A stretch of DNA of 52,643 nucleotides, taken from the NCBI GenBank assembly GCA_964350175.1, contig CAYGJP010000001.1:3147-55789 (forward strand). Direction: 5' to 3'. The position numbers were made by a program, and so were the translations under genes. Source of the DNA: an uncultured Candidatus Bathyarchaeia archaeon (GTDB lineage Archaea > Thermoproteota > Bathyarchaeia > Bathyarchaeales > Bathycorpusculaceae). Positions 1 to 52,643 of the stretch are shown here, piece by piece; position 1 is the stretch's first letter; every line of letters starts with the position of its first letter. The notes beneath the pieces are model-generated. The model did no database searches and had not been told where the DNA came from. It saw only the letters and a program-made list of their open reading frames with translations.

Positions 1-1127
1 AACTCTGGTTTAGATAGAAGTTCCCCCGCAAGCCGCGTGTACTCGCGAACTTTCGCAAGATTCTTCAAAATCGCCTCGTAACCTATTTGCCGCGGAAGCT
101 TTTGGCTGCTGGTCCTCGGATAAGAAATCAATGCGTCAAGATACAACCGCTGAGCAATGCTTGAGGTGCGCATAGGCGTGTACCCAAAAAAAGTGTACGC
201 TTCACTTTGCAGCGCGCCCAAGTCGAACGGTACTGGCGGCATCTGCTTAAGCTTTCTGGATGCTACTTTCTCTATTTCCCCGCTTTTCCCCTTGCAGGCG
301 TTGACCACAACGTCAGCTTCGTCTTTGACTGCTAACGTTTTCTTTTCGTACTCCGCCTCAAACTTTTCCTCGCCAATTTTCACCTTAGCCTTCAAGGTCC
401 AGTACGGTACAGGAACAAAACAGGCAATGCTCCTTTCTCTGGTCACAAGAAACTTCAGCGTTGGTCCCTGCACACGCCCCGTGCTCAGCGTGGCGTAATA
501 TCCGCTTGCCTTTTTCGCCGCCAAAGTCAACGCCCTAGACAAGTTTATGCCATACAACCAGTCCACTTCATGCCTTGCCAGCCCAGCTTCGATGAGGGCA
601 AAGTCCAGATGCGGCAACAGCGAAGTGTAGGATTTTTCCAGCTCTTCTTTTGTGAGGGTGGAGTACTTCATGCGTTTAGCTGCGTTTTCTTTTCCGCCGC
701 AGGCATATTTTAGTATGCAGTAGCCGATTATGCTGCCTTCAATGTCATAGTCACACGCGTCGATGAATGTGTCTGCTTCTTTGGCGAGTTTAGAAATTGT
801 CTGCAGCCAAACCCGAATTCGACTTGCTCCCCGCTCCGCCTCATACAGCGGCACCCACCTGAGGTTAAAAACGGGGTACTTGCCGCGCTCTTTTGCTTCA
901 CTTGTAACCGTGTACAGATGCCCTAAAGCTGGAACAACAACAATTTTCCCCTCACGCTGCGCCACATAGTATGGGACTCCCTTGTCTGCCATGCGCTTGG
1001 CTTTCCCCGTGAAGTCCAGAGCTGAGGCTATTCGGTTGGCGGCATCTGGCTTTTCAGTTACAATAAGCGTGTACTTTTCCAAGCGTGCATCCACACTGCG
1101 TAGTCGACTTATCTCCAAAATAAACAT
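1..1127 (-). CDS. topA: DNA topoisomerase IA, N-terminal ~375 aa (gene continues beyond window start)
   Basis: Absent from the ORF track because it has no stop in the window. My translation of the minus strand from ATG 1127..1125 gives MFILEISRL... It shows Toprim 'LIVTEKPDAANRIA' and 'DACDYDIEGS', then 'LSTGRVQGPTL' and 'LISYPRTSSQKLP', all type-IA signatures. The + strand track ORFs 157-1170 are antisense shadows. Confidence 0.85.
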   Translation of the reverse strand, partial: MFILEISRLRSVDARLEKYTLIVTEKPDAANRIASALDFTGKAKRMADKGVPYYVAQREGKIVVVPALGHLYTVTSEAKERGKYPVFNLRWVPLYEAERGASRIRVWLQTISKLAKEADTFIDACDYDIEGSIIGYCILKYACGGKENAAKRMKYSTLTKEELEKSYTSLLPHLDFALIEAGLARHEVDWLYGINLSRALTLAAKKASGYYATLSTGRVQGPTLKFLVTRERSIACFVPVPYWTLKAKVKIGEEKFEAEYEKKTLAVKDEADVVVNACKGKSGEIEKVASRKLKQMPPVPFDLGALQSEAYTFFGYTPMRTSSIAQRLYLDALISYPRTSSQKLPRQIGYEAILKNLAKVREYTRLAGELLSKPE

Positions 1128-1229
1128 TGTACTCGCCTCTGCGTTTCTTTTCGGCAACAACAAGCCGTAGTTTGCAAGCAATTCAGCAAAACCACACCTG
1201 CAGAATGGAAAACATGACAACCATTAAAT

Positions 1230-1433
1230 ATGCTGAATGCACTTTGCTGTGATATACGAGTGACCATGATGCCGCAGCGTGTTATATGTCACGAATGCAG
1301 ATGTGTTTTGTATGAGGGCACGGAGCTAAAACCTCCAGACGAAATTCTCCACCAACACGAGGGTAAGTGCCCTAAATGCGGCAAAAAGCTGTCTCTGATG
1401 CCCCTTGACGTGGACGTAAGACCTGCAAAATAA
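1230..1433 (+). CDS. small four-Cys zinc-ribbon protein
   Basis: Track ORF with 'VICHECRCVLYEG...EGKCPKCGKKL' (two CxxC pairs). The real start is probably the MMPQRV Met pair near 1266. Confidence 0.5.
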   Translation: MLNALCCDIRVTMMPQRVICHECRCVLYEGTELKPPDEILHQHEGKCPKCGKKLSLMPLDVDVRPAK

Positions 1434-1690
1434 CCAAAAACTCTTCTCCCAAACCTATTTTACATATTACATTATCCAAAAATTTATTACGCCCCGACCC
1501 CGGGTGCAGTTGGTAGTATTATGCAAATTCCGAGTCTGAACTTCTAATTATACTACACGCCACAAAATCCAACTAATTTTGCACACCTGCCGGTTTTGAG
1601 ATTCTTGGAAAAGGCATATATGAATGGCTTTATGATATAACCCAATAACCGCAAAAATAAATAGACGGCATAATCAATCTGTGTAAAGAG

Positions 1691-3949
1691 ATGGCACAAA
1701 TGGGGTTCAAAGAGACATTGTCAAAAGGCCTTAAGGGCACTGGAAAACTGCGTATCCCAGTAAGTCACGCATCACTCATAACTATAACAGCTCTGTTGCT
1801 GATTTTATTCATCGCGTTTACCATACGCGTTCTGCCTATGCGATGGGAAATACCCTCAGGCACTCTGGGTCTTAACGAGTTCGACCCCTACTACCAGTAT
1901 TCTTTAACTAATAAAATGGTGAACGACGGTCTCCTCTCGCCCTATTTGCCTGCTTCTTGGGTAAACACACAGCAGTGGTACCCTGACGGGTTAGACATGT
2001 CTCGGTCATTTCCATCTCTGCCGATGACCACGGCTGTACTTTACAATGTCATCTCAACATTAGGCGTGAACATCGATTTAATGTCGTTCTGCTCTCTGAT
2101 GGCGCCATTGTTGGGTATGCTTGCAGTTCTAATAATGTACTTCGTTGGTAAAGACATGGGCGGCAAAACCGTTGGTTTGCTGTCCGCGCTTATTCTGGCT
2201 TTGATGCCCTCATATATTCAGAGGTCGTCTCTTGGTTTCTTCGATACAGAAACCGTTGGTGTGCTAGCTCTACTATTGTTCATTTTCCTATTCCTTCGAG
2301 CAATTGATCCAAACAAATCCTTCAAATCTATGGTACTATATTCCCTTGGCTCCGCAGCGGCCCTAGCTTATTTCACTGCTGGATGGGGCGCAGCCTACTT
2401 CCTGATAGACCTAATTGCACTATACGCCTTTGTGCTTGTCTTACTGAGAAAATACAGCCCAAGGCTTCTGTTTGCTTACAGCATAACTTTCGGTCTCGGT
2501 CTCTTCGCGGCTATAAGCATTCCTCTGCTGTCTCCTCACTACCTAACATCAGGCGCAATACTGCCAGTCGCAGCCGTATTTGTCGTACTTTGCCTCGCAG
2601 AAGTTCTACGGGCTAACCTCACAATGAAAACTAAAACCATCCTTACAGCCGCTTTCCTAGTTGTTTTGGTTGGAGGCGTTGCTGTTATATGGGGATTTGG
2701 CGATTTGACAAGCATCGCAGGCAAATTCACCTCCGTGCTTGATCCTTTCCAACGTGCAAGCCACCCTCTTATTGAATCCGTAGCTGAGCACCGAATCGCA
2801 GCTTGGGGCTCCATGTACTACGAGTTAGGCATAGGTATACTGTTCTTCCTAGTAGGCATCTACTTTACTGTGAAGAACCCGACTAACCGGAACGTGTTCT
2901 TGGTTCTATTCGGTTTGACATCTCTGTACTTTGCAAGCTCTATGGTGCGTTTACTCATCCTCTTGGCTCCAGCCTTTGCTCTCTTGGTTTCAATTGGAGT
3001 TCTCAATCTGCTAAAGCCGTTCTTCACGTTGCTTCGCGAAAGTGGAGGGCAAGTTACCGCCAAGTCAAAGCGCCGTCTGACCCGAGTGGGTAGAGAATAT
3101 AGCGCATTAGTTATTCTCCTAATCTTTGGGCTGCTGGTAACAAACTTTGCTTTCTCGCCCCAGACTGGCGGTCAACCCCGAGTCTACAACATGGCTTACA
3201 GTCCTATGGCAATTACTGCATCAAGTCTGCCTATCTCAGCTAGCGAGCCTATTCCTCAATGGCGAAACATGGTAAGTTACATGCGAGAAAACCTCCAGCA
3301 AACCGACGTTGTGGCTAGTTGGTGGGACTACGGCAACTGGATAGGCTACATAGGCAACGTCACAACACTTTGCGATAACAATACCATAAATGCTACCCAA
3401 ATAGAAAACGTAGGTTACGGCATGATGGCAAACGAAACCCAAGCGGTAAAGATGTTCGCGAACTATAACACCTCATACGTGCTGGTGTTCACTACGCTTC
3501 AGCTTCCTCTCTCAAGCAGCAGCCAGTTGACTGGCGGTGTCCGATTTGGCGGTTACGGCGACGAAGGCAAATGGGTGTGGATGGCGGATATTTCAGGCAA
3601 CGCAAAAGACCGATTCATGAGTCAAGGTTTCATGACTGCAGACTACCAGTGGAGCAACAAAACCGACTTCGGTTTCAATGCCACAAGTGGCCAGATGAGC
3701 TGGAACGACATGGGATTGAATTCAACAATCTACAAGCTCATGAGCAACGCCGAGAAACAGTGGGCTGAACAGTACGGTTTCACTCCAACGGAGAGCGCAT
3801 CCGATCTGTTGTTCTTTACGCCAGTGTACATTGCAGGCTTAGAAGTAGACCCAACAACTGCAGCGCAGCAATACTACACTTTGGTGCCTTTGGTTTGCCT
3901 CTACAAGATTAACTGGGACGCATACTACGCCGCAACAGCTACGCCCTAG
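1691..3949 (+). CDS. aglB: archaeal oligosaccharyltransferase AglB (STT3 family)
   Basis: 752 aa with a long polytopic N-terminal membrane domain, followed by 'VASWWDYGNWIGY' (WWDYG catalytic motif). Confidence 0.9.
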   Translation: MAQMGFKETLSKGLKGTGKLRIPVSHASLITITALLLILFIAFTIRVLPMRWEIPSGTLGLNEFDPYYQYSLTNKMVNDGLLSPYLPASWVNTQQWYPDGLDMSRSFPSLPMTTAVLYNVISTLGVNIDLMSFCSLMAPLLGMLAVLIMYFVGKDMGGKTVGLLSALILALMPSYIQRSSLGFFDTETVGVLALLLFIFLFLRAIDPNKSFKSMVLYSLGSAAALAYFTAGWGAAYFLIDLIALYAFVLVLLRKYSPRLLFAYSITFGLGLFAAISIPLLSPHYLTSGAILPVAAVFVVLCLAEVLRANLTMKTKTILTAAFLVVLVGGVAVIWGFGDLTSIAGKFTSVLDPFQRASHPLIESVAEHRIAAWGSMYYELGIGILFFLVGIYFTVKNPTNRNVFLVLFGLTSLYFASSMVRLLILLAPAFALLVSIGVLNLLKPFFTLLRESGGQVTAKSKRRLTRVGREYSALVILLIFGLLVTNFAFSPQTGGQPRVYNMAYSPMAITASSLPISASEPIPQWRNMVSYMRENLQQTDVVASWWDYGNWIGYIGNVTTLCDNNTINATQIENVGYGMMANETQAVKMFANYNTSYVLVFTTLQLPLSSSSQLTGGVRFGGYGDEGKWVWMADISGNAKDRFMSQGFMTADYQWSNKTDFGFNATSGQMSWNDMGLNSTIYKLMSNAEKQWAEQYGFTPTESASDLLFFTPVYIAGLEVDPTTAAQQYYTLVPLVCLYKINWDAYYAATATP

Positions 3950-3960
3950 GAAGCGAGCGC

Positions 3961-4833
3961 TTGTTCCCCAAAGTCCCCGACCAACACAAAACAGGCAAAC
4001 CCTTGGTTCCATGGGGCTTAGGCGTAATCTACGTCCTATTCGCCACCGTCTACATTTTTTTAGCCTACTTTTTAGGCGTCGGCTCAGCTCCAAACGGAGT
4101 TTCCGCACCCTTAACCCTAGCCGTGTGCATACTGTTCGGCGGCTTCATGGGCATGCTGGATGACTGGATAGACCTCAAATGGCGATACAAAGCCTTCATG
4201 CCCCTCATTGCAGCTCTCCCCCTCATGTACTTTGTACTTGCCAACCCTGAAACTGTACGTACCTCCATATCCATTCCCCTACTAGGCACGGTGCAATTCG
4301 GGGACGCGTACATCTTTTTAATAATACCCTTAATCGTCATGGTAATCACTAACACCATCAACATGCTGGGCGGCTTAAACGGCTTAGAAACAGTTTGCCC
4401 TGCCATAATCCTCATCGGACTAACCGCTCTGTCCTCTAATGAATTTCAGATTCTCATGATTGGGCCCCTAATCGTTTGGCTGATTCTTGCCTTTTTTAAT
4501 GTCCAAGGAAAAATCTTCGTGGGTAACACGGGGTCCTTCGCTATCGGCTTGTCTGTAGCCGCTTTCGCGGTTTTGACCGACCTTAAATCGAGTTTGCTCA
4601 TCTCGATTCTTCCCAATGTCTTCAACTCAGTTCTCATACTGTTGACGGTTTTCTTTGTCCATAAGAGAGCCAGTGTCGCGTTTGATGGTCAAAAACTTGT
4701 ATCTGAACACAGGCGAAGTTTGGTGACGCTGCTAACCTACCGCAGACCCCTAACGGAGCGCCAAGTGGTTGCTATAATTTCGTTTATTGTGGCGGTTTTC
4801 ACTGTGCTTGCAGTACTAATCGAATTCATTTAG
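3961..4833 (+). CDS. glycosyltransferase family 4 sugar-1-phosphate transferase (MraY/WecA/AglH type)
   Basis: Polytopic membrane protein with motifs 'MLDDWIDLKWRYK', 'INMLGGLNGLE' and 'FVGNTGSFAIG'. It has a TTG start and lies directly downstream of aglB. Confidence 0.7.
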   Translation: MFPKVPDQHKTGKPLVPWGLGVIYVLFATVYIFLAYFLGVGSAPNGVSAPLTLAVCILFGGFMGMLDDWIDLKWRYKAFMPLIAALPLMYFVLANPETVRTSISIPLLGTVQFGDAYIFLIIPLIVMVITNTINMLGGLNGLETVCPAIILIGLTALSSNEFQILMIGPLIVWLILAFFNVQGKIFVGNTGSFAIGLSVAAFAVLTDLKSSLLISILPNVFNSVLILLTVFFVHKRASVAFDGQKLVSEHRRSLVTLLTYRRPLTERQVVAIISFIVAVFTVLAVLIEFI

Positions 4834-4863
4834 CAACCATCAAACGCACTCGTTTTAGTTTGG

Positions 4864-7575
4864 CTATGCCAGAAACCTTTCCAGCTTCGTTAACCCGATG
4901 ATTTCGTCGAAGCTCAAGCCCAACGCATCTAAAACTTGGTCAAACGTGCTATGCAGGTGCGCTACGTACTTGTCCACATCCACCTCGTTTTTCGTCGTTA
5001 ACTCTACAGGTTTAACATGAGGTTCACGTGTGGTTTTGACGAAGCGTATTAGGTCGCCTGCACGCACTTCCATTCCGCTTTGCTGCAAAATTTTTGCGGC
5101 TTTAACATGCTGTGGCGTGGTCTTCGTGTAGTGCTCAAGGTCATCGCCTAAAACGACGCTGAAGGCAAGCTCGTTCATGTCTTGCCATTCCCTGCGCTTG
5201 AGTCGCGTGTAGCGGTCGCGGACGATGTTGGCTATGTCTTTTTTGGCTTTCTCGAATTCTGCAGGGTTCTTGACCTGCGCGAGGCGTTCCTTCATTTGGT
5301 TAAACGCGTTTTTGATGAAAATCGGGATGTGCTTCTTCTTCCCTGTTAAACCTTTGACGTCTACGGCGCCGTCTTCGAGGACGCCTAGGTAGTTTTTCTT
5401 GCGGCTGCTAAAAACTGCGTACCGGTAATTTTTGTCCACGTCAATGCCCATTTTCAACTCATGCTCGGTCCAGTGGGCTAAGTCTCCGATTTGCTCTTTG
5501 GAGGGGTTTTTGAGGAAAAGGCTGTCGGTGTCGCCGTACAAAACCTGTATGCCTAGGGTTTCGGCTCGGCCAAGGATTTTTGTGATGGAGTGTCTGCCGA
5601 TGGCTGCTGTGGCTTCCGCTACAGGTGGGCAGTAGAGGTCGAAGCTTTCGGCGCCAAAAACGCCGTAGCTGGCGTTTAAGATGACTTTTAGGGCGCCTTG
5701 GGCGACTTTGTACCAGCTTCTCTGCTCTTCAGTTAGGGTTTTGTCTTTGGCTTTGTTTTTGTACCATTGAACTCGCAGGTCTCTCAGGGAGCCTATGAGG
5801 AGGCTTTCCATGGCGCGTTTGCGGGTGCAGACCCAGTGGGGCGTGTTCGGAATTAGGTTGCTTTTGCATTCGGGGTGTGGGCACAGGATGGATTGGTAGC
5901 CTAGGTTCCAGACTTTGATGATGGAGGGGTACAGGCTGGGGAAGTCCATGACGGCTACGTTGAAGTGTACGCCTGGGGTGGGTTCGACGACTATGGCGCC
6001 TTGGTATTTTTTGCCTTTGATTATGGCTTTAGTGGCTGTTTGACCTTTTTCTACGAGGATGTCTTGGGCGTTTGGGATGAGCATGTTTTTGTGTCGGTGT
6101 TCACGGTGCATGAAGTTCCGAATCCATCTGGATACGCCTTGGCGGCTGACGTCTTCCATGGGCATGCTGCTGATTCTGGCGAGAACAAGGATGAGTTTCA
6201 TGGCGAGTTCGTCTTCGAAGCTGGTTAGCTTGAAGGTTATTTCTGAATCTCTAAAGCAGTAGTCGGCGAGTTCAGTGTAGGTTAATTCGCCTATGGTTTT
6301 TTCGCACTTGATTTTTTCCAGCCCGAGGACGCCTTTGCCTACGTCGTTTAATGTGATGTCTCGGTAGCGGTTGCTGAACGCGTAGATTTGGATGGCACGG
6401 TTGAAGAAAAACTTGTACAGGTCGATGTGGATGCCATATTTGAGGAGACAGACGCGTCTGCCGATGTCTATAGGAATTTCCCGTCTTTCTATGCCTAAGT
6501 TTGCTGCGCGATGCACCATGTACCGTAAGTCAAAGTCGTCACCGTTGAATGTTAACAAGAACGGATATTCCCAGAGAATGTCAAAGATGGCTCGGAGCAG
6601 GTCTTCTTCAGTTTCATAATACTCCAGCTGGACATCGGGGGGCACCTGCGCGTTTCCTTCCCTGACGCCTGAACGTTTGAGGATGAGGACTTTTTTCTGG
6701 TTATCTGAAGCGTAAAGTGAGCAGCAGACTACGGGGTATGCGGCTTCGCGTGAGTCGGGTACGCGGGTGGATATAGGCGCGTAGACTTCTATGTCTATGG
6801 CGGCTCTGCGGAACTTCGGCGCAGGGTACTCTATGAGTCTAGCCCACTCTTCAATGTACTCAAGCTCTTCACTCGTGGCGTCTTTGAAAAGGCCTTTGAG
6901 GTTTGCGATTGTTTTTTCTGCTTCCTCCACGCGGCATGGAACAAGGTTGCCGTTTTTCACTTCAAAAATCATGCCTGGCAAATACCGCGTGTCGTAAATG
7001 TAAGATTGGTAATATTTTATTTTTGCTTCCCAGACTTTGGCGTCCTCAGGGTTCGCGGGTGTGTCTGAGGTTGTTGGGAAGTCTTCGGGGATGATGTCGC
7101 GTATGCTGCCCTGCGGTTTGCCGCCTATGGCTAGGGGGTCGTTGGTGACGATTTTTGTAACTGGGATTCTCTTGTCAGCCAAGGGGTCAAAGAGTTCCAT
7201 GGATTCAAAGTGGTCAAAACCTTCATGGTGAACGACGCGGTCCATTTTCTCCAGTTCATACTGCGAGAGGTTGGTTAAGCAGTACGGCTTGTGTCCTGTG
7301 TTGTCGTACCAGAAGTAGATTTTGCCTTCGGTGGGCTCGTAGAGCTTAACCACCGCTTTTTTCTGGCGCCCGTCATACGTTGCAGAAACGAAATAGGATG
7401 CTGGCAGGTTTTCAGGTGCCTTCGGAGGGAAAACTCGGCGCTTCTTTTCATGCTCCTTAGTGGTTGCTGGTTCTGTGGTTGGTTGCGGTGGCGCTTCCGC
7501 TTTCGGTTTCTCTTTTTCTACGGCGGGTTTGCTGGGCAACTGGAACCATGCGTCTAAGCTTTTGGATTGCGGCAT
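4864..7575 (-). CDS. polB: family B DNA polymerase
   Basis: Exonuclease motifs 'AAIDIEVY', 'FNGDDFDLRYM' and 'YCFRDSEIT'. Polymerase motifs 'DFPSLYPSII', 'KVILNASYGVFG' and 'YGDTDS'. Confidence 0.95.
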   Translation of the reverse strand: MPQSKSLDAWFQLPSKPAVEKEKPKAEAPPQPTTEPATTKEHEKKRRVFPPKAPENLPASYFVSATYDGRQKKAVVKLYEPTEGKIYFWYDNTGHKPYCLTNLSQYELEKMDRVVHHEGFDHFESMELFDPLADKRIPVTKIVTNDPLAIGGKPQGSIRDIIPEDFPTTSDTPANPEDAKVWEAKIKYYQSYIYDTRYLPGMIFEVKNGNLVPCRVEEAEKTIANLKGLFKDATSEELEYIEEWARLIEYPAPKFRRAAIDIEVYAPISTRVPDSREAAYPVVCCSLYASDNQKKVLILKRSGVREGNAQVPPDVQLEYYETEEDLLRAIFDILWEYPFLLTFNGDDFDLRYMVHRAANLGIERREIPIDIGRRVCLLKYGIHIDLYKFFFNRAIQIYAFSNRYRDITLNDVGKGVLGLEKIKCEKTIGELTYTELADYCFRDSEITFKLTSFEDELAMKLILVLARISSMPMEDVSRQGVSRWIRNFMHREHRHKNMLIPNAQDILVEKGQTATKAIIKGKKYQGAIVVEPTPGVHFNVAVMDFPSLYPSIIKVWNLGYQSILCPHPECKSNLIPNTPHWVCTRKRAMESLLIGSLRDLRVQWYKNKAKDKTLTEEQRSWYKVAQGALKVILNASYGVFGAESFDLYCPPVAEATAAIGRHSITKILGRAETLGIQVLYGDTDSLFLKNPSKEQIGDLAHWTEHELKMGIDVDKNYRYAVFSSRKKNYLGVLEDGAVDVKGLTGKKKHIPIFIKNAFNQMKERLAQVKNPAEFEKAKKDIANIVRDRYTRLKRREWQDMNELAFSVVLGDDLEHYTKTTPQHVKAAKILQQSGMEVRAGDLIRFVKTTREPHVKPVELTTKNEVDVDKYVAHLHSTFDQVLDALGLSFDEIIGLTKLERFLA

Positions 7576-7743
7576 CCTGTTTCTTGTCCTTGCTACCTTC
7601 TATTGAGGGCGTGCTCTAAAATCTTTGGTGGCACATTTAGGTGCATCTTTGCAGGTAGTTTACACCAGTCGTTCATGAAACCTTGCTATGTAAGCTCATA
7701 TTCTTATTAGGGTCTCTGCCGCTGTTTACCCTGTGCACCTGCC

Positions 7744-9090
7744 TTGTTGAAAGACGCTTGGACCATAGCCATCGAAACCCTAAGCTGGATAGAAATGCAA
7801 AAACTCAGCGAGCACATGGCTCTCACTCGAACCGTGAAGCAGCTGGGCATCAAAGACCCTGACGCCATCCGCTTAGGCTACGGACTCGTGGTTGAAACCG
7901 TCCGGCGAAGGAACCTGATTGACAAATTCATCAACAGCCAACTCACGTCTAAGCCCCTTGACGAGTTGACAATTGGTGTGCAGGCATTTCTGAGACTTTA
8001 CGTTTACCAAACCCGCGTCACCAAAAACTGGGCCAAAGTCGATTTAGAAGAGGCGCAGCGCATCGCTAGGTTGGGCAGGGCGATTCTGGGCTGGGAAAAT
8101 CTGCTGGAAGTTGAGCCTATACTTGGCTTCTTGCTTACCCGCAACATAAAACCGATAATGGACGCGGCAAAAGACGAAGAACGCGTAGCGCTGGAAACTT
8201 TTCACCCAACATGGTTTGTGAAGTACTGCTTTGACCTGATGGGTCGCAGCGAAGCCATAACCTTCCTCGAAGGCAACATGACCGCGCCTCCCGCGCACAT
8301 ACGGTTGAACACGCTTAAAGGTCCTCAGGAGGAACTTTTACAGAAACTCGCCGCTGAAGGCATCACCGTAGAAAAAGCAGAACCCCTCAAACACACCTAC
8401 AAAGTAGTCAACTCCAAAAATCCACTTACCCGAACTGACAGCTTCCGCATAGGTCGCTTTTTCATTCAGGACAAAGCCAGCTGCTTTGCTGCAGAAGCTG
8501 CCGACCCAAAACCCGACATGACGGTTTTTGATGTTTGTGCGGCTCCAGGAGCCAAAACCACCTACCTCGCGCAGCTCATGGAGAACAAAGGCGTAATCTG
8601 CGCTGTTGACTTCTCAAAGCGCCGAATGAAGACTTGGCTGCAAGAGGTCGGGCGCATGTGGCTAAAAATAGCTGACCCCGTCATCGCCGACGCACGCACC
8701 CCATTACCCTTTAACGTGCAGGCTGATGTGGTGATTTTGGATCCGCCATGCACCAGCACAGGAGTATTCGCCAAGCTCCCCGCAGCCAAATGGCGCCTCA
8801 CCCCAAAGTCGATTGATAAGATGACGGAGATTCAGTGGCAGATGATTAACAACTGCGCCCAAAACGTGGCTTCAGGCGGCACCCTCACATACAGCACATG
8901 CAGCATCACCGTTGAAGAAAACGAGGTGATTATCGAGCGTTTCCTGCAGGCGCACCCCGAATTCAGCTTAGTAGAAATTAACCCAAAGATGGGCTTGCCA
9001 GGGCTGAGAGGCTTAGATAAGTGCCAGAGGTTGTATCCGCATCTGCACCAGTGCAACGGCTTCTTCATAGCAAAACTCCAAAAACAATAG
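7744..9090 (+). CDS. NOL1/NOP2/Sun-family RNA cytosine-C5 methyltransferase
   Basis: 'DVCAAPGAKTTYLAQL' (SAM motif), 'ILDPPCTSTG' and 'TYSTCSI' catalytic Cys motifs. TTG start. Confidence 0.9.
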   Translation: MLKDAWTIAIETLSWIEMQKLSEHMALTRTVKQLGIKDPDAIRLGYGLVVETVRRRNLIDKFINSQLTSKPLDELTIGVQAFLRLYVYQTRVTKNWAKVDLEEAQRIARLGRAILGWENLLEVEPILGFLLTRNIKPIMDAAKDEERVALETFHPTWFVKYCFDLMGRSEAITFLEGNMTAPPAHIRLNTLKGPQEELLQKLAAEGITVEKAEPLKHTYKVVNSKNPLTRTDSFRIGRFFIQDKASCFAAEAADPKPDMTVFDVCAAPGAKTTYLAQLMENKGVICAVDFSKRRMKTWLQEVGRMWLKIADPVIADARTPLPFNVQADVVILDPPCTSTGVFAKLPAAKWRLTPKSIDKMTEIQWQMINNCAQNVASGGTLTYSTCSITVEENEVIIERFLQAHPEFSLVEINPKMGLPGLRGLDKCQRLYPHLHQCNGFFIAKLQKQ

Positions 9091-9147
9091 AATTCTCTCT
9101 CTTTGTCTGTTTTCGTCATATTTGGTGCCTATTAGTAATTCGATGCA

Positions 9148-9290
9148 GAAACGATAGAGGGGTCTACTCGTATTGGCGAATTTTTCAGCCCAATAATATG
9201 TTGGATTTCTGAAAAACCGAAGGGGGAAAGGGTAGGTCAAAACGATAGGGTACCTATCAGAGGTCAAGAAAAGCCATGTTGGATTCTATA
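9148..9290. repeat. intergenic imperfect ~90-nt tandem duplication carrying an inverted copy of a sequence from 31.28 kb
   Basis: 'AACGATAG' at 9150 and 9241, and 'ATGTTGGATT' at 9189 and 9276. 9249..9267 (GGTACCTATCAGAGGTCAA) is the exact reverse complement of 31280..31298. With flanks the match extends to 26 of 28 columns. Confidence 0.6.
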
Positions 9291-9325
9291 TATAGGGGGG
9301 CTATAGTCTGCTCCGAGCAACAGGG

Positions 9326-10228
9326 CTAACGCGTTTTCTGCGCCTTCTTCAGTTGGCACAGCATCTCAAACATCACTTTAGCCGCTGCAATCGCCGAGAT
9401 TCCTTGGTCGTAAACTGGCGCAACCTCCAAAACATCAAACCCGACCACACGTTTGTCACATAACGCGCACACAATGTCCAGTAGTTCGCCTGTGGTTATG
9501 CCGTCTGCTTCTGGGTTCTGCACTGCAGGCGCAAACGCTGGGTCAACAACGTCCATGTCCACGGTCAGGTAGATGTTTTCGTAGGGCTCCAGCTTCTCCT
9601 TGAGTTGCTCAACGATTTTTTGGGTGCCTTCCTTCTTTATCTGCTGCGTCGGGAAAAACTCTATCCCCGCTTTCTTGGCGTAGTTTAGTTCGTCTTGGCA
9701 AACTGACCTTGTGCCCACTTCGAGGATTTTGGCTGGCTTAACTTCCTCATTAATCAGCCGCATAAACGTGGTATGCGACAACTTCAATCCGAGGAATTCT
9801 TTGCGCAAATCCAAATGCGCATCAAAACTGACGATGGCGGTTTTCTTGGCTTGCGCGCCAAACCCCTTCAGTATGCCCAAAGTTATCGTGTGTTCCCCGC
9901 CAATAGCAACAGGAACCTTGCCCGCAGCCAAAACGTCCTCAACCACCAACTTCAGCATATCCACGGTTTTCTTTGGGTCACTGCTCACATGCAAATCGCC
10001 CACATCATGCAACGCCAACTCCTCAACATCTTCGCCACTGCGGAAACTGTACGTTTCAATGTTCAGCGAAGCCTGCCGAATCGCAGCAGGACCAAACCGC
10101 GCCCCCGTCCGATACGAACTCGTAACATCAAAGGGCACGCCGAAAACCACGTACTTTGCCTCTTCAAAGGGCTTCTGCAACCCGCTGAAAACGTTCTGCT
10201 GTGAAGTGAACAGTTCAAGGTAGCTCAT
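9326..10228 (-). CDS. speB: agmatinase (arginase/ureohydrolase family)
   Basis: 'IGGEHTIT', 'SFDAHLDL', 'TVDMDVVDPAFAPA' and 'LEVAP' Mn-binding motifs. Confidence 0.9.
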   Translation of the reverse strand: MSYLELFTSQQNVFSGLQKPFEEAKYVVFGVPFDVTSSYRTGARFGPAAIRQASLNIETYSFRSGEDVEELALHDVGDLHVSSDPKKTVDMLKLVVEDVLAAGKVPVAIGGEHTITLGILKGFGAQAKKTAIVSFDAHLDLRKEFLGLKLSHTTFMRLINEEVKPAKILEVGTRSVCQDELNYAKKAGIEFFPTQQIKKEGTQKIVEQLKEKLEPYENIYLTVDMDVVDPAFAPAVQNPEADGITTGELLDIVCALCDKRVVGFDVLEVAPVYDQGISAIAAAKVMFEMLCQLKKAQKTR

Positions 10229-10369
10229 GTCTAATCTTTCCTGCTTTAGTGTTGCTCATAATCTGCTGTGGGGTGCTCAAAAACTTTTTCACTTGCCTTC
10301 TCGTAAAGAGCGTTGAACATTAAATTTATTAGTTCACACCCTAATGCATATGGTTAAAGGCGAACCAAA

Positions 10370-10729
10370 GTGGCTCTGTCACTCATATCCAAACTTAAAA
10401 CAGAAAAACCTCTCTCACTCGCAACCCTGGCATTCTACGGCTTAGCCGGACTAATCCTCCTCATCATGTTGCCCCTGAGCGGTTTTCCACCACACATAGG
10501 CTTACTCGGAATAACCAGCCTCATAGCCGCATACGGATTGCTCACCAAACGTTTCTGGACAAGCTGGCTCATAGTCGCCTTATTCTTCGTGGTCACCGCC
10601 TCAGCAATATACACGTTGTACTATGTCATAGCCACTGATGTGCTAGCAAGCGCAGCCATGATTGCATACCTTGTTCTAACATGGTTTTTCACAGTTTACG
10701 CCATGTCCAACCGAAAAACAGCCGAATAA
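10370..10729 (+). CDS. small integral membrane protein (4 predicted TM helices)
   Basis: Track ORF, hydrophobic throughout, with no recognisable family. Confidence 0.5.
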   Translation: MALSLISKLKTEKPLSLATLAFYGLAGLILLIMLPLSGFPPHIGLLGITSLIAAYGLLTKRFWTSWLIVALFFVVTASAIYTLYYVIATDVLASAAMIAYLVLTWFFTVYAMSNRKTAE

Positions 10730-10744
10730 ACCTAAACTCCCCCT

Positions 10745-11986
10745 TTACAGGGTTTCTTTGAAAAGCCAAACCGTAACTTTTTCGTCAACATCAACAAACT
10801 GCTGGTTCTCAGGAATCTCCACAAACCCATCAGCCTTCGCCAAAGTTGTTATGGCTCCCGAAGCTCCAGTTTCCACAGGCTCAGCAACCAACCGCTTCAA
10901 CTCATCCCGATTCAGCTTGACGGTGACAAAGGTTCGCCTGCCCTTAGCCGAAAACATCCTTTTCCCAGCATAAGCCTCAACAGACCCCATTTCCCTCGGA
11001 GTTTTGCCCGCCATAACCTGAATAACAGGACGAGCAAGCAAATGAAACGTCAACAACGCCGAAGTTGGATGCCCTGGAAACGAGAAAATAGGTTTCTCTC
11101 CGATTAACCCCAATGTGACAGGTTTGCCGGGCTTCAGGGCGATTCCTGAGAAAATCAAACCAGGCGCACCCAAAGAACCCACCGTAGCTGGCACAATGTC
11201 TTTTGGACCTACAGAAACTCCGCCTGAAGTCAGCACCATGTCAGCCGAAGCCAACGCCTGCTCCAAAGCTTTTTGCAACTCCGCTTTCTCATCAGGCACC
11301 ACTCCAGCATAAACTGGTTTTCCCCCGCTCTCACGAACAGCAATGCTCAAACTGTACGCGTTAATGTCGTAGATTTTTCCAGGCGGCAACTCACATCCAG
11401 GCTCAGTGACTTCGCCACCTGTAGAAAGAACAGCAACCGTGGGAACCTTGTAAACTTGAATTTTCGATTTGCCCAAAGCAGCCAAAACGCCAATTTCCCG
11501 AGACCCCAAAGTCTGCCCTGCTTTGAGGATAATTTCGCCGTTTTTTATGTCCGACCCCTTCTTCTGGACATTCTCGTTTTTCGTAACCGAACTGTAAACA
11601 AGAACTTCACTGTCTTGACGGTGTGTATCTTCAACCATGACGACTGCATCTGCACCTTCAGGAACAGGTGCGCCAGTGACGATTTCTGCAGCTTCACCCT
11701 TTGCCACAGCTACCTTGGGGAGTTCTCCGATGGGCACGTTGCCGCAGACTCTGAGTTTTACAGGCTGGTTTTCTTCTGCGCCATAGGTGTCTTCAGCCTT
11801 CACCGCAAAACCATCAACCGTTGACCTGTTGAACGGCGGAATATCCAAAGTGGAAATTGCATCTTCCGCAAGAACACGATCATAAGCCTCTAAAAGGGGA
11901 ATCTCTTCCACGCCTAAAGGTTTCAAATTAAGATGTTGTTCTATAGCTTTTTTTGCCTCGTCGTAAGTGAGCAGTTTCCTAAACAT
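10745..11986 (-). CDS. moeA: molybdopterin molybdenumtransferase MoeA
   Basis: 'PPFNRSTVDGFAV', 'TSGGVSVGPKD', 'KPGKP' and 'FPGHPTSAL'. Confidence 0.9.
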   Translation of the reverse strand: MFRKLLTYDEAKKAIEQHLNLKPLGVEEIPLLEAYDRVLAEDAISTLDIPPFNRSTVDGFAVKAEDTYGAEENQPVKLRVCGNVPIGELPKVAVAKGEAAEIVTGAPVPEGADAVVMVEDTHRQDSEVLVYSSVTKNENVQKKGSDIKNGEIILKAGQTLGSREIGVLAALGKSKIQVYKVPTVAVLSTGGEVTEPGCELPPGKIYDINAYSLSIAVRESGGKPVYAGVVPDEKAELQKALEQALASADMVLTSGGVSVGPKDIVPATVGSLGAPGLIFSGIALKPGKPVTLGLIGEKPIFSFPGHPTSALLTFHLLARPVIQVMAGKTPREMGSVEAYAGKRMFSAKGRRTFVTVKLNRDELKRLVAEPVETGASGAITTLAKADGFVEIPENQQFVDVDEKVTVWLFKETL

Positions 11987-13238
11987 TCAGGTTCCCCGAA
12001 TCCACATCCGCAAAGAGGTGGACAGTCACGGTTTCGCCCTCACCCAAACCTTCACGATTCTCTGGGACAATGACGTATCCGTTGGCTTTGGTCATGGTGG
12101 AGATTGTTCCTGAACCTTTCGCGCTCACTGGGTCAGCGGCGAAATCATCATTCTTCTGGAAAACCCGTACCCGAACAAAATTCTTCCTACCCAACGCCGT
12201 GGCAACTTTCCGCGTCATGGTGGCTTTCACTGTGGGTCTTGTTTCCTCTTTTTGCAATCCAAGCATCTTGCAGATAAGTGGTCTGGCAAAAATCTCAAAA
12301 CCAGTAATTGCCGCAACAGGGTTACCTGAAAGAATCATAACCGGTTTACCTTCCAACATGCCCAAAGCAGTCGGCATGGCAGGTCGAATAGCGATGCCGT
12401 GGACGATTACGCCTGGTTCGCCTGTCTTGTTCACAGCTTCAGGCACAAGGTCTAATCCGCCAACGCTGGTTCCGCCTGTGGTTATAACTGCATCAGCGAT
12501 TTTTAGGGCAATTTGGATTTTCTCCACAATCTCTTCCACGTTGTCCTTTGCCAAACCCAAGTCCAGCGGTTCAGCGTCAAGTTCACTGCACATGCCAAAC
12601 AGCATCACCCTGTTGGATTCGTAGATTTGCTTCTCGTTGCGTTCGGTGCCTGCTGTGGCAAGCTCGTTCCCCGTGGCTATAATGGCGATTTTTGGCTTTT
12701 CAACAACCTTAACTTCGGTGCTGCCCAGTGCCGACAGCATTGCTAAATGGTAAGGTTTTAGCCTTGTTCCCTGTTTTACAGCGGTTTCGCCTTTTTTCAC
12801 GTCTTCGCCTCTACGGGAAATGTTATCGCATGGTGCCACCTGAACAGAGATTTCTATTTTTTCCTCTTTCTTCTGAGTATGCTCAAGCATGACTACAGCG
12901 TTTGCGCCCTTCGGGATGGGCTGTCCAGTCCAGACCTGTTTGGCATATCTTGGTCCGTTATCAGGCAATTCTTCTGCGTCAATTAACCTGAAAAGCAACG
13001 GTTTAGGTTGCGATGCCATATTGGTGTCTTCAGACCTGACAGCAAATCCGTCAACTGCCGATCTGTCAAATCTGGGCAAGTCCTCTGTGGCGACTATGTC
13101 TTCAGTTAAAACTCGGTTAAACGCTTCCGTTAGCGGGATGGTGACTTCTCTGCATCTTTGAATTTGCAGGGCGCTAAACCACGTTTGTAAAGCTTCATAT
13201 GTGAATGTTAATTTTTGGAAACCCTTCAGTTTAGACAA
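11979..13238 (-). CDS. moeA: MoeA paralogue (tandem, 8-nt overlap with downstream moeA)
   Basis: 'PRFDRSAVDGFAV', 'TTGGTSVGGLD' and 'LSGNPVAA'. Same domain order as the neighbouring gene. Confidence 0.9.
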   Translation of the reverse strand: MSKLKGFQKLTFTYEALQTWFSALQIQRCREVTIPLTEAFNRVLTEDIVATEDLPRFDRSAVDGFAVRSEDTNMASQPKPLLFRLIDAEELPDNGPRYAKQVWTGQPIPKGANAVVMLEHTQKKEEKIEISVQVAPCDNISRRGEDVKKGETAVKQGTRLKPYHLAMLSALGSTEVKVVEKPKIAIIATGNELATAGTERNEKQIYESNRVMLFGMCSELDAEPLDLGLAKDNVEEIVEKIQIALKIADAVITTGGTSVGGLDLVPEAVNKTGEPGVIVHGIAIRPAMPTALGMLEGKPVMILSGNPVAAITGFEIFARPLICKMLGLQKEETRPTVKATMTRKVATALGRKNFVRVRVFQKNDDFAADPVSAKGSGTISTMTKANGYVIVPENREGLGEGETVTVHLFADVDSGNLNV

Positions 13239-13381
13239 AACAGCTCACACACAAGAGCATTTACCCGTTCTCACATAAAAAGCATATCGAAAAATACTCC
13301 CCTCTTTTTTGCTCCGAAACGCCTATACCCCCTTATTTCAAGGCAGAATAGCCTTAAAAATGAAGGGCTCAAGTGGTTTGT

Positions 13382-14266
13382 TTAACAGCTTACTTGTTTG
13401 GCCACTTGGAAATGTCTTTTTAATGCAGTTGCGCTTTCGGCGATTCCGAACAGAGAGTGACATTCGATGGTTAAGGGTAATTTTGAGATTCGATTTCCCA
13501 TCGCGTGGAAAAGTCTGCCGAAATCTATGTTGCCTTCGCCAACTGGCAAATGTTCATCCTTGTCCCCGTAGTTGTCATGCAAATGCACATGCGCAATGCG
13601 TTTGTTGAACGTTTTGAAGTATTCTTCGGGTTTTCCAAACGTGTTGGCGTGCCCCACATCTAACGTCATTTTGCAGCCCACCGCTTCTAGGATAACTTGG
13701 ATTTGTTTCTTGGTTCCTGCCAGAGTGGGATCTTCTGTTTTGCAGTCGTTTTCTATGGTGAAAACCATGCCTAAGTCGTTGCAGCGTTCGTTGATGATTT
13801 TGAGGGATTTCATGGCTTTCTGCGTAGCCTTGGCGGCAAATTTTCTCGGGTAGTCTTTGGATAAACGTCCCACGTGAGAAACCACAAGAGACGCATTTAT
13901 TTTTGCAGCAAACTCCATTGCCTCCAACATGGCATTTTCCGAAGCTTTCTGCAGGGTAGGGTTCAAGCTTGACATGCAAACGTCGATGATGGGGGCATGA
14001 ACGCAACGCCTAAAGTTGTATTGGTTTAGCAGTTGTTTGATTTCCAGCGTTTTGTTTTCATCTTTGAAAGCTGATAAGAATTCCGTGGAATCCAATCTGA
14101 GGTCAAGGGTATCTGCCTCTATTTTTTGTGCAAAGTCTAAAAACTCGGGGAATGTTAATGGAAGGGTTGGATGCATAGCTAAACCTAAAATCAATTTACC
14201 GTTCACCTTTTTTGATGCTGAACATTTGGAGATAAAGAGATATTGGGGGAAACATTTTGTCACCAT
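13382..14266 (-). CDS. sugar phosphate isomerase/epimerase (xylose-isomerase-like TIM barrel)
   Basis: 'AHVHLHDNYGDKDEHLPVGEGNIDF' and 'LTIE' metal-ligand pattern. The start codon is uncertain. Confidence 0.7.
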   Translation of the reverse strand: MVTKCFPQYLFISKCSASKKVNGKLILGLAMHPTLPLTFPEFLDFAQKIEADTLDLRLDSTEFLSAFKDENKTLEIKQLLNQYNFRRCVHAPIIDVCMSSLNPTLQKASENAMLEAMEFAAKINASLVVSHVGRLSKDYPRKFAAKATQKAMKSLKIINERCNDLGMVFTIENDCKTEDPTLAGTKKQIQVILEAVGCKMTLDVGHANTFGKPEEYFKTFNKRIAHVHLHDNYGDKDEHLPVGEGNIDFGRLFHAMGNRISKLPLTIECHSLFGIAESATALKRHFQVAKQVSC

Positions 14267-14322
14267 TTAGAAGCTGCATGGTGTTTATTTTTAACAAAAA
14301 GGAAAAGGTTTGAAGGCGCAGT

Positions 14323-15399
14323 TTAGTTTGCGCGCTTACCTTGGATATATTCTTCCACCCACTGCATGGCTGTATAGTCAGCAACTTGGATTGGTGGATG
14401 CTTGAAGGCGTACGAAGAGATGCTGTTCAATGGTCCTCCAATTTTTCTGTCAAGGGCTATTTTGGCTGCTCTGATGACATCAATGACCATTCCTGCGCTG
14501 TTAGGCGAATCCTGAACCGACAACCTGACATCGATTGACAATGGTTGGTCACCAAATTTCTTGCCATTTAAACGGATATAGCAGACTTTTTCATCTCCCA
14601 AATGACTAATATAGCCACTTGGTCCCGCCCAAGCATCTGCCTCATACGGTATGAGGCTTTTAACAGCCATGGTTTTGCTGATTTTCTTATTCGTGAGCCT
14701 TGCCGGGTCAGTCATGTTTAAGAAATCAGTGTTTCCGCCAACGTTTAGCTGGTACGTGTTGTCAACTTTCACGCCTCTTTGAATGAAAAGTTCCGTTAAA
14801 ACTCGGTGCACGATGGTGGCTCCAAGTTGGCTTTTAACATCGTCTCCAGCTACCGGTATTCCCTTCGCTTCAAATGCCTTGGCCCATTCAGGGTCCGAAG
14901 CTATGAACTCTGGAATGCCGTTAACAAAGGCGCAACCTGCATCTAAACAACTTTGAGCAAGAATTCTCGACGCTGCCGCGCTGCCTACGGGGAGAAAATT
15001 AACCAGCACGTCTGCCTTGGTGTCGATTAGAACCTTGGTTACGTCTGCAGCCTCTTTTGCTTCAGGATCGTAGGTTTCAAATGGCTTTCTCATGTGTGCG
15101 GCTACACCATCACTTATGGGGGATGGGAAAACCACGGCGTCCTGCTTGGGGACATCTGCGAATTTGGCGCAGCAGTTTGGCTGCATCCAGATTGCCTCAG
15201 ATAAATCTTTACCGATTTTGTGCCTGTTCACGTCGAATCCGGCGACAAACTTCACGTCTTTTACATGATAGTTGCCGAATTTCACATGCATAAGTCCAGA
15301 CACTTTAGCGTCAACTGCTGCATCTTTGTAGTATTCAACACCCTGGATAAGTGCAGATGCGCAGTTTCCTATTCCAGCAATTGCTACACGGATTGACAT
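14323..15399 (-). CDS. myo-inositol-1-phosphate synthase (short archaeal/bacterial form)
   Basis: 'MSIRVAIAGIGNCASALIQGVEYY' Rossmann N-terminus. I chose the ATG at 15399, which is preceded by GAGGT, rather than the track start 15450. Confidence 0.85.
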   Translation of the reverse strand: MSIRVAIAGIGNCASALIQGVEYYKDAAVDAKVSGLMHVKFGNYHVKDVKFVAGFDVNRHKIGKDLSEAIWMQPNCCAKFADVPKQDAVVFPSPISDGVAAHMRKPFETYDPEAKEAADVTKVLIDTKADVLVNFLPVGSAAASRILAQSCLDAGCAFVNGIPEFIASDPEWAKAFEAKGIPVAGDDVKSQLGATIVHRVLTELFIQRGVKVDNTYQLNVGGNTDFLNMTDPARLTNKKISKTMAVKSLIPYEADAWAGPSGYISHLGDEKVCYIRLNGKKFGDQPLSIDVRLSVQDSPNSAGMVIDVIRAAKIALDRKIGGPLNSISSYAFKHPPIQVADYTAMQWVEEYIQGKRAN

Positions 15400-15486
15400 T
15401 TTTTTTACCTCAAAACATAATAAAACTTTTCGGCAATAATTATTACACATAACTTATAAATATTACCATTTTGCGATTATAAACGA

Positions 15487-15699
15487 CTATTTAACTATGC
15501 TAATAACTAAACTTGAAAACTTTGCGGAATTGCTAAAAAACCCATCAAATTTACTACAACCGTTCGAATTAAACTGCCCCACAATAATGAGCCACTGCTC
15601 AATATTTGCGTAAGTTATTCCAACAAAATCAGCGACTTCACGCAGGTATGGAGTGGGTATAAAGTTGGGAAAGGAAGGTTTAAATAAATACTGACTCAT
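15487..15699 (-). CDS. hypothetical small protein, possible HTH
   Basis: Track ORF in an AT-rich spacer. 'LREVADFVGITYANIEQWL' is HTH-like, but support is weak. Confidence 0.25.
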   Translation of the reverse strand: MSQYLFKPSFPNFIPTPYLREVADFVGITYANIEQWLIIVGQFNSNGCSKFDGFFSNSAKFSSLVISIVK

Positions 15700-15737
15700 T
15701 TCGTATATGCTTCAAGCTAAACGGAAGAAAAAATAGC

Positions 15738-16226
15738 ATGTCAGCTCAGGAATTTCGTCACATAGTTCGTATATTGGGTTCAGACTCAGCAGGTACGCTG
15801 AAGGTTTCTTACGCAGTAACAAAAATTAAAGGTGTCAGCCTCAGCCTCTCCAACGCCATACTAAAGAAGGCTGGAGTAAACCCTGACTTGCGAGCAGGTT
15901 TCATCACAGAGGCAGACATCCAAAAAATCGAAGACGTCATAAAAGACCCAGTAAAATACAATTTACCAGTATGGCTTTTCAACCGCAGAAAGGATTCAGA
16001 ATCCGGAAAAGACATGCACCTCATAACTGCAGACCTTGTTTTGAGGACAAAAACTGATATTGACCAAGCCAAAGAAATCCGGTCATGGCGCGGATACCGT
16101 CACGCTTATGGCCTGAAAGTTCGCGGACAAAGAACTAAAACCACCGGACGCGCAGGCAAAGCTTTGGGCGTAAAGAAGAAGACGCTAATGGGTAAACCTA
16201 GCGCGCCAGCTGAAGGAGGCAAGTAA
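15738..16226 (+). CDS. rps13: 30S ribosomal protein S13 (uS13)
   Basis: 'RILGSD...' N-terminus and 'IRSWRGYRHAYGLKVRGQRTKTTGR'. Confidence 0.95.
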   Translation: MSAQEFRHIVRILGSDSAGTLKVSYAVTKIKGVSLSLSNAILKKAGVNPDLRAGFITEADIQKIEDVIKDPVKYNLPVWLFNRRKDSESGKDMHLITADLVLRTKTDIDQAKEIRSWRGYRHAYGLKVRGQRTKTTGRAGKALGVKKKTLMGKPSAPAEGGK

Positions 16227-16228
16227 AC

Positions 16229-16816
16229 ATGGGTGATCCAAAAAGGCAACGTAGAAAATTTGATACTCCACGTTTCCCATGGCGCAAAGACGTTCTGCAA
16301 GAAGAACTGAAACTTCTTGGCACTTTTGGCTTGAGAAACAAACATGAACTTTGGCGCCACGAAACCATGCTCTCAAAGTTCAGAGGCATCGCACGTTCAC
16401 TAATCGGCAAAGCACCTGAAGACCGCATGAAAATGGAAAACGAGCTTCTCACAAAACTCAAGAAACTTGCTGTTCTGCAGGAAACCGCAGTCTTAGACAA
16501 CATCTTAGACTTATCCATTGAAGACATTCTTGAACGGAGGCTACAAACCATAGTTTTCCGCAAGAGCCTAACCAAAACCGTTTACCAAGCAAGGCAACTA
16601 ATTACACACGGCCACATCACCATAGGCAACCGCAGAGTCACCATTCCTGGCTACATAGTTTCACGAGAAGAAGAAAAACTCATCAATTACGCTCCTCAAA
16701 GCCAACTAAATAATGCGGCACACCCAACACGCGTAGCCATGACTGTCATGGTTAAGCCACGGGAAATTATTCAGCCTAGAGACAGAAGAAGAGGCGGAAG
16801 AGGCGGTAGATTTTGA
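16229..16816 (+). CDS. rps4: 30S ribosomal protein S4 (uS4)
   Basis: '[18 protein letters not shown]' archaeal S4 N-terminus plus an S4 RNA-binding domain. Confidence 0.95.
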
Positions 16817-17214
16817 GCAGTAGCAAACGAACTGAAAAATGGGGCGTTGTCCACGTCTTCAGCTCCTACAACAACACGATTATTCACATAACTGACATCT
16901 CAGGTGCAGAAACCATAGCCCGCACAAGCGGCGGCATGTATGTAAAAGCAGACCGCATGGAATCATCACCATACGCAGCCATGCGCGCAGCCACAGGCGC
17001 AGCAGAAGTAGCACGCGACAAAGGCATCACAGCCATACACATCAAAGTCCGCGCACCAGGCGGTGCAGGTCCACGAACACCCGGACCAGGCGCACAAGCA
17101 GCCATTAGAGCTCTCGCAAGATTCGGCTTCCGTATTGAACGCATAGAAGAAGTTACGCCTATTCCACACGACGGTACAAGAAGACCAGGTGGTAGAAGAG
17201 GCCGACGCGTATAG
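16813..17214 (+). CDS. rps11: 30S ribosomal protein S11 (uS11)
   Basis: '[20 protein letters not shown]' and a C-terminal '[17 protein letters not shown]'. Confidence 0.95.
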
Positions 17215-17316
17215 TCGCTTCACTTTCCCCTTTATTAACAGAAAAATTGAAATAATGCCCTCATCTGTTATTGAACGCACAGCTTTGTTATAGTCATTTG
17301 TGGAGTGTCCAAATAA

Positions 17317-18132
17317 GTGAAAATAGAAGTCCTCGAAAAAGACGAGACAAACCTTCGGATAGTCGTCAAAGACGCAGAGATTCCCTTAATGAACGCTCTG
17401 CGCAGGATAGCGCTCGCTGAAGTGCCCAGCATGGCCATCGATGAAGTGGTCATGATAGAGAACTCGTCAATTCTGCAGGATGAGATGATAGCTCACCGGC
17501 TTGGACTTGTCCCGTTGAAAACAGATTTGGACAGCTACAACCTCCCTGAAGATTGCGAATGCAAAAGTGAGTTCGGCTGCGCCCTATGCCGCGTCACATT
17601 AACATTTAACGCCGAGTCAAATGAGGGAACCCGAGTGGTTTACTCTGGCGAAATGGTCTCAGAAAACCCTGACATAGTTCCAGTTGCCGAGAAAGTGCCA
17701 ATTGTAAAACTAGCTAAGGGACAAAAACTGAAACTCGAAGCCTACGCTAGGCTTGGAAAAGGAAAAACCCACGCCAAATGGCAACCCGTTTGCGTGTGCG
17801 CATACAAGTATTACCCAAAAATTGAGGTCCCGACCAAAGCCTGCGAGGACTGCGCAAAATGCGTGGACATCTGCCCCAAGAAAGTACTCGCCATGAAGGG
17901 CAGCAAAGTTGAAGTTCGCGACCTTTTGGCTTGCAATCTCTGCATGGACTGCGTGGAAACTTGCCCGCAAAAAGACAAAGGCATAAAGGTCGAGTGGGAA
18001 AAGGACGCATTCATCATGAACCTTGAATCAAACGGTGGGCTTCCTCCGGGAAGAATATTGCAGGAAGCAACCAAGATACTCAATAAACAACTAAAAGAGT
18101 TTGAAAAACAGCTAAAGGTGGCAGAAAAGTGA
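17317..18132 (+). CDS. rpoD: DNA-directed RNA polymerase subunit D (Rpo3) with ferredoxin-like Cys clusters
   Basis: 'NALRRIALAEVPSMAID', plus 'CEDCAKCVDICP' and 'CNLCMDCVETCP'. It sits in the canonical operon position. Confidence 0.9.
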   Translation: MKIEVLEKDETNLRIVVKDAEIPLMNALRRIALAEVPSMAIDEVVMIENSSILQDEMIAHRLGLVPLKTDLDSYNLPEDCECKSEFGCALCRVTLTFNAESNEGTRVVYSGEMVSENPDIVPVAEKVPIVKLAKGQKLKLEAYARLGKGKTHAKWQPVCVCAYKYYPKIEVPTKACEDCAKCVDICPKKVLAMKGSKVEVRDLLACNLCMDCVETCPQKDKGIKVEWEKDAFIMNLESNGGLPPGRILQEATKILNKQLKEFEKQLKVAEK

Positions 18133-18491
18133 GAGAAACCAAAACCACAAACCCTGAAATCATACAGCTTATCAAATATCTCAAAAAGCAAAGCAAAGCG
18201 CAAGAAGCAGGTATCTGGCTGGACGTAGCTGAATACCTCTCTAAACCCAGCAGACAACGCTTAGCCGTGAACCTGAGCAGAATAAACAGGCACACTGAGA
18301 AAAACTCTACAGTAGTGGTTCCTGGAAAAATCTTGGCAACAGGAACGCTGGACCACGCAGTCACAGTGGCGGCGTTTTCTATTTCTGAGAAGGCAAAAGA
18401 GAAGTTAGCAGCCGCAAAGGCAAAATACCTCTCCATAAGTGAACTTGTGGAGCAGAATCCTAAAGGCTCTAACGTTAAGATAATTGGGTGA
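18129..18491 (+). CDS. rpl18e: 50S ribosomal protein L18e
   Basis: 'TNPEIIQLIKYLKK' and its operon position. Confidence 0.85.
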   Translation: MRETKTTNPEIIQLIKYLKKQSKAQEAGIWLDVAEYLSKPSRQRLAVNLSRINRHTEKNSTVVVPGKILATGTLDHAVTVAAFSISEKAKEKLAAAKAKYLSISELVEQNPKGSNVKIIG

Positions 18492-18940
18492 AAAAGATGC
18501 AAGCAGCAAAAACCTCAGCAGCTGTCGTAAACGCCGAAGGACTAATCCTAGGCCGAATGTGCAGCAAAATCGCCAAACGAATACTGAACGGCGAAGAAAT
18601 CATCATAGTTAACGCAGAAAAAATCGTGATTTCAGGAAAGAAAAAGAGCAAAGTGGCAGAAGCCAAAGAGTTCCTTGAAGTCGGCGCTCCCGAAAGAGGA
18701 CCCTTCCACTCCAGACGCCCTGACCGCATAGTCCGCAAAACCGTCAGAGGCATGGTTCCGTGGAAGCAGCCAAAAGGCAAAGTTGCCTACAAACGGCTGA
18801 AGGTTTTCATGGGAATACCTAAAGAGCTCAAAGGCATGAAAATGGAAACTGTTGACCAAGCAAAAGCGACAAAGCTCAAAGGTCCCCATTTCACACTTGA
18901 AGAATTAGCCGTAGAAGTAGGATGGAATAAAGGTGCATAA
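18488..18940 (+). CDS. rpl13: 50S ribosomal protein L13 (uL13)
   Basis: 'AEGLILGRMCSKIAKRILNGEEIIIVNAEK'. Confidence 0.9.
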   Translation: MKKMQAAKTSAAVVNAEGLILGRMCSKIAKRILNGEEIIIVNAEKIVISGKKKSKVAEAKEFLEVGAPERGPFHSRRPDRIVRKTVRGMVPWKQPKGKVAYKRLKVFMGIPKELKGMKMETVDQAKATKLKGPHFTLEELAVEVGWNKGA

Positions 18941-18942
18941 TT

Positions 18943-19353
18943 ATGCCAGGCAAAAAAGTACTCGTTGTTAGTGGAAAACGCAAAACCGCTACAGCCCGCG
19001 CCGTCATCAAACAAGGCGTCGGGAAAGTGCGCATAAACAAAACTCCAGTTGAAATCATCGAACCCGACATTGCACGTGAGAAAATTATGGAACCCCTCCT
19101 GCAAGCTGGAGACGCCACTTGGAAACAAGTAGATATGGACGTGAAAACCCAAGGCGGCGGCTATATGGGTCAAGCAGAAGCAGCCCGCACAGCAATCGCC
19201 AATGCATTGCTAAAATGGACTAAGAGTTCGCATTTACGCACAGTCTTCACCGAATACGACCGAACCATGGTTGCCGGAGACGCAAGAAGCAAAGAATCAA
19301 AGAAATTCGGTGGTCCAGGCGCAAGAGCCAAAGAGCAGAAGAGCTACAGATAG
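18943..19353 (+). CDS. rps9: 30S ribosomal protein S9 (uS9)
   Basis: '[12 protein letters not shown]' and a C-terminal '[17 protein letters not shown]'. Confidence 0.95.
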
Positions 19354-19367
19354 GAGAAAACACGCAA

Positions 19368-19595
19368 ATGATTATACCCGTGAGATGCTTCACCTGCGGC
19401 AAACTGATAGGCGACCGATGGGAAGAGTTTGCCAGAAGGATTCGAACGGGCGAAAACGCCAAAGACGTACTAGACAGCTTAGGCGTAAAACGATACTGCT
19501 GTAGACGAATGCTGCTCTCCAACGTCGAAATCATCGACGAAATTCTGCGGTTCTACGAAGAAGCAGAGAAGAGAAAAGAAGCTCGAAACTTCTGA
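19368..19595 (+). CDS. rpoN: RNA polymerase subunit N (Rpo10)
   Basis: '[12 protein letters not shown]...RYCCRRML' zinc motif. Confidence 0.9.
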
Positions 19596-19817
19596 TAAAC
19601 CTCTTCCACCCCCCATAAAACTCTTCCTTTACTTTTTAACTACCGCAGTTATCAAAAGTTTTCAAACTGAAACTTTATAACCAAAAAAAATGACCTGTTA
19701 TTGTTCTAGAAACTACGCTGTGTTAAGGTTGGCGTCTCCTGATATGTTTCATAAATCGTAATATAAGTTAAATGCTTTTAAGGATAATCTGCATTAACAA
19801 AGATAAAAACAAGTGAG

Positions 19818-20174
19818 TTGATAAAACAAATGAAGAAAAGTGGAGAAGAGGAGAAGGTTAAGCAAATATTAACAGATTCCAAGCTTTCAGCCATTAAGGC
19901 GATGCTTGAGAAGGACCACGCCATCGACTGTCTTTTGCTGCTTCACATCAACCGAGGCAAGTGGAAGGAAGCGAAGGATTTCATGCGGGAAAACAAGCTG
20001 ACGTTAAGCGACGGCACTTTCAGGTCAAGGATGATTGAGATTGAGTCACTGGGCTTGGCGAAGAGCGAACGCATTGACCCGTTGAAGAAGTATTACTTGC
20101 AGACTGAGTTTGGCAAAAAAGTCGCGAAGCTTCTTCTTGGCTTTTTCGATGAACTCGAAAATAATGCCCCATAG
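19818..20174 (+). CDS. hypothetical winged-helix-like protein
   Basis: Track ORF. 'FRSRMIEIESLGLAKSERI' resembles a wHTH recognition helix plus wing. Confidence 0.45.
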   Translation: MIKQMKKSGEEEKVKQILTDSKLSAIKAMLEKDHAIDCLLLLHINRGKWKEAKDFMRENKLTLSDGTFRSRMIEIESLGLAKSERIDPLKKYYLQTEFGKKVAKLLLGFFDELENNAP

Positions 20175-20355
20175 TGTATAACTGTTGTACACTTCTTTTT
20201 TCGCGGCTCGGTAGAGGCAGTTCCAACGGTTTTTTTCTTTTTTCTTGTAGTTGTGTTCTACAAATAGTCAGTACGGTGTCGTAAGTAACAAGATTTAAAT
20301 GGGTTTGTGTTTTCCTAACATAGTCGGCAATACCAAAAGGAGGTATATTTAGAAA

Positions 20356-20799
20356 ATGAATAAATCTTTGAGGAAATTGTGGAAGAATGCGCGGGCTTTG
20401 AGTCCTGTTGTTGCGTCGATTATTTTGATTGCTGTGACTGTTGCGGTTAGTGTTGCTGTTGCTGCTTGGATGGGTGGAATGACTGTTGGTTTCATGGGGT
20501 CAACATCTGTTACAATAACAAATGTGCAATTCAATGGCGGTTCTGCAGTAAACGACAACATGATAGATCTTACATTGAAAAACACTGGAACTAAATCAGT
20601 AGTTATAGCGCAAGCAAAAGTAAACAATGCCGTCTTTACAATTACTTCTACATCGTTAGATCCTGGGGACGCAGACGTTGCTTTATCGATTGTCATGGGC
20701 ACTACTCCATGGGTTGATGGAAACCCATACAAAGTTGACCTCTTCGACTCAAGCGGACAAGTAGTCTCATCATACCAAGCGAACGCGCCAGGCGCATAA
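20356..20799 (+). CDS. archaeal type IV pilin-like protein (class III signal peptide)
   Basis: Basic N-terminus, then 'ARALSPVVASIILIAVTVAVSVAVAAW'. AAGGAGG lies 8 nt upstream of the ATG. Confidence 0.7.
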   Translation: MNKSLRKLWKNARALSPVVASIILIAVTVAVSVAVAAWMGGMTVGFMGSTSVTITNVQFNGGSAVNDNMIDLTLKNTGTKSVVIAQAKVNNAVFTITSTSLDPGDADVALSIVMGTTPWVDGNPYKVDLFDSSGQVVSSYQANAPGA

Positions 20800-20905
20800 C
20801 CCACAATCTTTAACATAAAAAAATCTGAAGGGCAGGGTGAAAAAACAATTCACTCTCATCTTCCCTTTCTCTTATTTCATCCTTAGAAGGATGGTTTGAA
20901 AAATC

Positions 20906-21331
20906 ATGGTAGTTGAAATAAAAGAGTACGCCTCAGCCGAAGAACTAGCCGACCGCCTAGACAAACAAATCGGCGACACAAAAAGCACCCTAGGCGAATA
21001 CCTACGCCGACTAGACGACATCCGCACCCTAGCGGAGAAATCCAAGAAAATCCGTGAAGTCGTCCTTAAACTTGCAGGCAAAAAAGCCTCCAACGAAACC
21101 ATGGGCGAAATCACCGTCGGCAGCCTAAACATAGTCCTAGACGCTAACCCCTTCCACGAGTTAACCGCCATCGAGCAGGTTGTGCGCAGCTTCCAAGAAC
21201 GCTTACTCGTCTTGCAGAAGGCTCGTGAAGCCCTCAAGTGGCTTGACCAAATCGGCGACACTGAAGGTCTCAAGTATCTGGTCGTGGAGAGCGAGGGCGT
21301 CCCTGAACGTATCCTGTTCAAAATTTACTAG
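20906..21331 (+). CDS. hypothetical coiled-coil protein
   Basis: Track ORF with heptad-like charged sequence, co-oriented with the pilin cluster. Confidence 0.5.
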   Translation: MVVEIKEYASAEELADRLDKQIGDTKSTLGEYLRRLDDIRTLAEKSKKIREVVLKLAGKKASNETMGEITVGSLNIVLDANPFHELTAIEQVVRSFQERLLVLQKAREALKWLDQIGDTEGLKYLVVESEGVPERILFKIY

Positions 21332-21339
21332 TCTGAAAG

Positions 21340-22176
21340 GTGACTGCGGGAGCCAAAAGAATGAGCGCTGAAGAATGTATCTTAGCAATCCAGAGTACTT
21401 TGAATGAAATCAAAAATGTTTGCCCACAGGTGGCTAACACTTTCATTTTTAAGCAGGACAAAAACGTCTTAGCCAAAGACAAAGAAACCGACGAAGCCAC
21501 CATAAACCGCGCCGTGGAAGCCTTCAGTGCGCTTAACAAACGAGGCAAAGCCGCGGGCGGTTTAGAGTCCGTTACCTTTGAGGGCACAGATAGCCGAGCT
21601 ACAGTCACTCGTGTAAACAATCTGTACTTAGCCACTGTAGCTTCAAGGGATGCAGACGAAAAAACCCTAAACGCTTTAACCCGCGTAATAGTTCCAACAG
21701 TTCTCAAACTTGTAGAACTCATTCAGCCAGAACTCACCAGCGTTCCGCCTGAGCTTCTGGAAGATGGGGCTGAAATAAATGAAAGGGTCAGAGAAATCGA
21801 GAGCAGAGAAACGGAATCATTCACCGTTGCGCAGTCCGAGCCAGATTTCACTTCTGAACTTTTGCTTCCTGACCCACTTGTAAGCCAACTAATTGTTGAG
21901 AACATAACAGGCATAAGCCGCATAATAGGCTCTCAGGACACCGTGCGAGTCGACACAGCCGTAATCGCCCGATGGGCAAACCTGTATGGGGACAGGGAAA
22001 TTCTGGAAGTTGAAGTGGAGGAAACTTGCACGGGACAAACTGTGCGCTGCAAATACAAGCCAATAAAAGACTCGCAATCTGACGGAAAAGGCGTAATTCA
22101 ACTGCCTGAAAAAGTGCAATCTGCCTTGCAGACTAAGAAGGGCGCCTTGGTTATGGTGAAACCCATAATCGAATAA
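21340..22176 (+). CDS. Roadblock/LC7-like N-terminal domain fused to a C-terminal AbrB/swapped-hairpin-like beta domain (tentative)
   Basis: The alpha-beta-alpha pattern 'VANTFIFKQDKNVLAK...LESVTFEGTDSRATVTRVNNLYLATVAS' is Roadblock-like. The C-terminus reads 'GKGVIQLPEKVQSALQTKKGALVMVKPI'. Confidence 0.5.
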   Translation: MTAGAKRMSAEECILAIQSTLNEIKNVCPQVANTFIFKQDKNVLAKDKETDEATINRAVEAFSALNKRGKAAGGLESVTFEGTDSRATVTRVNNLYLATVASRDADEKTLNALTRVIVPTVLKLVELIQPELTSVPPELLEDGAEINERVREIESRETESFTVAQSEPDFTSELLLPDPLVSQLIVENITGISRIIGSQDTVRVDTAVIARWANLYGDREILEVEVEETCTGQTVRCKYKPIKDSQSDGKGVIQLPEKVQSALQTKKGALVMVKPIIE

Positions 22177-22190
22177 CGAGGCGCACAGAC

Positions 22191-22586
22191 ATGACCAAAA
22201 AGAAGAGAAGCCTAAACGAAACCGCAACAACAGTGCTCATTGACGGCGAAACCGAAGAAAACCCCGACACCGCAGACCTGCGTGCAAGGCTTGAGGAAAT
22301 CCGCAGACTAGAAAGCGTTAAAGGCTACATTCTAAGAGACTCAACATCAGCAGTTATAGACTTTGAAGACCCAGCGAAGATGGCAGAATATGCGATGTTG
22401 TCTTCGCAAGCTTTTGAGTCATCAGAAGAACTTGGGGAACTTTTCAAGTTAGGCGACATAGAAAACATGCTGATAGAATTTGCTGACATCAATGTGCTCT
22501 GTGTGGCAATTGGCGAAGTCATGGTTAGCGTATTCATGGACAAAGATGCTGACCCCGCTGAAGTTCTGGCTAAACTTGAATCTTAA
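22191..22586 (+). CDS. Roadblock/LC7 (MglB-like) domain protein (tentative)
   Basis: 'VKGYILRDSTSAVIDF...IENMLIEFADINVLCVAIGEVMVSVFMDK'. Confidence 0.55.
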   Translation: MTKKKRSLNETATTVLIDGETEENPDTADLRARLEEIRRLESVKGYILRDSTSAVIDFEDPAKMAEYAMLSSQAFESSEELGELFKLGDIENMLIEFADINVLCVAIGEVMVSVFMDKDADPAEVLAKLES

Positions 22587-22944
22587 GCATTTTGGAAGCA
22601 TCTTAAACTCGTTCACGGCATACATGCATGCGCTTTTGGTTCAGCATAAACTTTATATTTAAAATTCTTTCCCCTACTTGCTCTAGAGGGTTAATTGTAA
22701 TGACCGCGCCGTTCGCAGCCAACAAATACGCAAACAACACTAATGGGTCCATTTGTGGATCTGGACGCGGACATGGAGCCGGCAGAAGCTAAACAGTTAA
22801 CCTCGTTGTCCGTGTCGTTTTGGTTTTCTGGTTGCTGTTTGGTTTTGGATGTGGAAAGATGGGTGTGAAAACAATGGAGACAACACAGATTCAGCGTTTC
22901 ATTACTCGTAACCCTAATCTGAGCGATAATGGAGAAATGTAAAC

Positions 22945-24024
22945 ATGCACAAAAAACTCTTAATCCCTGGACCAACCGAAGTAAGTCAGGACATACTCCG
23001 TGAACAAACTCGCCCACTACTGGGGCACCGAAGCAAAGAATTCACCGAATTCTACACTGGGGTAACCGCAAAACTGACCAAATTCTTCGAATTGCCCGCC
23101 GACTATAAGCCAACTACTACAACGTCTTCAGGCACCTTGTGGTTTGACATCGTCGGCAGGAGCATCGTGAAAAAGAAGGCGCTCTGCTGCATTAACGGTG
23201 CATTCTCTCAGCGGTTCGGCGAAATCGTTCGTGCCTGCGGCAAACCCGCAGACTGGATAGAGGTTGAGTGGGGCAAAGTTGCCAAACCCGACGCTATAGC
23301 CGAGAAACTATCAACGGGTGAATATGACACTTTAACCATGTGCCACAACGAGTCCTCAACTGGTGCAAGAAGTCCTGTGGCTGAAGTTGGAAAACTCGTA
23401 CGCAAAGAATTTCCAGACGTTATCTTCGCAGTTGACAGCGTTTCCTCTATGGCTGGCGACAAGACACTGCCGCATGAAATGAATGTTGACATACTCTTCG
23501 CTTCCACTCAGAAATGCTTCGCGCTTCCACCTGGTTTAGCCGTTGCCATGGTTAATGACCGTGCGTTGGAAAGAGCTAAAGAAGTGCCTGACCGAGGCGG
23601 ATACACCGATATGGTGGAGATTTTCGACTTCGAGAAAAAGCACCAGACACCTTACACTCCGAACGTTTCACTGCTTTACGCACTGGATAAACGCTTAGAC
23701 CTTTTGCTTGCAGAAACTTACGACAAAGTCTATCAACGCCACAAAGACATGGCAGAGCTCACCCAGCGTTGGGCAACGAAGCACTTCGAGATGTTCCCTG
23801 AGAAAGGCTATGAATCCCTAACGGTGTCATGTATCAAAAACACTCTGGGCAAGAATGTGAAGGAGCTGAACCAGAAGCTTGCCGAACGCGGCTTAGAAAT
23901 AAGCAACGGTTACGGCGCATTAGCTGAGAAAACTTTCCGCATTGGCCACATGGGCGAATGGACAGTAGCAGGAATCAAGGGCGCTCTCGATGCAATCGAT
24001 GAGATTTGGGGTCTCGAAAAGTGA
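22945..24024 (+). CDS. class V aminotransferase (serine-pyruvate / archaeal phosphoserine aminotransferase type)
   Basis: 'LLIPGPTEV', 'HRSKEF' and 'FASTQKCFALPPGL' (PLP lysine context). Confidence 0.85.
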   Translation: MHKKLLIPGPTEVSQDILREQTRPLLGHRSKEFTEFYTGVTAKLTKFFELPADYKPTTTTSSGTLWFDIVGRSIVKKKALCCINGAFSQRFGEIVRACGKPADWIEVEWGKVAKPDAIAEKLSTGEYDTLTMCHNESSTGARSPVAEVGKLVRKEFPDVIFAVDSVSSMAGDKTLPHEMNVDILFASTQKCFALPPGLAVAMVNDRALERAKEVPDRGGYTDMVEIFDFEKKHQTPYTPNVSLLYALDKRLDLLLAETYDKVYQRHKDMAELTQRWATKHFEMFPEKGYESLTVSCIKNTLGKNVKELNQKLAERGLEISNGYGALAEKTFRIGHMGEWTVAGIKGALDAIDEIWGLEK

Positions 24025-24923
24025 CCTATAAGGTCTTAATCAGTGACAAAATATTCGACGAAGGCATAAAACTACTAGAAGAAAAAGGCTACCAGATAAC
24101 AAAAGCTTGGGACATCCCCAAAGCTGAGCTTCCCCAAATCATAGGCGAATACGACGCACTCATCGTGCGCTCCGCAACCAAAGTCAAAGGCGAACTGCTC
24201 CAAAACGCCAAAAACCTCAAAGTAATTGGACGCGCAGGTGAAGGCTTAGACAACGTTGACGTGGAAAAAGCGCGGGCAATGGGCATAGCCGTCGTGAACA
24301 CGCCCCATGTTTCTTACATGAGCGTTGCAGAATTAGCCATCGGGCACCTTTTAGCTATGGCAAGAGGCATCGTGGAAGGCACACAGACGCTTCGAGAAGG
24401 CAAATGGGTAAAAGAGGAACTCATAGGCGTAGAAGTCAACGGCAAAACCCTTGGCTTAATTGGCTGCGGATACATCGGCAAAACCGTGGAGCGTCTCGCC
24501 ATCTCCTTGGGCATGAAGGTTCTTGTTGTAGAAGAATGTGCGTACGACCGCTTCATTCCTATAGATGAAATGCTGCCCGAAGCCGACTTCATAACCATAC
24601 ACGTTCCGCTTACCCCTCACACGCGGCACATGGTATCCACAAAAGAATTCAATAAGATGAAAAACGGCGTCATGATTATTGACTGCAGCAGAGGCGGCGT
24701 AGTTGACCAAGAAGCCCTATACCAAGCGCTCATGTCAGGCAAAGTGAAAGCAGCAGCAGTAGACGTTTTCGAAGAGGAACCCCCCAAAAACAGCAAACTC
24801 CTCACACTCAAAAACGTCATAGCCACTCCGCACATTGGCGCCCAGACTCAGGAAGCCCAGTTAAAAGCAAGCATACTAATAGCCAAAAAAGTAGTTGAAA
24901 CGTTAGAGAAACCTGCGAGCTGA
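24006..24923 (+). CDS. serA: D-3-phosphoglycerate dehydrogenase-type 2-hydroxyacid dehydrogenase (short form)
   Basis: 'GLIGCGYIGKTV' NAD motif and 'ATPHIGAQT' catalytic His. It overlaps the upstream gene by 19 nt. Confidence 0.85.
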   Translation: MGSRKVTYKVLISDKIFDEGIKLLEEKGYQITKAWDIPKAELPQIIGEYDALIVRSATKVKGELLQNAKNLKVIGRAGEGLDNVDVEKARAMGIAVVNTPHVSYMSVAELAIGHLLAMARGIVEGTQTLREGKWVKEELIGVEVNGKTLGLIGCGYIGKTVERLAISLGMKVLVVEECAYDRFIPIDEMLPEADFITIHVPLTPHTRHMVSTKEFNKMKNGVMIIDCSRGGVVDQEALYQALMSGKVKAAAVDVFEEEPPKNSKLLTLKNVIATPHIGAQTQEAQLKASILIAKKVVETLEKPAS

Positions 24924-24928
24924 ACCAT

Positions 24929-26209
24929 GTGGTAGACATCAGACCCTTCAAAGCCATAAGGTACACCGAGAAAGCTGGCAACCTAAAGAATTTGATAACC
25001 CAGCCCTACGACAAAATAGACCAAGACATGCAACGCGAATACTACGAGAAGTCACCATACAACTATTGCCGCTTAATTTTGCCCATGGAGGAGAACAGGT
25101 ACGCGGCAGTGCACCAACGCATCTACGAATGGCTAAGCGAACATGTCCTATCCAAAGACGATGCCCCATCCGTTTTTGTTTGCTGCCAAGAGTTCAAGCT
25201 CAACGGCAGAAACTGCACCCGCAAAGGACTAATCGCAGCTTTACGTCTGCACTCTTACGGCGAGGGCATAGTTTTTCCCCACGAAACCACGTATGCAGCT
25301 CCAAAAGCTGACCGCTTGAACATACTGCGAACCATCCAGAAAGACCTTGAACCTGTCTTCTTAATCTACTCTGACCCCGAAAACGTCACCGAGAACCTCT
25401 TCGCCGAAATCGCCAAAACACCGCCGACTATAGATGTGGAAGACCAGTTCCGTATCCGGAACAAAGTTTGGCGAATAACTGACCCAAAAAAAATAGCCAT
25501 ACTGCAGAAAGCCATAGAAAACAAAACAATGGTCATCACAGATGGGCATCACCGATACGAAAGCGCCATAGCCTACAGGGACGAACAGCGCACTCAAGAA
25601 GAGTGGACTGAGGACTCAGCGTTTAATTTTCACATGAGCTACATGGTCCCCGTCCAAGATGCGGGGCTTGTCATTTTGCCTGCTCATAGGCTTCTGCGAA
25701 AATTCGAGTTAACCAGCGAAACCTTAGAGGCACTCAAAAACTACTTTGTAATCTCTGAACTCACACCCAAAGTCGAAGCCATAGAACAATTCCTTACCGC
25801 TCACAAAAATGAGCATGCTTTCTGCGTGTACAACGGAACCAAAGCCTACGGCTTACTGCTAAAGGACGAGGAAAAAATAATCCAACTAGCCAACCACAAC
25901 AGCAACTCACGAGAAGTGCGCCTCCTAGACGTCGTCATTTTACGTGATGTGATTTTTAAGGCTATGATGAAAACGGGCGAACTCAAAATTGACGAAGACA
26001 TACTATACGAACGGTCAGCCAGAGTTGCCCTGGAAAAAGTTGACTTCGGCGAAGCCAAATTGGCGTTTCTAGTTAACCCCATTAGCCCCGAAGTTATTTG
26101 GCGGATTGCACAAAAACTTGAGAGGCTACCTGAGAAATCCACAGACTTCTACCCAAAGCCTGTTTCAGGTCTGGTTATGATGGATATTTCACGCGGCGAA
26201 AAACTTTAG
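24929..26209 (+). CDS. DUF1015 family protein
   Basis: 'VDIRPFKAIRY', 'PYDKI', 'FPHETTYAAPKADRLNILR' and 'ITDGHHRYESAIAYR', recognised from memory of the family. GTG start 6 nt after serA. Confidence 0.75.
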   Translation: MVDIRPFKAIRYTEKAGNLKNLITQPYDKIDQDMQREYYEKSPYNYCRLILPMEENRYAAVHQRIYEWLSEHVLSKDDAPSVFVCCQEFKLNGRNCTRKGLIAALRLHSYGEGIVFPHETTYAAPKADRLNILRTIQKDLEPVFLIYSDPENVTENLFAEIAKTPPTIDVEDQFRIRNKVWRITDPKKIAILQKAIENKTMVITDGHHRYESAIAYRDEQRTQEEWTEDSAFNFHMSYMVPVQDAGLVILPAHRLLRKFELTSETLEALKNYFVISELTPKVEAIEQFLTAHKNEHAFCVYNGTKAYGLLLKDEEKIIQLANHNSNSREVRLLDVVILRDVIFKAMMKTGELKIDEDILYERSARVALEKVDFGEAKLAFLVNPISPEVIWRIAQKLERLPEKSTDFYPKPVSGLVMMDISRGEKL

Positions 26210-26258
26210 CCGCGCTCAAAACTTTTTATCTGCACCCAGTTTTTGCGGTTGTTGTTTA

Positions 26259-26402
26259 CTATTTTATGAATTTAGTTGCGTGCCGCTTGAATCTTTTCTT
26301 GCATTGCAAACTGCAAAAATGGTAAGTTTCACCTTGGTAAGTGATTTTGAACTTAGCCGTGTTTTCATCCAACATCATGCCGCAAACTGGGTCTCGAAAC
26401 AT
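26259..26402 (-). CDS. YHS/TRASH-type small metal-binding protein (47 aa, below track cutoff)
   Basis: Manual translation gives MFRDPVCGMMLDENTAKFKITYQGETYHFCSLQCKKRFKRHATKFIK*. It shows the 'DPVCGM...Y.FCS..C...F' signature, with GAGGT upstream. Confidence 0.6.
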   Translation of the reverse strand: MFRDPVCGMMLDENTAKFKITYQGETYHFCSLQCKKRFKRHATKFIK

Positions 26403-26458
26403 TTTCTTGGTTCTTACCTCAAAGGAAAATGGGGTTTCAGCCTATTATGGTTAATGGT

Positions 26459-27700
26459 TTAATAAAAGCTCACAATAGGCGAATCTGGATTTTTTTGCGA
26501 GGCAATTTCTTCTATCTTTGTTTTCGTCAGCGCTTTGATGTTGTTGAAGTTTGACATTTCGCCGTAGCTTACCAATGTGATGGCGGTGCCGTCGTCTCCT
26601 TTTCTTGCCGTTCTGCCGATTCGGTGGAAATACACTAGTGGATCAGCTGGAACATCATAGTTGACTATGTGCGTGATGCCTTGGATGTCTAAGCCTCTGG
26701 CTGCGACGTCAGTGGCGATGAGTAAGTTTAGTCTTCCACATCGGAAATCGGTGATTGCACGGTCTCTTTGGGACTGTGTGAAGCCTGCGTGTAGTGCTTG
26801 AACTCGGTATCCTTTCCTTTCCAGTTGATCTGCAAGCCTGCTGGTATCTCTGCGTGTCCGGCAGAACACTATGGCTTTGTCCACGTGGTCGCTATGCAAG
26901 ATTTTGCAGAGAGCCTCAAACTTGCCGTTCTGGTTTACAACGGTGTACAGCTGCTTCATCTGAGTTAGAGCGATTTCGTCTTTGCTCACCAGAATCTTCA
27001 CTGGGTTCTTCATGTACCTGTTGGCGACGCTCATCACTTTCTTGTCGATGGTTGCACTAAAGAGGCTAGTCTGCCTATCTGTTGGCACCTTGCGAAGTAT
27101 GAATTCTATGTCGTCGATGAATCCCATGTCCAACATGCGGTCAGCTTCATCAAGAACAACCACCTTAACAGCGGCCAAATTCAAGATGCGTCTTTCCAGC
27201 AGGTCAATTACGCGTCCTGGCGTACCCACAACAATCTGGGCGCCATTTTGCAGTTCACGAATTTGCCTCTCAATTGAAGTTCCACCATAAACTGGCAAAA
27301 CCCTCAACTTCCGATACTTCGAAAATTGACTAAGGTTATTTGCCACCTGCACGGCGAGTTCGCGTGTTGGGCACAAAATTAAACCTTGAACTTTCTTGAC
27401 CTGTGGGTCAAGGCGTTCCACCATGGGGACGCCGAACGCGGCGGTTTTGCCGGTTCCAGTTTGGGCTTGTCCGATGACGTCTTTGCCTTCCAGCAGCGGC
27501 GAAATGGCCTGCGCTTGGATGGGGAAGATGGTTTTAAAACCAAGTTCTTCTATGCTTTTTTGGACCTCCATACTCAATGGTAGGTCTTTGAATGACTCTA
27601 TTTGTAACGTATTTTTTTTCCTGCCACAACTTGTTTTCATGCATCTTTTCAAAAGCTTGTGGAGCTTAGATTTGTTACATGAGTTAATGTGACGTACCAT
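26459..27700 (-). CDS. DEAD-box ATP-dependent RNA helicase
   Basis: Q-motif 'FKTIFPIQAQAI', then 'AQTGTGKT', 'PTRELA', 'VLDEADRML', 'SAT' and 'HRIGRTAR'. The real start is likely the internal Met (MKTSCGR, ~27640). Confidence 0.9.
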   Translation of the reverse strand: MVRHINSCNKSKLHKLLKRCMKTSCGRKKNTLQIESFKDLPLSMEVQKSIEELGFKTIFPIQAQAISPLLEGKDVIGQAQTGTGKTAAFGVPMVERLDPQVKKVQGLILCPTRELAVQVANNLSQFSKYRKLRVLPVYGGTSIERQIRELQNGAQIVVGTPGRVIDLLERRILNLAAVKVVVLDEADRMLDMGFIDDIEFILRKVPTDRQTSLFSATIDKKVMSVANRYMKNPVKILVSKDEIALTQMKQLYTVVNQNGKFEALCKILHSDHVDKAIVFCRTRRDTSRLADQLERKGYRVQALHAGFTQSQRDRAITDFRCGRLNLLIATDVAARGLDIQGITHIVNYDVPADPLVYFHRIGRTARKGDDGTAITLVSYGEMSNFNNIKALTKTKIEEIASQKNPDSPIVSFY

Positions 27701-27705
27701 TCAAC

Positions 27706-28122
27706 ATGTGGAGGTATATAAAAAGGTTTAGCACGTCGCAAGAGATACAGTCCATTTTGGGGGTTGTTTTTGTTGTTTTTGTGGTTGTTTGTTGTGGTTT
27801 TTGTTGGGTGTGGTTTGTGTTTTTGATATATTTTTGGTTTGGGAGTATTGGTTTTTATGTGGTTTGGTGTTTTGTTTCTTGGAGAAGGTTGGTTAGTGTG
27901 GAGACTTCGGTTGCGGTTTTGATTTTGGTGGTTTCTGCGGTTGTTATTTCGTGTGTGGTTGTGGATTATGCGGTGAGTATTGTGGAGGCGACGTTGAATA
28001 CGAGGGATATTCCTCAGTTGGTGCGGTTGCGTGAGATGCAGGGTGCGTTTTTGAATGAGACGGATGGGTTGTTTAATTCGACTTTGCCTGCTCCTTTGGA
28101 GTTTCCTGTTCCTGCTCCGTAG
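27706..28122 (+). CDS. doubtful ORF; if real, a small membrane protein with a pilin/FlaG-like hydrophobic helix (possible GTG start ~27898)
   Basis: The N-terminal half is translated from the low-complexity tract. The C-terminal part 'VETSVAVLILVVSAVVISCVVVDYAVSIVEATL' looks protein-like. The ORF overlaps the convergent gene by 50 nt. Confidence 0.25.
   Translation: MWRYIKRFSTSQEIQSILGVVFVVFVVVCCGFCWVWFVFLIYFWFGSIGFYVVWCFVSWRRLVSVETSVAVLILVVSAVVISCVVVDYAVSIVEATLNTRDIPQLVRLREMQGAFLNETDGLFNSTLPAPLEFPVPAP
27757..27882. repeat. G/T-only low-complexity tract (degenerate GTTGTTTTT-like units)
   Basis: Read directly: 'gggggttgtttttgttgtttttgtggttgtttgttgtggtttttgttgggtgtggtttgtgttttt...'. There is almost no A or C on the + strand. 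Confidence 0.6.
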
Positions 28123-29569
28123 TTTTTTGGTTGTGCCAGTGTAGGTAGGTTTTTGGTTGGGCTTTGAAGCTTAGGCGTTTGAGGGTTGCTGCGAGTTGGG
28201 TTGGGTTTAGGCTGAGTAGTTTTTCTGTGTATTCTTGGTGGGTTGGGTAGAGGTTTTTTGTGTTTGCGAGTTGTTTGCGGGTTGCTGGGTTCTTTTTTGA
28301 CAGGTTTGTTAGGATGTCTGTGGCTGCTTTGTGGGTGGCTGGGTTGTTTAGTTGTTGGGTGTAGGTGTTGCTTGAGAGGAGCGCTGGGTCAAAGCCCATT
28401 TTGGCGAGGTCGTTTAGGGCGTTTGTGATGGGTTTGTGCGGTTGGCTTGTTTTGATGTTTTGCATGCCTGCTTTTTCGAAGAACGGGTTGTATTTTGCCA
28501 TGACGGCTACGGTTTCGACGTGTGGAGTGCCGCAGAGGTTGAGGGTTTCTTGGACGAGTTTTTCGCCCAGTCCAATGCTTCGGTACTTCGGATGCACCAC
28601 CACGCGGCTAATCAGGCTAACGTCCTTTTGCAGCTCGCGCAGTGTGCCTTTGTAGACTTGTCTTCGCCCAAAACAGAAGGGTGTTGGGTAGCTATAGACT
28701 ATTACGCCTATGGTTTGGTGTTTGCGTGTGAGTTTGAAGATTTTTCTGGGTGCTGGGCAGCGTGCGGTGCGGTAGTGGAATTGGCTAAGAGCCTTGTAGT
28801 CTTGGTATGTGCCTTGTTCGGTTTTGGTTTGTTTGGTTAGGCTGCACTGTTCTGCTTTGGCTTTTGGGTGGTATTTGATGGTGATTTCTTTGCCGAATCG
28901 TTTGTGGATGTGCACGTTAGGCGATAGGTCTTGGAGTAGGTCGTTGTGTGTTGTTGCGGCTATGACGGCTTTGCCCTGTTTTCTGGCTAGTTTTTGGAGG
29001 TTGTAGGCGACGATTTTGGCTGTGTCCCTATCCAGCGTGCTGGTGAATTCGTCAAGGAGCCACCATTGCGCTGCTGATTCGGCTAGGCGGGCGATTTGGT
29101 ATCGGTGTTTTTGCCCATCACTCAGCTCTTGGTATGTTCGCAGGAAGAGGAAGGCGTCGTTTAAGCCCACTTTGCTCAAGAGTTCTAGGGCTTGGGTTGT
29201 GTTTTGTCCGATGGTTTCGATTATGGGTCTGTTTGGGTCTATGTTGAGTGTTTTGGTGTCCTGCGCTTGAGTGGTTAGGTCTGTTTGGATGGCTTTGAGT
29301 AGTGCGCTTTTGCCTGAGCCGCTGTCGCCTGTGATGAGCACAATGTCGGTTGGTTTGATTCTGATTTCTGTGTTATCATAGAGTGTGAAGCGTTGGGTTT
29401 GGTCTGTGCCCAGTCCGAAGGCTTCTGCAACTTCGGTGGTGCGTTTTGTTTTTTGGGTGGGTGCGGTTTCGTAGCTGATGTTGAAGGTGAATGTTGCGGT
29501 TTTTTGGTTGTAGGTGCGTTTGAGTTTGGTTACGCGGAGATGCTCGTAGTATAGGTGTCTGCGGGTCAT
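28073..29569 (-). CDS. ABC-type ATPase fused to a GNAT acetyltransferase domain
   Basis: ABC motifs 'GDSGSGKS' (Walker A), 'LSDGQKHR' (signature), 'WWLLDEFTSTLD' (Walker B) and 'ATTHN' (H-loop). GNAT motif 'VVVHPKYRSIGLGEKLV'. I chose the in-frame ATG (MTRRHLYYEH) that forms an ATGA overlap with the TerL stop. Confidence 0.8.
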   Translation of the reverse strand: MTRRHLYYEHLRVTKLKRTYNQKTATFTFNISYETAPTQKTKRTTEVAEAFGLGTDQTQRFTLYDNTEIRIKPTDIVLITGDSGSGKSALLKAIQTDLTTQAQDTKTLNIDPNRPIIETIGQNTTQALELLSKVGLNDAFLFLRTYQELSDGQKHRYQIARLAESAAQWWLLDEFTSTLDRDTAKIVAYNLQKLARKQGKAVIAATTHNDLLQDLSPNVHIHKRFGKEITIKYHPKAKAEQCSLTKQTKTEQGTYQDYKALSQFHYRTARCPAPRKIFKLTRKHQTIGVIVYSYPTPFCFGRRQVYKGTLRELQKDVSLISRVVVHPKYRSIGLGEKLVQETLNLCGTPHVETVAVMAKYNPFFEKAGMQNIKTSQPHKPITNALNDLAKMGFDPALLSSNTYTQQLNNPATHKAATDILTNLSKKNPATRKQLANTKNLYPTHQEYTEKLLSLNPTQLAATLKRLSFKAQPKTYLHWHNQKTTEQEQETPKEQAKSN

Positions 29570-31008
29570 CGTGTGTCTCCTGTGGTTTTGTGGCTGAGGA
29601 GTCGTTGGCGGAGGTTTTGGAGTTTGGTTTTGCCCCTTTGTGCGGTTTTGGCGACTATCCAGAGGTTGGGTGTGGGTGGAGTTCTGGTGGAGTATGCTGC
29701 AAGCGCCAAAGCCCAAAAGCGGTCGTCATGCGTGCCCTGTGGGTGGTTGAATTTGGTTTTTCCGTCCTTGGTTAGCTCGTACTGTTCGAGGTTGAGTTCG
29801 GCGATGAGTTCGCCATCGTAAGGAATGTGCAGCTGCTTTTGGGTCATGGTTTGTTTGAGGTGCTGCGCCATCTCCTGCTTGGATTCCACGGTGAATTTGA
29901 CGCCCTGCGTGTTGGTTAAGCCTGCGTTCTGCATGTCTTCAACGATGTAGTCGCCTACGCCGCTTTGGTCGACGAGGATTTTGTGGATGGTTTGCCATCG
30001 GTCGTTTAGGGTTTTAACGTAGCCAATCACGCTTGCGTAGGGTGTGTTTAGGGCGAACTGTTTGATGTGGACAAGTTTGAGCTGTCCTTCTTCGGCTTTG
30101 ATTATGGCGAGCGCGCTGTGGTCTTGGTGTTTGCCCAAATCTAGCCCTGCGTAGAAGTCGCCTTTGACTGCTGTTTCAAAGTGTGTGCATTCCAGCGTGT
30201 GGTCGATGCAGGTGGTGATGAGCGTTTGGTTGAGCCATGCGGCTTCGTTTTCTGCCCATTCGGCTTGCATTTCGCGTCGCCATCTGGCGGGGTCGCCTTC
30301 GTATTCGCGTTTTTTCTGTTCTATCCATCGGGTTTTTACTGGTCCGTTTGGTTCTGTGGCTTGTTGCCATGTGATGTGGCTTTTGGCGAAATGCGTGTAG
30401 GCTTCTTGGGTGCAGATTTTGTAGAACACGCTGTTGGTTGTCCATGGGGTGCTGGAGGCGATGAATTTGCCGTTTGTGGTTGCGAGTGTGAAGCCTATGG
30501 CGTCGAACATTTCTTCGTCGTTTGGGATGAAGTTCATTTCGTCGCAGTAGACTATGCTAAGTGTGAAGCCTCTGAGGTTGTGGGGGTTGTTTGGGAAGGC
30601 TTGGATGGTGCTTTCGTTTTTTAGATGTACTTTTGTGCATTGGGCTTTGTAGAAGTAGCCTTTTGGGAGTCTGGTTATGTAGTAGTTGATTTTTGTTATG
30701 GGAATCATTGTTTGTCTCCAGCTTGGACCCACAATGGCGATTTGGGTTGCTGGTTTGGTTAGTGCTTGGTGAAGAAGGTAAGCGGTTATGAGTTGGGTTT
30801 TTCCGCTTTGGCGGCACCATCGAAGGGCGATGTTGTTGTTTTCTTCTAAAAGTTGTGCGGCTTGAGTTTGGTACGGCGTTAAGTTTAATTGAAGTTTTTG
30901 TATGCAGAATTCTTGGAAGTCGCTTGGGATTTCTTCGGTTTCAGTTTTCTGTTGTGCGAAAAGTTTTTTCTCAAGTTTGTTGGCTCTCTTTAGTATCTCC
31001 TGCTTCAT
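29566..31008 (-). CDS. terL: terminase large subunit (TerL)
   Basis: 'LTPYQTQAAQ', 'CRQSGKTQL' and 'IVYCDEMNF'. Nuclease motifs 'GLDLGKHQDHSALAI' and 'THDDRFWALALA'. Confidence 0.9.
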   Translation of the reverse strand: MKQEILKRANKLEKKLFAQQKTETEEIPSDFQEFCIQKLQLNLTPYQTQAAQLLEENNNIALRWCRQSGKTQLITAYLLHQALTKPATQIAIVGPSWRQTMIPITKINYYITRLPKGYFYKAQCTKVHLKNESTIQAFPNNPHNLRGFTLSIVYCDEMNFIPNDEEMFDAIGFTLATTNGKFIASSTPWTTNSVFYKICTQEAYTHFAKSHITWQQATEPNGPVKTRWIEQKKREYEGDPARWRREMQAEWAENEAAWLNQTLITTCIDHTLECTHFETAVKGDFYAGLDLGKHQDHSALAIIKAEEGQLKLVHIKQFALNTPYASVIGYVKTLNDRWQTIHKILVDQSGVGDYIVEDMQNAGLTNTQGVKFTVESKQEMAQHLKQTMTQKQLHIPYDGELIAELNLEQYELTKDGKTKFNHPQGTHDDRFWALALAAYSTRTPPTPNLWIVAKTAQRGKTKLQNLRQRLLSHKTTGDTR

Positions 31009-31309
31009 CTATCATCTTCTCCAAGCGTTCAATCTGTTCAAGAGCTTTTGCTTCTTCGAAGCTCTTTGAGAGGCTGTTTATGACTTGTCCAATGTAGCCC
31101 ATGATGCGCACCCATTGTTGGATTTGTTTGGGTTTCGCGTTTTCCCCTTTCGATTTTTCGTTGTTTACCATTTCTTTGGCTAGTTTGAACATTTCTTTGA
31201 GGTCTTCAAGGAGATTCTCTCGAAGCTCCTGTGTATCATTCTTGAATCGTCTTCTACATCTCGCAGATAGTAACAAAAATTGACCTCTGATAGGTACCTG
31301 TCGTTTCAT
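30971..31309 (-). CDS. hypothetical coiled-coil protein in the terminase-small-subunit position
   Basis: Track ORF. ATGA overlap with the upstream gene and 38-nt overlap with the terL start. Helical, charged sequence with no recognised motif. Confidence 0.5.
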   Translation of the reverse strand: MKRQVPIRGQFLLLSARCRRRFKNDTQELRENLLEDLKEMFKLAKEMVNNEKSKGENAKPKQIQQWVRIMGYIGQVINSLSKSFEEAKALEQIERLEKMIDEAGDTKESQQT

Positions 31310-31572
31310 CTACCCCCTCCCCCCTCGGTTTTTTGTGAAATCAATATGCCTGTTATGGTGCCTGCTAAGCCTGTGATGGTTGCGAAGACTTCATTATTCC
31401 ACCTGCCCAACAGTGCCAGATGCGCAATCTCCAACGCTGTCAAGCTGAAGGTTAGTGCTATGGCGAATTTTACTCCGAGCACCAGCCGCTCGCTGGGCGG
31501 CACTTCTGAGATTTTGCTTGAGGTTCGGCTCTTTGTCCGCCTTGTTAGGGCGCGTTTGACCCAGTCCGTCAA
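31306..31572 (-). CDS. hypothetical small membrane protein (two hydrophobic helices)
   Basis: Track ORF with a TTG start in a TTGA overlap with the upstream stop and no internal Met. Hydrophobic segments 'FAIALTFSLTALEIAHLALL' and 'VFATITGLAGTITGILI'. Confidence 0.5.
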   Translation of the reverse strand: MTDWVKRALTRRTKSRTSSKISEVPPSERLVLGVKFAIALTFSLTALEIAHLALLGRWNNEVFATITGLAGTITGILISQKTEGGGGR

Positions 31573-31970
31573 TGGTTACGCACCCTCATCTGCCGTCTGC
31601 GGCAACGATTCGAACTGGTTTTGCCCTCTTTCATTTTTTCGTTGATGGTGAAGCTGTGCAGCAACACTCTTGCCTCGTCTGCTCCAACGTGCGCTTTAGC
31701 TATGACAGTTGCATTGGTTGCCCACGTCAGGGGCACCGCCGTATAGTCAATATCGTACAAGCCGTCGCTGTATCTGAAGCAGTTCTGAGCCAAAACCGCA
31801 TGCTTGCGCTTCTGCCCAAGTACGCCGATGAACACGCCCCAGCTCTTCACAGGCACATCAATACCTGCTATGCCATTGCTCAAGCTCTTGCCAATCGAAG
31901 CGTCGTGCCACTCCAGCACCACAAGGTCGCCCGCAGCTAAACCACTAATCTGATTCAATACATCCTTCAT
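31569..31970 (-). CDS. hypothetical protein, first gene of the TerL operon
   Basis: Track ORF. A TATA-like TTTTATATGG lies ~35 nt upstream on the minus strand. Confidence 0.55.
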   Translation of the reverse strand: MKDVLNQISGLAAGDLVVLEWHDASIGKSLSNGIAGIDVPVKSWGVFIGVLGQKRKHAVLAQNCFRYSDGLYDIDYTAVPLTWATNATVIAKAHVGADEARVLLHSFTINEKMKEGKTSSNRCRRRQMRVRNH

Positions 31971-32028
31971 GTTTGGTCATCAAAAAAGACGGGGCAGGCA
32001 GCCCATATAAAATGTCGTGAAATTTAGC

Positions 32029-32080
32029 AATTCACCAATTTACAAATTGGTAAATTCACAAATTTACACATTCAAATTTT
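32029..32080. promoter_or_regulatory. operator-like repeats in the divergent promoter region
   Basis: AATTCACCAATTTACA (32029..32044) and AATTCACAAATTTACA (32053..32068) are 24 nt apart, followed by a third degenerate copy ATTCAAATTT. An embedded near-palindrome CCAATTT-AC-AAATTGG is also present. Confidence 0.5.
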
Positions 32081-32158
32081 GCAGACAGATAATCAAATGA
32101 GAAATTATATATTATCTAAACAATCCAATAATCAAGTTATGCTTGTTCAGAATAACTG

Positions 32159-33157
32159 GTGGTGCAAATAATGGTGAAAAAAGATGAACAAATCAAACTT
32201 ATTTCTGCTGGTTTAAGTTCAGAAATTGCTAAAAAAGCCGCTAAGAAAGGGCTCACCATAGAGAAACTAAGCACTTTGTCGCAAAAGGAGTCGATTCAAG
32301 CTTTTGGATATTATGAAAATGGGTCAGTAGAAGGGGCATCTGTTTCAGAGGCTGTAAAAAGAAAACCAATTTCTCCTGAAACTGTTAAAAAACTCGTTTC
32401 AGAATCAGATTGGAAATGCTGCATGTGTTGGGACATTTCCAAAGAAACACCTGTAATTATTCATCATATAAACTTCCATTCAAAAACAAACGATGATTCT
32501 TATGAAAACCTTGTTGTGCTCTGTCCTAATCACCATGCGTTAGCACACAGCAACTGGTCGATATCCCGTCATCCTTTGCCACCTGAGTTGCTCAAAGAAA
32601 GAAAAAACAATTGGACTCAGGCTATTGCCGAATTCAAAAAAGGTCTTCGACCAGCCCCAACAAAAGAATCAGCAAAACAAGACATTTTTGGGCAAAGCGA
32701 TAGAGATACATTAAATCTTTTGCGAATGTTTCTTGACCGTCCAGCAATTCACCAGCCTTTTGACTTAGAAGGAAACATGGCAGACTTTTTGAAAGCCATT
32801 ACCGATGTCATTCAAGCACTAAACACTGGAATAATAGAAACAAGACAAGGAGTCGAAATCTGCAGAACAAAACCCCGTAGCATGCTCTCAAATCCTAAAT
32901 GGATGGAAAAACTAGACCTTATTACCTCTAGATTCGAGGACCTTCGTACTCGATTTGAAATCGCGGTTCGAAATAACGAGTTAATCTTTAGGACTGACGG
33001 ATTTTATGCATTTCATAATAGGGAACTTCCAAGCGAAATTGACTCAATGCGCGAATCAATAGTGCTTATGTTCAATGAATTACTACACGAAGCAGGTCTA
33101 TTGCCACTACGGGGTGTGGATTCTCGGAGCATGTTTCGACGATGTTGGCGCGACTAA
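32159..33157 (+). CDS. HNH endonuclease with HhH-like N-terminus and unknown helical C-terminal domain
   Basis: 'WKCCMCWD...VIIHHINFH...YENLVVLCPNHHALAH' HNH core. The likely start is ATG 32171. Confidence 0.8.
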   Translation: MVQIMVKKDEQIKLISAGLSSEIAKKAAKKGLTIEKLSTLSQKESIQAFGYYENGSVEGASVSEAVKRKPISPETVKKLVSESDWKCCMCWDISKETPVIIHHINFHSKTNDDSYENLVVLCPNHHALAHSNWSISRHPLPPELLKERKNNWTQAIAEFKKGLRPAPTKESAKQDIFGQSDRDTLNLLRMFLDRPAIHQPFDLEGNMADFLKAITDVIQALNTGIIETRQGVEICRTKPRSMLSNPKWMEKLDLITSRFEDLRTRFEIAVRNNELIFRTDGFYAFHNRELPSEIDSMRESIVLMFNELLHEAGLLPLRGVDSRSMFRRCWRD

Positions 33158-33226
33158 GAAAGAGACTCAATAACATCAAATTTCTTTTGGCTCTAAAGTT
33201 AGAACACTCGTAAACGTTTTATCTGT

Positions 33227-33961
33227 ATGACTTCATTCATAGCTAGTATGCCAATTAGTAAAGATAACTTTGAAACGGGGTATTTTTGGGAGTACTATAT
33301 GGATTTGGAACGTCAATTCATCGATTTCACGAAGTACGTTCCGTATCTCGACGGGAACGAAAACGTATACTCTTTTAGATTAGTGAACCTAATTTTAGCA
33401 ATCGGTGCTCACGTTGATTCTGTCTTTAAAGAGATGTTCCGATGCTCTGATTTCTCTACTAAATATCCTGACATACTCAAAAAAATCAATGACGGCAAAG
33501 CTACCATAACTGATTATCGGGAAATAGAAAAAGAGTACTACATATCCAAAAGAAAGGTTGTTTTCAAAAGGCTCCCCGAACGCGAGACTATTTTTCCTTT
33601 TCAGCAATTTGGGACTAAGTCTCCCGATTGGTGGTCGGCTTACAATAAGATAAAGCATGAGTTCAGTCAGAATTTTAAAATGGCTACCCTTAAAACGGCA
33701 AGAGATGCTTTAGCATGCGCATTTTTGCTTAATGTTGTCCATAAACCCGCGATATTACGATTATTTGAGTATGGAGTAGTAAAATCAAAATATCCTGAGT
33801 GGGTAGTTTATGGTGACCAACATACAGCGCTACTGGAAGAACCCACTATCAACGTTCTTTATGATATTTTAAAGACAACAATTTATCCCCCACTCTACGT
33901 GGAAACAAATCTATTCTATTTCGATTACGAGTCTCCAAACAAACTTTCCCCTTCTCATTAG
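33227..33961 (+). CDS. hypothetical all-helical protein, possibly HEPN-like (Abi-type)
   Basis: 'DWWSAYNKIKHEF' resembles the R/N-x4-H helix of HEPN RNases. The preceding helix reads 'SFRLVNLILAIGAHVDSVFKEMF'. The assignment is speculative. Confidence 0.6.
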   Translation: MTSFIASMPISKDNFETGYFWEYYMDLERQFIDFTKYVPYLDGNENVYSFRLVNLILAIGAHVDSVFKEMFRCSDFSTKYPDILKKINDGKATITDYREIEKEYYISKRKVVFKRLPERETIFPFQQFGTKSPDWWSAYNKIKHEFSQNFKMATLKTARDALACAFLLNVVHKPAILRLFEYGVVKSKYPEWVVYGDQHTALLEEPTINVLYDILKTTIYPPLYVETNLFYFDYESPNKLSPSH

Positions 33962-34310
33962 CTGTCTACGGTAATTGTTCTGTGGTGGGTTTTCTGTGGC
34001 TGCTTGTTTTGCTTTAGTGGTGAAGGGTGTAGTTGTAAGGGTGTTATTCCAGTTTTTCTAGGGGGATGAGGTTTTCTGGTTTTTTCTCGGCTTGGGCGCT
34101 TCTTTTTTGTAGCATTTCATAGAACCTGCGAGTCTTTCGCCCAGTCTCTTTTTTGTTCTTTGCTGCCAACCTGTTCACAGTCTCTTCTAGGGCGTTTCAG
34201 TTTTTAAGCCTTTTAGAAAGTGTTTTAAGAGTTGTGGCTTGCTGGGTTAATGAGTTAGGCTGGGCTGCGGTGGACCCAAAATGGTAACTCTGAGCCCCGT
34301 CAAACGCTAG

Positions 34311-34355
34311 GTTAATCATGGTTAATTTCAAGTTAATTGCAGTTAACTATATATC
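34311..34355 (+). promoter_or_regulatory. four helically phased GTTAAT/GTTAAC boxes abutting a TATA-like element
   Basis: GTTAAT at 34311, 34321 and 34332, and GTTAAC at 34342 (spacing 10/11/10 nt). CTATATATC follows at 34347..34355, ~25-35 nt upstream of the wHTH gene start. Confidence 0.6.
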
Positions 34356-34379
34356 TGACGGCTGCCTACCTAAAAGCAG

Positions 34380-34709
34380 GTGTTAGACATGACCATTGAG
34401 AACCTAATTGTGCAGGCAAGCAAGAAATGCGAACTATTCGCAAACCCTCTGCGAAGTTTCATAGCAGCATTCATAGCTGTCAAAGAAGAGGTCACATGGT
34501 CTGAACTGAAAGACGCCATAGAAAAATGGGCGGGCAGCGTTAACCCGAACACGCTAAGCTTCCACCTGGGCGAACTCGCAGCCGCTGGGTTCATAACCAA
34601 AGTGGACATCAGAGGTCAACCAAGATATAGAGTCGTGAACGCTAAGCTCTCTGAAATTAAAAGACTGGTCGGAGAAGAACTACTTCAAGCCGTAAAGGAG
34701 AACGCGTAG
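34380..34709 (+). CDS. winged-helix transcriptional regulator (ArsR-like)
   Basis: 'NPLRSFIAAFIAVKEEVTWSELKDAI...NTLSFHLGELAAAGFITKV'. The probable start is ATG 34389. Confidence 0.7.
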   Translation: MLDMTIENLIVQASKKCELFANPLRSFIAAFIAVKEEVTWSELKDAIEKWAGSVNPNTLSFHLGELAAAGFITKVDIRGQPRYRVVNAKLSEIKRLVGEELLQAVKENA

Positions 34710-34711
34710 AG

Positions 34712-34966
34712 ATGCAGACCAAGCACGAATTGTCAGAAATCAGATATGCACTGCAAAAAGCTATTTCAGAAGCGCTAAACGAAGCCTCTTCTATCGCGGA
34801 AATTGAAATCCACGAAATAACCGTCAACGGCAACTACTCAATAAAAGGCGCGTTCAAGTTTGTCACGTTCTTATCCCAAACACTCAAGAGAAAAGGCAAA
34901 TTCGAAACCAAACTAGATGAAAACCTAAAAATAGTAAACCTGAAAATAACAGAGGACCAACAGTAG
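34712..34966 (+). CDS. hypothetical 84-aa protein
   Basis: Track ORF with AAGGAG upstream. It starts 2 nt after the wHTH stop. One helix followed by beta strands. Confidence 0.55.
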   Translation: MQTKHELSEIRYALQKAISEALNEASSIAEIEIHEITVNGNYSIKGAFKFVTFLSQTLKRKGKFETKLDENLKIVNLKITEDQQ

Positions 34967-34976
34967 TGAAAACGGA

Positions 34977-35603
34977 TTGGACAAACCACCAACCATAATC
35001 CTGCTGCTCGGCAGTTTCGACCACCAAACAAAAACCCAACTCGAAAACCTCAAAGAAGAAATAGCCAAAGTCTTCTCTTTTGAAAACACATACACATTCA
35101 TGCTTGACACAGTTGAAATCTACACATCAGACGGCATGGAGGTTCTAATAGAACACTTAAGCGAAAACAGAATTACCATCTTCACTTTCCAAAACGGCCA
35201 ACTCATTGATGTGTCACCCGACATAAAACTGGAAGACACAGACGAGGACGAGATAATATACAAATATCTGAAAAAGGAACACCCGATTACCCACCTCTCC
35301 AAACTCCCCATCTTCAACAAACTGGACACATTGATGCGAGATGCCAAAGTCATCTTCTTGATAAGAGATAGAGAGGAAACTCGGGGCGGCGAATACCTAG
35401 AACTCATGCACGCGATTTTCCTAGGACACGACGAAAAAATCTGGTTCCTAAAGAATAACGACATTGAACTTTCAGCGATGCTAATGGAGTACCTCGATAA
35501 ATACGAAGTCAAAATGCGAACCTACCGAGGACAAAGCGACCTTAAGAACGCCGTCATAAGAACTCTACAATATCAACTTCAAAATTCTGCCACAGACAAT
35601 TAA
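34977..35603 (+). CDS. hypothetical Rossmann-like protein, possibly nucleoside 2-deoxyribosyltransferase/SLOG/TIR-like clade
   Basis: Begins 'PTIILLLGSF'. 'AKVIFLIRDREETRGGEYLELMHAIFLGHDEKIWFL' resembles the 'hhhh..D.G...E.G.A...G..hh' core of NDT-like enzymes. TTG start. The functional call is tentative. Confidence 0.55.
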   Translation: MDKPPTIILLLGSFDHQTKTQLENLKEEIAKVFSFENTYTFMLDTVEIYTSDGMEVLIEHLSENRITIFTFQNGQLIDVSPDIKLEDTDEDEIIYKYLKKEHPITHLSKLPIFNKLDTLMRDAKVIFLIRDREETRGGEYLELMHAIFLGHDEKIWFLKNNDIELSAMLMEYLDKYEVKMRTYRGQSDLKNAVIRTLQYQLQNSATDN

Positions 35604-35720
35604 AACGCGTTGTGTGGTTATGATTTTGTTTTTCTAGTTACCATGGCAGCTGCCTGGGGCTTCGTTTTTCCTGTTCGCTTGCTTATAAAACGAAACTAAT
35701 GTTTGAGGCGGATTTTGCCT

Positions 35721-35885
35721 TTATTTAAGCGGTAAGTCGGGTGAGCTGTCGTCGCTCCATTTGCAGTCTCGGCAATACACATCGTACAGCTCCGATAAGT
35801 CGTGGGGCGATTTTAATTCTTGGGTGTGTATGTTGGTTGAGCCGCAGTTAGGGCACCGCTTCGGCGTTATCTTTCCCAATGTCAC
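35721..35885 (-). CDS. possible 54-aa zinc-ribbon protein (below track cutoff)
   Basis: Manual translation gives VTLGKITPKRCPNCGSTNIHTQELKSPHDLSELYDVYCRDCKWSDDSSPDLPLK*. It has two CxxC pairs and a GTG/TTG start only, and lies downstream of the PIN gene. Confidence 0.35.
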   Translation of the reverse strand: MTLGKITPKRCPNCGSTNIHTQELKSPHDLSELYDVYCRDCKWSDDSSPDLPLK

Positions 35886-35926
35886 ATCTCACTTGGTTTA
35901 TTGCGCTTTTACTTCTTCAAGCGTCT

Positions 35927-36487
35927 TCATGACTTTGTCTTCTTCCGTTTTGTCCGCATAGCTGCCACATGCTTTGCAGCATCCAAAATTTGGGCGGCTT
36001 GCTTTTTCTTCAACTTATGCCTTTTCTTACCCAACTCATCAACGGCGCCTTCCATGTCAGCAACCTCAATTAAACCCCTGCTCAAACTCTCCAGCAGCAC
36101 CGTCCAAGTGCCCCAAACCCTAAGCCCATACATCTTGGTAAGGTCCGACAGCACCTTCTCATCCACCAACAACTCCGACTTCTTGTCCTTAGCCAACAGC
36201 AGCGTCTCCGCATCAGCCAACGAAACACTCTCCCCAGCAGCCAACTTAGCCGCAGTCTTAGCCAACCGCTCAGGCACAACCACAACCTTCAACCAGCTCT
36301 CATCCAAAGCCTTGCCTATCAACCCAGCATCAGCACAACCCAGCCTGACGCCTTCATCAAAAGCTTCCACCTTAACCCTTGCCGTAACCAAAGCCTCGCC
36401 AAAAAGCCTCTCAAGCAACCACAACTTGCCAATTTGCGACAGATGAATCAGCGGTCCCGCATCAGAAACCACCACAGGCAACAACAA
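35927..36487 (-). CDS. PIN-like toxin (DUF3368 / COG2405-type)
   Basis: 'VVVSDAGPLIHLSQIGKLWLLERLFGEALV' N-terminal PIN-like motif. A TTG start immediately follows the antitoxin stop. Confidence 0.75.
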   Translation of the reverse strand: MLLPVVVSDAGPLIHLSQIGKLWLLERLFGEALVTARVKVEAFDEGVRLGCADAGLIGKALDESWLKVVVVPERLAKTAAKLAAGESVSLADAETLLLAKDKKSELLVDEKVLSDLTKMYGLRVWGTWTVLLESLSRGLIEVADMEGAVDELGKKRHKLKKKQAAQILDAAKHVAAMRTKRKKTKS

Positions 36488-36790
36488 TTACTCCTCATAC
36501 TTTGTCCGCAAATAATCCAATGCGCCTTCGAAATCCCAGTTAACCGAGATACCCTTGCGCTCAAGCAACTCCAAAAACTCCCGCAGCGAAACACCCAAAA
36601 CCTCCGCAGCCCACATAGCACTCACTTTCCCCTCATCATAAAGGTGAACCACACGATGCCGCAAGCCATCCTCGATGAACTCCTTAAACAACGTGGAACG
36701 GTCAACCTTCTCAAGCGCGCGGACAGCCTCAAGCCTCTTCAAATCACGGCGAGAAAGACGCACGGTGACAACGCTGCTCTTCTCAGACAT
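36488..36790 (-). CDS. UPF0175-family antitoxin-like protein (COG2886-type)
   Basis: 'VVHLYDEGKVSAMWAAEVLGVSLREFLELLERKGISV'. I chose the ATG at 36790 (MSEKSS). Confidence 0.75.
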   Translation of the reverse strand: MSEKSSVVTVRLSRRDLKRLEAVRALEKVDRSTLFKEFIEDGLRHRVVHLYDEGKVSAMWAAEVLGVSLREFLELLERKGISVNWDFEGALDYLRTKYEE

Positions 36791-36925
36791 GCATACTCCC
36801 CACATAAAGAGACTACAATGTAACACATAAGCATATCGCCAAAAACCACCAACACTCAAAATGTAAAATAACAAAAAATAGATAAATGACGGGGTCTTTT
36901 CTCATACAACAATAGAGGAATCTAA

Positions 36926-37363
36926 ATGGCAAGCACCATCAAAGTAAGCGACATCATGACCAAATCTGTCCCAGTTGTGGACAACGAAACAAGCGTAGCA
37001 AAAGTAGTCAACCTCATGGCAGAAAAAGACCTAGGCTACGTCATGGTAGAAATGCAAAACAAACCCACAGGCATCATAACCGAACACGACCTCATCGTCA
37101 GGCTCATAACCCAAAACCTCGCAACCAACGCCGTCATAGCCCGCATGGTCTACACCAACCCAATCTTCACCATCGACCAAAACGCCACCATCACAGAAGC
37201 AGTCCAGATGATGAACCACTGGGGCGTCAAACACCTACCCGTCACAGGCGCCAAAGGCGAACTAGTCGGCGTCATCACCGCAGACAACATCATCGTAGCA
37301 GTCCCCGCCATGCTAGCAGAACTAGCCGAACTCTACAAACCAGGCTACAAACGCGTACGATAA
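36926..37363 (+). CDS. stand-alone CBS-pair protein
   Basis: Two CBS repeats ('IMTKSVPVVDNETSVAKVVNLM...', 'MVYTNPIFTIDQNATITEAVQMM...HLPV'). Confidence 0.85.
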   Translation: MASTIKVSDIMTKSVPVVDNETSVAKVVNLMAEKDLGYVMVEMQNKPTGIITEHDLIVRLITQNLATNAVIARMVYTNPIFTIDQNATITEAVQMMNHWGVKHLPVTGAKGELVGVITADNIIVAVPAMLAELAELYKPGYKRVR

Positions 37364-37392
37364 ACAACTCTACCAACAAAAACAAACACCAT

Positions 37393-37420
37393 CCGCAAAA
37401 ATTCTTGCGGAAAATTTTTT
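37393..37420 (+). terminator. hairpin + T-run after the CBS gene
   Basis: CCGCAA-aaattc-TTGCGG (37393..37410), followed by TTTTTT at 37415..37420. Confidence 0.5.
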
Positions 37421-37603
37421 CCACCCAAACAGCCACGCCAGAGTCTGAAACCGCAACAGCCCCTCCCCTAAACCGAAAACAAAAATAAACCTCTAACCAG
37501 TCGCTTTTGCGTTCACTACGGCTGACCTCTCTGATGATTCGCTTATCTTGCCGTAAGTAAAAATAAGAAAAATGTTTCTGATAACAGAAAAGCTTGTCTG
37601 TGC

Positions 37604-37729
37604 TTAGTTGTGGTCTACTAAGTGAGCTGTCCCGTCAGGACAATAGACTTTCTCGTCTTTTGATACTCGCTGGTAGCGTTCACTGCAAATGTGCAGCTGA
37701 GTACATCCGTCACAGTCTCTTGAAAGCAT
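37604..37729 (-). CDS. 41-aa Cys-rich protein (below track cutoff)
   Basis: Manual translation gives MLSRDCDGCTQLHICSERYQRVSKDEKVYCPDGTAHLVDHN*. GGAGG lies 8 nt upstream of the ATG. Confidence 0.45.
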   Translation of the reverse strand: MLSRDCDGCTQLHICSERYQRVSKDEKVYCPDGTAHLVDHN

Positions 37730-37923
37730 ACATTCGCCTCCTGTAAGTATTCCATGAAGGGTCTAAACTGCTAATAAGCTTATGTAATATGCACAGATAT
37801 ACAACACAAACTTCTAAAACACACCCAAGTGCAGCCTGCCCAATTTTGTGTTTTCAGTGGCTGCCCCCACAGTTACCACTCCCCAGAGGTAGCATCAAAC
37901 CACACAAACCCTGCAACGCAGTC

Positions 37924-38310
37924 TCACTTGACTTCTTTCACGTGAACAACAACAAACCTAGGATTCCCCTGAGTCACCACGGGGTAGTACTCCTGCGTAA
38001 TGAAGTCACCAACCCCAACGCGCCCATCACCATCAACATCAACATGAACCTGCACCACATACATCCCCCTCAAATCCGAAATCTCAGCCGCCAAAGAAAA
38101 CTCCACCTCACGCACAACCCCCGCCCTCCACTCATCCTCCGCCACCCCAACATTCCCTATAACCTGCTCCGCAAGGGTCTGCGAGGGCACATCCATCTTG
38201 CTGACATCTTCCAACCGTACGTAAACCGTTGCGTTCGCAAACGGCTTCGCTACCCCATCAAACACAATTTTCCCCGAAACCACCACTTTCTCACTTGGCA
38301 TACTACTCAC
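37924..38310 (-). CDS. hypothetical beta-rich protein (YbaY-like 'VYVRLEDVSKMDVPSQTLAEQ' segment)
   Basis: Track ORF immediately downstream of the astacin gene on the same strand. Confidence 0.55.
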   Translation of the reverse strand: MSSMPSEKVVVSGKIVFDGVAKPFANATVYVRLEDVSKMDVPSQTLAEQVIGNVGVAEDEWRAGVVREVEFSLAAEISDLRGMYVVQVHVDVDGDGRVGVGDFITQEYYPVVTQGNPRFVVVHVKEVK

Positions 38311-38362
38311 ACCTCAACTCACCCACATATATAAAAAGAAAAAAGGGGAAAAAACCTGAAAG

Positions 38363-39796
38363 TTACACTGGACGTAACATGCACTCCCTGTACCTTCGCG
38401 TGTAGAGCTGACACAGACTATAATGATACTTATTGCGTGTATAGCTAAACAGGCAACAGTAGTACGCCGCCAAGAACCGATAGTAATAGCACAGATACAC
38501 CTTAACCCGCCGCGTCCTATACAAACTCAGATAATACGCCGCCCGCTTCCGGTAAACATCACAGCTTCGAATGTCAAGCGCTGGCTCCAGCTCCACTTCT
38601 GCTTCCTCTTCCAGCGGCAGTTCCGCCTCTTCCTCAAGCATCGGCTCCAGCTCCACTTCCTCCTCAAACGGCACCTCCAACTCTTCCGCAAACTCAGGCT
38701 CCACTGCTTCCGCTTCCACAGCTTCAAATTCCTGCTCCGGAACCACCAGCCCCTTCGGTATAGGTCCAACTGGTCCATAACGCGCCCGATAGATCTTGTA
38801 GAGATTCAAGTACTTCACCTGCCTCGTAAACCGGTACTTGCACAAGAAATACGCAACGATATACCTGTAATAGCAAAGATAATTCCTCAACCGCAAACAA
38901 TTCTGCGCCGCCACCCAATACTTCCGACAAGGATCCGGCAACACACAATCAGGATACATCGTCTTCATCGCCGCGATGTCACCCGCACTAAGCGCAGTTC
39001 TTTGACCCATACATTCCGCTCCCGCCTTAAGAGGGGTTATCGTATCTTGTCCATTAATCGAAAACGCTTTCCGAGGATAATGCATTATCGAGCAGTAATC
39101 ATAAGCTCCGATGTCTTGACCTGAATTCAGGTATTGCGCAAAATTATGCTGCGCACTCGCAACTATATTCTGCCAATTAATCGTCACAAAATTGTTCCTG
39201 TCATTGCGGCTTTGCTCATGGAAGTAACCAATGGCGTGCCCCATCTCGTGAACAGCATTCCCAAAAGAGAAACCTGTACCCAGACACAAATCCTGCTTGC
39301 CGCCCCGCCGACCAACATAAGACCATAAACTCCCTGTGCCGTCATCAAAGAACCGCACATAATCACTCTCGGTCGTTCGCGCCTTAAACTTGAAGCTTGT
39401 CTTATCCGTCCAATGATTCATGGCATCCGTCACTTTTGCCTGATCCGAAAGACTAGCGTCAAAAACATATGCCATGGTGCAGCTTGGCCACCTGTACTGC
39501 GCTCCCACAATTGCACCCGCCGCCAAAGGCATCGATGTAACTGCGTCATCAGACCTCATTTTTTCTTCAGCTGCCTTCTGCAACAAAACCGTGTTGTCGT
39601 TGCTCTTCTTCAGCTCTTCAGCAGTGCCAAGACAAATATCCCCTTCAGCCAAAGCCATGCCATTCATAATCACATACTCTACTTTTTCATTGACAAATCC
39701 TGGTCCTGACCAAAAACCCGACAGTGGCTCCGAATCTGATGCTGGAAATTCACCTTTCAGTTTTTTTCCCGATTCACTTTTTTTCATAAAAATCAC
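38363..39796 (-). CDS. astacin-family (M12A) zinc metalloprotease with atypical C-terminal extension
   Basis: 'HEMGHAIGYFHEQSRNDRNNFVTINWQNI' (HExxHxxGxxHExxRxDR) at 39197..39250 and Met-turn 'YDYCSIMHY' at ~39077..39103. Confidence 0.85.
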   Translation of the reverse strand: MIFMKKSESGKKLKGEFPASDSEPLSGFWSGPGFVNEKVEYVIMNGMALAEGDICLGTAEELKKSNDNTVLLQKAAEEKMRSDDAVTSMPLAAGAIVGAQYRWPSCTMAYVFDASLSDQAKVTDAMNHWTDKTSFKFKARTTESDYVRFFDDGTGSLWSYVGRRGGKQDLCLGTGFSFGNAVHEMGHAIGYFHEQSRNDRNNFVTINWQNIVASAQHNFAQYLNSGQDIGAYDYCSIMHYPRKAFSINGQDTITPLKAGAECMGQRTALSAGDIAAMKTMYPDCVLPDPCRKYWVAAQNCLRLRNYLCYYRYIVAYFLCKYRFTRQVKYLNLYKIYRARYGPVGPIPKGLVVPEQEFEAVEAEAVEPEFAEELEVPFEEEVELEPMLEEEAELPLEEEAEVELEPALDIRSCDVYRKRAAYYLSLYRTRRVKVYLCYYYRFLAAYYCCLFSYTRNKYHYSLCQLYTRRYRECMLRPV

Positions 39797-40111
39797 CTCC
39801 TTTGCGAATTAATAAACCGAGAACTACATTTTACATCTAGCATCCTAGCTTATAATCATTATCAGCCACAAAACGGCGCGCGTGTTGATTTTACAAATGA
39901 AACAGTTTGGTGATTTTGCAATCACATGTGAAATCCGCTAATTACATTGTAGCGTATTAATCCCGTCAAAAGAGCATTATATCTGCGCTTGAACTCCTTC
40001 TGAAGTCAAACTTATGCACAACCCTGCAGGCTCACTATGCAATAACCTATAAAATTAACCCTGCTACACAATCTACAGACACACACCCCGCAAACTAAGG
40101 AGGCAAAGAAC

Positions 40112-40345
40112 ATGCGCGACGATGTCATGTACCAAAAAGCCCGCTACCTCATAGAAAGCGGCAGAGTCGAAAACCTAGGAAACGGAGTTTTCAACGTCAT
40201 AGGCGAACACGGCACCTACACCGTCGCACAGGAACCCGCCACAGGCAAGCTAAGCTGCACCTGCCAAGGCTTCCTACGCAAAGGCCAATGCAGCCACGCC
40301 CAAGCCGTCGCGCTGATGCCCAAGCGGCGCCGCAGACCACGGTAA
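40112..40345 (+). CDS. small SWIM zinc-finger protein
   Basis: 'LSCTCQGFLRKGQCSHAQAV' (CxC...CxH). AAGGAGG upstream. Confidence 0.7.
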   Translation: MRDDVMYQKARYLIESGRVENLGNGVFNVIGEHGTYTVAQEPATGKLSCTCQGFLRKGQCSHAQAVALMPKRRRRPR

Positions 40346-40383
40346 CCACAAACTTATTAGCCTAAAAAACAGAAACTTCTAGT

Positions 40384-40668
40384 ATGCGAAAAATTTTAGT
40401 CACAACAGTTTTTGTTGCTGTTTGGTCCGCCATAACCATATTGGCGATGCTCTACGGGGCATACTATGATTGGCCAGACAATGTGCATACTGATTACGGC
40501 TGGCCATCTGCGTACGCTACGCATACTACGAGTACCTTTGCAGGCGCGGCTGACCTGTGGGTCGTCAACACGGTATACCTTGCCACGGACCTCATTTTCT
40601 GGCTGGGCAGCCTAACAGCGGCAGTGGCGATAATACAAATAGTCCTTAACAAAAAACAGACAAAATAA
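40384..40668 (+). CDS. small membrane protein (2 TM helices)
   Basis: Track ORF with hydrophobic N- and C-terminal helices. Confidence 0.5.
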   Translation: MRKILVTTVFVAVWSAITILAMLYGAYYDWPDNVHTDYGWPSAYATHTTSTFAGAADLWVVNTVYLATDLIFWLGSLTAAVAIIQIVLNKKQTK

Positions 40669-41066
40669 ACAAAAGAGACAGGGAAGACCAGCAACAATTC
40701 CCCGCCCCTTCAAGTTTTCTTAATTATTAGCGTCCATTTTGATCCTTCCCATGTTACTCTCAACCTATTATTCGGGTTCGATTTTGCGGGTGGCTTCTCG
40801 TTTTGCACGTGAAAACACGTACTCGGCGAAAGCGATAGGCACGGCGCACAGGCCCAAGCCCACTACGACTAAAGTTCCAATATCCCTGTTTTTCACACAT
40901 CCTTTGTTTTTAGTAACTCCATAGCAACCAACGTATATAAAGCGAGTTGAGAACTGTTCATAACTTTTAAGAAAAACCTGACATGCGCACAGTGAAAAAC
41001 TGTTGTTGTGGATAAAAGTTGAATGTTGTGGGTTAGTGGTAGACGTTTGTCCCAAAGCTTCCTGAG

Positions 41067-41612
41067 CTACTTGCTGCCCTTCAAAGCTTGAAGTATCTCC
41101 AAGGTGCCTTCCTTCTTCGCCTGCCGCTTCACCGCGGCTAAATCCACTTTTGTAAAAGCCAAAATCGCCTTCACATCTTCCACATCCTTCACAGTCCGCT
41201 CTCTGGGAACTGTCACTTTAATCATCCGCAACTTCGCCAAAACCAATCCTTCAGGCTTCTGGAAAAACGTATTCACCCCCGCTACTGTGCCCGCCTGCTT
41301 GTCCAGCTTCTCACCAGAAAAAATAACATCCACAGTGTAAGCTGATGCCTTATCCCGAAACGTAGCAATATTATAACCCGAAGCCAAAGCTTCAGAGATT
41401 TTCCGTTCCTCCACCTCCAAACCAGCCCGACGCAGCACAGCCCCAACTTTTTTGACATCCGCTCCGCCAACACCCACCATAACATCAACATCACTTGTGG
41501 TTCTGGGCGCACCGTAGAAACTCACCGCCAACGCCCCCGTAAAAGCATAATCCAAACCTTCGCTGTTGAAAGCTTCTGCCAGCCGATTAGCAAACCTATA
41601 AAACTTCTCCAT
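41067..41612 (-). CDS. minimal nucleotidyltransferase-fold protein (MNT/AbiEii-like)
   Basis: 'TGALAVSFYGAPRTTSDVDVMV' (G-x-...-D-x-D NTase motif). Confidence 0.65.
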   Translation of the reverse strand: MEKFYRFANRLAEAFNSEGLDYAFTGALAVSFYGAPRTTSDVDVMVGVGGADVKKVGAVLRRAGLEVEERKISEALASGYNIATFRDKASAYTVDVIFSGEKLDKQAGTVAGVNTFFQKPEGLVLAKLRMIKVTVPRERTVKDVEDVKAILAFTKVDLAAVKRQAKKEGTLEILQALKGSK

Positions 41613-41619
41613 GCTGCTT

Positions 41620-41832
41620 TCACCGTTTACGATGACGCTTAGACCACTCCAGCCGCTCCCGAAGCTTCACAATCAATTCTTCTTCGCTGATGCCTGGGTT
41701 CTGGGCTCTAATGCCCTCCGCGCAGATTTGCACGCAAGCGTCAGACATGTCCATGCAGATGGCTACTTTCTCTTCAGGCAACAACCGCCCCAACCGCATC
41801 CAGTCTTTATCCACGCGCCAAAACCTCGACAC
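41620..41832 (-). CDS. 70-aa helical partner of the nucleotidyltransferase
   Basis: Track ORF, 8 nt upstream of the NTase gene on the same strand. Confidence 0.5.
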   Translation of the reverse strand: MSRFWRVDKDWMRLGRLLPEEKVAICMDMSDACVQICAEGIRAQNPGISEEELIVKLRERLEWSKRHRKR

Positions 41833-41880
41833 AAGGATAGTGCAGTTTAGCCTTAAGAAACATTCCCTTGGACAGCAGCG

Positions 41881-42987
41881 TCAACCCGCCGCGGAAAAGC
41901 TGCGAATCATCGTCGTGTCCCCATCTCTTGAACCCTGACTAGCGTAAACCCAAAGCTTACCCCCATACACAAACATGTTCTCAACTGCCATGCCGCTTAG
42001 CTCGTAGACGCTACTCCATGTCGTGCCGTCGAAGCTGCGAACTAAACCTTGGTAATGCGAGTTCCAGAACACGTACAGCTTCCCTTCATACACACATGCA
42101 CCCGCGCTTCCGCTGCCATACTGCCCCACAGGACTAACCGCCTCAAACACACCCAAAACGCCATCAGCACCAAGGCGCCTTATAGCCAACGCTGAAGGCG
42201 AAAAATACTCGCTTTCCCAAAAAACAAACCGCTCCCCCATAAAACCAACCATGAAAGGTCCCAGGTTCGTGGCGTCATCATCAGGCATGTTCAACCATGC
42301 TACGTCGCTCCAGTTTTCTCCGTCAAAACTGCCCACGTAAATGTCTTCATGCGTGTGAAAAACTGGTGGACCCTGCCGAACGGTCTGGTTCTCCCAAACA
42401 GCCCATAACTTGCCATCCAAAACCGTGAAACTCTGACCGTTCGGCGCCGACGTGGGAAAAACGGCGTTTCGTGTTTCACTCCACGTTTCGCCGTCAAATG
42501 TCTTGAAAGAAAAAACATTGTACCCAGGCTGCACCCAAATCAACCATGCTTTGTCGTCTATACCGAGCACTTTTGCGCCGTAGTGAATTTCATTTTGGCT
42601 GAATGCCCCGGATGCCTCTTCCCATCTGGTGCCATCAAACCACTTTAGCTTACTTTGTGAGGTCCACTCGTAACTGGTGTAGTTTACTATCCACTTCTCC
42701 GTTAGCAACGCGTATAGCTTCCCATTATAAACGAAACATCCGCCCTCAGTGCTCACCTCATCCGCGGGGTTGCTTACCGCTACTGCGTCACTGACGTTTT
42801 CTCCATCAAACGTACGGTAAAACGTGTCATAAAGAAAGTATTCACTAGGCTTGAGGAAGTCACTGGTGTAGGTGTGGGTGTCCTTGGTTATTGAGGAGTA
42901 GAACATGTACAGTTTGCCCTGAAACTCTACCGGCGAAGGCCAACCTAAATTCAGAGTTTGCCTGTCGCTCCACTGTCCCCCTCCCAA
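41881..42987 (-). CDS. beta-propeller repeat protein (7-8 blades, 'GKLY/GKLW' and Asp-box-like 'FDGxxWS' repeats); N-terminus apparently frameshifted
   Basis: Repeats FQGKLYMFY / YNGKLYALL / LDGKLWAVW / YEGKLYVFW / YGGKLWVYA, plus FDGTRWEE / FDGETWSE / FDGENWSD / FDGTTWSS. Confidence 0.7.
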   Translation of the reverse strand: MGGGQWSDRQTLNLGWPSPVEFQGKLYMFYSSITKDTHTYTSDFLKPSEYFLYDTFYRTFDGENVSDAVAVSNPADEVSTEGGCFVYNGKLYALLTEKWIVNYTSYEWTSQSKLKWFDGTRWEEASGAFSQNEIHYGAKVLGIDDKAWLIWVQPGYNVFSFKTFDGETWSETRNAVFPTSAPNGQSFTVLDGKLWAVWENQTVRQGPPVFHTHEDIYVGSFDGENWSDVAWLNMPDDDATNLGPFMVGFMGERFVFWESEYFSPSALAIRRLGADGVLGVFEAVSPVGQYGSGSAGACVYEGKLYVFWNSHYQGLVRSFDGTTWSSVYELSGMAVENMFVYGGKLWVYASQGSRDGDTTMIRSFSAAG

Positions 42988-43115
42988 GACCGCGAAGACT
43001 CACCAAGAAAGTTCAAGCAAACTAGCAGCGAAGCCACAACAACAATAACGGCTAACATGACAGCCAGCGCAACCAGAACCCCATGCCTCATATTAATGAG
43101 GTTTTGTTTTGTCAT
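42951..43115 (-). pseudogene. 54-aa signal-anchor ORF, probably the detached N-terminus of the beta-propeller protein
   Basis: Manual translation gives MTKQNLINMRHGVLVALAVMLAVIVVVASLLVCLNFLGESSRSWEGDSGATGKL*. It overlaps the propeller ORF by 37 nt. The propeller ORF is in its -1 frame across a G5 run (C5 on the + strand at 42977..42981). Confidence 0.5.
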
Positions 43116-43212
43116 TTTTTCTCGGTCCACTTGTTTACGAAAACCTTGGGTTGTATAGGGTATAGGTTGGTTGTCAATAAAAGTTTAACCAACCCTGCAA
43201 GCGTGCAATTAT

Positions 43213-43389
43213 TCAAACCTTTAGCCGCTTTACCAATGCCTTAACGCGCTCTTCATCCTTTAAGTAGTCTTCAAGTAAAGCATTGGTTGCCTCATAAATC
43301 TTCAAGTCATTCAGCAAAGCCAGCTTGCGCAGTTCCCGATGCAAATCCTCCCTGACCTCTATGACCACGCGCCTACGCTTATCCACCAT
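43213..43389 (-). CDS. 58-aa ribbon-helix-helix (CopG/Arc-like) protein (below track cutoff)
   Basis: Manual translation gives MVDKRRRVVIEVREDLHRELRKLALLNDLKIYEATNALLEDYLKDEERVKALVKRLKV*. It starts 3 nt after the hub-gene stop. Confidence 0.6.
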   Translation of the reverse strand: MVDKRRRVVIEVREDLHRELRKLALLNDLKIYEATNALLEDYLKDEERVKALVKRLKV

Positions 43390-43392
43390 GGT

Positions 43393-44979
43393 TTATCGCT
43401 TCGCTGCCTTATACCTGCTCAAACTGTCCGTCTTGCTCCGCAGCGCGTACACGTAGTCTGCCAAAAGCGGCGCCTCCCGCCCCAACTCCAGCCGCGTTTC
43501 CAAAATCTGAGAGCCCCCATCCACCCGGTACTCCATGCTCAACACCCGAAAATCTGCATCCACACCCTCAACAGGCAACTCAACATGCACCGTGTCACCT
43601 GCCAACACAGGCGTTGCCCCGTAATCCAGAACCGAACTTTGCAGCGACAAGCTCTCCGCTGGGTCCTTCAAATTCGACAGCAACGCCTTCGCCCGCCCAG
43701 CACATTCGGTGTCGCTCCACAACTCCTCGTTAACCTCCACCAGCTCCCGCAAACCAAAACTGCCCTGACTAACCACATCTTGCTGCACGCTGCCATAGCG
43801 ACGACCCCCAAAAAACACGCTATCCACCCAGAATGCGCCCGTGCCCACATCGTCAAACCAGCAAATCACCCGCACCCGCCAAATCCTTGTCCAGTCAAAC
43901 CCGCTCTGCACCTGCCACAAATCCGCACTCCCAGCGCCCACCTCCATTTGGGTTTGGAACCATTTGCCAGAGCCAACCGTGAATTCCCGCGTGGCTGCGC
44001 GGTCCAAGTTGTCAAACAGCGTCAGCGTCACGTTCCCGTTAAAAGTGGTGTCTCTGCACAGCCACAGGTTCAAAACTGGGTACGCTCCAGTATCTACTAG
44101 TTTGTCGCTGTTTAGGGTGAACACGCAGCCTGCATACTGAAAGTTGTCCATGTAGGTTTTCACGCTGCCCCACCCCTTCACCTGCATCGCGGTGTCGAAG
44201 CTGACGGTGCCTGCCATGGCAGTCCAAACCCCATCCAGCGGCGTTAGGCTCTCAGTCCACGCATCCTTGTCGGCGGGCACGCTTTTGTCGGCGGCGCCGT
44301 AAACTGTGATTTTGTTTCGCACCCTGTGCACATCATTGGTGTACTCGTAGTATTCGACGCGCTCGCTGAGGCTGACGCTGCTGGGTTTGGTGCCTTTTGG
44401 GAAAAACTCGAATTTGCCGTCAGGCGACACGCGGAAATCGTAGCCGATTACGCCCTGCTTGTCCGCGCTTTCTGCCACAAATTTGAGCACATCTACGACG
44501 GGGGTGCCCTCGTAGGCTAAGTTGGCGTAGGTTGTGTCTGTAGTTTCCACCAGTTCCACGCCGCCTCGGCTGTGGCTCAAACCCACATAGTAGTCCAACA
44601 GGTCCTTAACGATGTCTTCGCCCTTCACGTTGGTGTAGGTTTTGGTGATGACTCGGCGGAACAACCGCTCACCCCAACAACGCCCACTGACATGCACGTA
44701 ACTTTCCACAGGCGAAGATTCGTACTTGATGCCCTCCACGCGACAAGTCATCAACAAGGGACACGTGGCGCCGCGCCCAATGCTTAAGCTGCCATCAACG
44801 CCAACGCTCAGGGGGCTGGCGCCGTTGGGGCTGTATTTGCCGCCAAAATTCTGCAACCTCACCTCGAAGCTGCTCACCTCGTTTGTGCAGCCTAAATGCA
44901 CCTTCAACTCCACAATGTCACCTTGGGACGGCGCAACCGAGCCGAAAACCACCGCCACCGTGGGAGCAACAACACTCAC
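43393..44979 (-). CDS. tail hub / baseplate-type protein (gpD/XkdQ-like N-terminal half, beta-rich C-terminal half)
   Basis: The pattern 'CRVEGIKYESSPVESYVHVSGRCWGERL...GEDIVKDLLDYY...VLKFVAESADKQGVIGYDFRVSPDGKFEFFPKG' is typical of tail hub proteins. It occupies the position after the tape-measure-like gene. Confidence 0.55.
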   Translation of the reverse strand: MSVVAPTVAVVFGSVAPSQGDIVELKVHLGCTNEVSSFEVRLQNFGGKYSPNGASPLSVGVDGSLSIGRGATCPLLMTCRVEGIKYESSPVESYVHVSGRCWGERLFRRVITKTYTNVKGEDIVKDLLDYYVGLSHSRGGVELVETTDTTYANLAYEGTPVVDVLKFVAESADKQGVIGYDFRVSPDGKFEFFPKGTKPSSVSLSERVEYYEYTNDVHRVRNKITVYGAADKSVPADKDAWTESLTPLDGVWTAMAGTVSFDTAMQVKGWGSVKTYMDNFQYAGCVFTLNSDKLVDTGAYPVLNLWLCRDTTFNGNVTLTLFDNLDRAATREFTVGSGKWFQTQMEVGAGSADLWQVQSGFDWTRIWRVRVICWFDDVGTGAFWVDSVFFGGRRYGSVQQDVVSQGSFGLRELVEVNEELWSDTECAGRAKALLSNLKDPAESLSLQSSVLDYGATPVLAGDTVHVELPVEGVDADFRVLSMEYRVDGGSQILETRLELGREAPLLADYVYALRSKTDSLSRYKAAKR

Positions 44980-44982
44980 AGT

Positions 44983-45525
44983 TTATTCGACTCCTCGCCT
45001 ATACAGCTCCGCTGCACCCGCACGCTGAATACTACGAGTATGCTGGGGAGTATCCGAGGTGGCACTGTTGAAGTCCTGCACGCTGGCGGCGGCTTTGTTC
45101 ATGCTGCTCGCGAAACTTATCATGGCGGCGGATGCGGCAACAATTACGGCTATGCCTACGCCCGTTAACGCGAGAAAAGTGGCGAAGCTGATGTTCAAGC
45201 TGTTTTGGACGGTGGTGGCAAACGCGGTTGCTGCCGCATACACCTTCTGGGCTACCGCAACGCCTGCACTGGTCCGCATAAACATACCCATCACGCTGAC
45301 AACCATCATGGCGCTGTTGAACACTCTTGCCTGGGCATCGTTCAAAACTCCGAACTGGTTCGCAACATAACCCACAACGGTTCCTGCAGCGCCCAGTCCA
45401 GCAATTGCGGAGCCTAAACTTTTAACCCGCGTGGCAAGGCTTTGCGCGTCGGTTTGGATGCGGCTGAATTCGGAGCTTGCGCGGTTGACGGCTCGGATGG
45501 TGACCGCTATTTCTCTAAAACTCAA
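44983..45525 (-). CDS. short tape-measure-like protein (180 aa)
   Basis: Ala/Gly/Val-rich with hydrophobic segments. It lies between the chaperone/gp10 genes and the hub gene. No diagnostic motif. Confidence 0.45.
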   Translation of the reverse strand: MSFREIAVTIRAVNRASSEFSRIQTDAQSLATRVKSLGSAIAGLGAAGTVVGYVANQFGVLNDAQARVFNSAMMVVSVMGMFMRTSAGVAVAQKVYAAATAFATTVQNSLNISFATFLALTGVGIAVIVAASAAMISFASSMNKAAASVQDFNSATSDTPQHTRSIQRAGAAELYRRGVE

Positions 45526-45890
45526 AGGTTAGCCTCCGTCTTAGCTGTGTCTAAAGCGTCTAGCAGTGTGGGTTCCAGCTGAGGCAAGAGCTGTTCCAAT
45601 GCGGGTTGGATGAACGGTTTCGCTTGGGCGTAGCGGGTGCCGAACTCGACGGCTGCGGCGTAGGCGGCTTCTGCACCAACTTCACTTTGCCACTGCTGTG
45701 TTCTGGTGTAGATGGTGCTCCGCAGGTAACCCGTCCTTGAAGGCGCAAGGTTTGCAGCTTGAGTTTTGGCATTCTCAGCCCACTCGCTAAGACGCTGCTG
45801 CACTTGCCTCTGCATACCACTATCGAAACGGCTGAGTGCCTGCGCGAATTCCTCTGCGCCTGCAAGGTCAATTTGAACTTCAACGCTCAT
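45522..45890 (-). CDS. HK97-gp10-family tail component
   Basis: 'LAPSRTGYLRSTIY...EVGAEAAYAAAVEFGTRYAQAKPFIQPALEQ' matches the family signature (P..TG.L..SI...YA..VEFGT....A.PF..PA). Confidence 0.8.
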   Translation of the reverse strand: MSVEVQIDLAGAEEFAQALSRFDSGMQRQVQQRLSEWAENAKTQAANLAPSRTGYLRSTIYTRTQQWQSEVGAEAAYAAAVEFGTRYAQAKPFIQPALEQLLPQLEPTLLDALDTAKTEANL

Positions 45891-46068
45891 GTTTCTTGGC
45901 TTCCTCCTCGGTTTGGCGGTCTACTTCGTTGAGGATGATGGTGAACTGCTGGATAGTTTTGGCTGGCTGTTTTGCGAGTTCTGTTGGGAGCCATCCGAAT
46001 TCTTTGCATAAGCGGAAGTCTGTGACTGTGGGGTTGGGTTTTTGGCGTCTGATGGCTCGGATAAAAAA
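45880..46068 (-). CDS. -1 frame extension of the tail chaperone (GT-like fusion C-terminus)
   Basis: The -1 frame after TTTTTTA reads FFIRAIRRQKPNPTVTDFRLCKEFGWLPTELAKQPAKTIQQFTIILNEVDRQTEEEAKKHER*, which is globular-looking. Its stop overlaps the start of the gp10-family gene. Confidence 0.55.
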   Translation of the reverse strand, partial: FFIRAIRRQKPNPTVTDFRLCKEFGWLPTELAKQPAKTIQQFTIILNEVDRQTEEEAKKHER

Positions 46069-46403
46069 GCCGATTCTTCCCTTGTCACGGCGCACAGGTT
46101 GTTGACTGTTTGCGAGAGCAGTTCGCCCAGCGCGATGGGGATGCCGTTTTCTTCGCCCAGCAGCTTCTCCAGCGTCAGCGGCTGACTTGACGGTTGCTCT
46201 TTTAGGGCTGCCCAGATGGTTTCAGCCTGTATGGCTATGAAGTCGCTGCTCAACACCTGCCCCGACACAGGGTGGTAGCGGGTGTGTTTTTGGATGATGC
46301 GGCTGCGTTTTGCCCAAGTGATTTCTTGGAAAACATAGTTGCCCACGTATTCTGCGCCGTATTCAGCGCCAACTTCCAAAGTTTCTTTGCGCATTAAGTC
46401 CAC
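45921..46403 (-). CDS. tail assembly chaperone, 0-frame product (G-like)
   Basis: Position between the tail-tube-like and tape-measure-like genes. The last ~48 aa, after the slippery site, are S/Q/N/P low complexity. Confidence 0.6.
   Translation of the reverse strand: MDLMRKETLEVGAEYGAEYVGNYVFQEITWAKRSRIIQKHTRYHPVSGQVLSSDFIAIQAETIWAALKEQPSSQPLTLEKLLGEENGIPIALGELLSQTVNNLCAVTREESAFLSEPSDAKNPTPQSQTSAYAKNSDGSQQNSQNSQPKLSSSSPSSSTK
46062..46068 (-). other. slippery heptamer T_TTT_TTA (X_XXY_YYZ) for -1 ribosomal frameshifting
   Basis: The + strand reads taaaaaa at 46062..46068. I verified the 0-frame codons GCT|TTT|TTA from ORF phase (start 46403) and the -1 codons TTT|TTT|ATC from the phase of the 46095 ORF. 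Confidence 0.6.
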
Positions 46404-46404
46404 C

Positions 46405-47262
46405 TCAGGTTATGGTGAAGGTTTTGGCGACAAACTCCGCTTTGAGACTCACGAGTTCTTCTATGCGTGTTGGCGCGGCAACGTTTTCCCATTTACAGTT
46501 GCTAAAAACGGCTTTGCTGGTTCCGCCTAAACCAAACTCCAAAGTGAATTCGGCGTCGTTGACGACGTTGTCGAATTCTTCTTTGCTTTCAAACTCGAAA
46601 ACCACTTCGCCTGTGAGGTTGCGGTGCCTATGCGGTAAGTACTTCAGGATGTGGCCGTTGGTGCTGCGTATGACGGGGACGCTTTTGAGGTTGTTTTCCA
46701 CGCTAAATTTCCAGTCAGTGACGCGGTCCAGCGTGGCGGTGTCTTTTTTGATGTAGCTCTCGTAGAACGGCACCGCTCCAACGTAGTCGGCGTAGGTGGC
46801 ACCTGAAATCTTCGCGGTTCCCGCCGTGAGGTTTTGAGCAAGCAGCTCCACGTTCGCTTTCACGACTTCTTCGATGCTGCATTCCACGGTGAGTTTTTGG
46901 AATTTGCAGCCCGAATACAAAAGCGAAATTATGTCAGTGGCAGACGCGAAGACGCCCTTGTAGTAGAGCAGTTGGATGCTCAGGGACTTATCCAGTTCGT
47001 TTCTGGCGTACTGGAGAAAGTTTATGGGTGCATCGCTTGGCAACGGATACGCAATTTTTAGACTTGGCGCTCGTAGTCCTTTCTTTATCGCTTGCAGGTC
47101 AACGCTGCCGACTCCACGCAGCTTAATGTTGTTTGGATTCACCGTTGGCTCCAAGCTTTCTGCGGGGATGCCCAGCATCGTGGGGTTTGTTGGGGTTTGC
47201 CCGTAAGCCGTTTCGTCCACGTAGTAGACGCGGCTTTCGTGGGCGCTGTATGTTTCTGGCAT
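46405..47262 (-). CDS. major tail (tube)-like protein
   Basis: Beta-rich 285 aa with 'LTGEVVFEFESKEEF...AEFTLEFGLGG..KAVFSNCKWENVAAP...LVSLKAEFVAKTFTI'. It lies immediately upstream of the frameshifted chaperone. An HK97-fold capsid is not excluded without modelling. Confidence 0.55.
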   Translation of the reverse strand: MPETYSAHESRVYYVDETAYGQTPTNPTMLGIPAESLEPTVNPNNIKLRGVGSVDLQAIKKGLRAPSLKIAYPLPSDAPINFLQYARNELDKSLSIQLLYYKGVFASATDIISLLYSGCKFQKLTVECSIEEVVKANVELLAQNLTAGTAKISGATYADYVGAVPFYESYIKKDTATLDRVTDWKFSVENNLKSVPVIRSTNGHILKYLPHRHRNLTGEVVFEFESKEEFDNVVNDAEFTLEFGLGGTSKAVFSNCKWENVAAPTRIEELVSLKAEFVAKTFTIT

Positions 47263-47269
47263 TTGTTTT

Positions 47270-48247
47270 TTACACTCCTATGTTCTCAAAAAACCATGAT
47301 TTCACCGTGAACTCGGTGCGGAAAATGAAGGGCATAACGTCCACGCGGTCTAAATCTCGGTAGTTGACAACGTCGCAGTACGTTATGCCGTTCACCGTGA
47401 CCACCGCGCAAGCGTAGTCGCAGTGCAGAACTGCGGGTGTCTGGGCGCTGGCGGGGTTGGTTGTTCGGGCAAGAAACCAGACGTAGCCGTCTTCGTCTAT
47501 GTAGTCTGGCATGTTCACTGTTAGGGGGATGGCGATTGTTTCGTCGCTTCCGCCTGTGCCGCCTGACTGCGCATTCTCCCATGAGCAACTTTCGCTGTTC
47601 CACGCTTTCACGGTGACCCCGTTGCCGCTAGGCGCCGTGCCGAATCCTTCAAAGGACAGGACTATTTTCTTGGTGGTTTTTTCTCTACTTTCCACTTTGA
47701 AGCCAAAAAGAACAGCCGCATACGCGCCAACTTCGTTTACGCTTAGTTGGTAGCGGTTGTCGTCGCTTGCCCAGAACTTCTGATAACCCTCACTTGCCAG
47801 TTCAGTCCAAGCGTTTGGCGTGTAAGGCGAAGCTTCAATTTTGCCAAAGTAGGTTTTGTGCGTTTGGCTGCCTGCCCCCAGATTGTAGAAGTCGTAGGTG
47901 GTTTCGTTGGGTCGGATGCGTTTTTGCCGCACGACGCGGTTGACTTCTTCCACGATTTTTCCTCGCATGACCCTGCCCGATTCGCCTGCGCCTGACTGCT
48001 CCGATGTCCACACGTTAACCCGTAGAACTTGCAGTCGTTTGCGCCATTTTCCTGTTAACTCGATTTTCTGGTCTGCGCTTTCAGCAAAGCCCACGGTGAC
48101 TTGCCCGTCAAAGCCCTTGATGGCTTCCGCATTCTGCCACTCCCTGGTGACGTTTACATTGGCTAAACCGCCGTCGTCCTTGACAACGCGCAGATTCGTC
48201 TTAAGCAGCCTCGCCACCGTTGCAGATGCCTCTTCGGTTTCACTCAT
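47270..48247 (-). CDS. putative tail-completion/terminator-like protein with a large internal insertion
   Basis: The N-terminal ~115 aa and the C-terminal ~40 aa resemble small neck/tail-terminator proteins. The middle ~170 aa ('GFKVESREKTTKKIVLSFEGFGTAPSGNGVTVKAWNS...') looks like an inserted beta-sandwich. Support is weak. Confidence 0.4.
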   Translation of the reverse strand: MSETEEASATVARLLKTNLRVVKDDGGLANVNVTREWQNAEAIKGFDGQVTVGFAESADQKIELTGKWRKRLQVLRVNVWTSEQSGAGESGRVMRGKIVEEVNRVVRQKRIRPNETTYDFYNLGAGSQTHKTYFGKIEASPYTPNAWTELASEGYQKFWASDDNRYQLSVNEVGAYAAVLFGFKVESREKTTKKIVLSFEGFGTAPSGNGVTVKAWNSESCSWENAQSGGTGGSDETIAIPLTVNMPDYIDEDGYVWFLARTTNPASAQTPAVLHCDYACAVVTVNGITYCDVVNYRDLDRVDVMPFIFRTEFTVKSWFFENIGV

Positions 48248-49665
48248 TAGTTAATTAGCCTCCTGCATGTGGCTTTGCGAAACGCGGTTTCGCCCTTGAA
48301 CATGTAGTCCTGTACGGTGAGGATTTCGTAGTCTTGGCCGTTTCGGCGGATTTTGTCGTGTTGCCGCACAGGCGCGAAAACGTGCATGGCGAAATAGTCG
48401 TGGGTGACATAACCTGGTTCCAACAGAACCTCTTCGGTTTTTGTGGGCAAAACGATGGCTTTGACGTCTACGCCTTTGCCGTAAACCGTTCTGTCGCCCG
48501 CTTGGGTCAGGGGGTACAGTGTTAGGTTTTCGCCTTTGCTGTTTAGAACCTGCGTGAACCGCGTAACAGGCGCCTCGTAACCCAGTAATAGTTGCGCTAG
48601 CCAACACACCGTAGCCGTCGCTTGCTTGTTCTCCACAAAACTGTAGTCCGCGTGCTTGACGCCCCAAAACATAAACTCGTCTGCATGTGCCGTGATGATG
48701 TTGACGCTGAACTCGTAGGCGGATTTGTCGTGGTCACGGCGAATCGGCGCCAGAATCCCCGAGGTCACTGCGTCGTAGTAGTCGCAGGTGGGCACTTTTG
48801 ATACCGCGTCAAGGTACCCTGCCCAGCACACAGCAGGATTATAGGCTGGATACGCTTGCGAAGCGCCGATGGCATTAATGTAGCTGTAGGCTTTCTGCAC
48901 TGTGCCGCTGTAGCCTTCGTAATCGTAAAGCCCAAACAGCGCGTAAGCCAGCGAATCGTCAATTATGACGCGGTCAGCTTGGTCCACACGGTGCCAGCCT
49001 CCGTCCCCAGCAGGCAGCGGACTATAATGGTCAAAGCATTCCTCTAAGCCAACACGGTAAAAATTCACCGCGTCCGCCATAATTGCTTCATACTGAGTCT
49101 TGTTTGCTGGGTCCGCTTCGCACAGCATCCTCAACGCAGGCAGCCCGTGGAGGCAAACCACATCCATCTCGGGGAGCCACTGGTCCCCAAGCGAAACAGC
49201 CCTCGCAAACCCACCGTAAAAGCGGTCATGCACGCCCAACTGGCTTGGTTTATGCTGCATGTTGAACAGAAAAACGTTGCCCGCCAATACTGCCCCCTCC
49301 AAATAGGCGATGTTGTTTGTGAGTTCGTAGGCTTTCAGCAGCGCAGGCACCGTGCGGCACGCATCCACAGCGTAGTACTCTGTGCTGGTTTCTTGGCTCT
49401 TGAAACCCCCGTAAGCCAGCTTATTTGCATCTGTGCATTGTTGCGTGAGGATCCAGTCGGCAAGCTCCACGATTTTTGCTTCTATTTCGCTGCTTCGAGC
49501 GTCGAACTGGGGGTGGAAGTAGGCTTCGAACAGAAAATCCACTGCGAACGCCGCGGAAAACGCTGCTTTTCCCCATGTCTGGTCGGGTCCAACATCTGGG
49601 ACCACATAGAGGTACGGCGCATACTCCATGACGTACTCGTAGTAAGCTTCAGGAACCTTTGGCAT
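48247..49665 (-). CDS. fusion of an (alpha/alpha)6-toroid-like domain with a head-closure/head-tail-joining-like C-terminal domain
   Basis: 'LADWILTQQCTDANKLAYGGFKS' and 'RFYGGFARA' are toroid-type repeats. The C-terminal 'GVDVKAIVLPTKTEEVLLEPGYVTHDYFAMHVFAPVRQHDKIRRNGQDYEILTVQD' is head-tail-joining-like. I chose the ATG at 49665, 5 nt after the upstream stop. Confidence 0.5.
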   Translation of the reverse strand: MPKVPEAYYEYVMEYAPYLYVVPDVGPDQTWGKAAFSAAFAVDFLFEAYFHPQFDARSSEIEAKIVELADWILTQQCTDANKLAYGGFKSQETSTEYYAVDACRTVPALLKAYELTNNIAYLEGAVLAGNVFLFNMQHKPSQLGVHDRFYGGFARAVSLGDQWLPEMDVVCLHGLPALRMLCEADPANKTQYEAIMADAVNFYRVGLEECFDHYSPLPAGDGGWHRVDQADRVIIDDSLAYALFGLYDYEGYSGTVQKAYSYINAIGASQAYPAYNPAVCWAGYLDAVSKVPTCDYYDAVTSGILAPIRRDHDKSAYEFSVNIITAHADEFMFWGVKHADYSFVENKQATATVCWLAQLLLGYEAPVTRFTQVLNSKGENLTLYPLTQAGDRTVYGKGVDVKAIVLPTKTEEVLLEPGYVTHDYFAMHVFAPVRQHDKIRRNGQDYEILTVQDYMFKGETAFRKATCRRLIN

Positions 49666-49670
49666 GGTTT

Positions 49671-50024
49671 TCAGGCGCTCCCCACAACCGGCGGCTTCAA
49701 CGCGCTCAACAAGCGTTCCAGTTCTTGCTGTAAAATGCACAGCGGCGGCGCCTTATCCAAGACGCTCACGTTCTGGTCGCCCACGCTAAAACTCAACCCA
49801 ACCGCAGAACCACCCGTCAAGTAGCAAACCACATAAACCGCCGCCAACAAAACGATGCACTCTTTCTCCGCATCCGCGCAGTTTGCAGAGTCAATTTCTT
49901 TGCCAAGTTCAAGTTCAATTGTGACCGTTGCGCGTTTAACCATTTTTTGAAGCTTAACGTCGGGAACATCCACAACGCTAACATTGATGGCGTCGCGCAC
50001 GTCGCTGAGGGCTACGTTTGCCAA
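49671..50024 (-). CDS. gp6-like head-tail connector protein (tentative)
   Basis: 117 aa, 'LSDVRDAINVSVVDVPDVKLQKMVKRATVTIELELGKEI' pattern. TTG start with AGGTGA 5-6 nt upstream. First gene of the packed operon. Confidence 0.5.
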   Translation of the reverse strand: MANVALSDVRDAINVSVVDVPDVKLQKMVKRATVTIELELGKEIDSANCADAEKECIVLLAAVYVVCYLTGGSAVGLSFSVGDQNVSVLDKAPPLCILQQELERLLSALKPPVVGSA

Positions 50025-50029
50025 ACAGG

Positions 50030-50056
50030 TTCACCTTCACACCCAAAACAGGTGAA
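50030..50056 (-). promoter_or_regulatory. 7-bp hairpin able to sequester the Shine-Dalgarno of the first connector gene
   Basis: On the minus-strand RNA, UUCACCU (50056..50050), a 13-nt loop, then AGGUGAA (50036..50030), which is the SD. Direct repeats AAACAGGT also occur at 50023 and 50046 on the + strand. Confidence 0.35.
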
Positions 50057-50181
50057 TACTGTAGATTTAAGGAATTTTCACGAAATAAAACCCAATTACT
50101 GACCAGATTAACCAAAAAGGCGTTTGGGCTAAGTATTAATCAAAGGTGTTTTTGGGCATTCCGCGAGTACGCATGTGTTTT

Positions 50182-50511
50182 TTAGCTGGGCAGCAGAATT
50201 CTGACGAAGTTTTGGATTTCTTTGGATATCCCTTTTATGTTGTCTGCTTTTTGTTGTCCTTGGCTGGTTAAGGTGTACACTCTGCCTGGGTTTTCTCGGA
50301 CGGTTCTTATCCAACCCTTGCGCTCCATGTTTGAAAGTTTAGAGTAGACCGTGCTTGGGCCTACCCTGACGCCGAATTTTTTTGTGATGGTGCTGTTTAC
50401 TTCGTATCCCGTCATGGGTCTGTGCGCTAACATTTGTAGTATAACTAAATCGAGGTAAGCTAGTAAACTTCGATGGCGGATGCTTGGTTTTATTTCTGTT
50501 TTGGTCCCCAA
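50182..50511 (-). CDS. PadR-family transcriptional regulator
   Basis: 'LDLVILQMLAHRPMTGYEV...VGPSTVYSKLSNMERKGWIRT'. Confidence 0.85.
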   Translation of the reverse strand: MGTKTEIKPSIRHRSLLAYLDLVILQMLAHRPMTGYEVNSTITKKFGVRVGPSTVYSKLSNMERKGWIRTVRENPGRVYTLTSQGQQKADNIKGISKEIQNFVRILLPS

Positions 50512-50779
50512 CTACAACTTTCTCCTTTCGCAGGCAAGATTAACTTAATCTTTAATCCTGTGTGCTCTTAAAAATTAAACCACACCGTGTATAAATCACT
50601 ACCTAAACCCAACAGCCAACACAGTAAATGTTCAACACAAATACTCAAACTGCATCATACTCAAAATTAGACTAAAACTAATAGTACGATTCCAAAGCAG
50701 CCCTTATAAGTCCTCTGCGGCAACCTGCAACCAGATAGTCAAGCCAAAAACGTGGCTCAGAACGCTGCGCCAGCTGGAG

Positions 50780-50962
50780 TTGAATGATGTGCCTCGCAAA
50801 TGTGTAGTTAAAGTCTGGCTAAGCACCGAACAAAGAGGCATCCTAGACGAGTTAGCAAGGCGGCTGGGCGCCAGCGAAAGCGAAATCCTACGCATAGCCC
50901 TCCTAGACTACGCCAAAGAACTCAGCATGGTCAAAGAACACGTCCACAAAGGACAAAACTAA
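50780..50962 (+). CDS. ribbon-helix-helix (CopG-like) protein
   Basis: 'VKVWLSTEQRGILDELARRLGASESEILRIALLDYA'. Divergent from PadR. TTG start. Confidence 0.6.
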   Translation: MNDVPRKCVVKVWLSTEQRGILDELARRLGASESEILRIALLDYAKELSMVKEHVHKGQN

Positions 50963-51059
50963 CTCAATTTACTGATTTGTCGCCAAATTCCGTTTGAGTC
51001 TTGAACAATCGATAATGCAAAAAGTGTAATAGTTTGAGTATGTAAATATTCGGTGGTGG

Positions 51060-52385
51060 TTGAGTATGAAATATGACGTAGCCGTCTTAGTTTTCTTGTT
51101 TTTGTTATCTCAACTATTAGTTGTGGCGTTGCCTGTTGAGGCAGACTCTGAAGCGCCTCAGGTGCAGTGGAGACAAACCTACAGTGCAGGATACAGTTCA
51201 GGACCAAATAGTGGGATTCGGTCAATGGCTCCTACAAGCGATGGAGGATACGTCTTAGCAGGGACAGCTATGTATCTTGGTGACCCTCAAAGGTTCACAA
51301 GTGACATGTGGCTTGTAAAAACCAATGCGTCAGGTGAGGTGCAGTGGACACAATCCTACATGAACTTAGCAAACGCTTATTCTGTTGTGCAGACAAGCGA
51401 TGGAGGATATGTATTAACTGGTGGGGGTCATTTAGTTAAAGCTGATTCTTCTGGGAACATTCAGTGGAACCAAACTTACTCTAGTGGCGGAACAATGTGC
51501 GTGGTGCAAACAAACGACGGCGGCTACGCAACTGCAGGAACAGTAAAGTCGGCGAACTACACTTTTTGGCTTGTTAAAACAGATGCCTTTGGCAATTATC
51601 AGTGGAACCAAAGTTACAGCGGACACGGAGATGAGATAGCGTGGACCCTCATACAGACAAGCGACGGAGGATACGTCTTAGCGGGAGGTTCCAGCTCTGG
51701 AGACTATGGCTATTTAGTTAAAACGGATACTTCTGGCAGTATGCAGTGGAATCAGACATACGGCGGAATGCTATATTCAGTTATTCAAACAAACGATGAT
51801 GGATATGCTCTTGCAGGTAACGTGATTGCAGCCTCGGGTAGCAATAATATGTGGTTAGCTAAAACCGATTCCTTAGGTAATATGCAATGGAACCAAACAT
51901 TCGGTGGAGGGGATGCTTGGTCAGTAATCCAGACAAGCGATGAAGGCTATGCCTTAGCAGGTAGCTCTAGCTTGGTAAAAACTGATTCGCCTGGAAACAT
52001 GCAGTGGAATCAAACGTACAATGGAACGGCTTATTCCGTGGTTCAGGTCAGTGACGGAAGCTACGTGTTGGCAGGTGGCGATGCAGGCATCTTCTTTAGA
52101 GGCGCATGGCTGATGAAAATTGCAGCTATCGCTACTTCGCCTTCAACTTCTACGGTTCCAACGTCGTCTCCGAGCCAATCTTTCACACAGCAGCCTACTC
52201 CTTTGCCCAGTTTCAGCCTTACCCCAAACGAAACCCCTTCGCCTAGTTTATCGCCTTCATCTTTGCAACAAGAGAATAACTCGGTGCCAGTGGATGTCAC
52301 CTTAATCGCGGTAGCAACAGTTGCTACAATAGCGGTAACCGCAACAATAGCGTTAGTAGTGGGTGCTAAGAAGAGACGCAAATAG
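51060..52385 (+). CDS. secreted repeat protein (seven ~40-aa 'SDGGYVLAG...LVKTD..GN.QWNQTY' repeats), PT-rich linker, C-terminal TM anchor + KKRRK
   Basis: Signal peptide 'VAVLVFLFLLSQLLVVALPVEA'. The repeats were read directly from the translation. C-terminus 'LIAVATVATIAVTATIALVVGAKKRRK'. Confidence 0.8.
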   Translation: MSMKYDVAVLVFLFLLSQLLVVALPVEADSEAPQVQWRQTYSAGYSSGPNSGIRSMAPTSDGGYVLAGTAMYLGDPQRFTSDMWLVKTNASGEVQWTQSYMNLANAYSVVQTSDGGYVLTGGGHLVKADSSGNIQWNQTYSSGGTMCVVQTNDGGYATAGTVKSANYTFWLVKTDAFGNYQWNQSYSGHGDEIAWTLIQTSDGGYVLAGGSSSGDYGYLVKTDTSGSMQWNQTYGGMLYSVIQTNDDGYALAGNVIAASGSNNMWLAKTDSLGNMQWNQTFGGGDAWSVIQTSDEGYALAGSSSLVKTDSPGNMQWNQTYNGTAYSVVQVSDGSYVLAGGDAGIFFRGAWLMKIAAIATSPSTSTVPTSSPSQSFTQQPTPLPSFSLTPNETPSPSLSPSSLQQENNSVPVDVTLIAVATVATIAVTATIALVVGAKKRRK

Positions 52386-52390
52386 CAAAT

Positions 52391-52643
52391 TTACTTTTTT
52401 CTTTTCTTGACGTAAAACATGGCTGCTGCTGAAATTATGATTGCTGCAACTGATACGCCTAATGTGACTATTAGTGGCCAAGAGAAGCTTTCGTTTTGTG
52501 GGGTGTTTGGAGTGGCTTGTGGAGACAGGGAAGGTTCAGGTGTTGGGGTTTGAGTATGGTTTTCGCTTGGTGAAGTTGCTGGTAAATCAGTTGCGGAAGG
52601 CGAAGGTGATGTGTCAGGGATAGTTATGGTCTGTGTGTTACTC
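52391..52643 (-). CDS. C-terminal end of a convergent surface protein (5' part outside window)
   Basis: Manual translation ends ...PTPEPSLSPQATPNTPQNESFSWPLIVTLGVSVAAIIISAAAMFYVKKRKK*. It has the same PT-linker + TM + basic-tail design as the neighbouring gene. Confidence 0.5.
   Translation of the reverse strand, partial: SNTQTITIPDTSPSPSATDLPATSPSENHTQTPTPEPSLSPQATPNTPQNESFSWPLIVTLGVSVAAIIISAAAMFYVKKRKK

Follow-up and report, generated by a model that had tools for sequence, protein, structure and literature searches.

The window, the whole stretch of 52,643 nucleotides analysed here, carries on its minus strand a tight run of genes from 50024 to 43213. The run comprises nine ORFs and one -1-frame extension and is confirmed as a real, intact neck and non-contractile-tail operon. 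The overall anatomy initially described (a neck and non-contractile tail, a frameshifted chaperone, a short tape measure) is essentially correct. The genes, in operon order, are the following.

49671..50024, minus strand: adaptor gene, operon gene 1 (117 aa; head-tail adaptor candidate by position)
48247..49665, minus strand: toroid protein, operon gene 2 (472 aa; AF2 and Foldseek)
47270..48247, minus strand: PF27237 (AF_1625_C) protein (325 aa)
46405..47262, minus strand: tail tube (285 aa; PF18906 Phage_tube_2, E 3.5e-17; phrog_290, E 9e-18)
45880..46403, minus strand: tail assembly chaperone with a programmed -1 frameshift
45522..45890, minus strand: HK97-gp10-family tail-completion/Neck1 protein (122 aa; TIGR01725, phrog_5)
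44983..45525, minus strand: short tape-measure candidate (180 aa; phrog_4211, E 7e-4; position)
43393..44979, minus strand: plausible tail tip/hub of the gp27/gpD/VgrG-related type (528 aa)
43213..43389, minus strand: Arc-like RHH protein, last gene of the operon (58 aa; phrog_582, E 3e-4)

Profile matches confirm the tail tube, the HK97-gp10-family protein (TIGR01725 at 38.8 bits against a cut-off of 30.8; phrog_5, E 1.7e-17) and the RHH protein at the operon end, which is kept 3' of the hub in most loci. The 528-aa protein, initially called hub-like, matches PF24032 YQBQ (E 5e-5), phrog_400 (E 4e-6), NCBIfam VgrG_rel (E 1e-3) and the gp5/VgrG OB-fold of PDB 9gtr (E 7e-4); these weak matches make a hub plausible. 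A tape-measure role is likewise plausible for the 180-aa protein, given its weak match to phrog_4211 and its position between chaperone/gp10 and hub. Its length is 180 aa in loci L001, L005-L008, L065, L066, L151 and L152, and 194 aa in L002-L004.

The labels of the first three genes required revision. The 117-aa adaptor protein is kept in all related loci with 40-91% identity and gave no HMM or PDB match, so that its former designation as gp6-like is without direct support. The start of gene 2 most likely lies at 49665, as favoured by the 472-aa call in the identical contig L001 and by the lengths of its homologues, the best 120 of 832 being mostly 470-476 aa. Gene 2 therefore does not overlap gene 1, from which it is separated by a gap of 5 nt. 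The AF2 model of its product (pLDDT 65) shows an (alpha/alpha)6 toroid of the glycoside-hydrolase/epimerase kind at the N-terminus and a beta-barrel at the C-terminus, and Foldseek retrieves GH76, N-acyl-glucosamine 2-epimerase and PssZ (E 6e-6 to 1e-4, target-normalised TM <=0.59). The toroid half of the initial description is thus upheld, the head-closure-like half is without direct support, and a portal or capsid is ruled out. The model suggests a probable neck or virion-associated protein that binds or cleaves glycans. As for the 325-aa protein, the best 120 of its 782 homologues are nearly all 321-326 aa long, and its AF2 model (pLDDT 66) combines an N-terminal alpha/beta domain with a jelly-roll (CBM/MAM-like) domain; the top Foldseek matches are phi812 baseplate proteins (E 4e-6, TM 0.3) and CBM/MAM domains. 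An HK97 fold, sought here as a possible capsid or portal, is rejected by these results, and the terminator-like label is not directly supported either.

The frameshift proposed for the chaperone is confirmed by a conserved heptamer and a conserved -1-frame peptide. The slippery sequence T_TTT_TTA was read directly at 46068..46062 and is in phase in 29 of 30 loci. The zero frame stops at 45921, 30 nt ahead of the gp10-like start (45890), and the -1 frame continues to a stop at 45880-45882; only the frameshifted product overlaps the gp10-like gene. The 70-aa -1-frame peptide is 57-91% conserved in 39 related loci, exceeding the conservation of the zero-frame tail. Between the window and its closest relative, dN/dS is 0.05-0.16 for all eight tail genes (dS 0.3-0.7), and frame breaks are absent in 22 of 24 loci. 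The tail genes are kept under purifying selection and show no decay, which contradicts the decayed provirus that was the first of three options initially considered.

Downstream of the operon, the window contains the following features.

41881..43115, minus strand: membrane-anchored beta-propeller gene (variable cargo, outside the core operon)
31971..41880: variable cargo, an island that separates the tail module from the packaging module (Pfam)
30971..31970, minus strand: three small genes (133, 88 and 112 aa), always ahead of TerL
29566..31008, minus strand: TerL (Terminase_6N, E 6e-16; Terminase_6C, E 6e-5)
28073..29569, minus strand: ABC-type ATPase fused to a GNAT acetyltransferase (ABC_tran, E 5e-13; Acetyltransf_10, E 2.5e-6)
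17317..27700: host flank, outside the element (DEAD-box helicase, YHS, DUF1015, 2-hydroxyacid dehydrogenase, SerC-type aminotransferase, RpoN, rpS9, rpL13, RpoD)

The beta-propeller gene, present in only 3 related loci, is frameshifted at a G-run near 42980: the window encodes its N-terminal membrane helix (43115..42981) in one frame and its propeller (42978..41890) in another. Its L065 orthologue is a single 414-aa ORF, whose residues 1-45 and 47-412 map to the two window frames; the 97-nt gap initially described ahead of this gene holds only if the frameshift is read through. The cargo island carries a PIN-like toxin pair, CBS, SWIM, a nucleotidyltransferase, an astacin-like protease, an HNH-like gene and a low-GC stretch. 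Its genes are patchy among relatives and missing from compact IMG/VR loci. Most of 34 IMG/VR loci, and all four genome loci fetched through TerL, have the 133/88/112-aa genes together with TerL; profile searches gave no family match for these small genes, and position alone makes the 112-aa gene a candidate small terminase. TerL has 1126 homologues, from Bathyarchaeia in every case where the source gives a name. Directly 3' of it, in every fetched locus reaching past its 3' end, lies ABC-GNAT (conservation of 48-71% in IMG/VR loci and 63-66% in genome loci), which is the last gene of the element. This packaging module (31970..28073) is intact in the window, where ~11 kb of cargo separates it from the tail module. 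After ABC-GNAT, the host-flank genes recur in the same order in GCA_026014615.1 and, except for the dehydrogenase, in GCA_026014465.1, in both with 67-94% identity. Since the ABC-GNAT end abuts conserved housekeeping genes, the circular reading of the region proposed initially is not supported.

The comparison with related genomes, which had been put forward as a check, revealed a head module upstream of the same adaptor gene (L002-L005, L008, L019-L026, L028-L030, L152). It encodes, in order, a protease-like protein, a cement protein (PF09956, E 7e-12), an HK97 capsid (PF05065, E 2.6e-7; phrog_267, E 4e-14), a wHTH protein and a portal (PF04860, E 2e-5). Among the related loci, 15 extend far enough upstream to be informative, and 13 of these have head genes; L016 and L027 have the phospholipase C gene alone, without head genes within 10 kb upstream. 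The canonical order starts with a divergent RHH gene, after which everything lies on one strand: the head module; a variable spacer, often with a phospholipase C gene; the genes for adaptor, toroid protein, AF_1625_C protein, tube, chaperone, gp10, 180-aa tape measure, hub and RHH; variable cargo; and finally the 133/88/112-aa genes, TerL and ABC-GNAT. In IMG/VR contigs, head, tail, 133/88/112, TerL and ABC-GNAT are compact on one strand, indicating one element and not two, and the initial assignment of TerL to the same region as the tail is confirmed by relatives that hold both in one element. The run from 50024 to 43213 is the neck-tail operon of a conserved Bathyarchaeia head-tail-terminase element.

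This family comprises 22 loci in GTDB species representatives of Bathyarchaeia, one of them a complete 3.04-Mb genome, and 782, 832 and 1126 protein clusters for the AF_1625_C protein, toroid protein and TerL, respectively. IMG/VR lists relatives as viral contigs, a classification made only on hallmark genes. The size of the element is not under constraint. From RHH to ABC-GNAT, it measures ~30 kb in GCA_026014615.1; from adaptor to ABC-GNAT, it spans ~11 kb in the compact L033, 12.7 kb in L151 and 22 kb in the window. The inter-module cargo of relatives includes type I R-M, IS and toxin-antitoxin genes. The modules themselves can be rearranged. Three 'tail-less' relatives (L032, L036, L037) have the TerL module directly after the head, and in GCA_030153565.1 an apparent inversion has split the element: the TerL module is on the other strand, and the 22 kb between it and the head-tail block contain housekeeping genes, yet all ORFs are full length.

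At the left end, two regulator genes lie upstream of the adaptor.

50780..50962, plus strand: RHH regulator (60 aa; tblastn to relatives)
50182..50511, minus strand: PadR-family regulator (PF03551, precomputed)

Complete relatives have, at their left end, an RHH gene transcribed divergently from the head module, and the gene for the 60-aa RHH protein is orthologous to it; tblastn finds a single copy in each locus (60-81% identity), in every case on the upstream side of the head genes. The PadR gene, already recognised upstream of the operon and confirmed by PF03551, occupies the position of the relatives' 7-8 kb head module. It has no homologue in any related locus or in IMG/VR and, at this position, appears unique to the window's lineage. 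When head proteins from two relatives served as tblastn queries, the 52.6 kb showed no capsid, portal or protease, so that the reported lack of these genes holds inside the window but not for the family, whose relatives carry them upstream of the adaptor. The window contains no tRNA and no convincing flanking direct or att-like repeats.

In close relatives, contigs frequently end close to the head module (L009, L065, L066), and the missing head could be taken for an assembly or binning artefact. The probability of this is negligible: single contigs span the adaptor-PadR-RHH-441 aa junction in three or four independent run-level assemblies, without alternative joints, and the junction is therefore not an assembly chimera; an identical 12.9-kb contig (L001) is also present in an ENA assembly. 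Moreover, the four public runs holding the window (X1-X4) also hold H1-cement-capsid and portal contigs, 80-85% like L028. In X1, X2 and X3, the depth is 7.5, 5.6 and 14 for the longest head contigs, and 5.7-9.1, 4.7-5.7 and 10-15.6 for the window tail contigs. Since the same samples hold head contigs at window depth, the head module of the window population probably lies elsewhere in the same genome, the linkage being one of matched depth only. A second related population co-occurs in these samples, and no loose contig end in the run assemblies joins head-module contigs to the window. On matched depth, capsid genes of the same element are thus probably located beyond the window, and the 'no capsid' puzzle probably arises from the limits of the window, not from the element.

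These data also bear on two particle types without a head of their own. A complete, selected tail operon lacking head genes, with surface-protein genes nearby, could suggest a tail-only device (an F-type tailocin-like bacteriocin or an injection particle) in which the head is no longer used. It is very unlikely: the element retains an intact TerL with its three partners, together with gp10 and the gene at the adaptor position, all of which would serve no purpose in the absence of a head filled with DNA; furthermore, head genes are present in 13 of the 15 informative loci and in the same samples. Even less credible is a satellite producing connectors and tails and relying on the capsids of a helper virus. 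The tail and terminase genes of the window without a capsid gene, and the complementary 'tail-less' relatives, would agree with such a satellite, the second initial option. It is contradicted by a family that encodes its own head and terminase, with head and tail in one block as the norm. No integrase, primase/replicase or capsid-size-redirecting gene was found, and the locus is conserved beside ribosomal and RNA polymerase genes in three genomes. The third option, a domesticated particle, comes nearest to the evidence, not in its tail-only form but as a head-tail (GTA-like) system.

The chromosomal place of the element is informative as well. The right flank of the window, DEAD-YHS-DUF1015-SerC-RpoN-S9-L13-RpoD, recurs in two genomes with element proteins only 53-84% identical to its own. 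In L005, L019, L024, L025 and L152, the left end is flanked by a response-regulator gene, and the 114-116-aa gene and RHH beside it recur also in L003 and L029. The right flank of A05DMB-2 differs (trp operon), indicating that the locus is not universally fixed. Compared by identity only, host and element show similar levels among relatives. No Pfam domains of integrase, transposase-for-excision or replication were found in any annotated locus.

An ordinary temperate archaeal tailed virus could reuse one site, the window copy being a recently crippled provirus with the head deleted between RHH and adaptor. The distances of the RHH gene to PadR (270 nt) and to the adaptor (760 nt) are such as a deletion could have produced; head genes are absent from the 52.6 kb, relatives appear in IMG/VR, and a total of 20-35 kb would suit a small siphovirus. 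On the other hand, no integrase, att repeat, tRNA target or replication gene is seen in any locus, the flanks are the same despite 67-94% identity of the housekeeping proteins, which fits co-divergence, the tail genes are without decay, and head contigs of matching depth occur in the same samples. In L009, the closest relative, a 64-nt 3' fragment of the RHH gene adjoins the adaptor gene, yet an Ig-like protein and phospholipase C are encoded 6 kb upstream; since this locus keeps head-proximal genes, RHH beside the adaptor is not by itself a sign of head loss. Overall, such a crippled provirus seems unlikely. Part of the pattern could also be produced by a site-specific temperate virus whose integrase is located outside the 10-kb flanks.

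Collectively, these data favour, with a probability of about 0.6, a vertically inherited, probably non-autonomous GTA-like particle system, as far as can be told from its genes; the element looks host-kept rather than decayed or satellite. It resembles RcGTA, the gene transfer agent of Rhodobacter capsulatus (Alphaproteobacteria), as generally known and in part as described in PMC7296036, in its head-tail-terminase cluster with a ~15-20 kb core and no integrase or replication genes, in purifying selection across the host clade at a conserved chromosomal place and, judging here from genes, in a short tape measure, a short non-contractile tail and the capacity to work from genes placed at more than one locus; the neighbouring response-regulator-type control is an analogy only. 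However, no gene of the Bathyarchaeia element was matched to RcGTA genes, and there is no membership by sequence. The gene order of the element differs as well, the capsid gene preceding the portal gene and the terminase being encoded beyond the tail, at the distal end; further differences are its additional components (ABC-GNAT fusion, toroid-domain neck protein and phospholipase C) and its archaeal host.

VTA of Methanococcus voltae and the related defective proviruses of Methanococcales are archaeal, chromosomal head-tail-type particles proposed to transfer host DNA. The likeness, drawn by description, is that of an archaeal head-tail-type chromosomal system, but the VTA host belongs to Methanobacteriota and not to Thermoproteota/Bathyarchaeia, and VTA-linked proviruses are generally known to carry integrase-type genes, none of which was seen in the Bathyarchaeia element. 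As in PBSX and skin-element defective prophages of Bacillus, a host-kept, non-propagating phage-like particle system would be encoded, and the hub weakly matches the YqbQ/XkdQ family PF24032; the PBSX tail, however, is contractile with a sheath, whereas the Bathyarchaeia operon has no sheath gene and its tube is of the Phage_tube_2 type. With Caudoviricetes, including the Bathyarchaeia viruses Fuxivirus and Kunpengvirus (PMC10848311), the element shares an HK97-type capsid, portal, TerL, tail tube and further tail proteins. In the genomes of these two viruses TerL adjoins the portal (PMC10848311), and six longer IMG/VR contigs of the family described here (L033, L036, L052, L053, L057, L061) are absent from the supplementary files of that study.

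In its behaviour, the family resembles a chromosomal, vertically inherited system that lacks integration and replication genes, and its modules can be separated without decay; on these grounds, we propose that the head, tail and terminase genes may be expressed in trans. The cell would control them via RHH/PadR/wHTH regulators and possibly the neighbouring response regulator. Their products could assemble into small siphovirus-like particles with a short tail, ~27 nm by the rule of 0.15 nm per residue, and these particles would package DNA in the manner of a gene transfer agent.

The stretch 43213-50024 holds nine close-packed minus-strand ORFs and one overlapping ORF in the -1 frame. The neck and tail operon seen in the initial annotation is sound. 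Its main products are as follows.

46405..47262, minus strand: tail tube (PF18906, E 3.5e-17; phrog_290)
45522..45890, minus strand: HK97-gp10 neck protein (TIGR01725 over the curated cut-off; phrog_5, E 1.7e-17)
within the operon, minus strand: 180-aa tape measure candidate (weak match to phrog_4211, E 7e-4)
within the operon, minus strand: 528-aa hub candidate (weak matches to YQBQ, phrog_400, the gp5/VgrG OB-fold and VgrG_rel)
43213..43389, minus strand: Arc-like RHH protein (HMM search)

The second gene starts at 49665 and encodes 472 aa, the same length as called in the contig identical to the window, and most listed homologues have 470-476 aa. The labels 'gp6-like', 'head-closure-like' and 'terminator-like', earlier attached to genes 1-3, were not borne out, since sequence and profile searches gave no match for them in PDB, Pfam, PHROGs or NCBIfam. 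The tape measure length of 180 aa is conserved, and by the usual tail-length rule it corresponds to a tail of roughly 27 nm. Such a predicted tail would recall the short tail of gene transfer agents (GTAs).

The 325-aa (47270-48247) and 472-aa proteins have about 800 homologue clusters each. Among the 120 best matches listed per protein, lengths are near-uniform and nearly all named sources are Bathyarchaeia; the contigs carrying these homologues are as long as 2 Mb. PF27237 (AF_1625_C) is the family of the 325-aa protein. Since this family is named for Archaeoglobus fulgidus AF_1625, a related gene, perhaps a cluster, may exist outside Bathyarchaeia. The predicted model of the 325-aa protein combines an alpha/beta domain with a jelly-roll, and its Foldseek matches are phage baseplate proteins and CBM/MAM domains. 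In the model of the 472-aa protein, a small beta-barrel comes after an (alpha/alpha)6 toroid of the type known from sugar epimerases and GH76 mannanases. As both models are of moderate confidence (pLDDT about 65-66), we claim the fold class alone. On these predicted folds, neither protein would be a hidden capsid or portal; indeed, the structure prediction and Foldseek search proposed earlier for 47270-48247 returned no HK97-fold capsid and no portal.

Direct reading of the sequence places a slippery heptamer, T_TTT_TTA, at 46068..46062, in phase with the zero frame of the tail assembly chaperone gene, and 29 of 30 related loci have it in that phase. The 70-residue peptide of the -1 frame is 57-91% identical over 39 related loci, the zero-frame tail being less conserved. 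As in a G/GT pair, the gene lies between the tube and the tape measure and would give two products by a -1 slip. It is atypical in two respects: the gp10 gene intervenes before the tape measure, and the frameshift product is longer by only about 10 residues. Judged from heptamer phase and peptide conservation, the programmed -1 frameshift noticed in the initial annotation is real.

Profile searches identified two packaging genes, both as previously described.

29566..31008, minus strand: TerL
28073..29569, minus strand: ABC-ATPase-GNAT fusion

In compact IMG/VR contigs, the hub is directly followed by 133-, 88- and 112-aa genes, TerL and ABC-GNAT. This adjacency implies that the distant TerL block of the window, 12 kb away from the tail genes, belongs to the same element, as had been supposed; the cargo island separating the two is absent or replaced in relatives. 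ABC-GNAT lies directly 3' of TerL, with 48-71% identity, in every fetched locus that reaches past the TerL 3' end (window, L033, L052, L053, L057, L148-L151). We know of no such terminase partner. Three further IMG/VR contigs (L032, L036, L037) carry a portal gene and then, within about 350 nt, the 133/88/112-aa genes, TerL and ABC-GNAT, with no tail between. These 'tail-less' contigs mirror the head-less arrangement of the window.

The element is found at 22 loci in GTDB species representatives, one of them within a complete 3.04-Mb genome. In relatives, a 388-390-aa protease-like protein precedes the adaptor-to-hub operon on the same strand. The head order after it is a cement protein (PF09956), an HK97 capsid (PF05065, phrog_267), a small wHTH, a 404-411-aa portal-like protein and a 75-aa protein; in most cases, genes for an Ig-like protein and a Zn-dependent phospholipase C come next. 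The far left is occupied by a divergently transcribed RHH gene. The portal-like protein gives a sub-threshold match to Phage_portal PF04860 (24.4 bits versus a cut-off of 39.1). The capsid matches, present in L005 and many other loci, show that the element family has an HK97-fold capsid. Many loci, among them L003 (7072-8085), L009 (800-1516) and L065 (410-1297), have the phospholipase C gene (PF00882) between their head and tail modules, and its product is a candidate membrane-attacking entry or release factor. The window has no such gene; similar contigs occur in the same samples.

Searched by tblastn with two relatives' head proteins, the 52.6 kb of the window gave no capsid-, portal- or protease-like gene; TerL is in the window and the portal is not. 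The left-end RHH orthologue is kept at 50780..50962, and a lone lineage-specific PadR gene lies between it and the adaptor, the first operon gene. The adaptor-PadR-RHH and PadR-RHH-441 aa joints are each spanned by single contigs in separate run assemblies, with no alternative joints, and the adaptor-PadR-RHH junction is genuine. PadR relatives were not found in IMG/VR. The RHH-to-PadR spacer of the window gave no alignment with the intergenic DNA that separates RHH and head in relatives, hence no deletion breakpoint is definable.

The 441-aa product of the gene at 51060-52385 is a surface protein anchored in the membrane at its C-terminus, and each of its seven repeats is about 40-50 residues long. 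The gene corresponds to a 439-aa gene in the identical contig, the start choices being two codons apart. Its family of paralogous surface proteins is large: JGI metagenomes gave 149 related stretches, at 36-52% identity. In a distant locus (L130), a gene of this type directly follows the head module, a suggestive but weak hint.

A simple deletion of the head, with the RHH left beside the adaptor, was considered and downgraded because of the layout of the closest relative and the depth of head contigs in the same runs. In this relative (L009, 85% identical at the nucleotide level), 64 nt of an RHH gene survive at the corresponding position, and two genes of the head end, for the Ig-like protein and phospholipase C, are still found 6 kb upstream; the Kelch/NosD spacer that intervenes is also present in a third relative. 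Furthermore, the four public sequencing runs containing the window (X1-X4) also hold contigs 80-88% identical to the phospholipase C/HTH region of one relative, as well as contigs matching the protease-like, cement, capsid and portal genes of another. In X1-X3, read depth over the longest of the head contigs is 7.5, 5.6 and 14, which tracks the window's tail operon. A search for RNA runs gave none. A second, rarer population in the same samples has the RHH joined to the first head gene, and no loose end of a head or phospholipase C contig matches the window. Thus, a head module elsewhere in the same genome as the window is probable, not provable. The 'headless' element of the initial annotation is therefore not retained: the window has no head, but relatives carry one and depth-matched head contigs occur in the same runs, and the appearance comes from where the window ends or, at most, from a rearrangement at this site.

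The chromosomal setting of the element is shared between genomes. In the window, ABC-GNAT is followed by genes for a DEAD-box helicase, YHS, DUF1015, a dehydrogenase, SerC, RpoN, rpS9, rpL13 and RpoD; the same order is found in GCA_026014615.1 and, minus the dehydrogenase, in GCA_026014465.1. Between the window and these two genomes, right-flank proteins are 67-94% identical and element proteins 53-84%. On the left side, five loci (L005 1-240, L019, L024, L025, L152 1677-2150) have a response-regulator gene, about 80% identical between genomes, next to the RHH and a 114-116-aa gene; at the same border, L003 (1-121) has a GAF-PAS histidine kinase in place of the response regulator. These regulators are possibly the control input of the element. 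All eight tail genes have dN/dS of 0.05-0.16 versus the closest relative, and 22 of 24 loci are free of frame breaks. Frame breaks in five consecutive tail genes of L028 (8280-12265) and one in the toroid gene of L151 (540-1951) reflect either decaying copies or long-read homopolymer errors.

A split locus is seen in several assemblies, GCA_030153565.1 and the record Ga0416709_00007 (L150 and L152) among them, with two blocks 22 kb apart on opposite strands and metabolic and housekeeping genes between them.

about 121.6-125.5 kb of Ga0416709_00007, minus strand: TerL block
148.8-162.1 kb of Ga0416709_00007, plus strand: head-tail block

About 2 kb beyond the hub comes the gene for ribosomal protein S10, and every element gene is full length. 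One inversion would explain this split.

What lies between the modules differs from locus to locus: surface proteins, an IS, a type I R-M system and toxin-antitoxin pairs are among the cargo. From adaptor to ABC-GNAT the window measures 22 kb, against about 11-13 kb in L033 and L151. Counted from the RHH to ABC-GNAT, GCA_026014615.1 has about 30 kb, and cluster length varies about 1.5-2-fold between loci. This variation and the intactness of split loci are indirect hints at particles that would pack and transfer random host DNA in pieces shorter than the whole cluster. The membrane-anchored beta-propeller at 41881..43115 has a frameshift at a G-run near 42980 relative to the 414-aa orthologue of a close relative (L065), which may mean that the gene is a pseudogene or phase-variable, or that the assembly is in error. 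The cargo of the window also encodes an astacin-family metalloprotease (38363-39796; PF01400, E 5e-47); it has an acidic repeat, and its C-terminal region is unusual, being rich in Cys, Tyr and Arg. The zone 32000-35600, at 38-43% GC versus about 50% elsewhere, carries an HNH-like 332-aa gene and several genes without a family, and looks like a defence island or cargo acquired separately. Strand skew is very strong at 27000-31000 and 35000-43000: the TerL/ABC-GNAT block, whose proteins are rich in T, K and Q, reaches a GC skew of +0.34 and an AT skew of -0.47, and GC skew is -0.33 at 36-40 kb. The tail operon is almost without skew.

With 10 kb of flank covered per look-up, the annotated loci contain no integrase or replication Pfam domain; the sole rve-domain gene (L148) is an IS-type transposase within cargo. 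The window has no tRNA gene and no att-like flanking repeats, and no excision joints were found in the reads. A satellite of the PICI, P4 or PLE kind, one option raised previously, is thus rejected, since the family has its own capsid and portal, and neither an integrase or replication gene in the annotated loci nor an excision joint in the reads was found. An F-type tailocin is contradicted by TerL and the HK97-gp10 neck protein in the window and by the head genes of relatives. The suggestion of a domesticated particle holds in part: a tail-only device fails on these same genes, but the pattern is the one expected of a GTA-kind particle system.

As in GTAs, the loci read have chromosomal head, tail and terminase genes without replication or integration functions, and the locus is orthologous (by the right flank in three genomes and the left flank in five loci) and under purifying selection. 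Autonomous propagation would show in replication genes, an integrase with att sites or genome termini; the annotated loci have no such Pfam domain, and the window has no flanking repeats. On sequence grounds, this pattern is as would be expected of a domesticated system of the GTA kind. We favor a GTA-like reading because only structural and packaging genes are present, residence at one locus is long and selected, and insertions and module separation are tolerated. At a probability of about 0.45, a little under even, Bathyarchaeia would possess a domesticated head-tail system that is a GTA independent of the known ones, vertically inherited, with a locus conserved in several genomes, host-type regulators and modular blocks. 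By the same joint reading, head, tail and packaging blocks would be able to occupy separate chromosomal sites, as in the window and GCA_030153565.1, and the system would be the first of its kind in Thermoproteota. The element may instead be a temperate virus of long residence whose integration system goes unrecognised. The different right flank of one genome indicates that the locus is not immutable.

Bathyarchaeia are among the most abundant archaeal classes in sediments, globally abundant and with few cultured representatives. The literature searched holds no paper that links them in substance with gene transfer agents. The tailed viruses described from Bathyarchaeia have another gene order and carry replication or integrase genes (PMC10848311), and the six IMG/VR contigs that we checked against the supplements of that study are absent from its viruses. 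The provirus that a survey of archaeal proviruses names for one of the same MAGs lies on a different contig, not at the element locus.

A GTA-like system would mean one more independent origin of gene transfer agents, in archaea, and provide a concrete route of horizontal gene exchange in anoxic sediments. It would also account for the labelling of these loci as "viral" by virus-detection pipelines, and the split, head-outside-window and head-plus-packaging loci would be natural experiments on which parts need linkage. If the element is a virus, it would represent a widespread, long-resident Bathyarchaeia virus family in which the terminase has an unusual partner in the ABC-ATPase-GNAT fusion. 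Under either reading, annotation should not treat the "headless tail" of the window as evidence for a satellite or a tailocin. Collectively, these data point to a widespread Bathyarchaeia head-tail system that looks host-kept and is, as such, undescribed in the literature searched.
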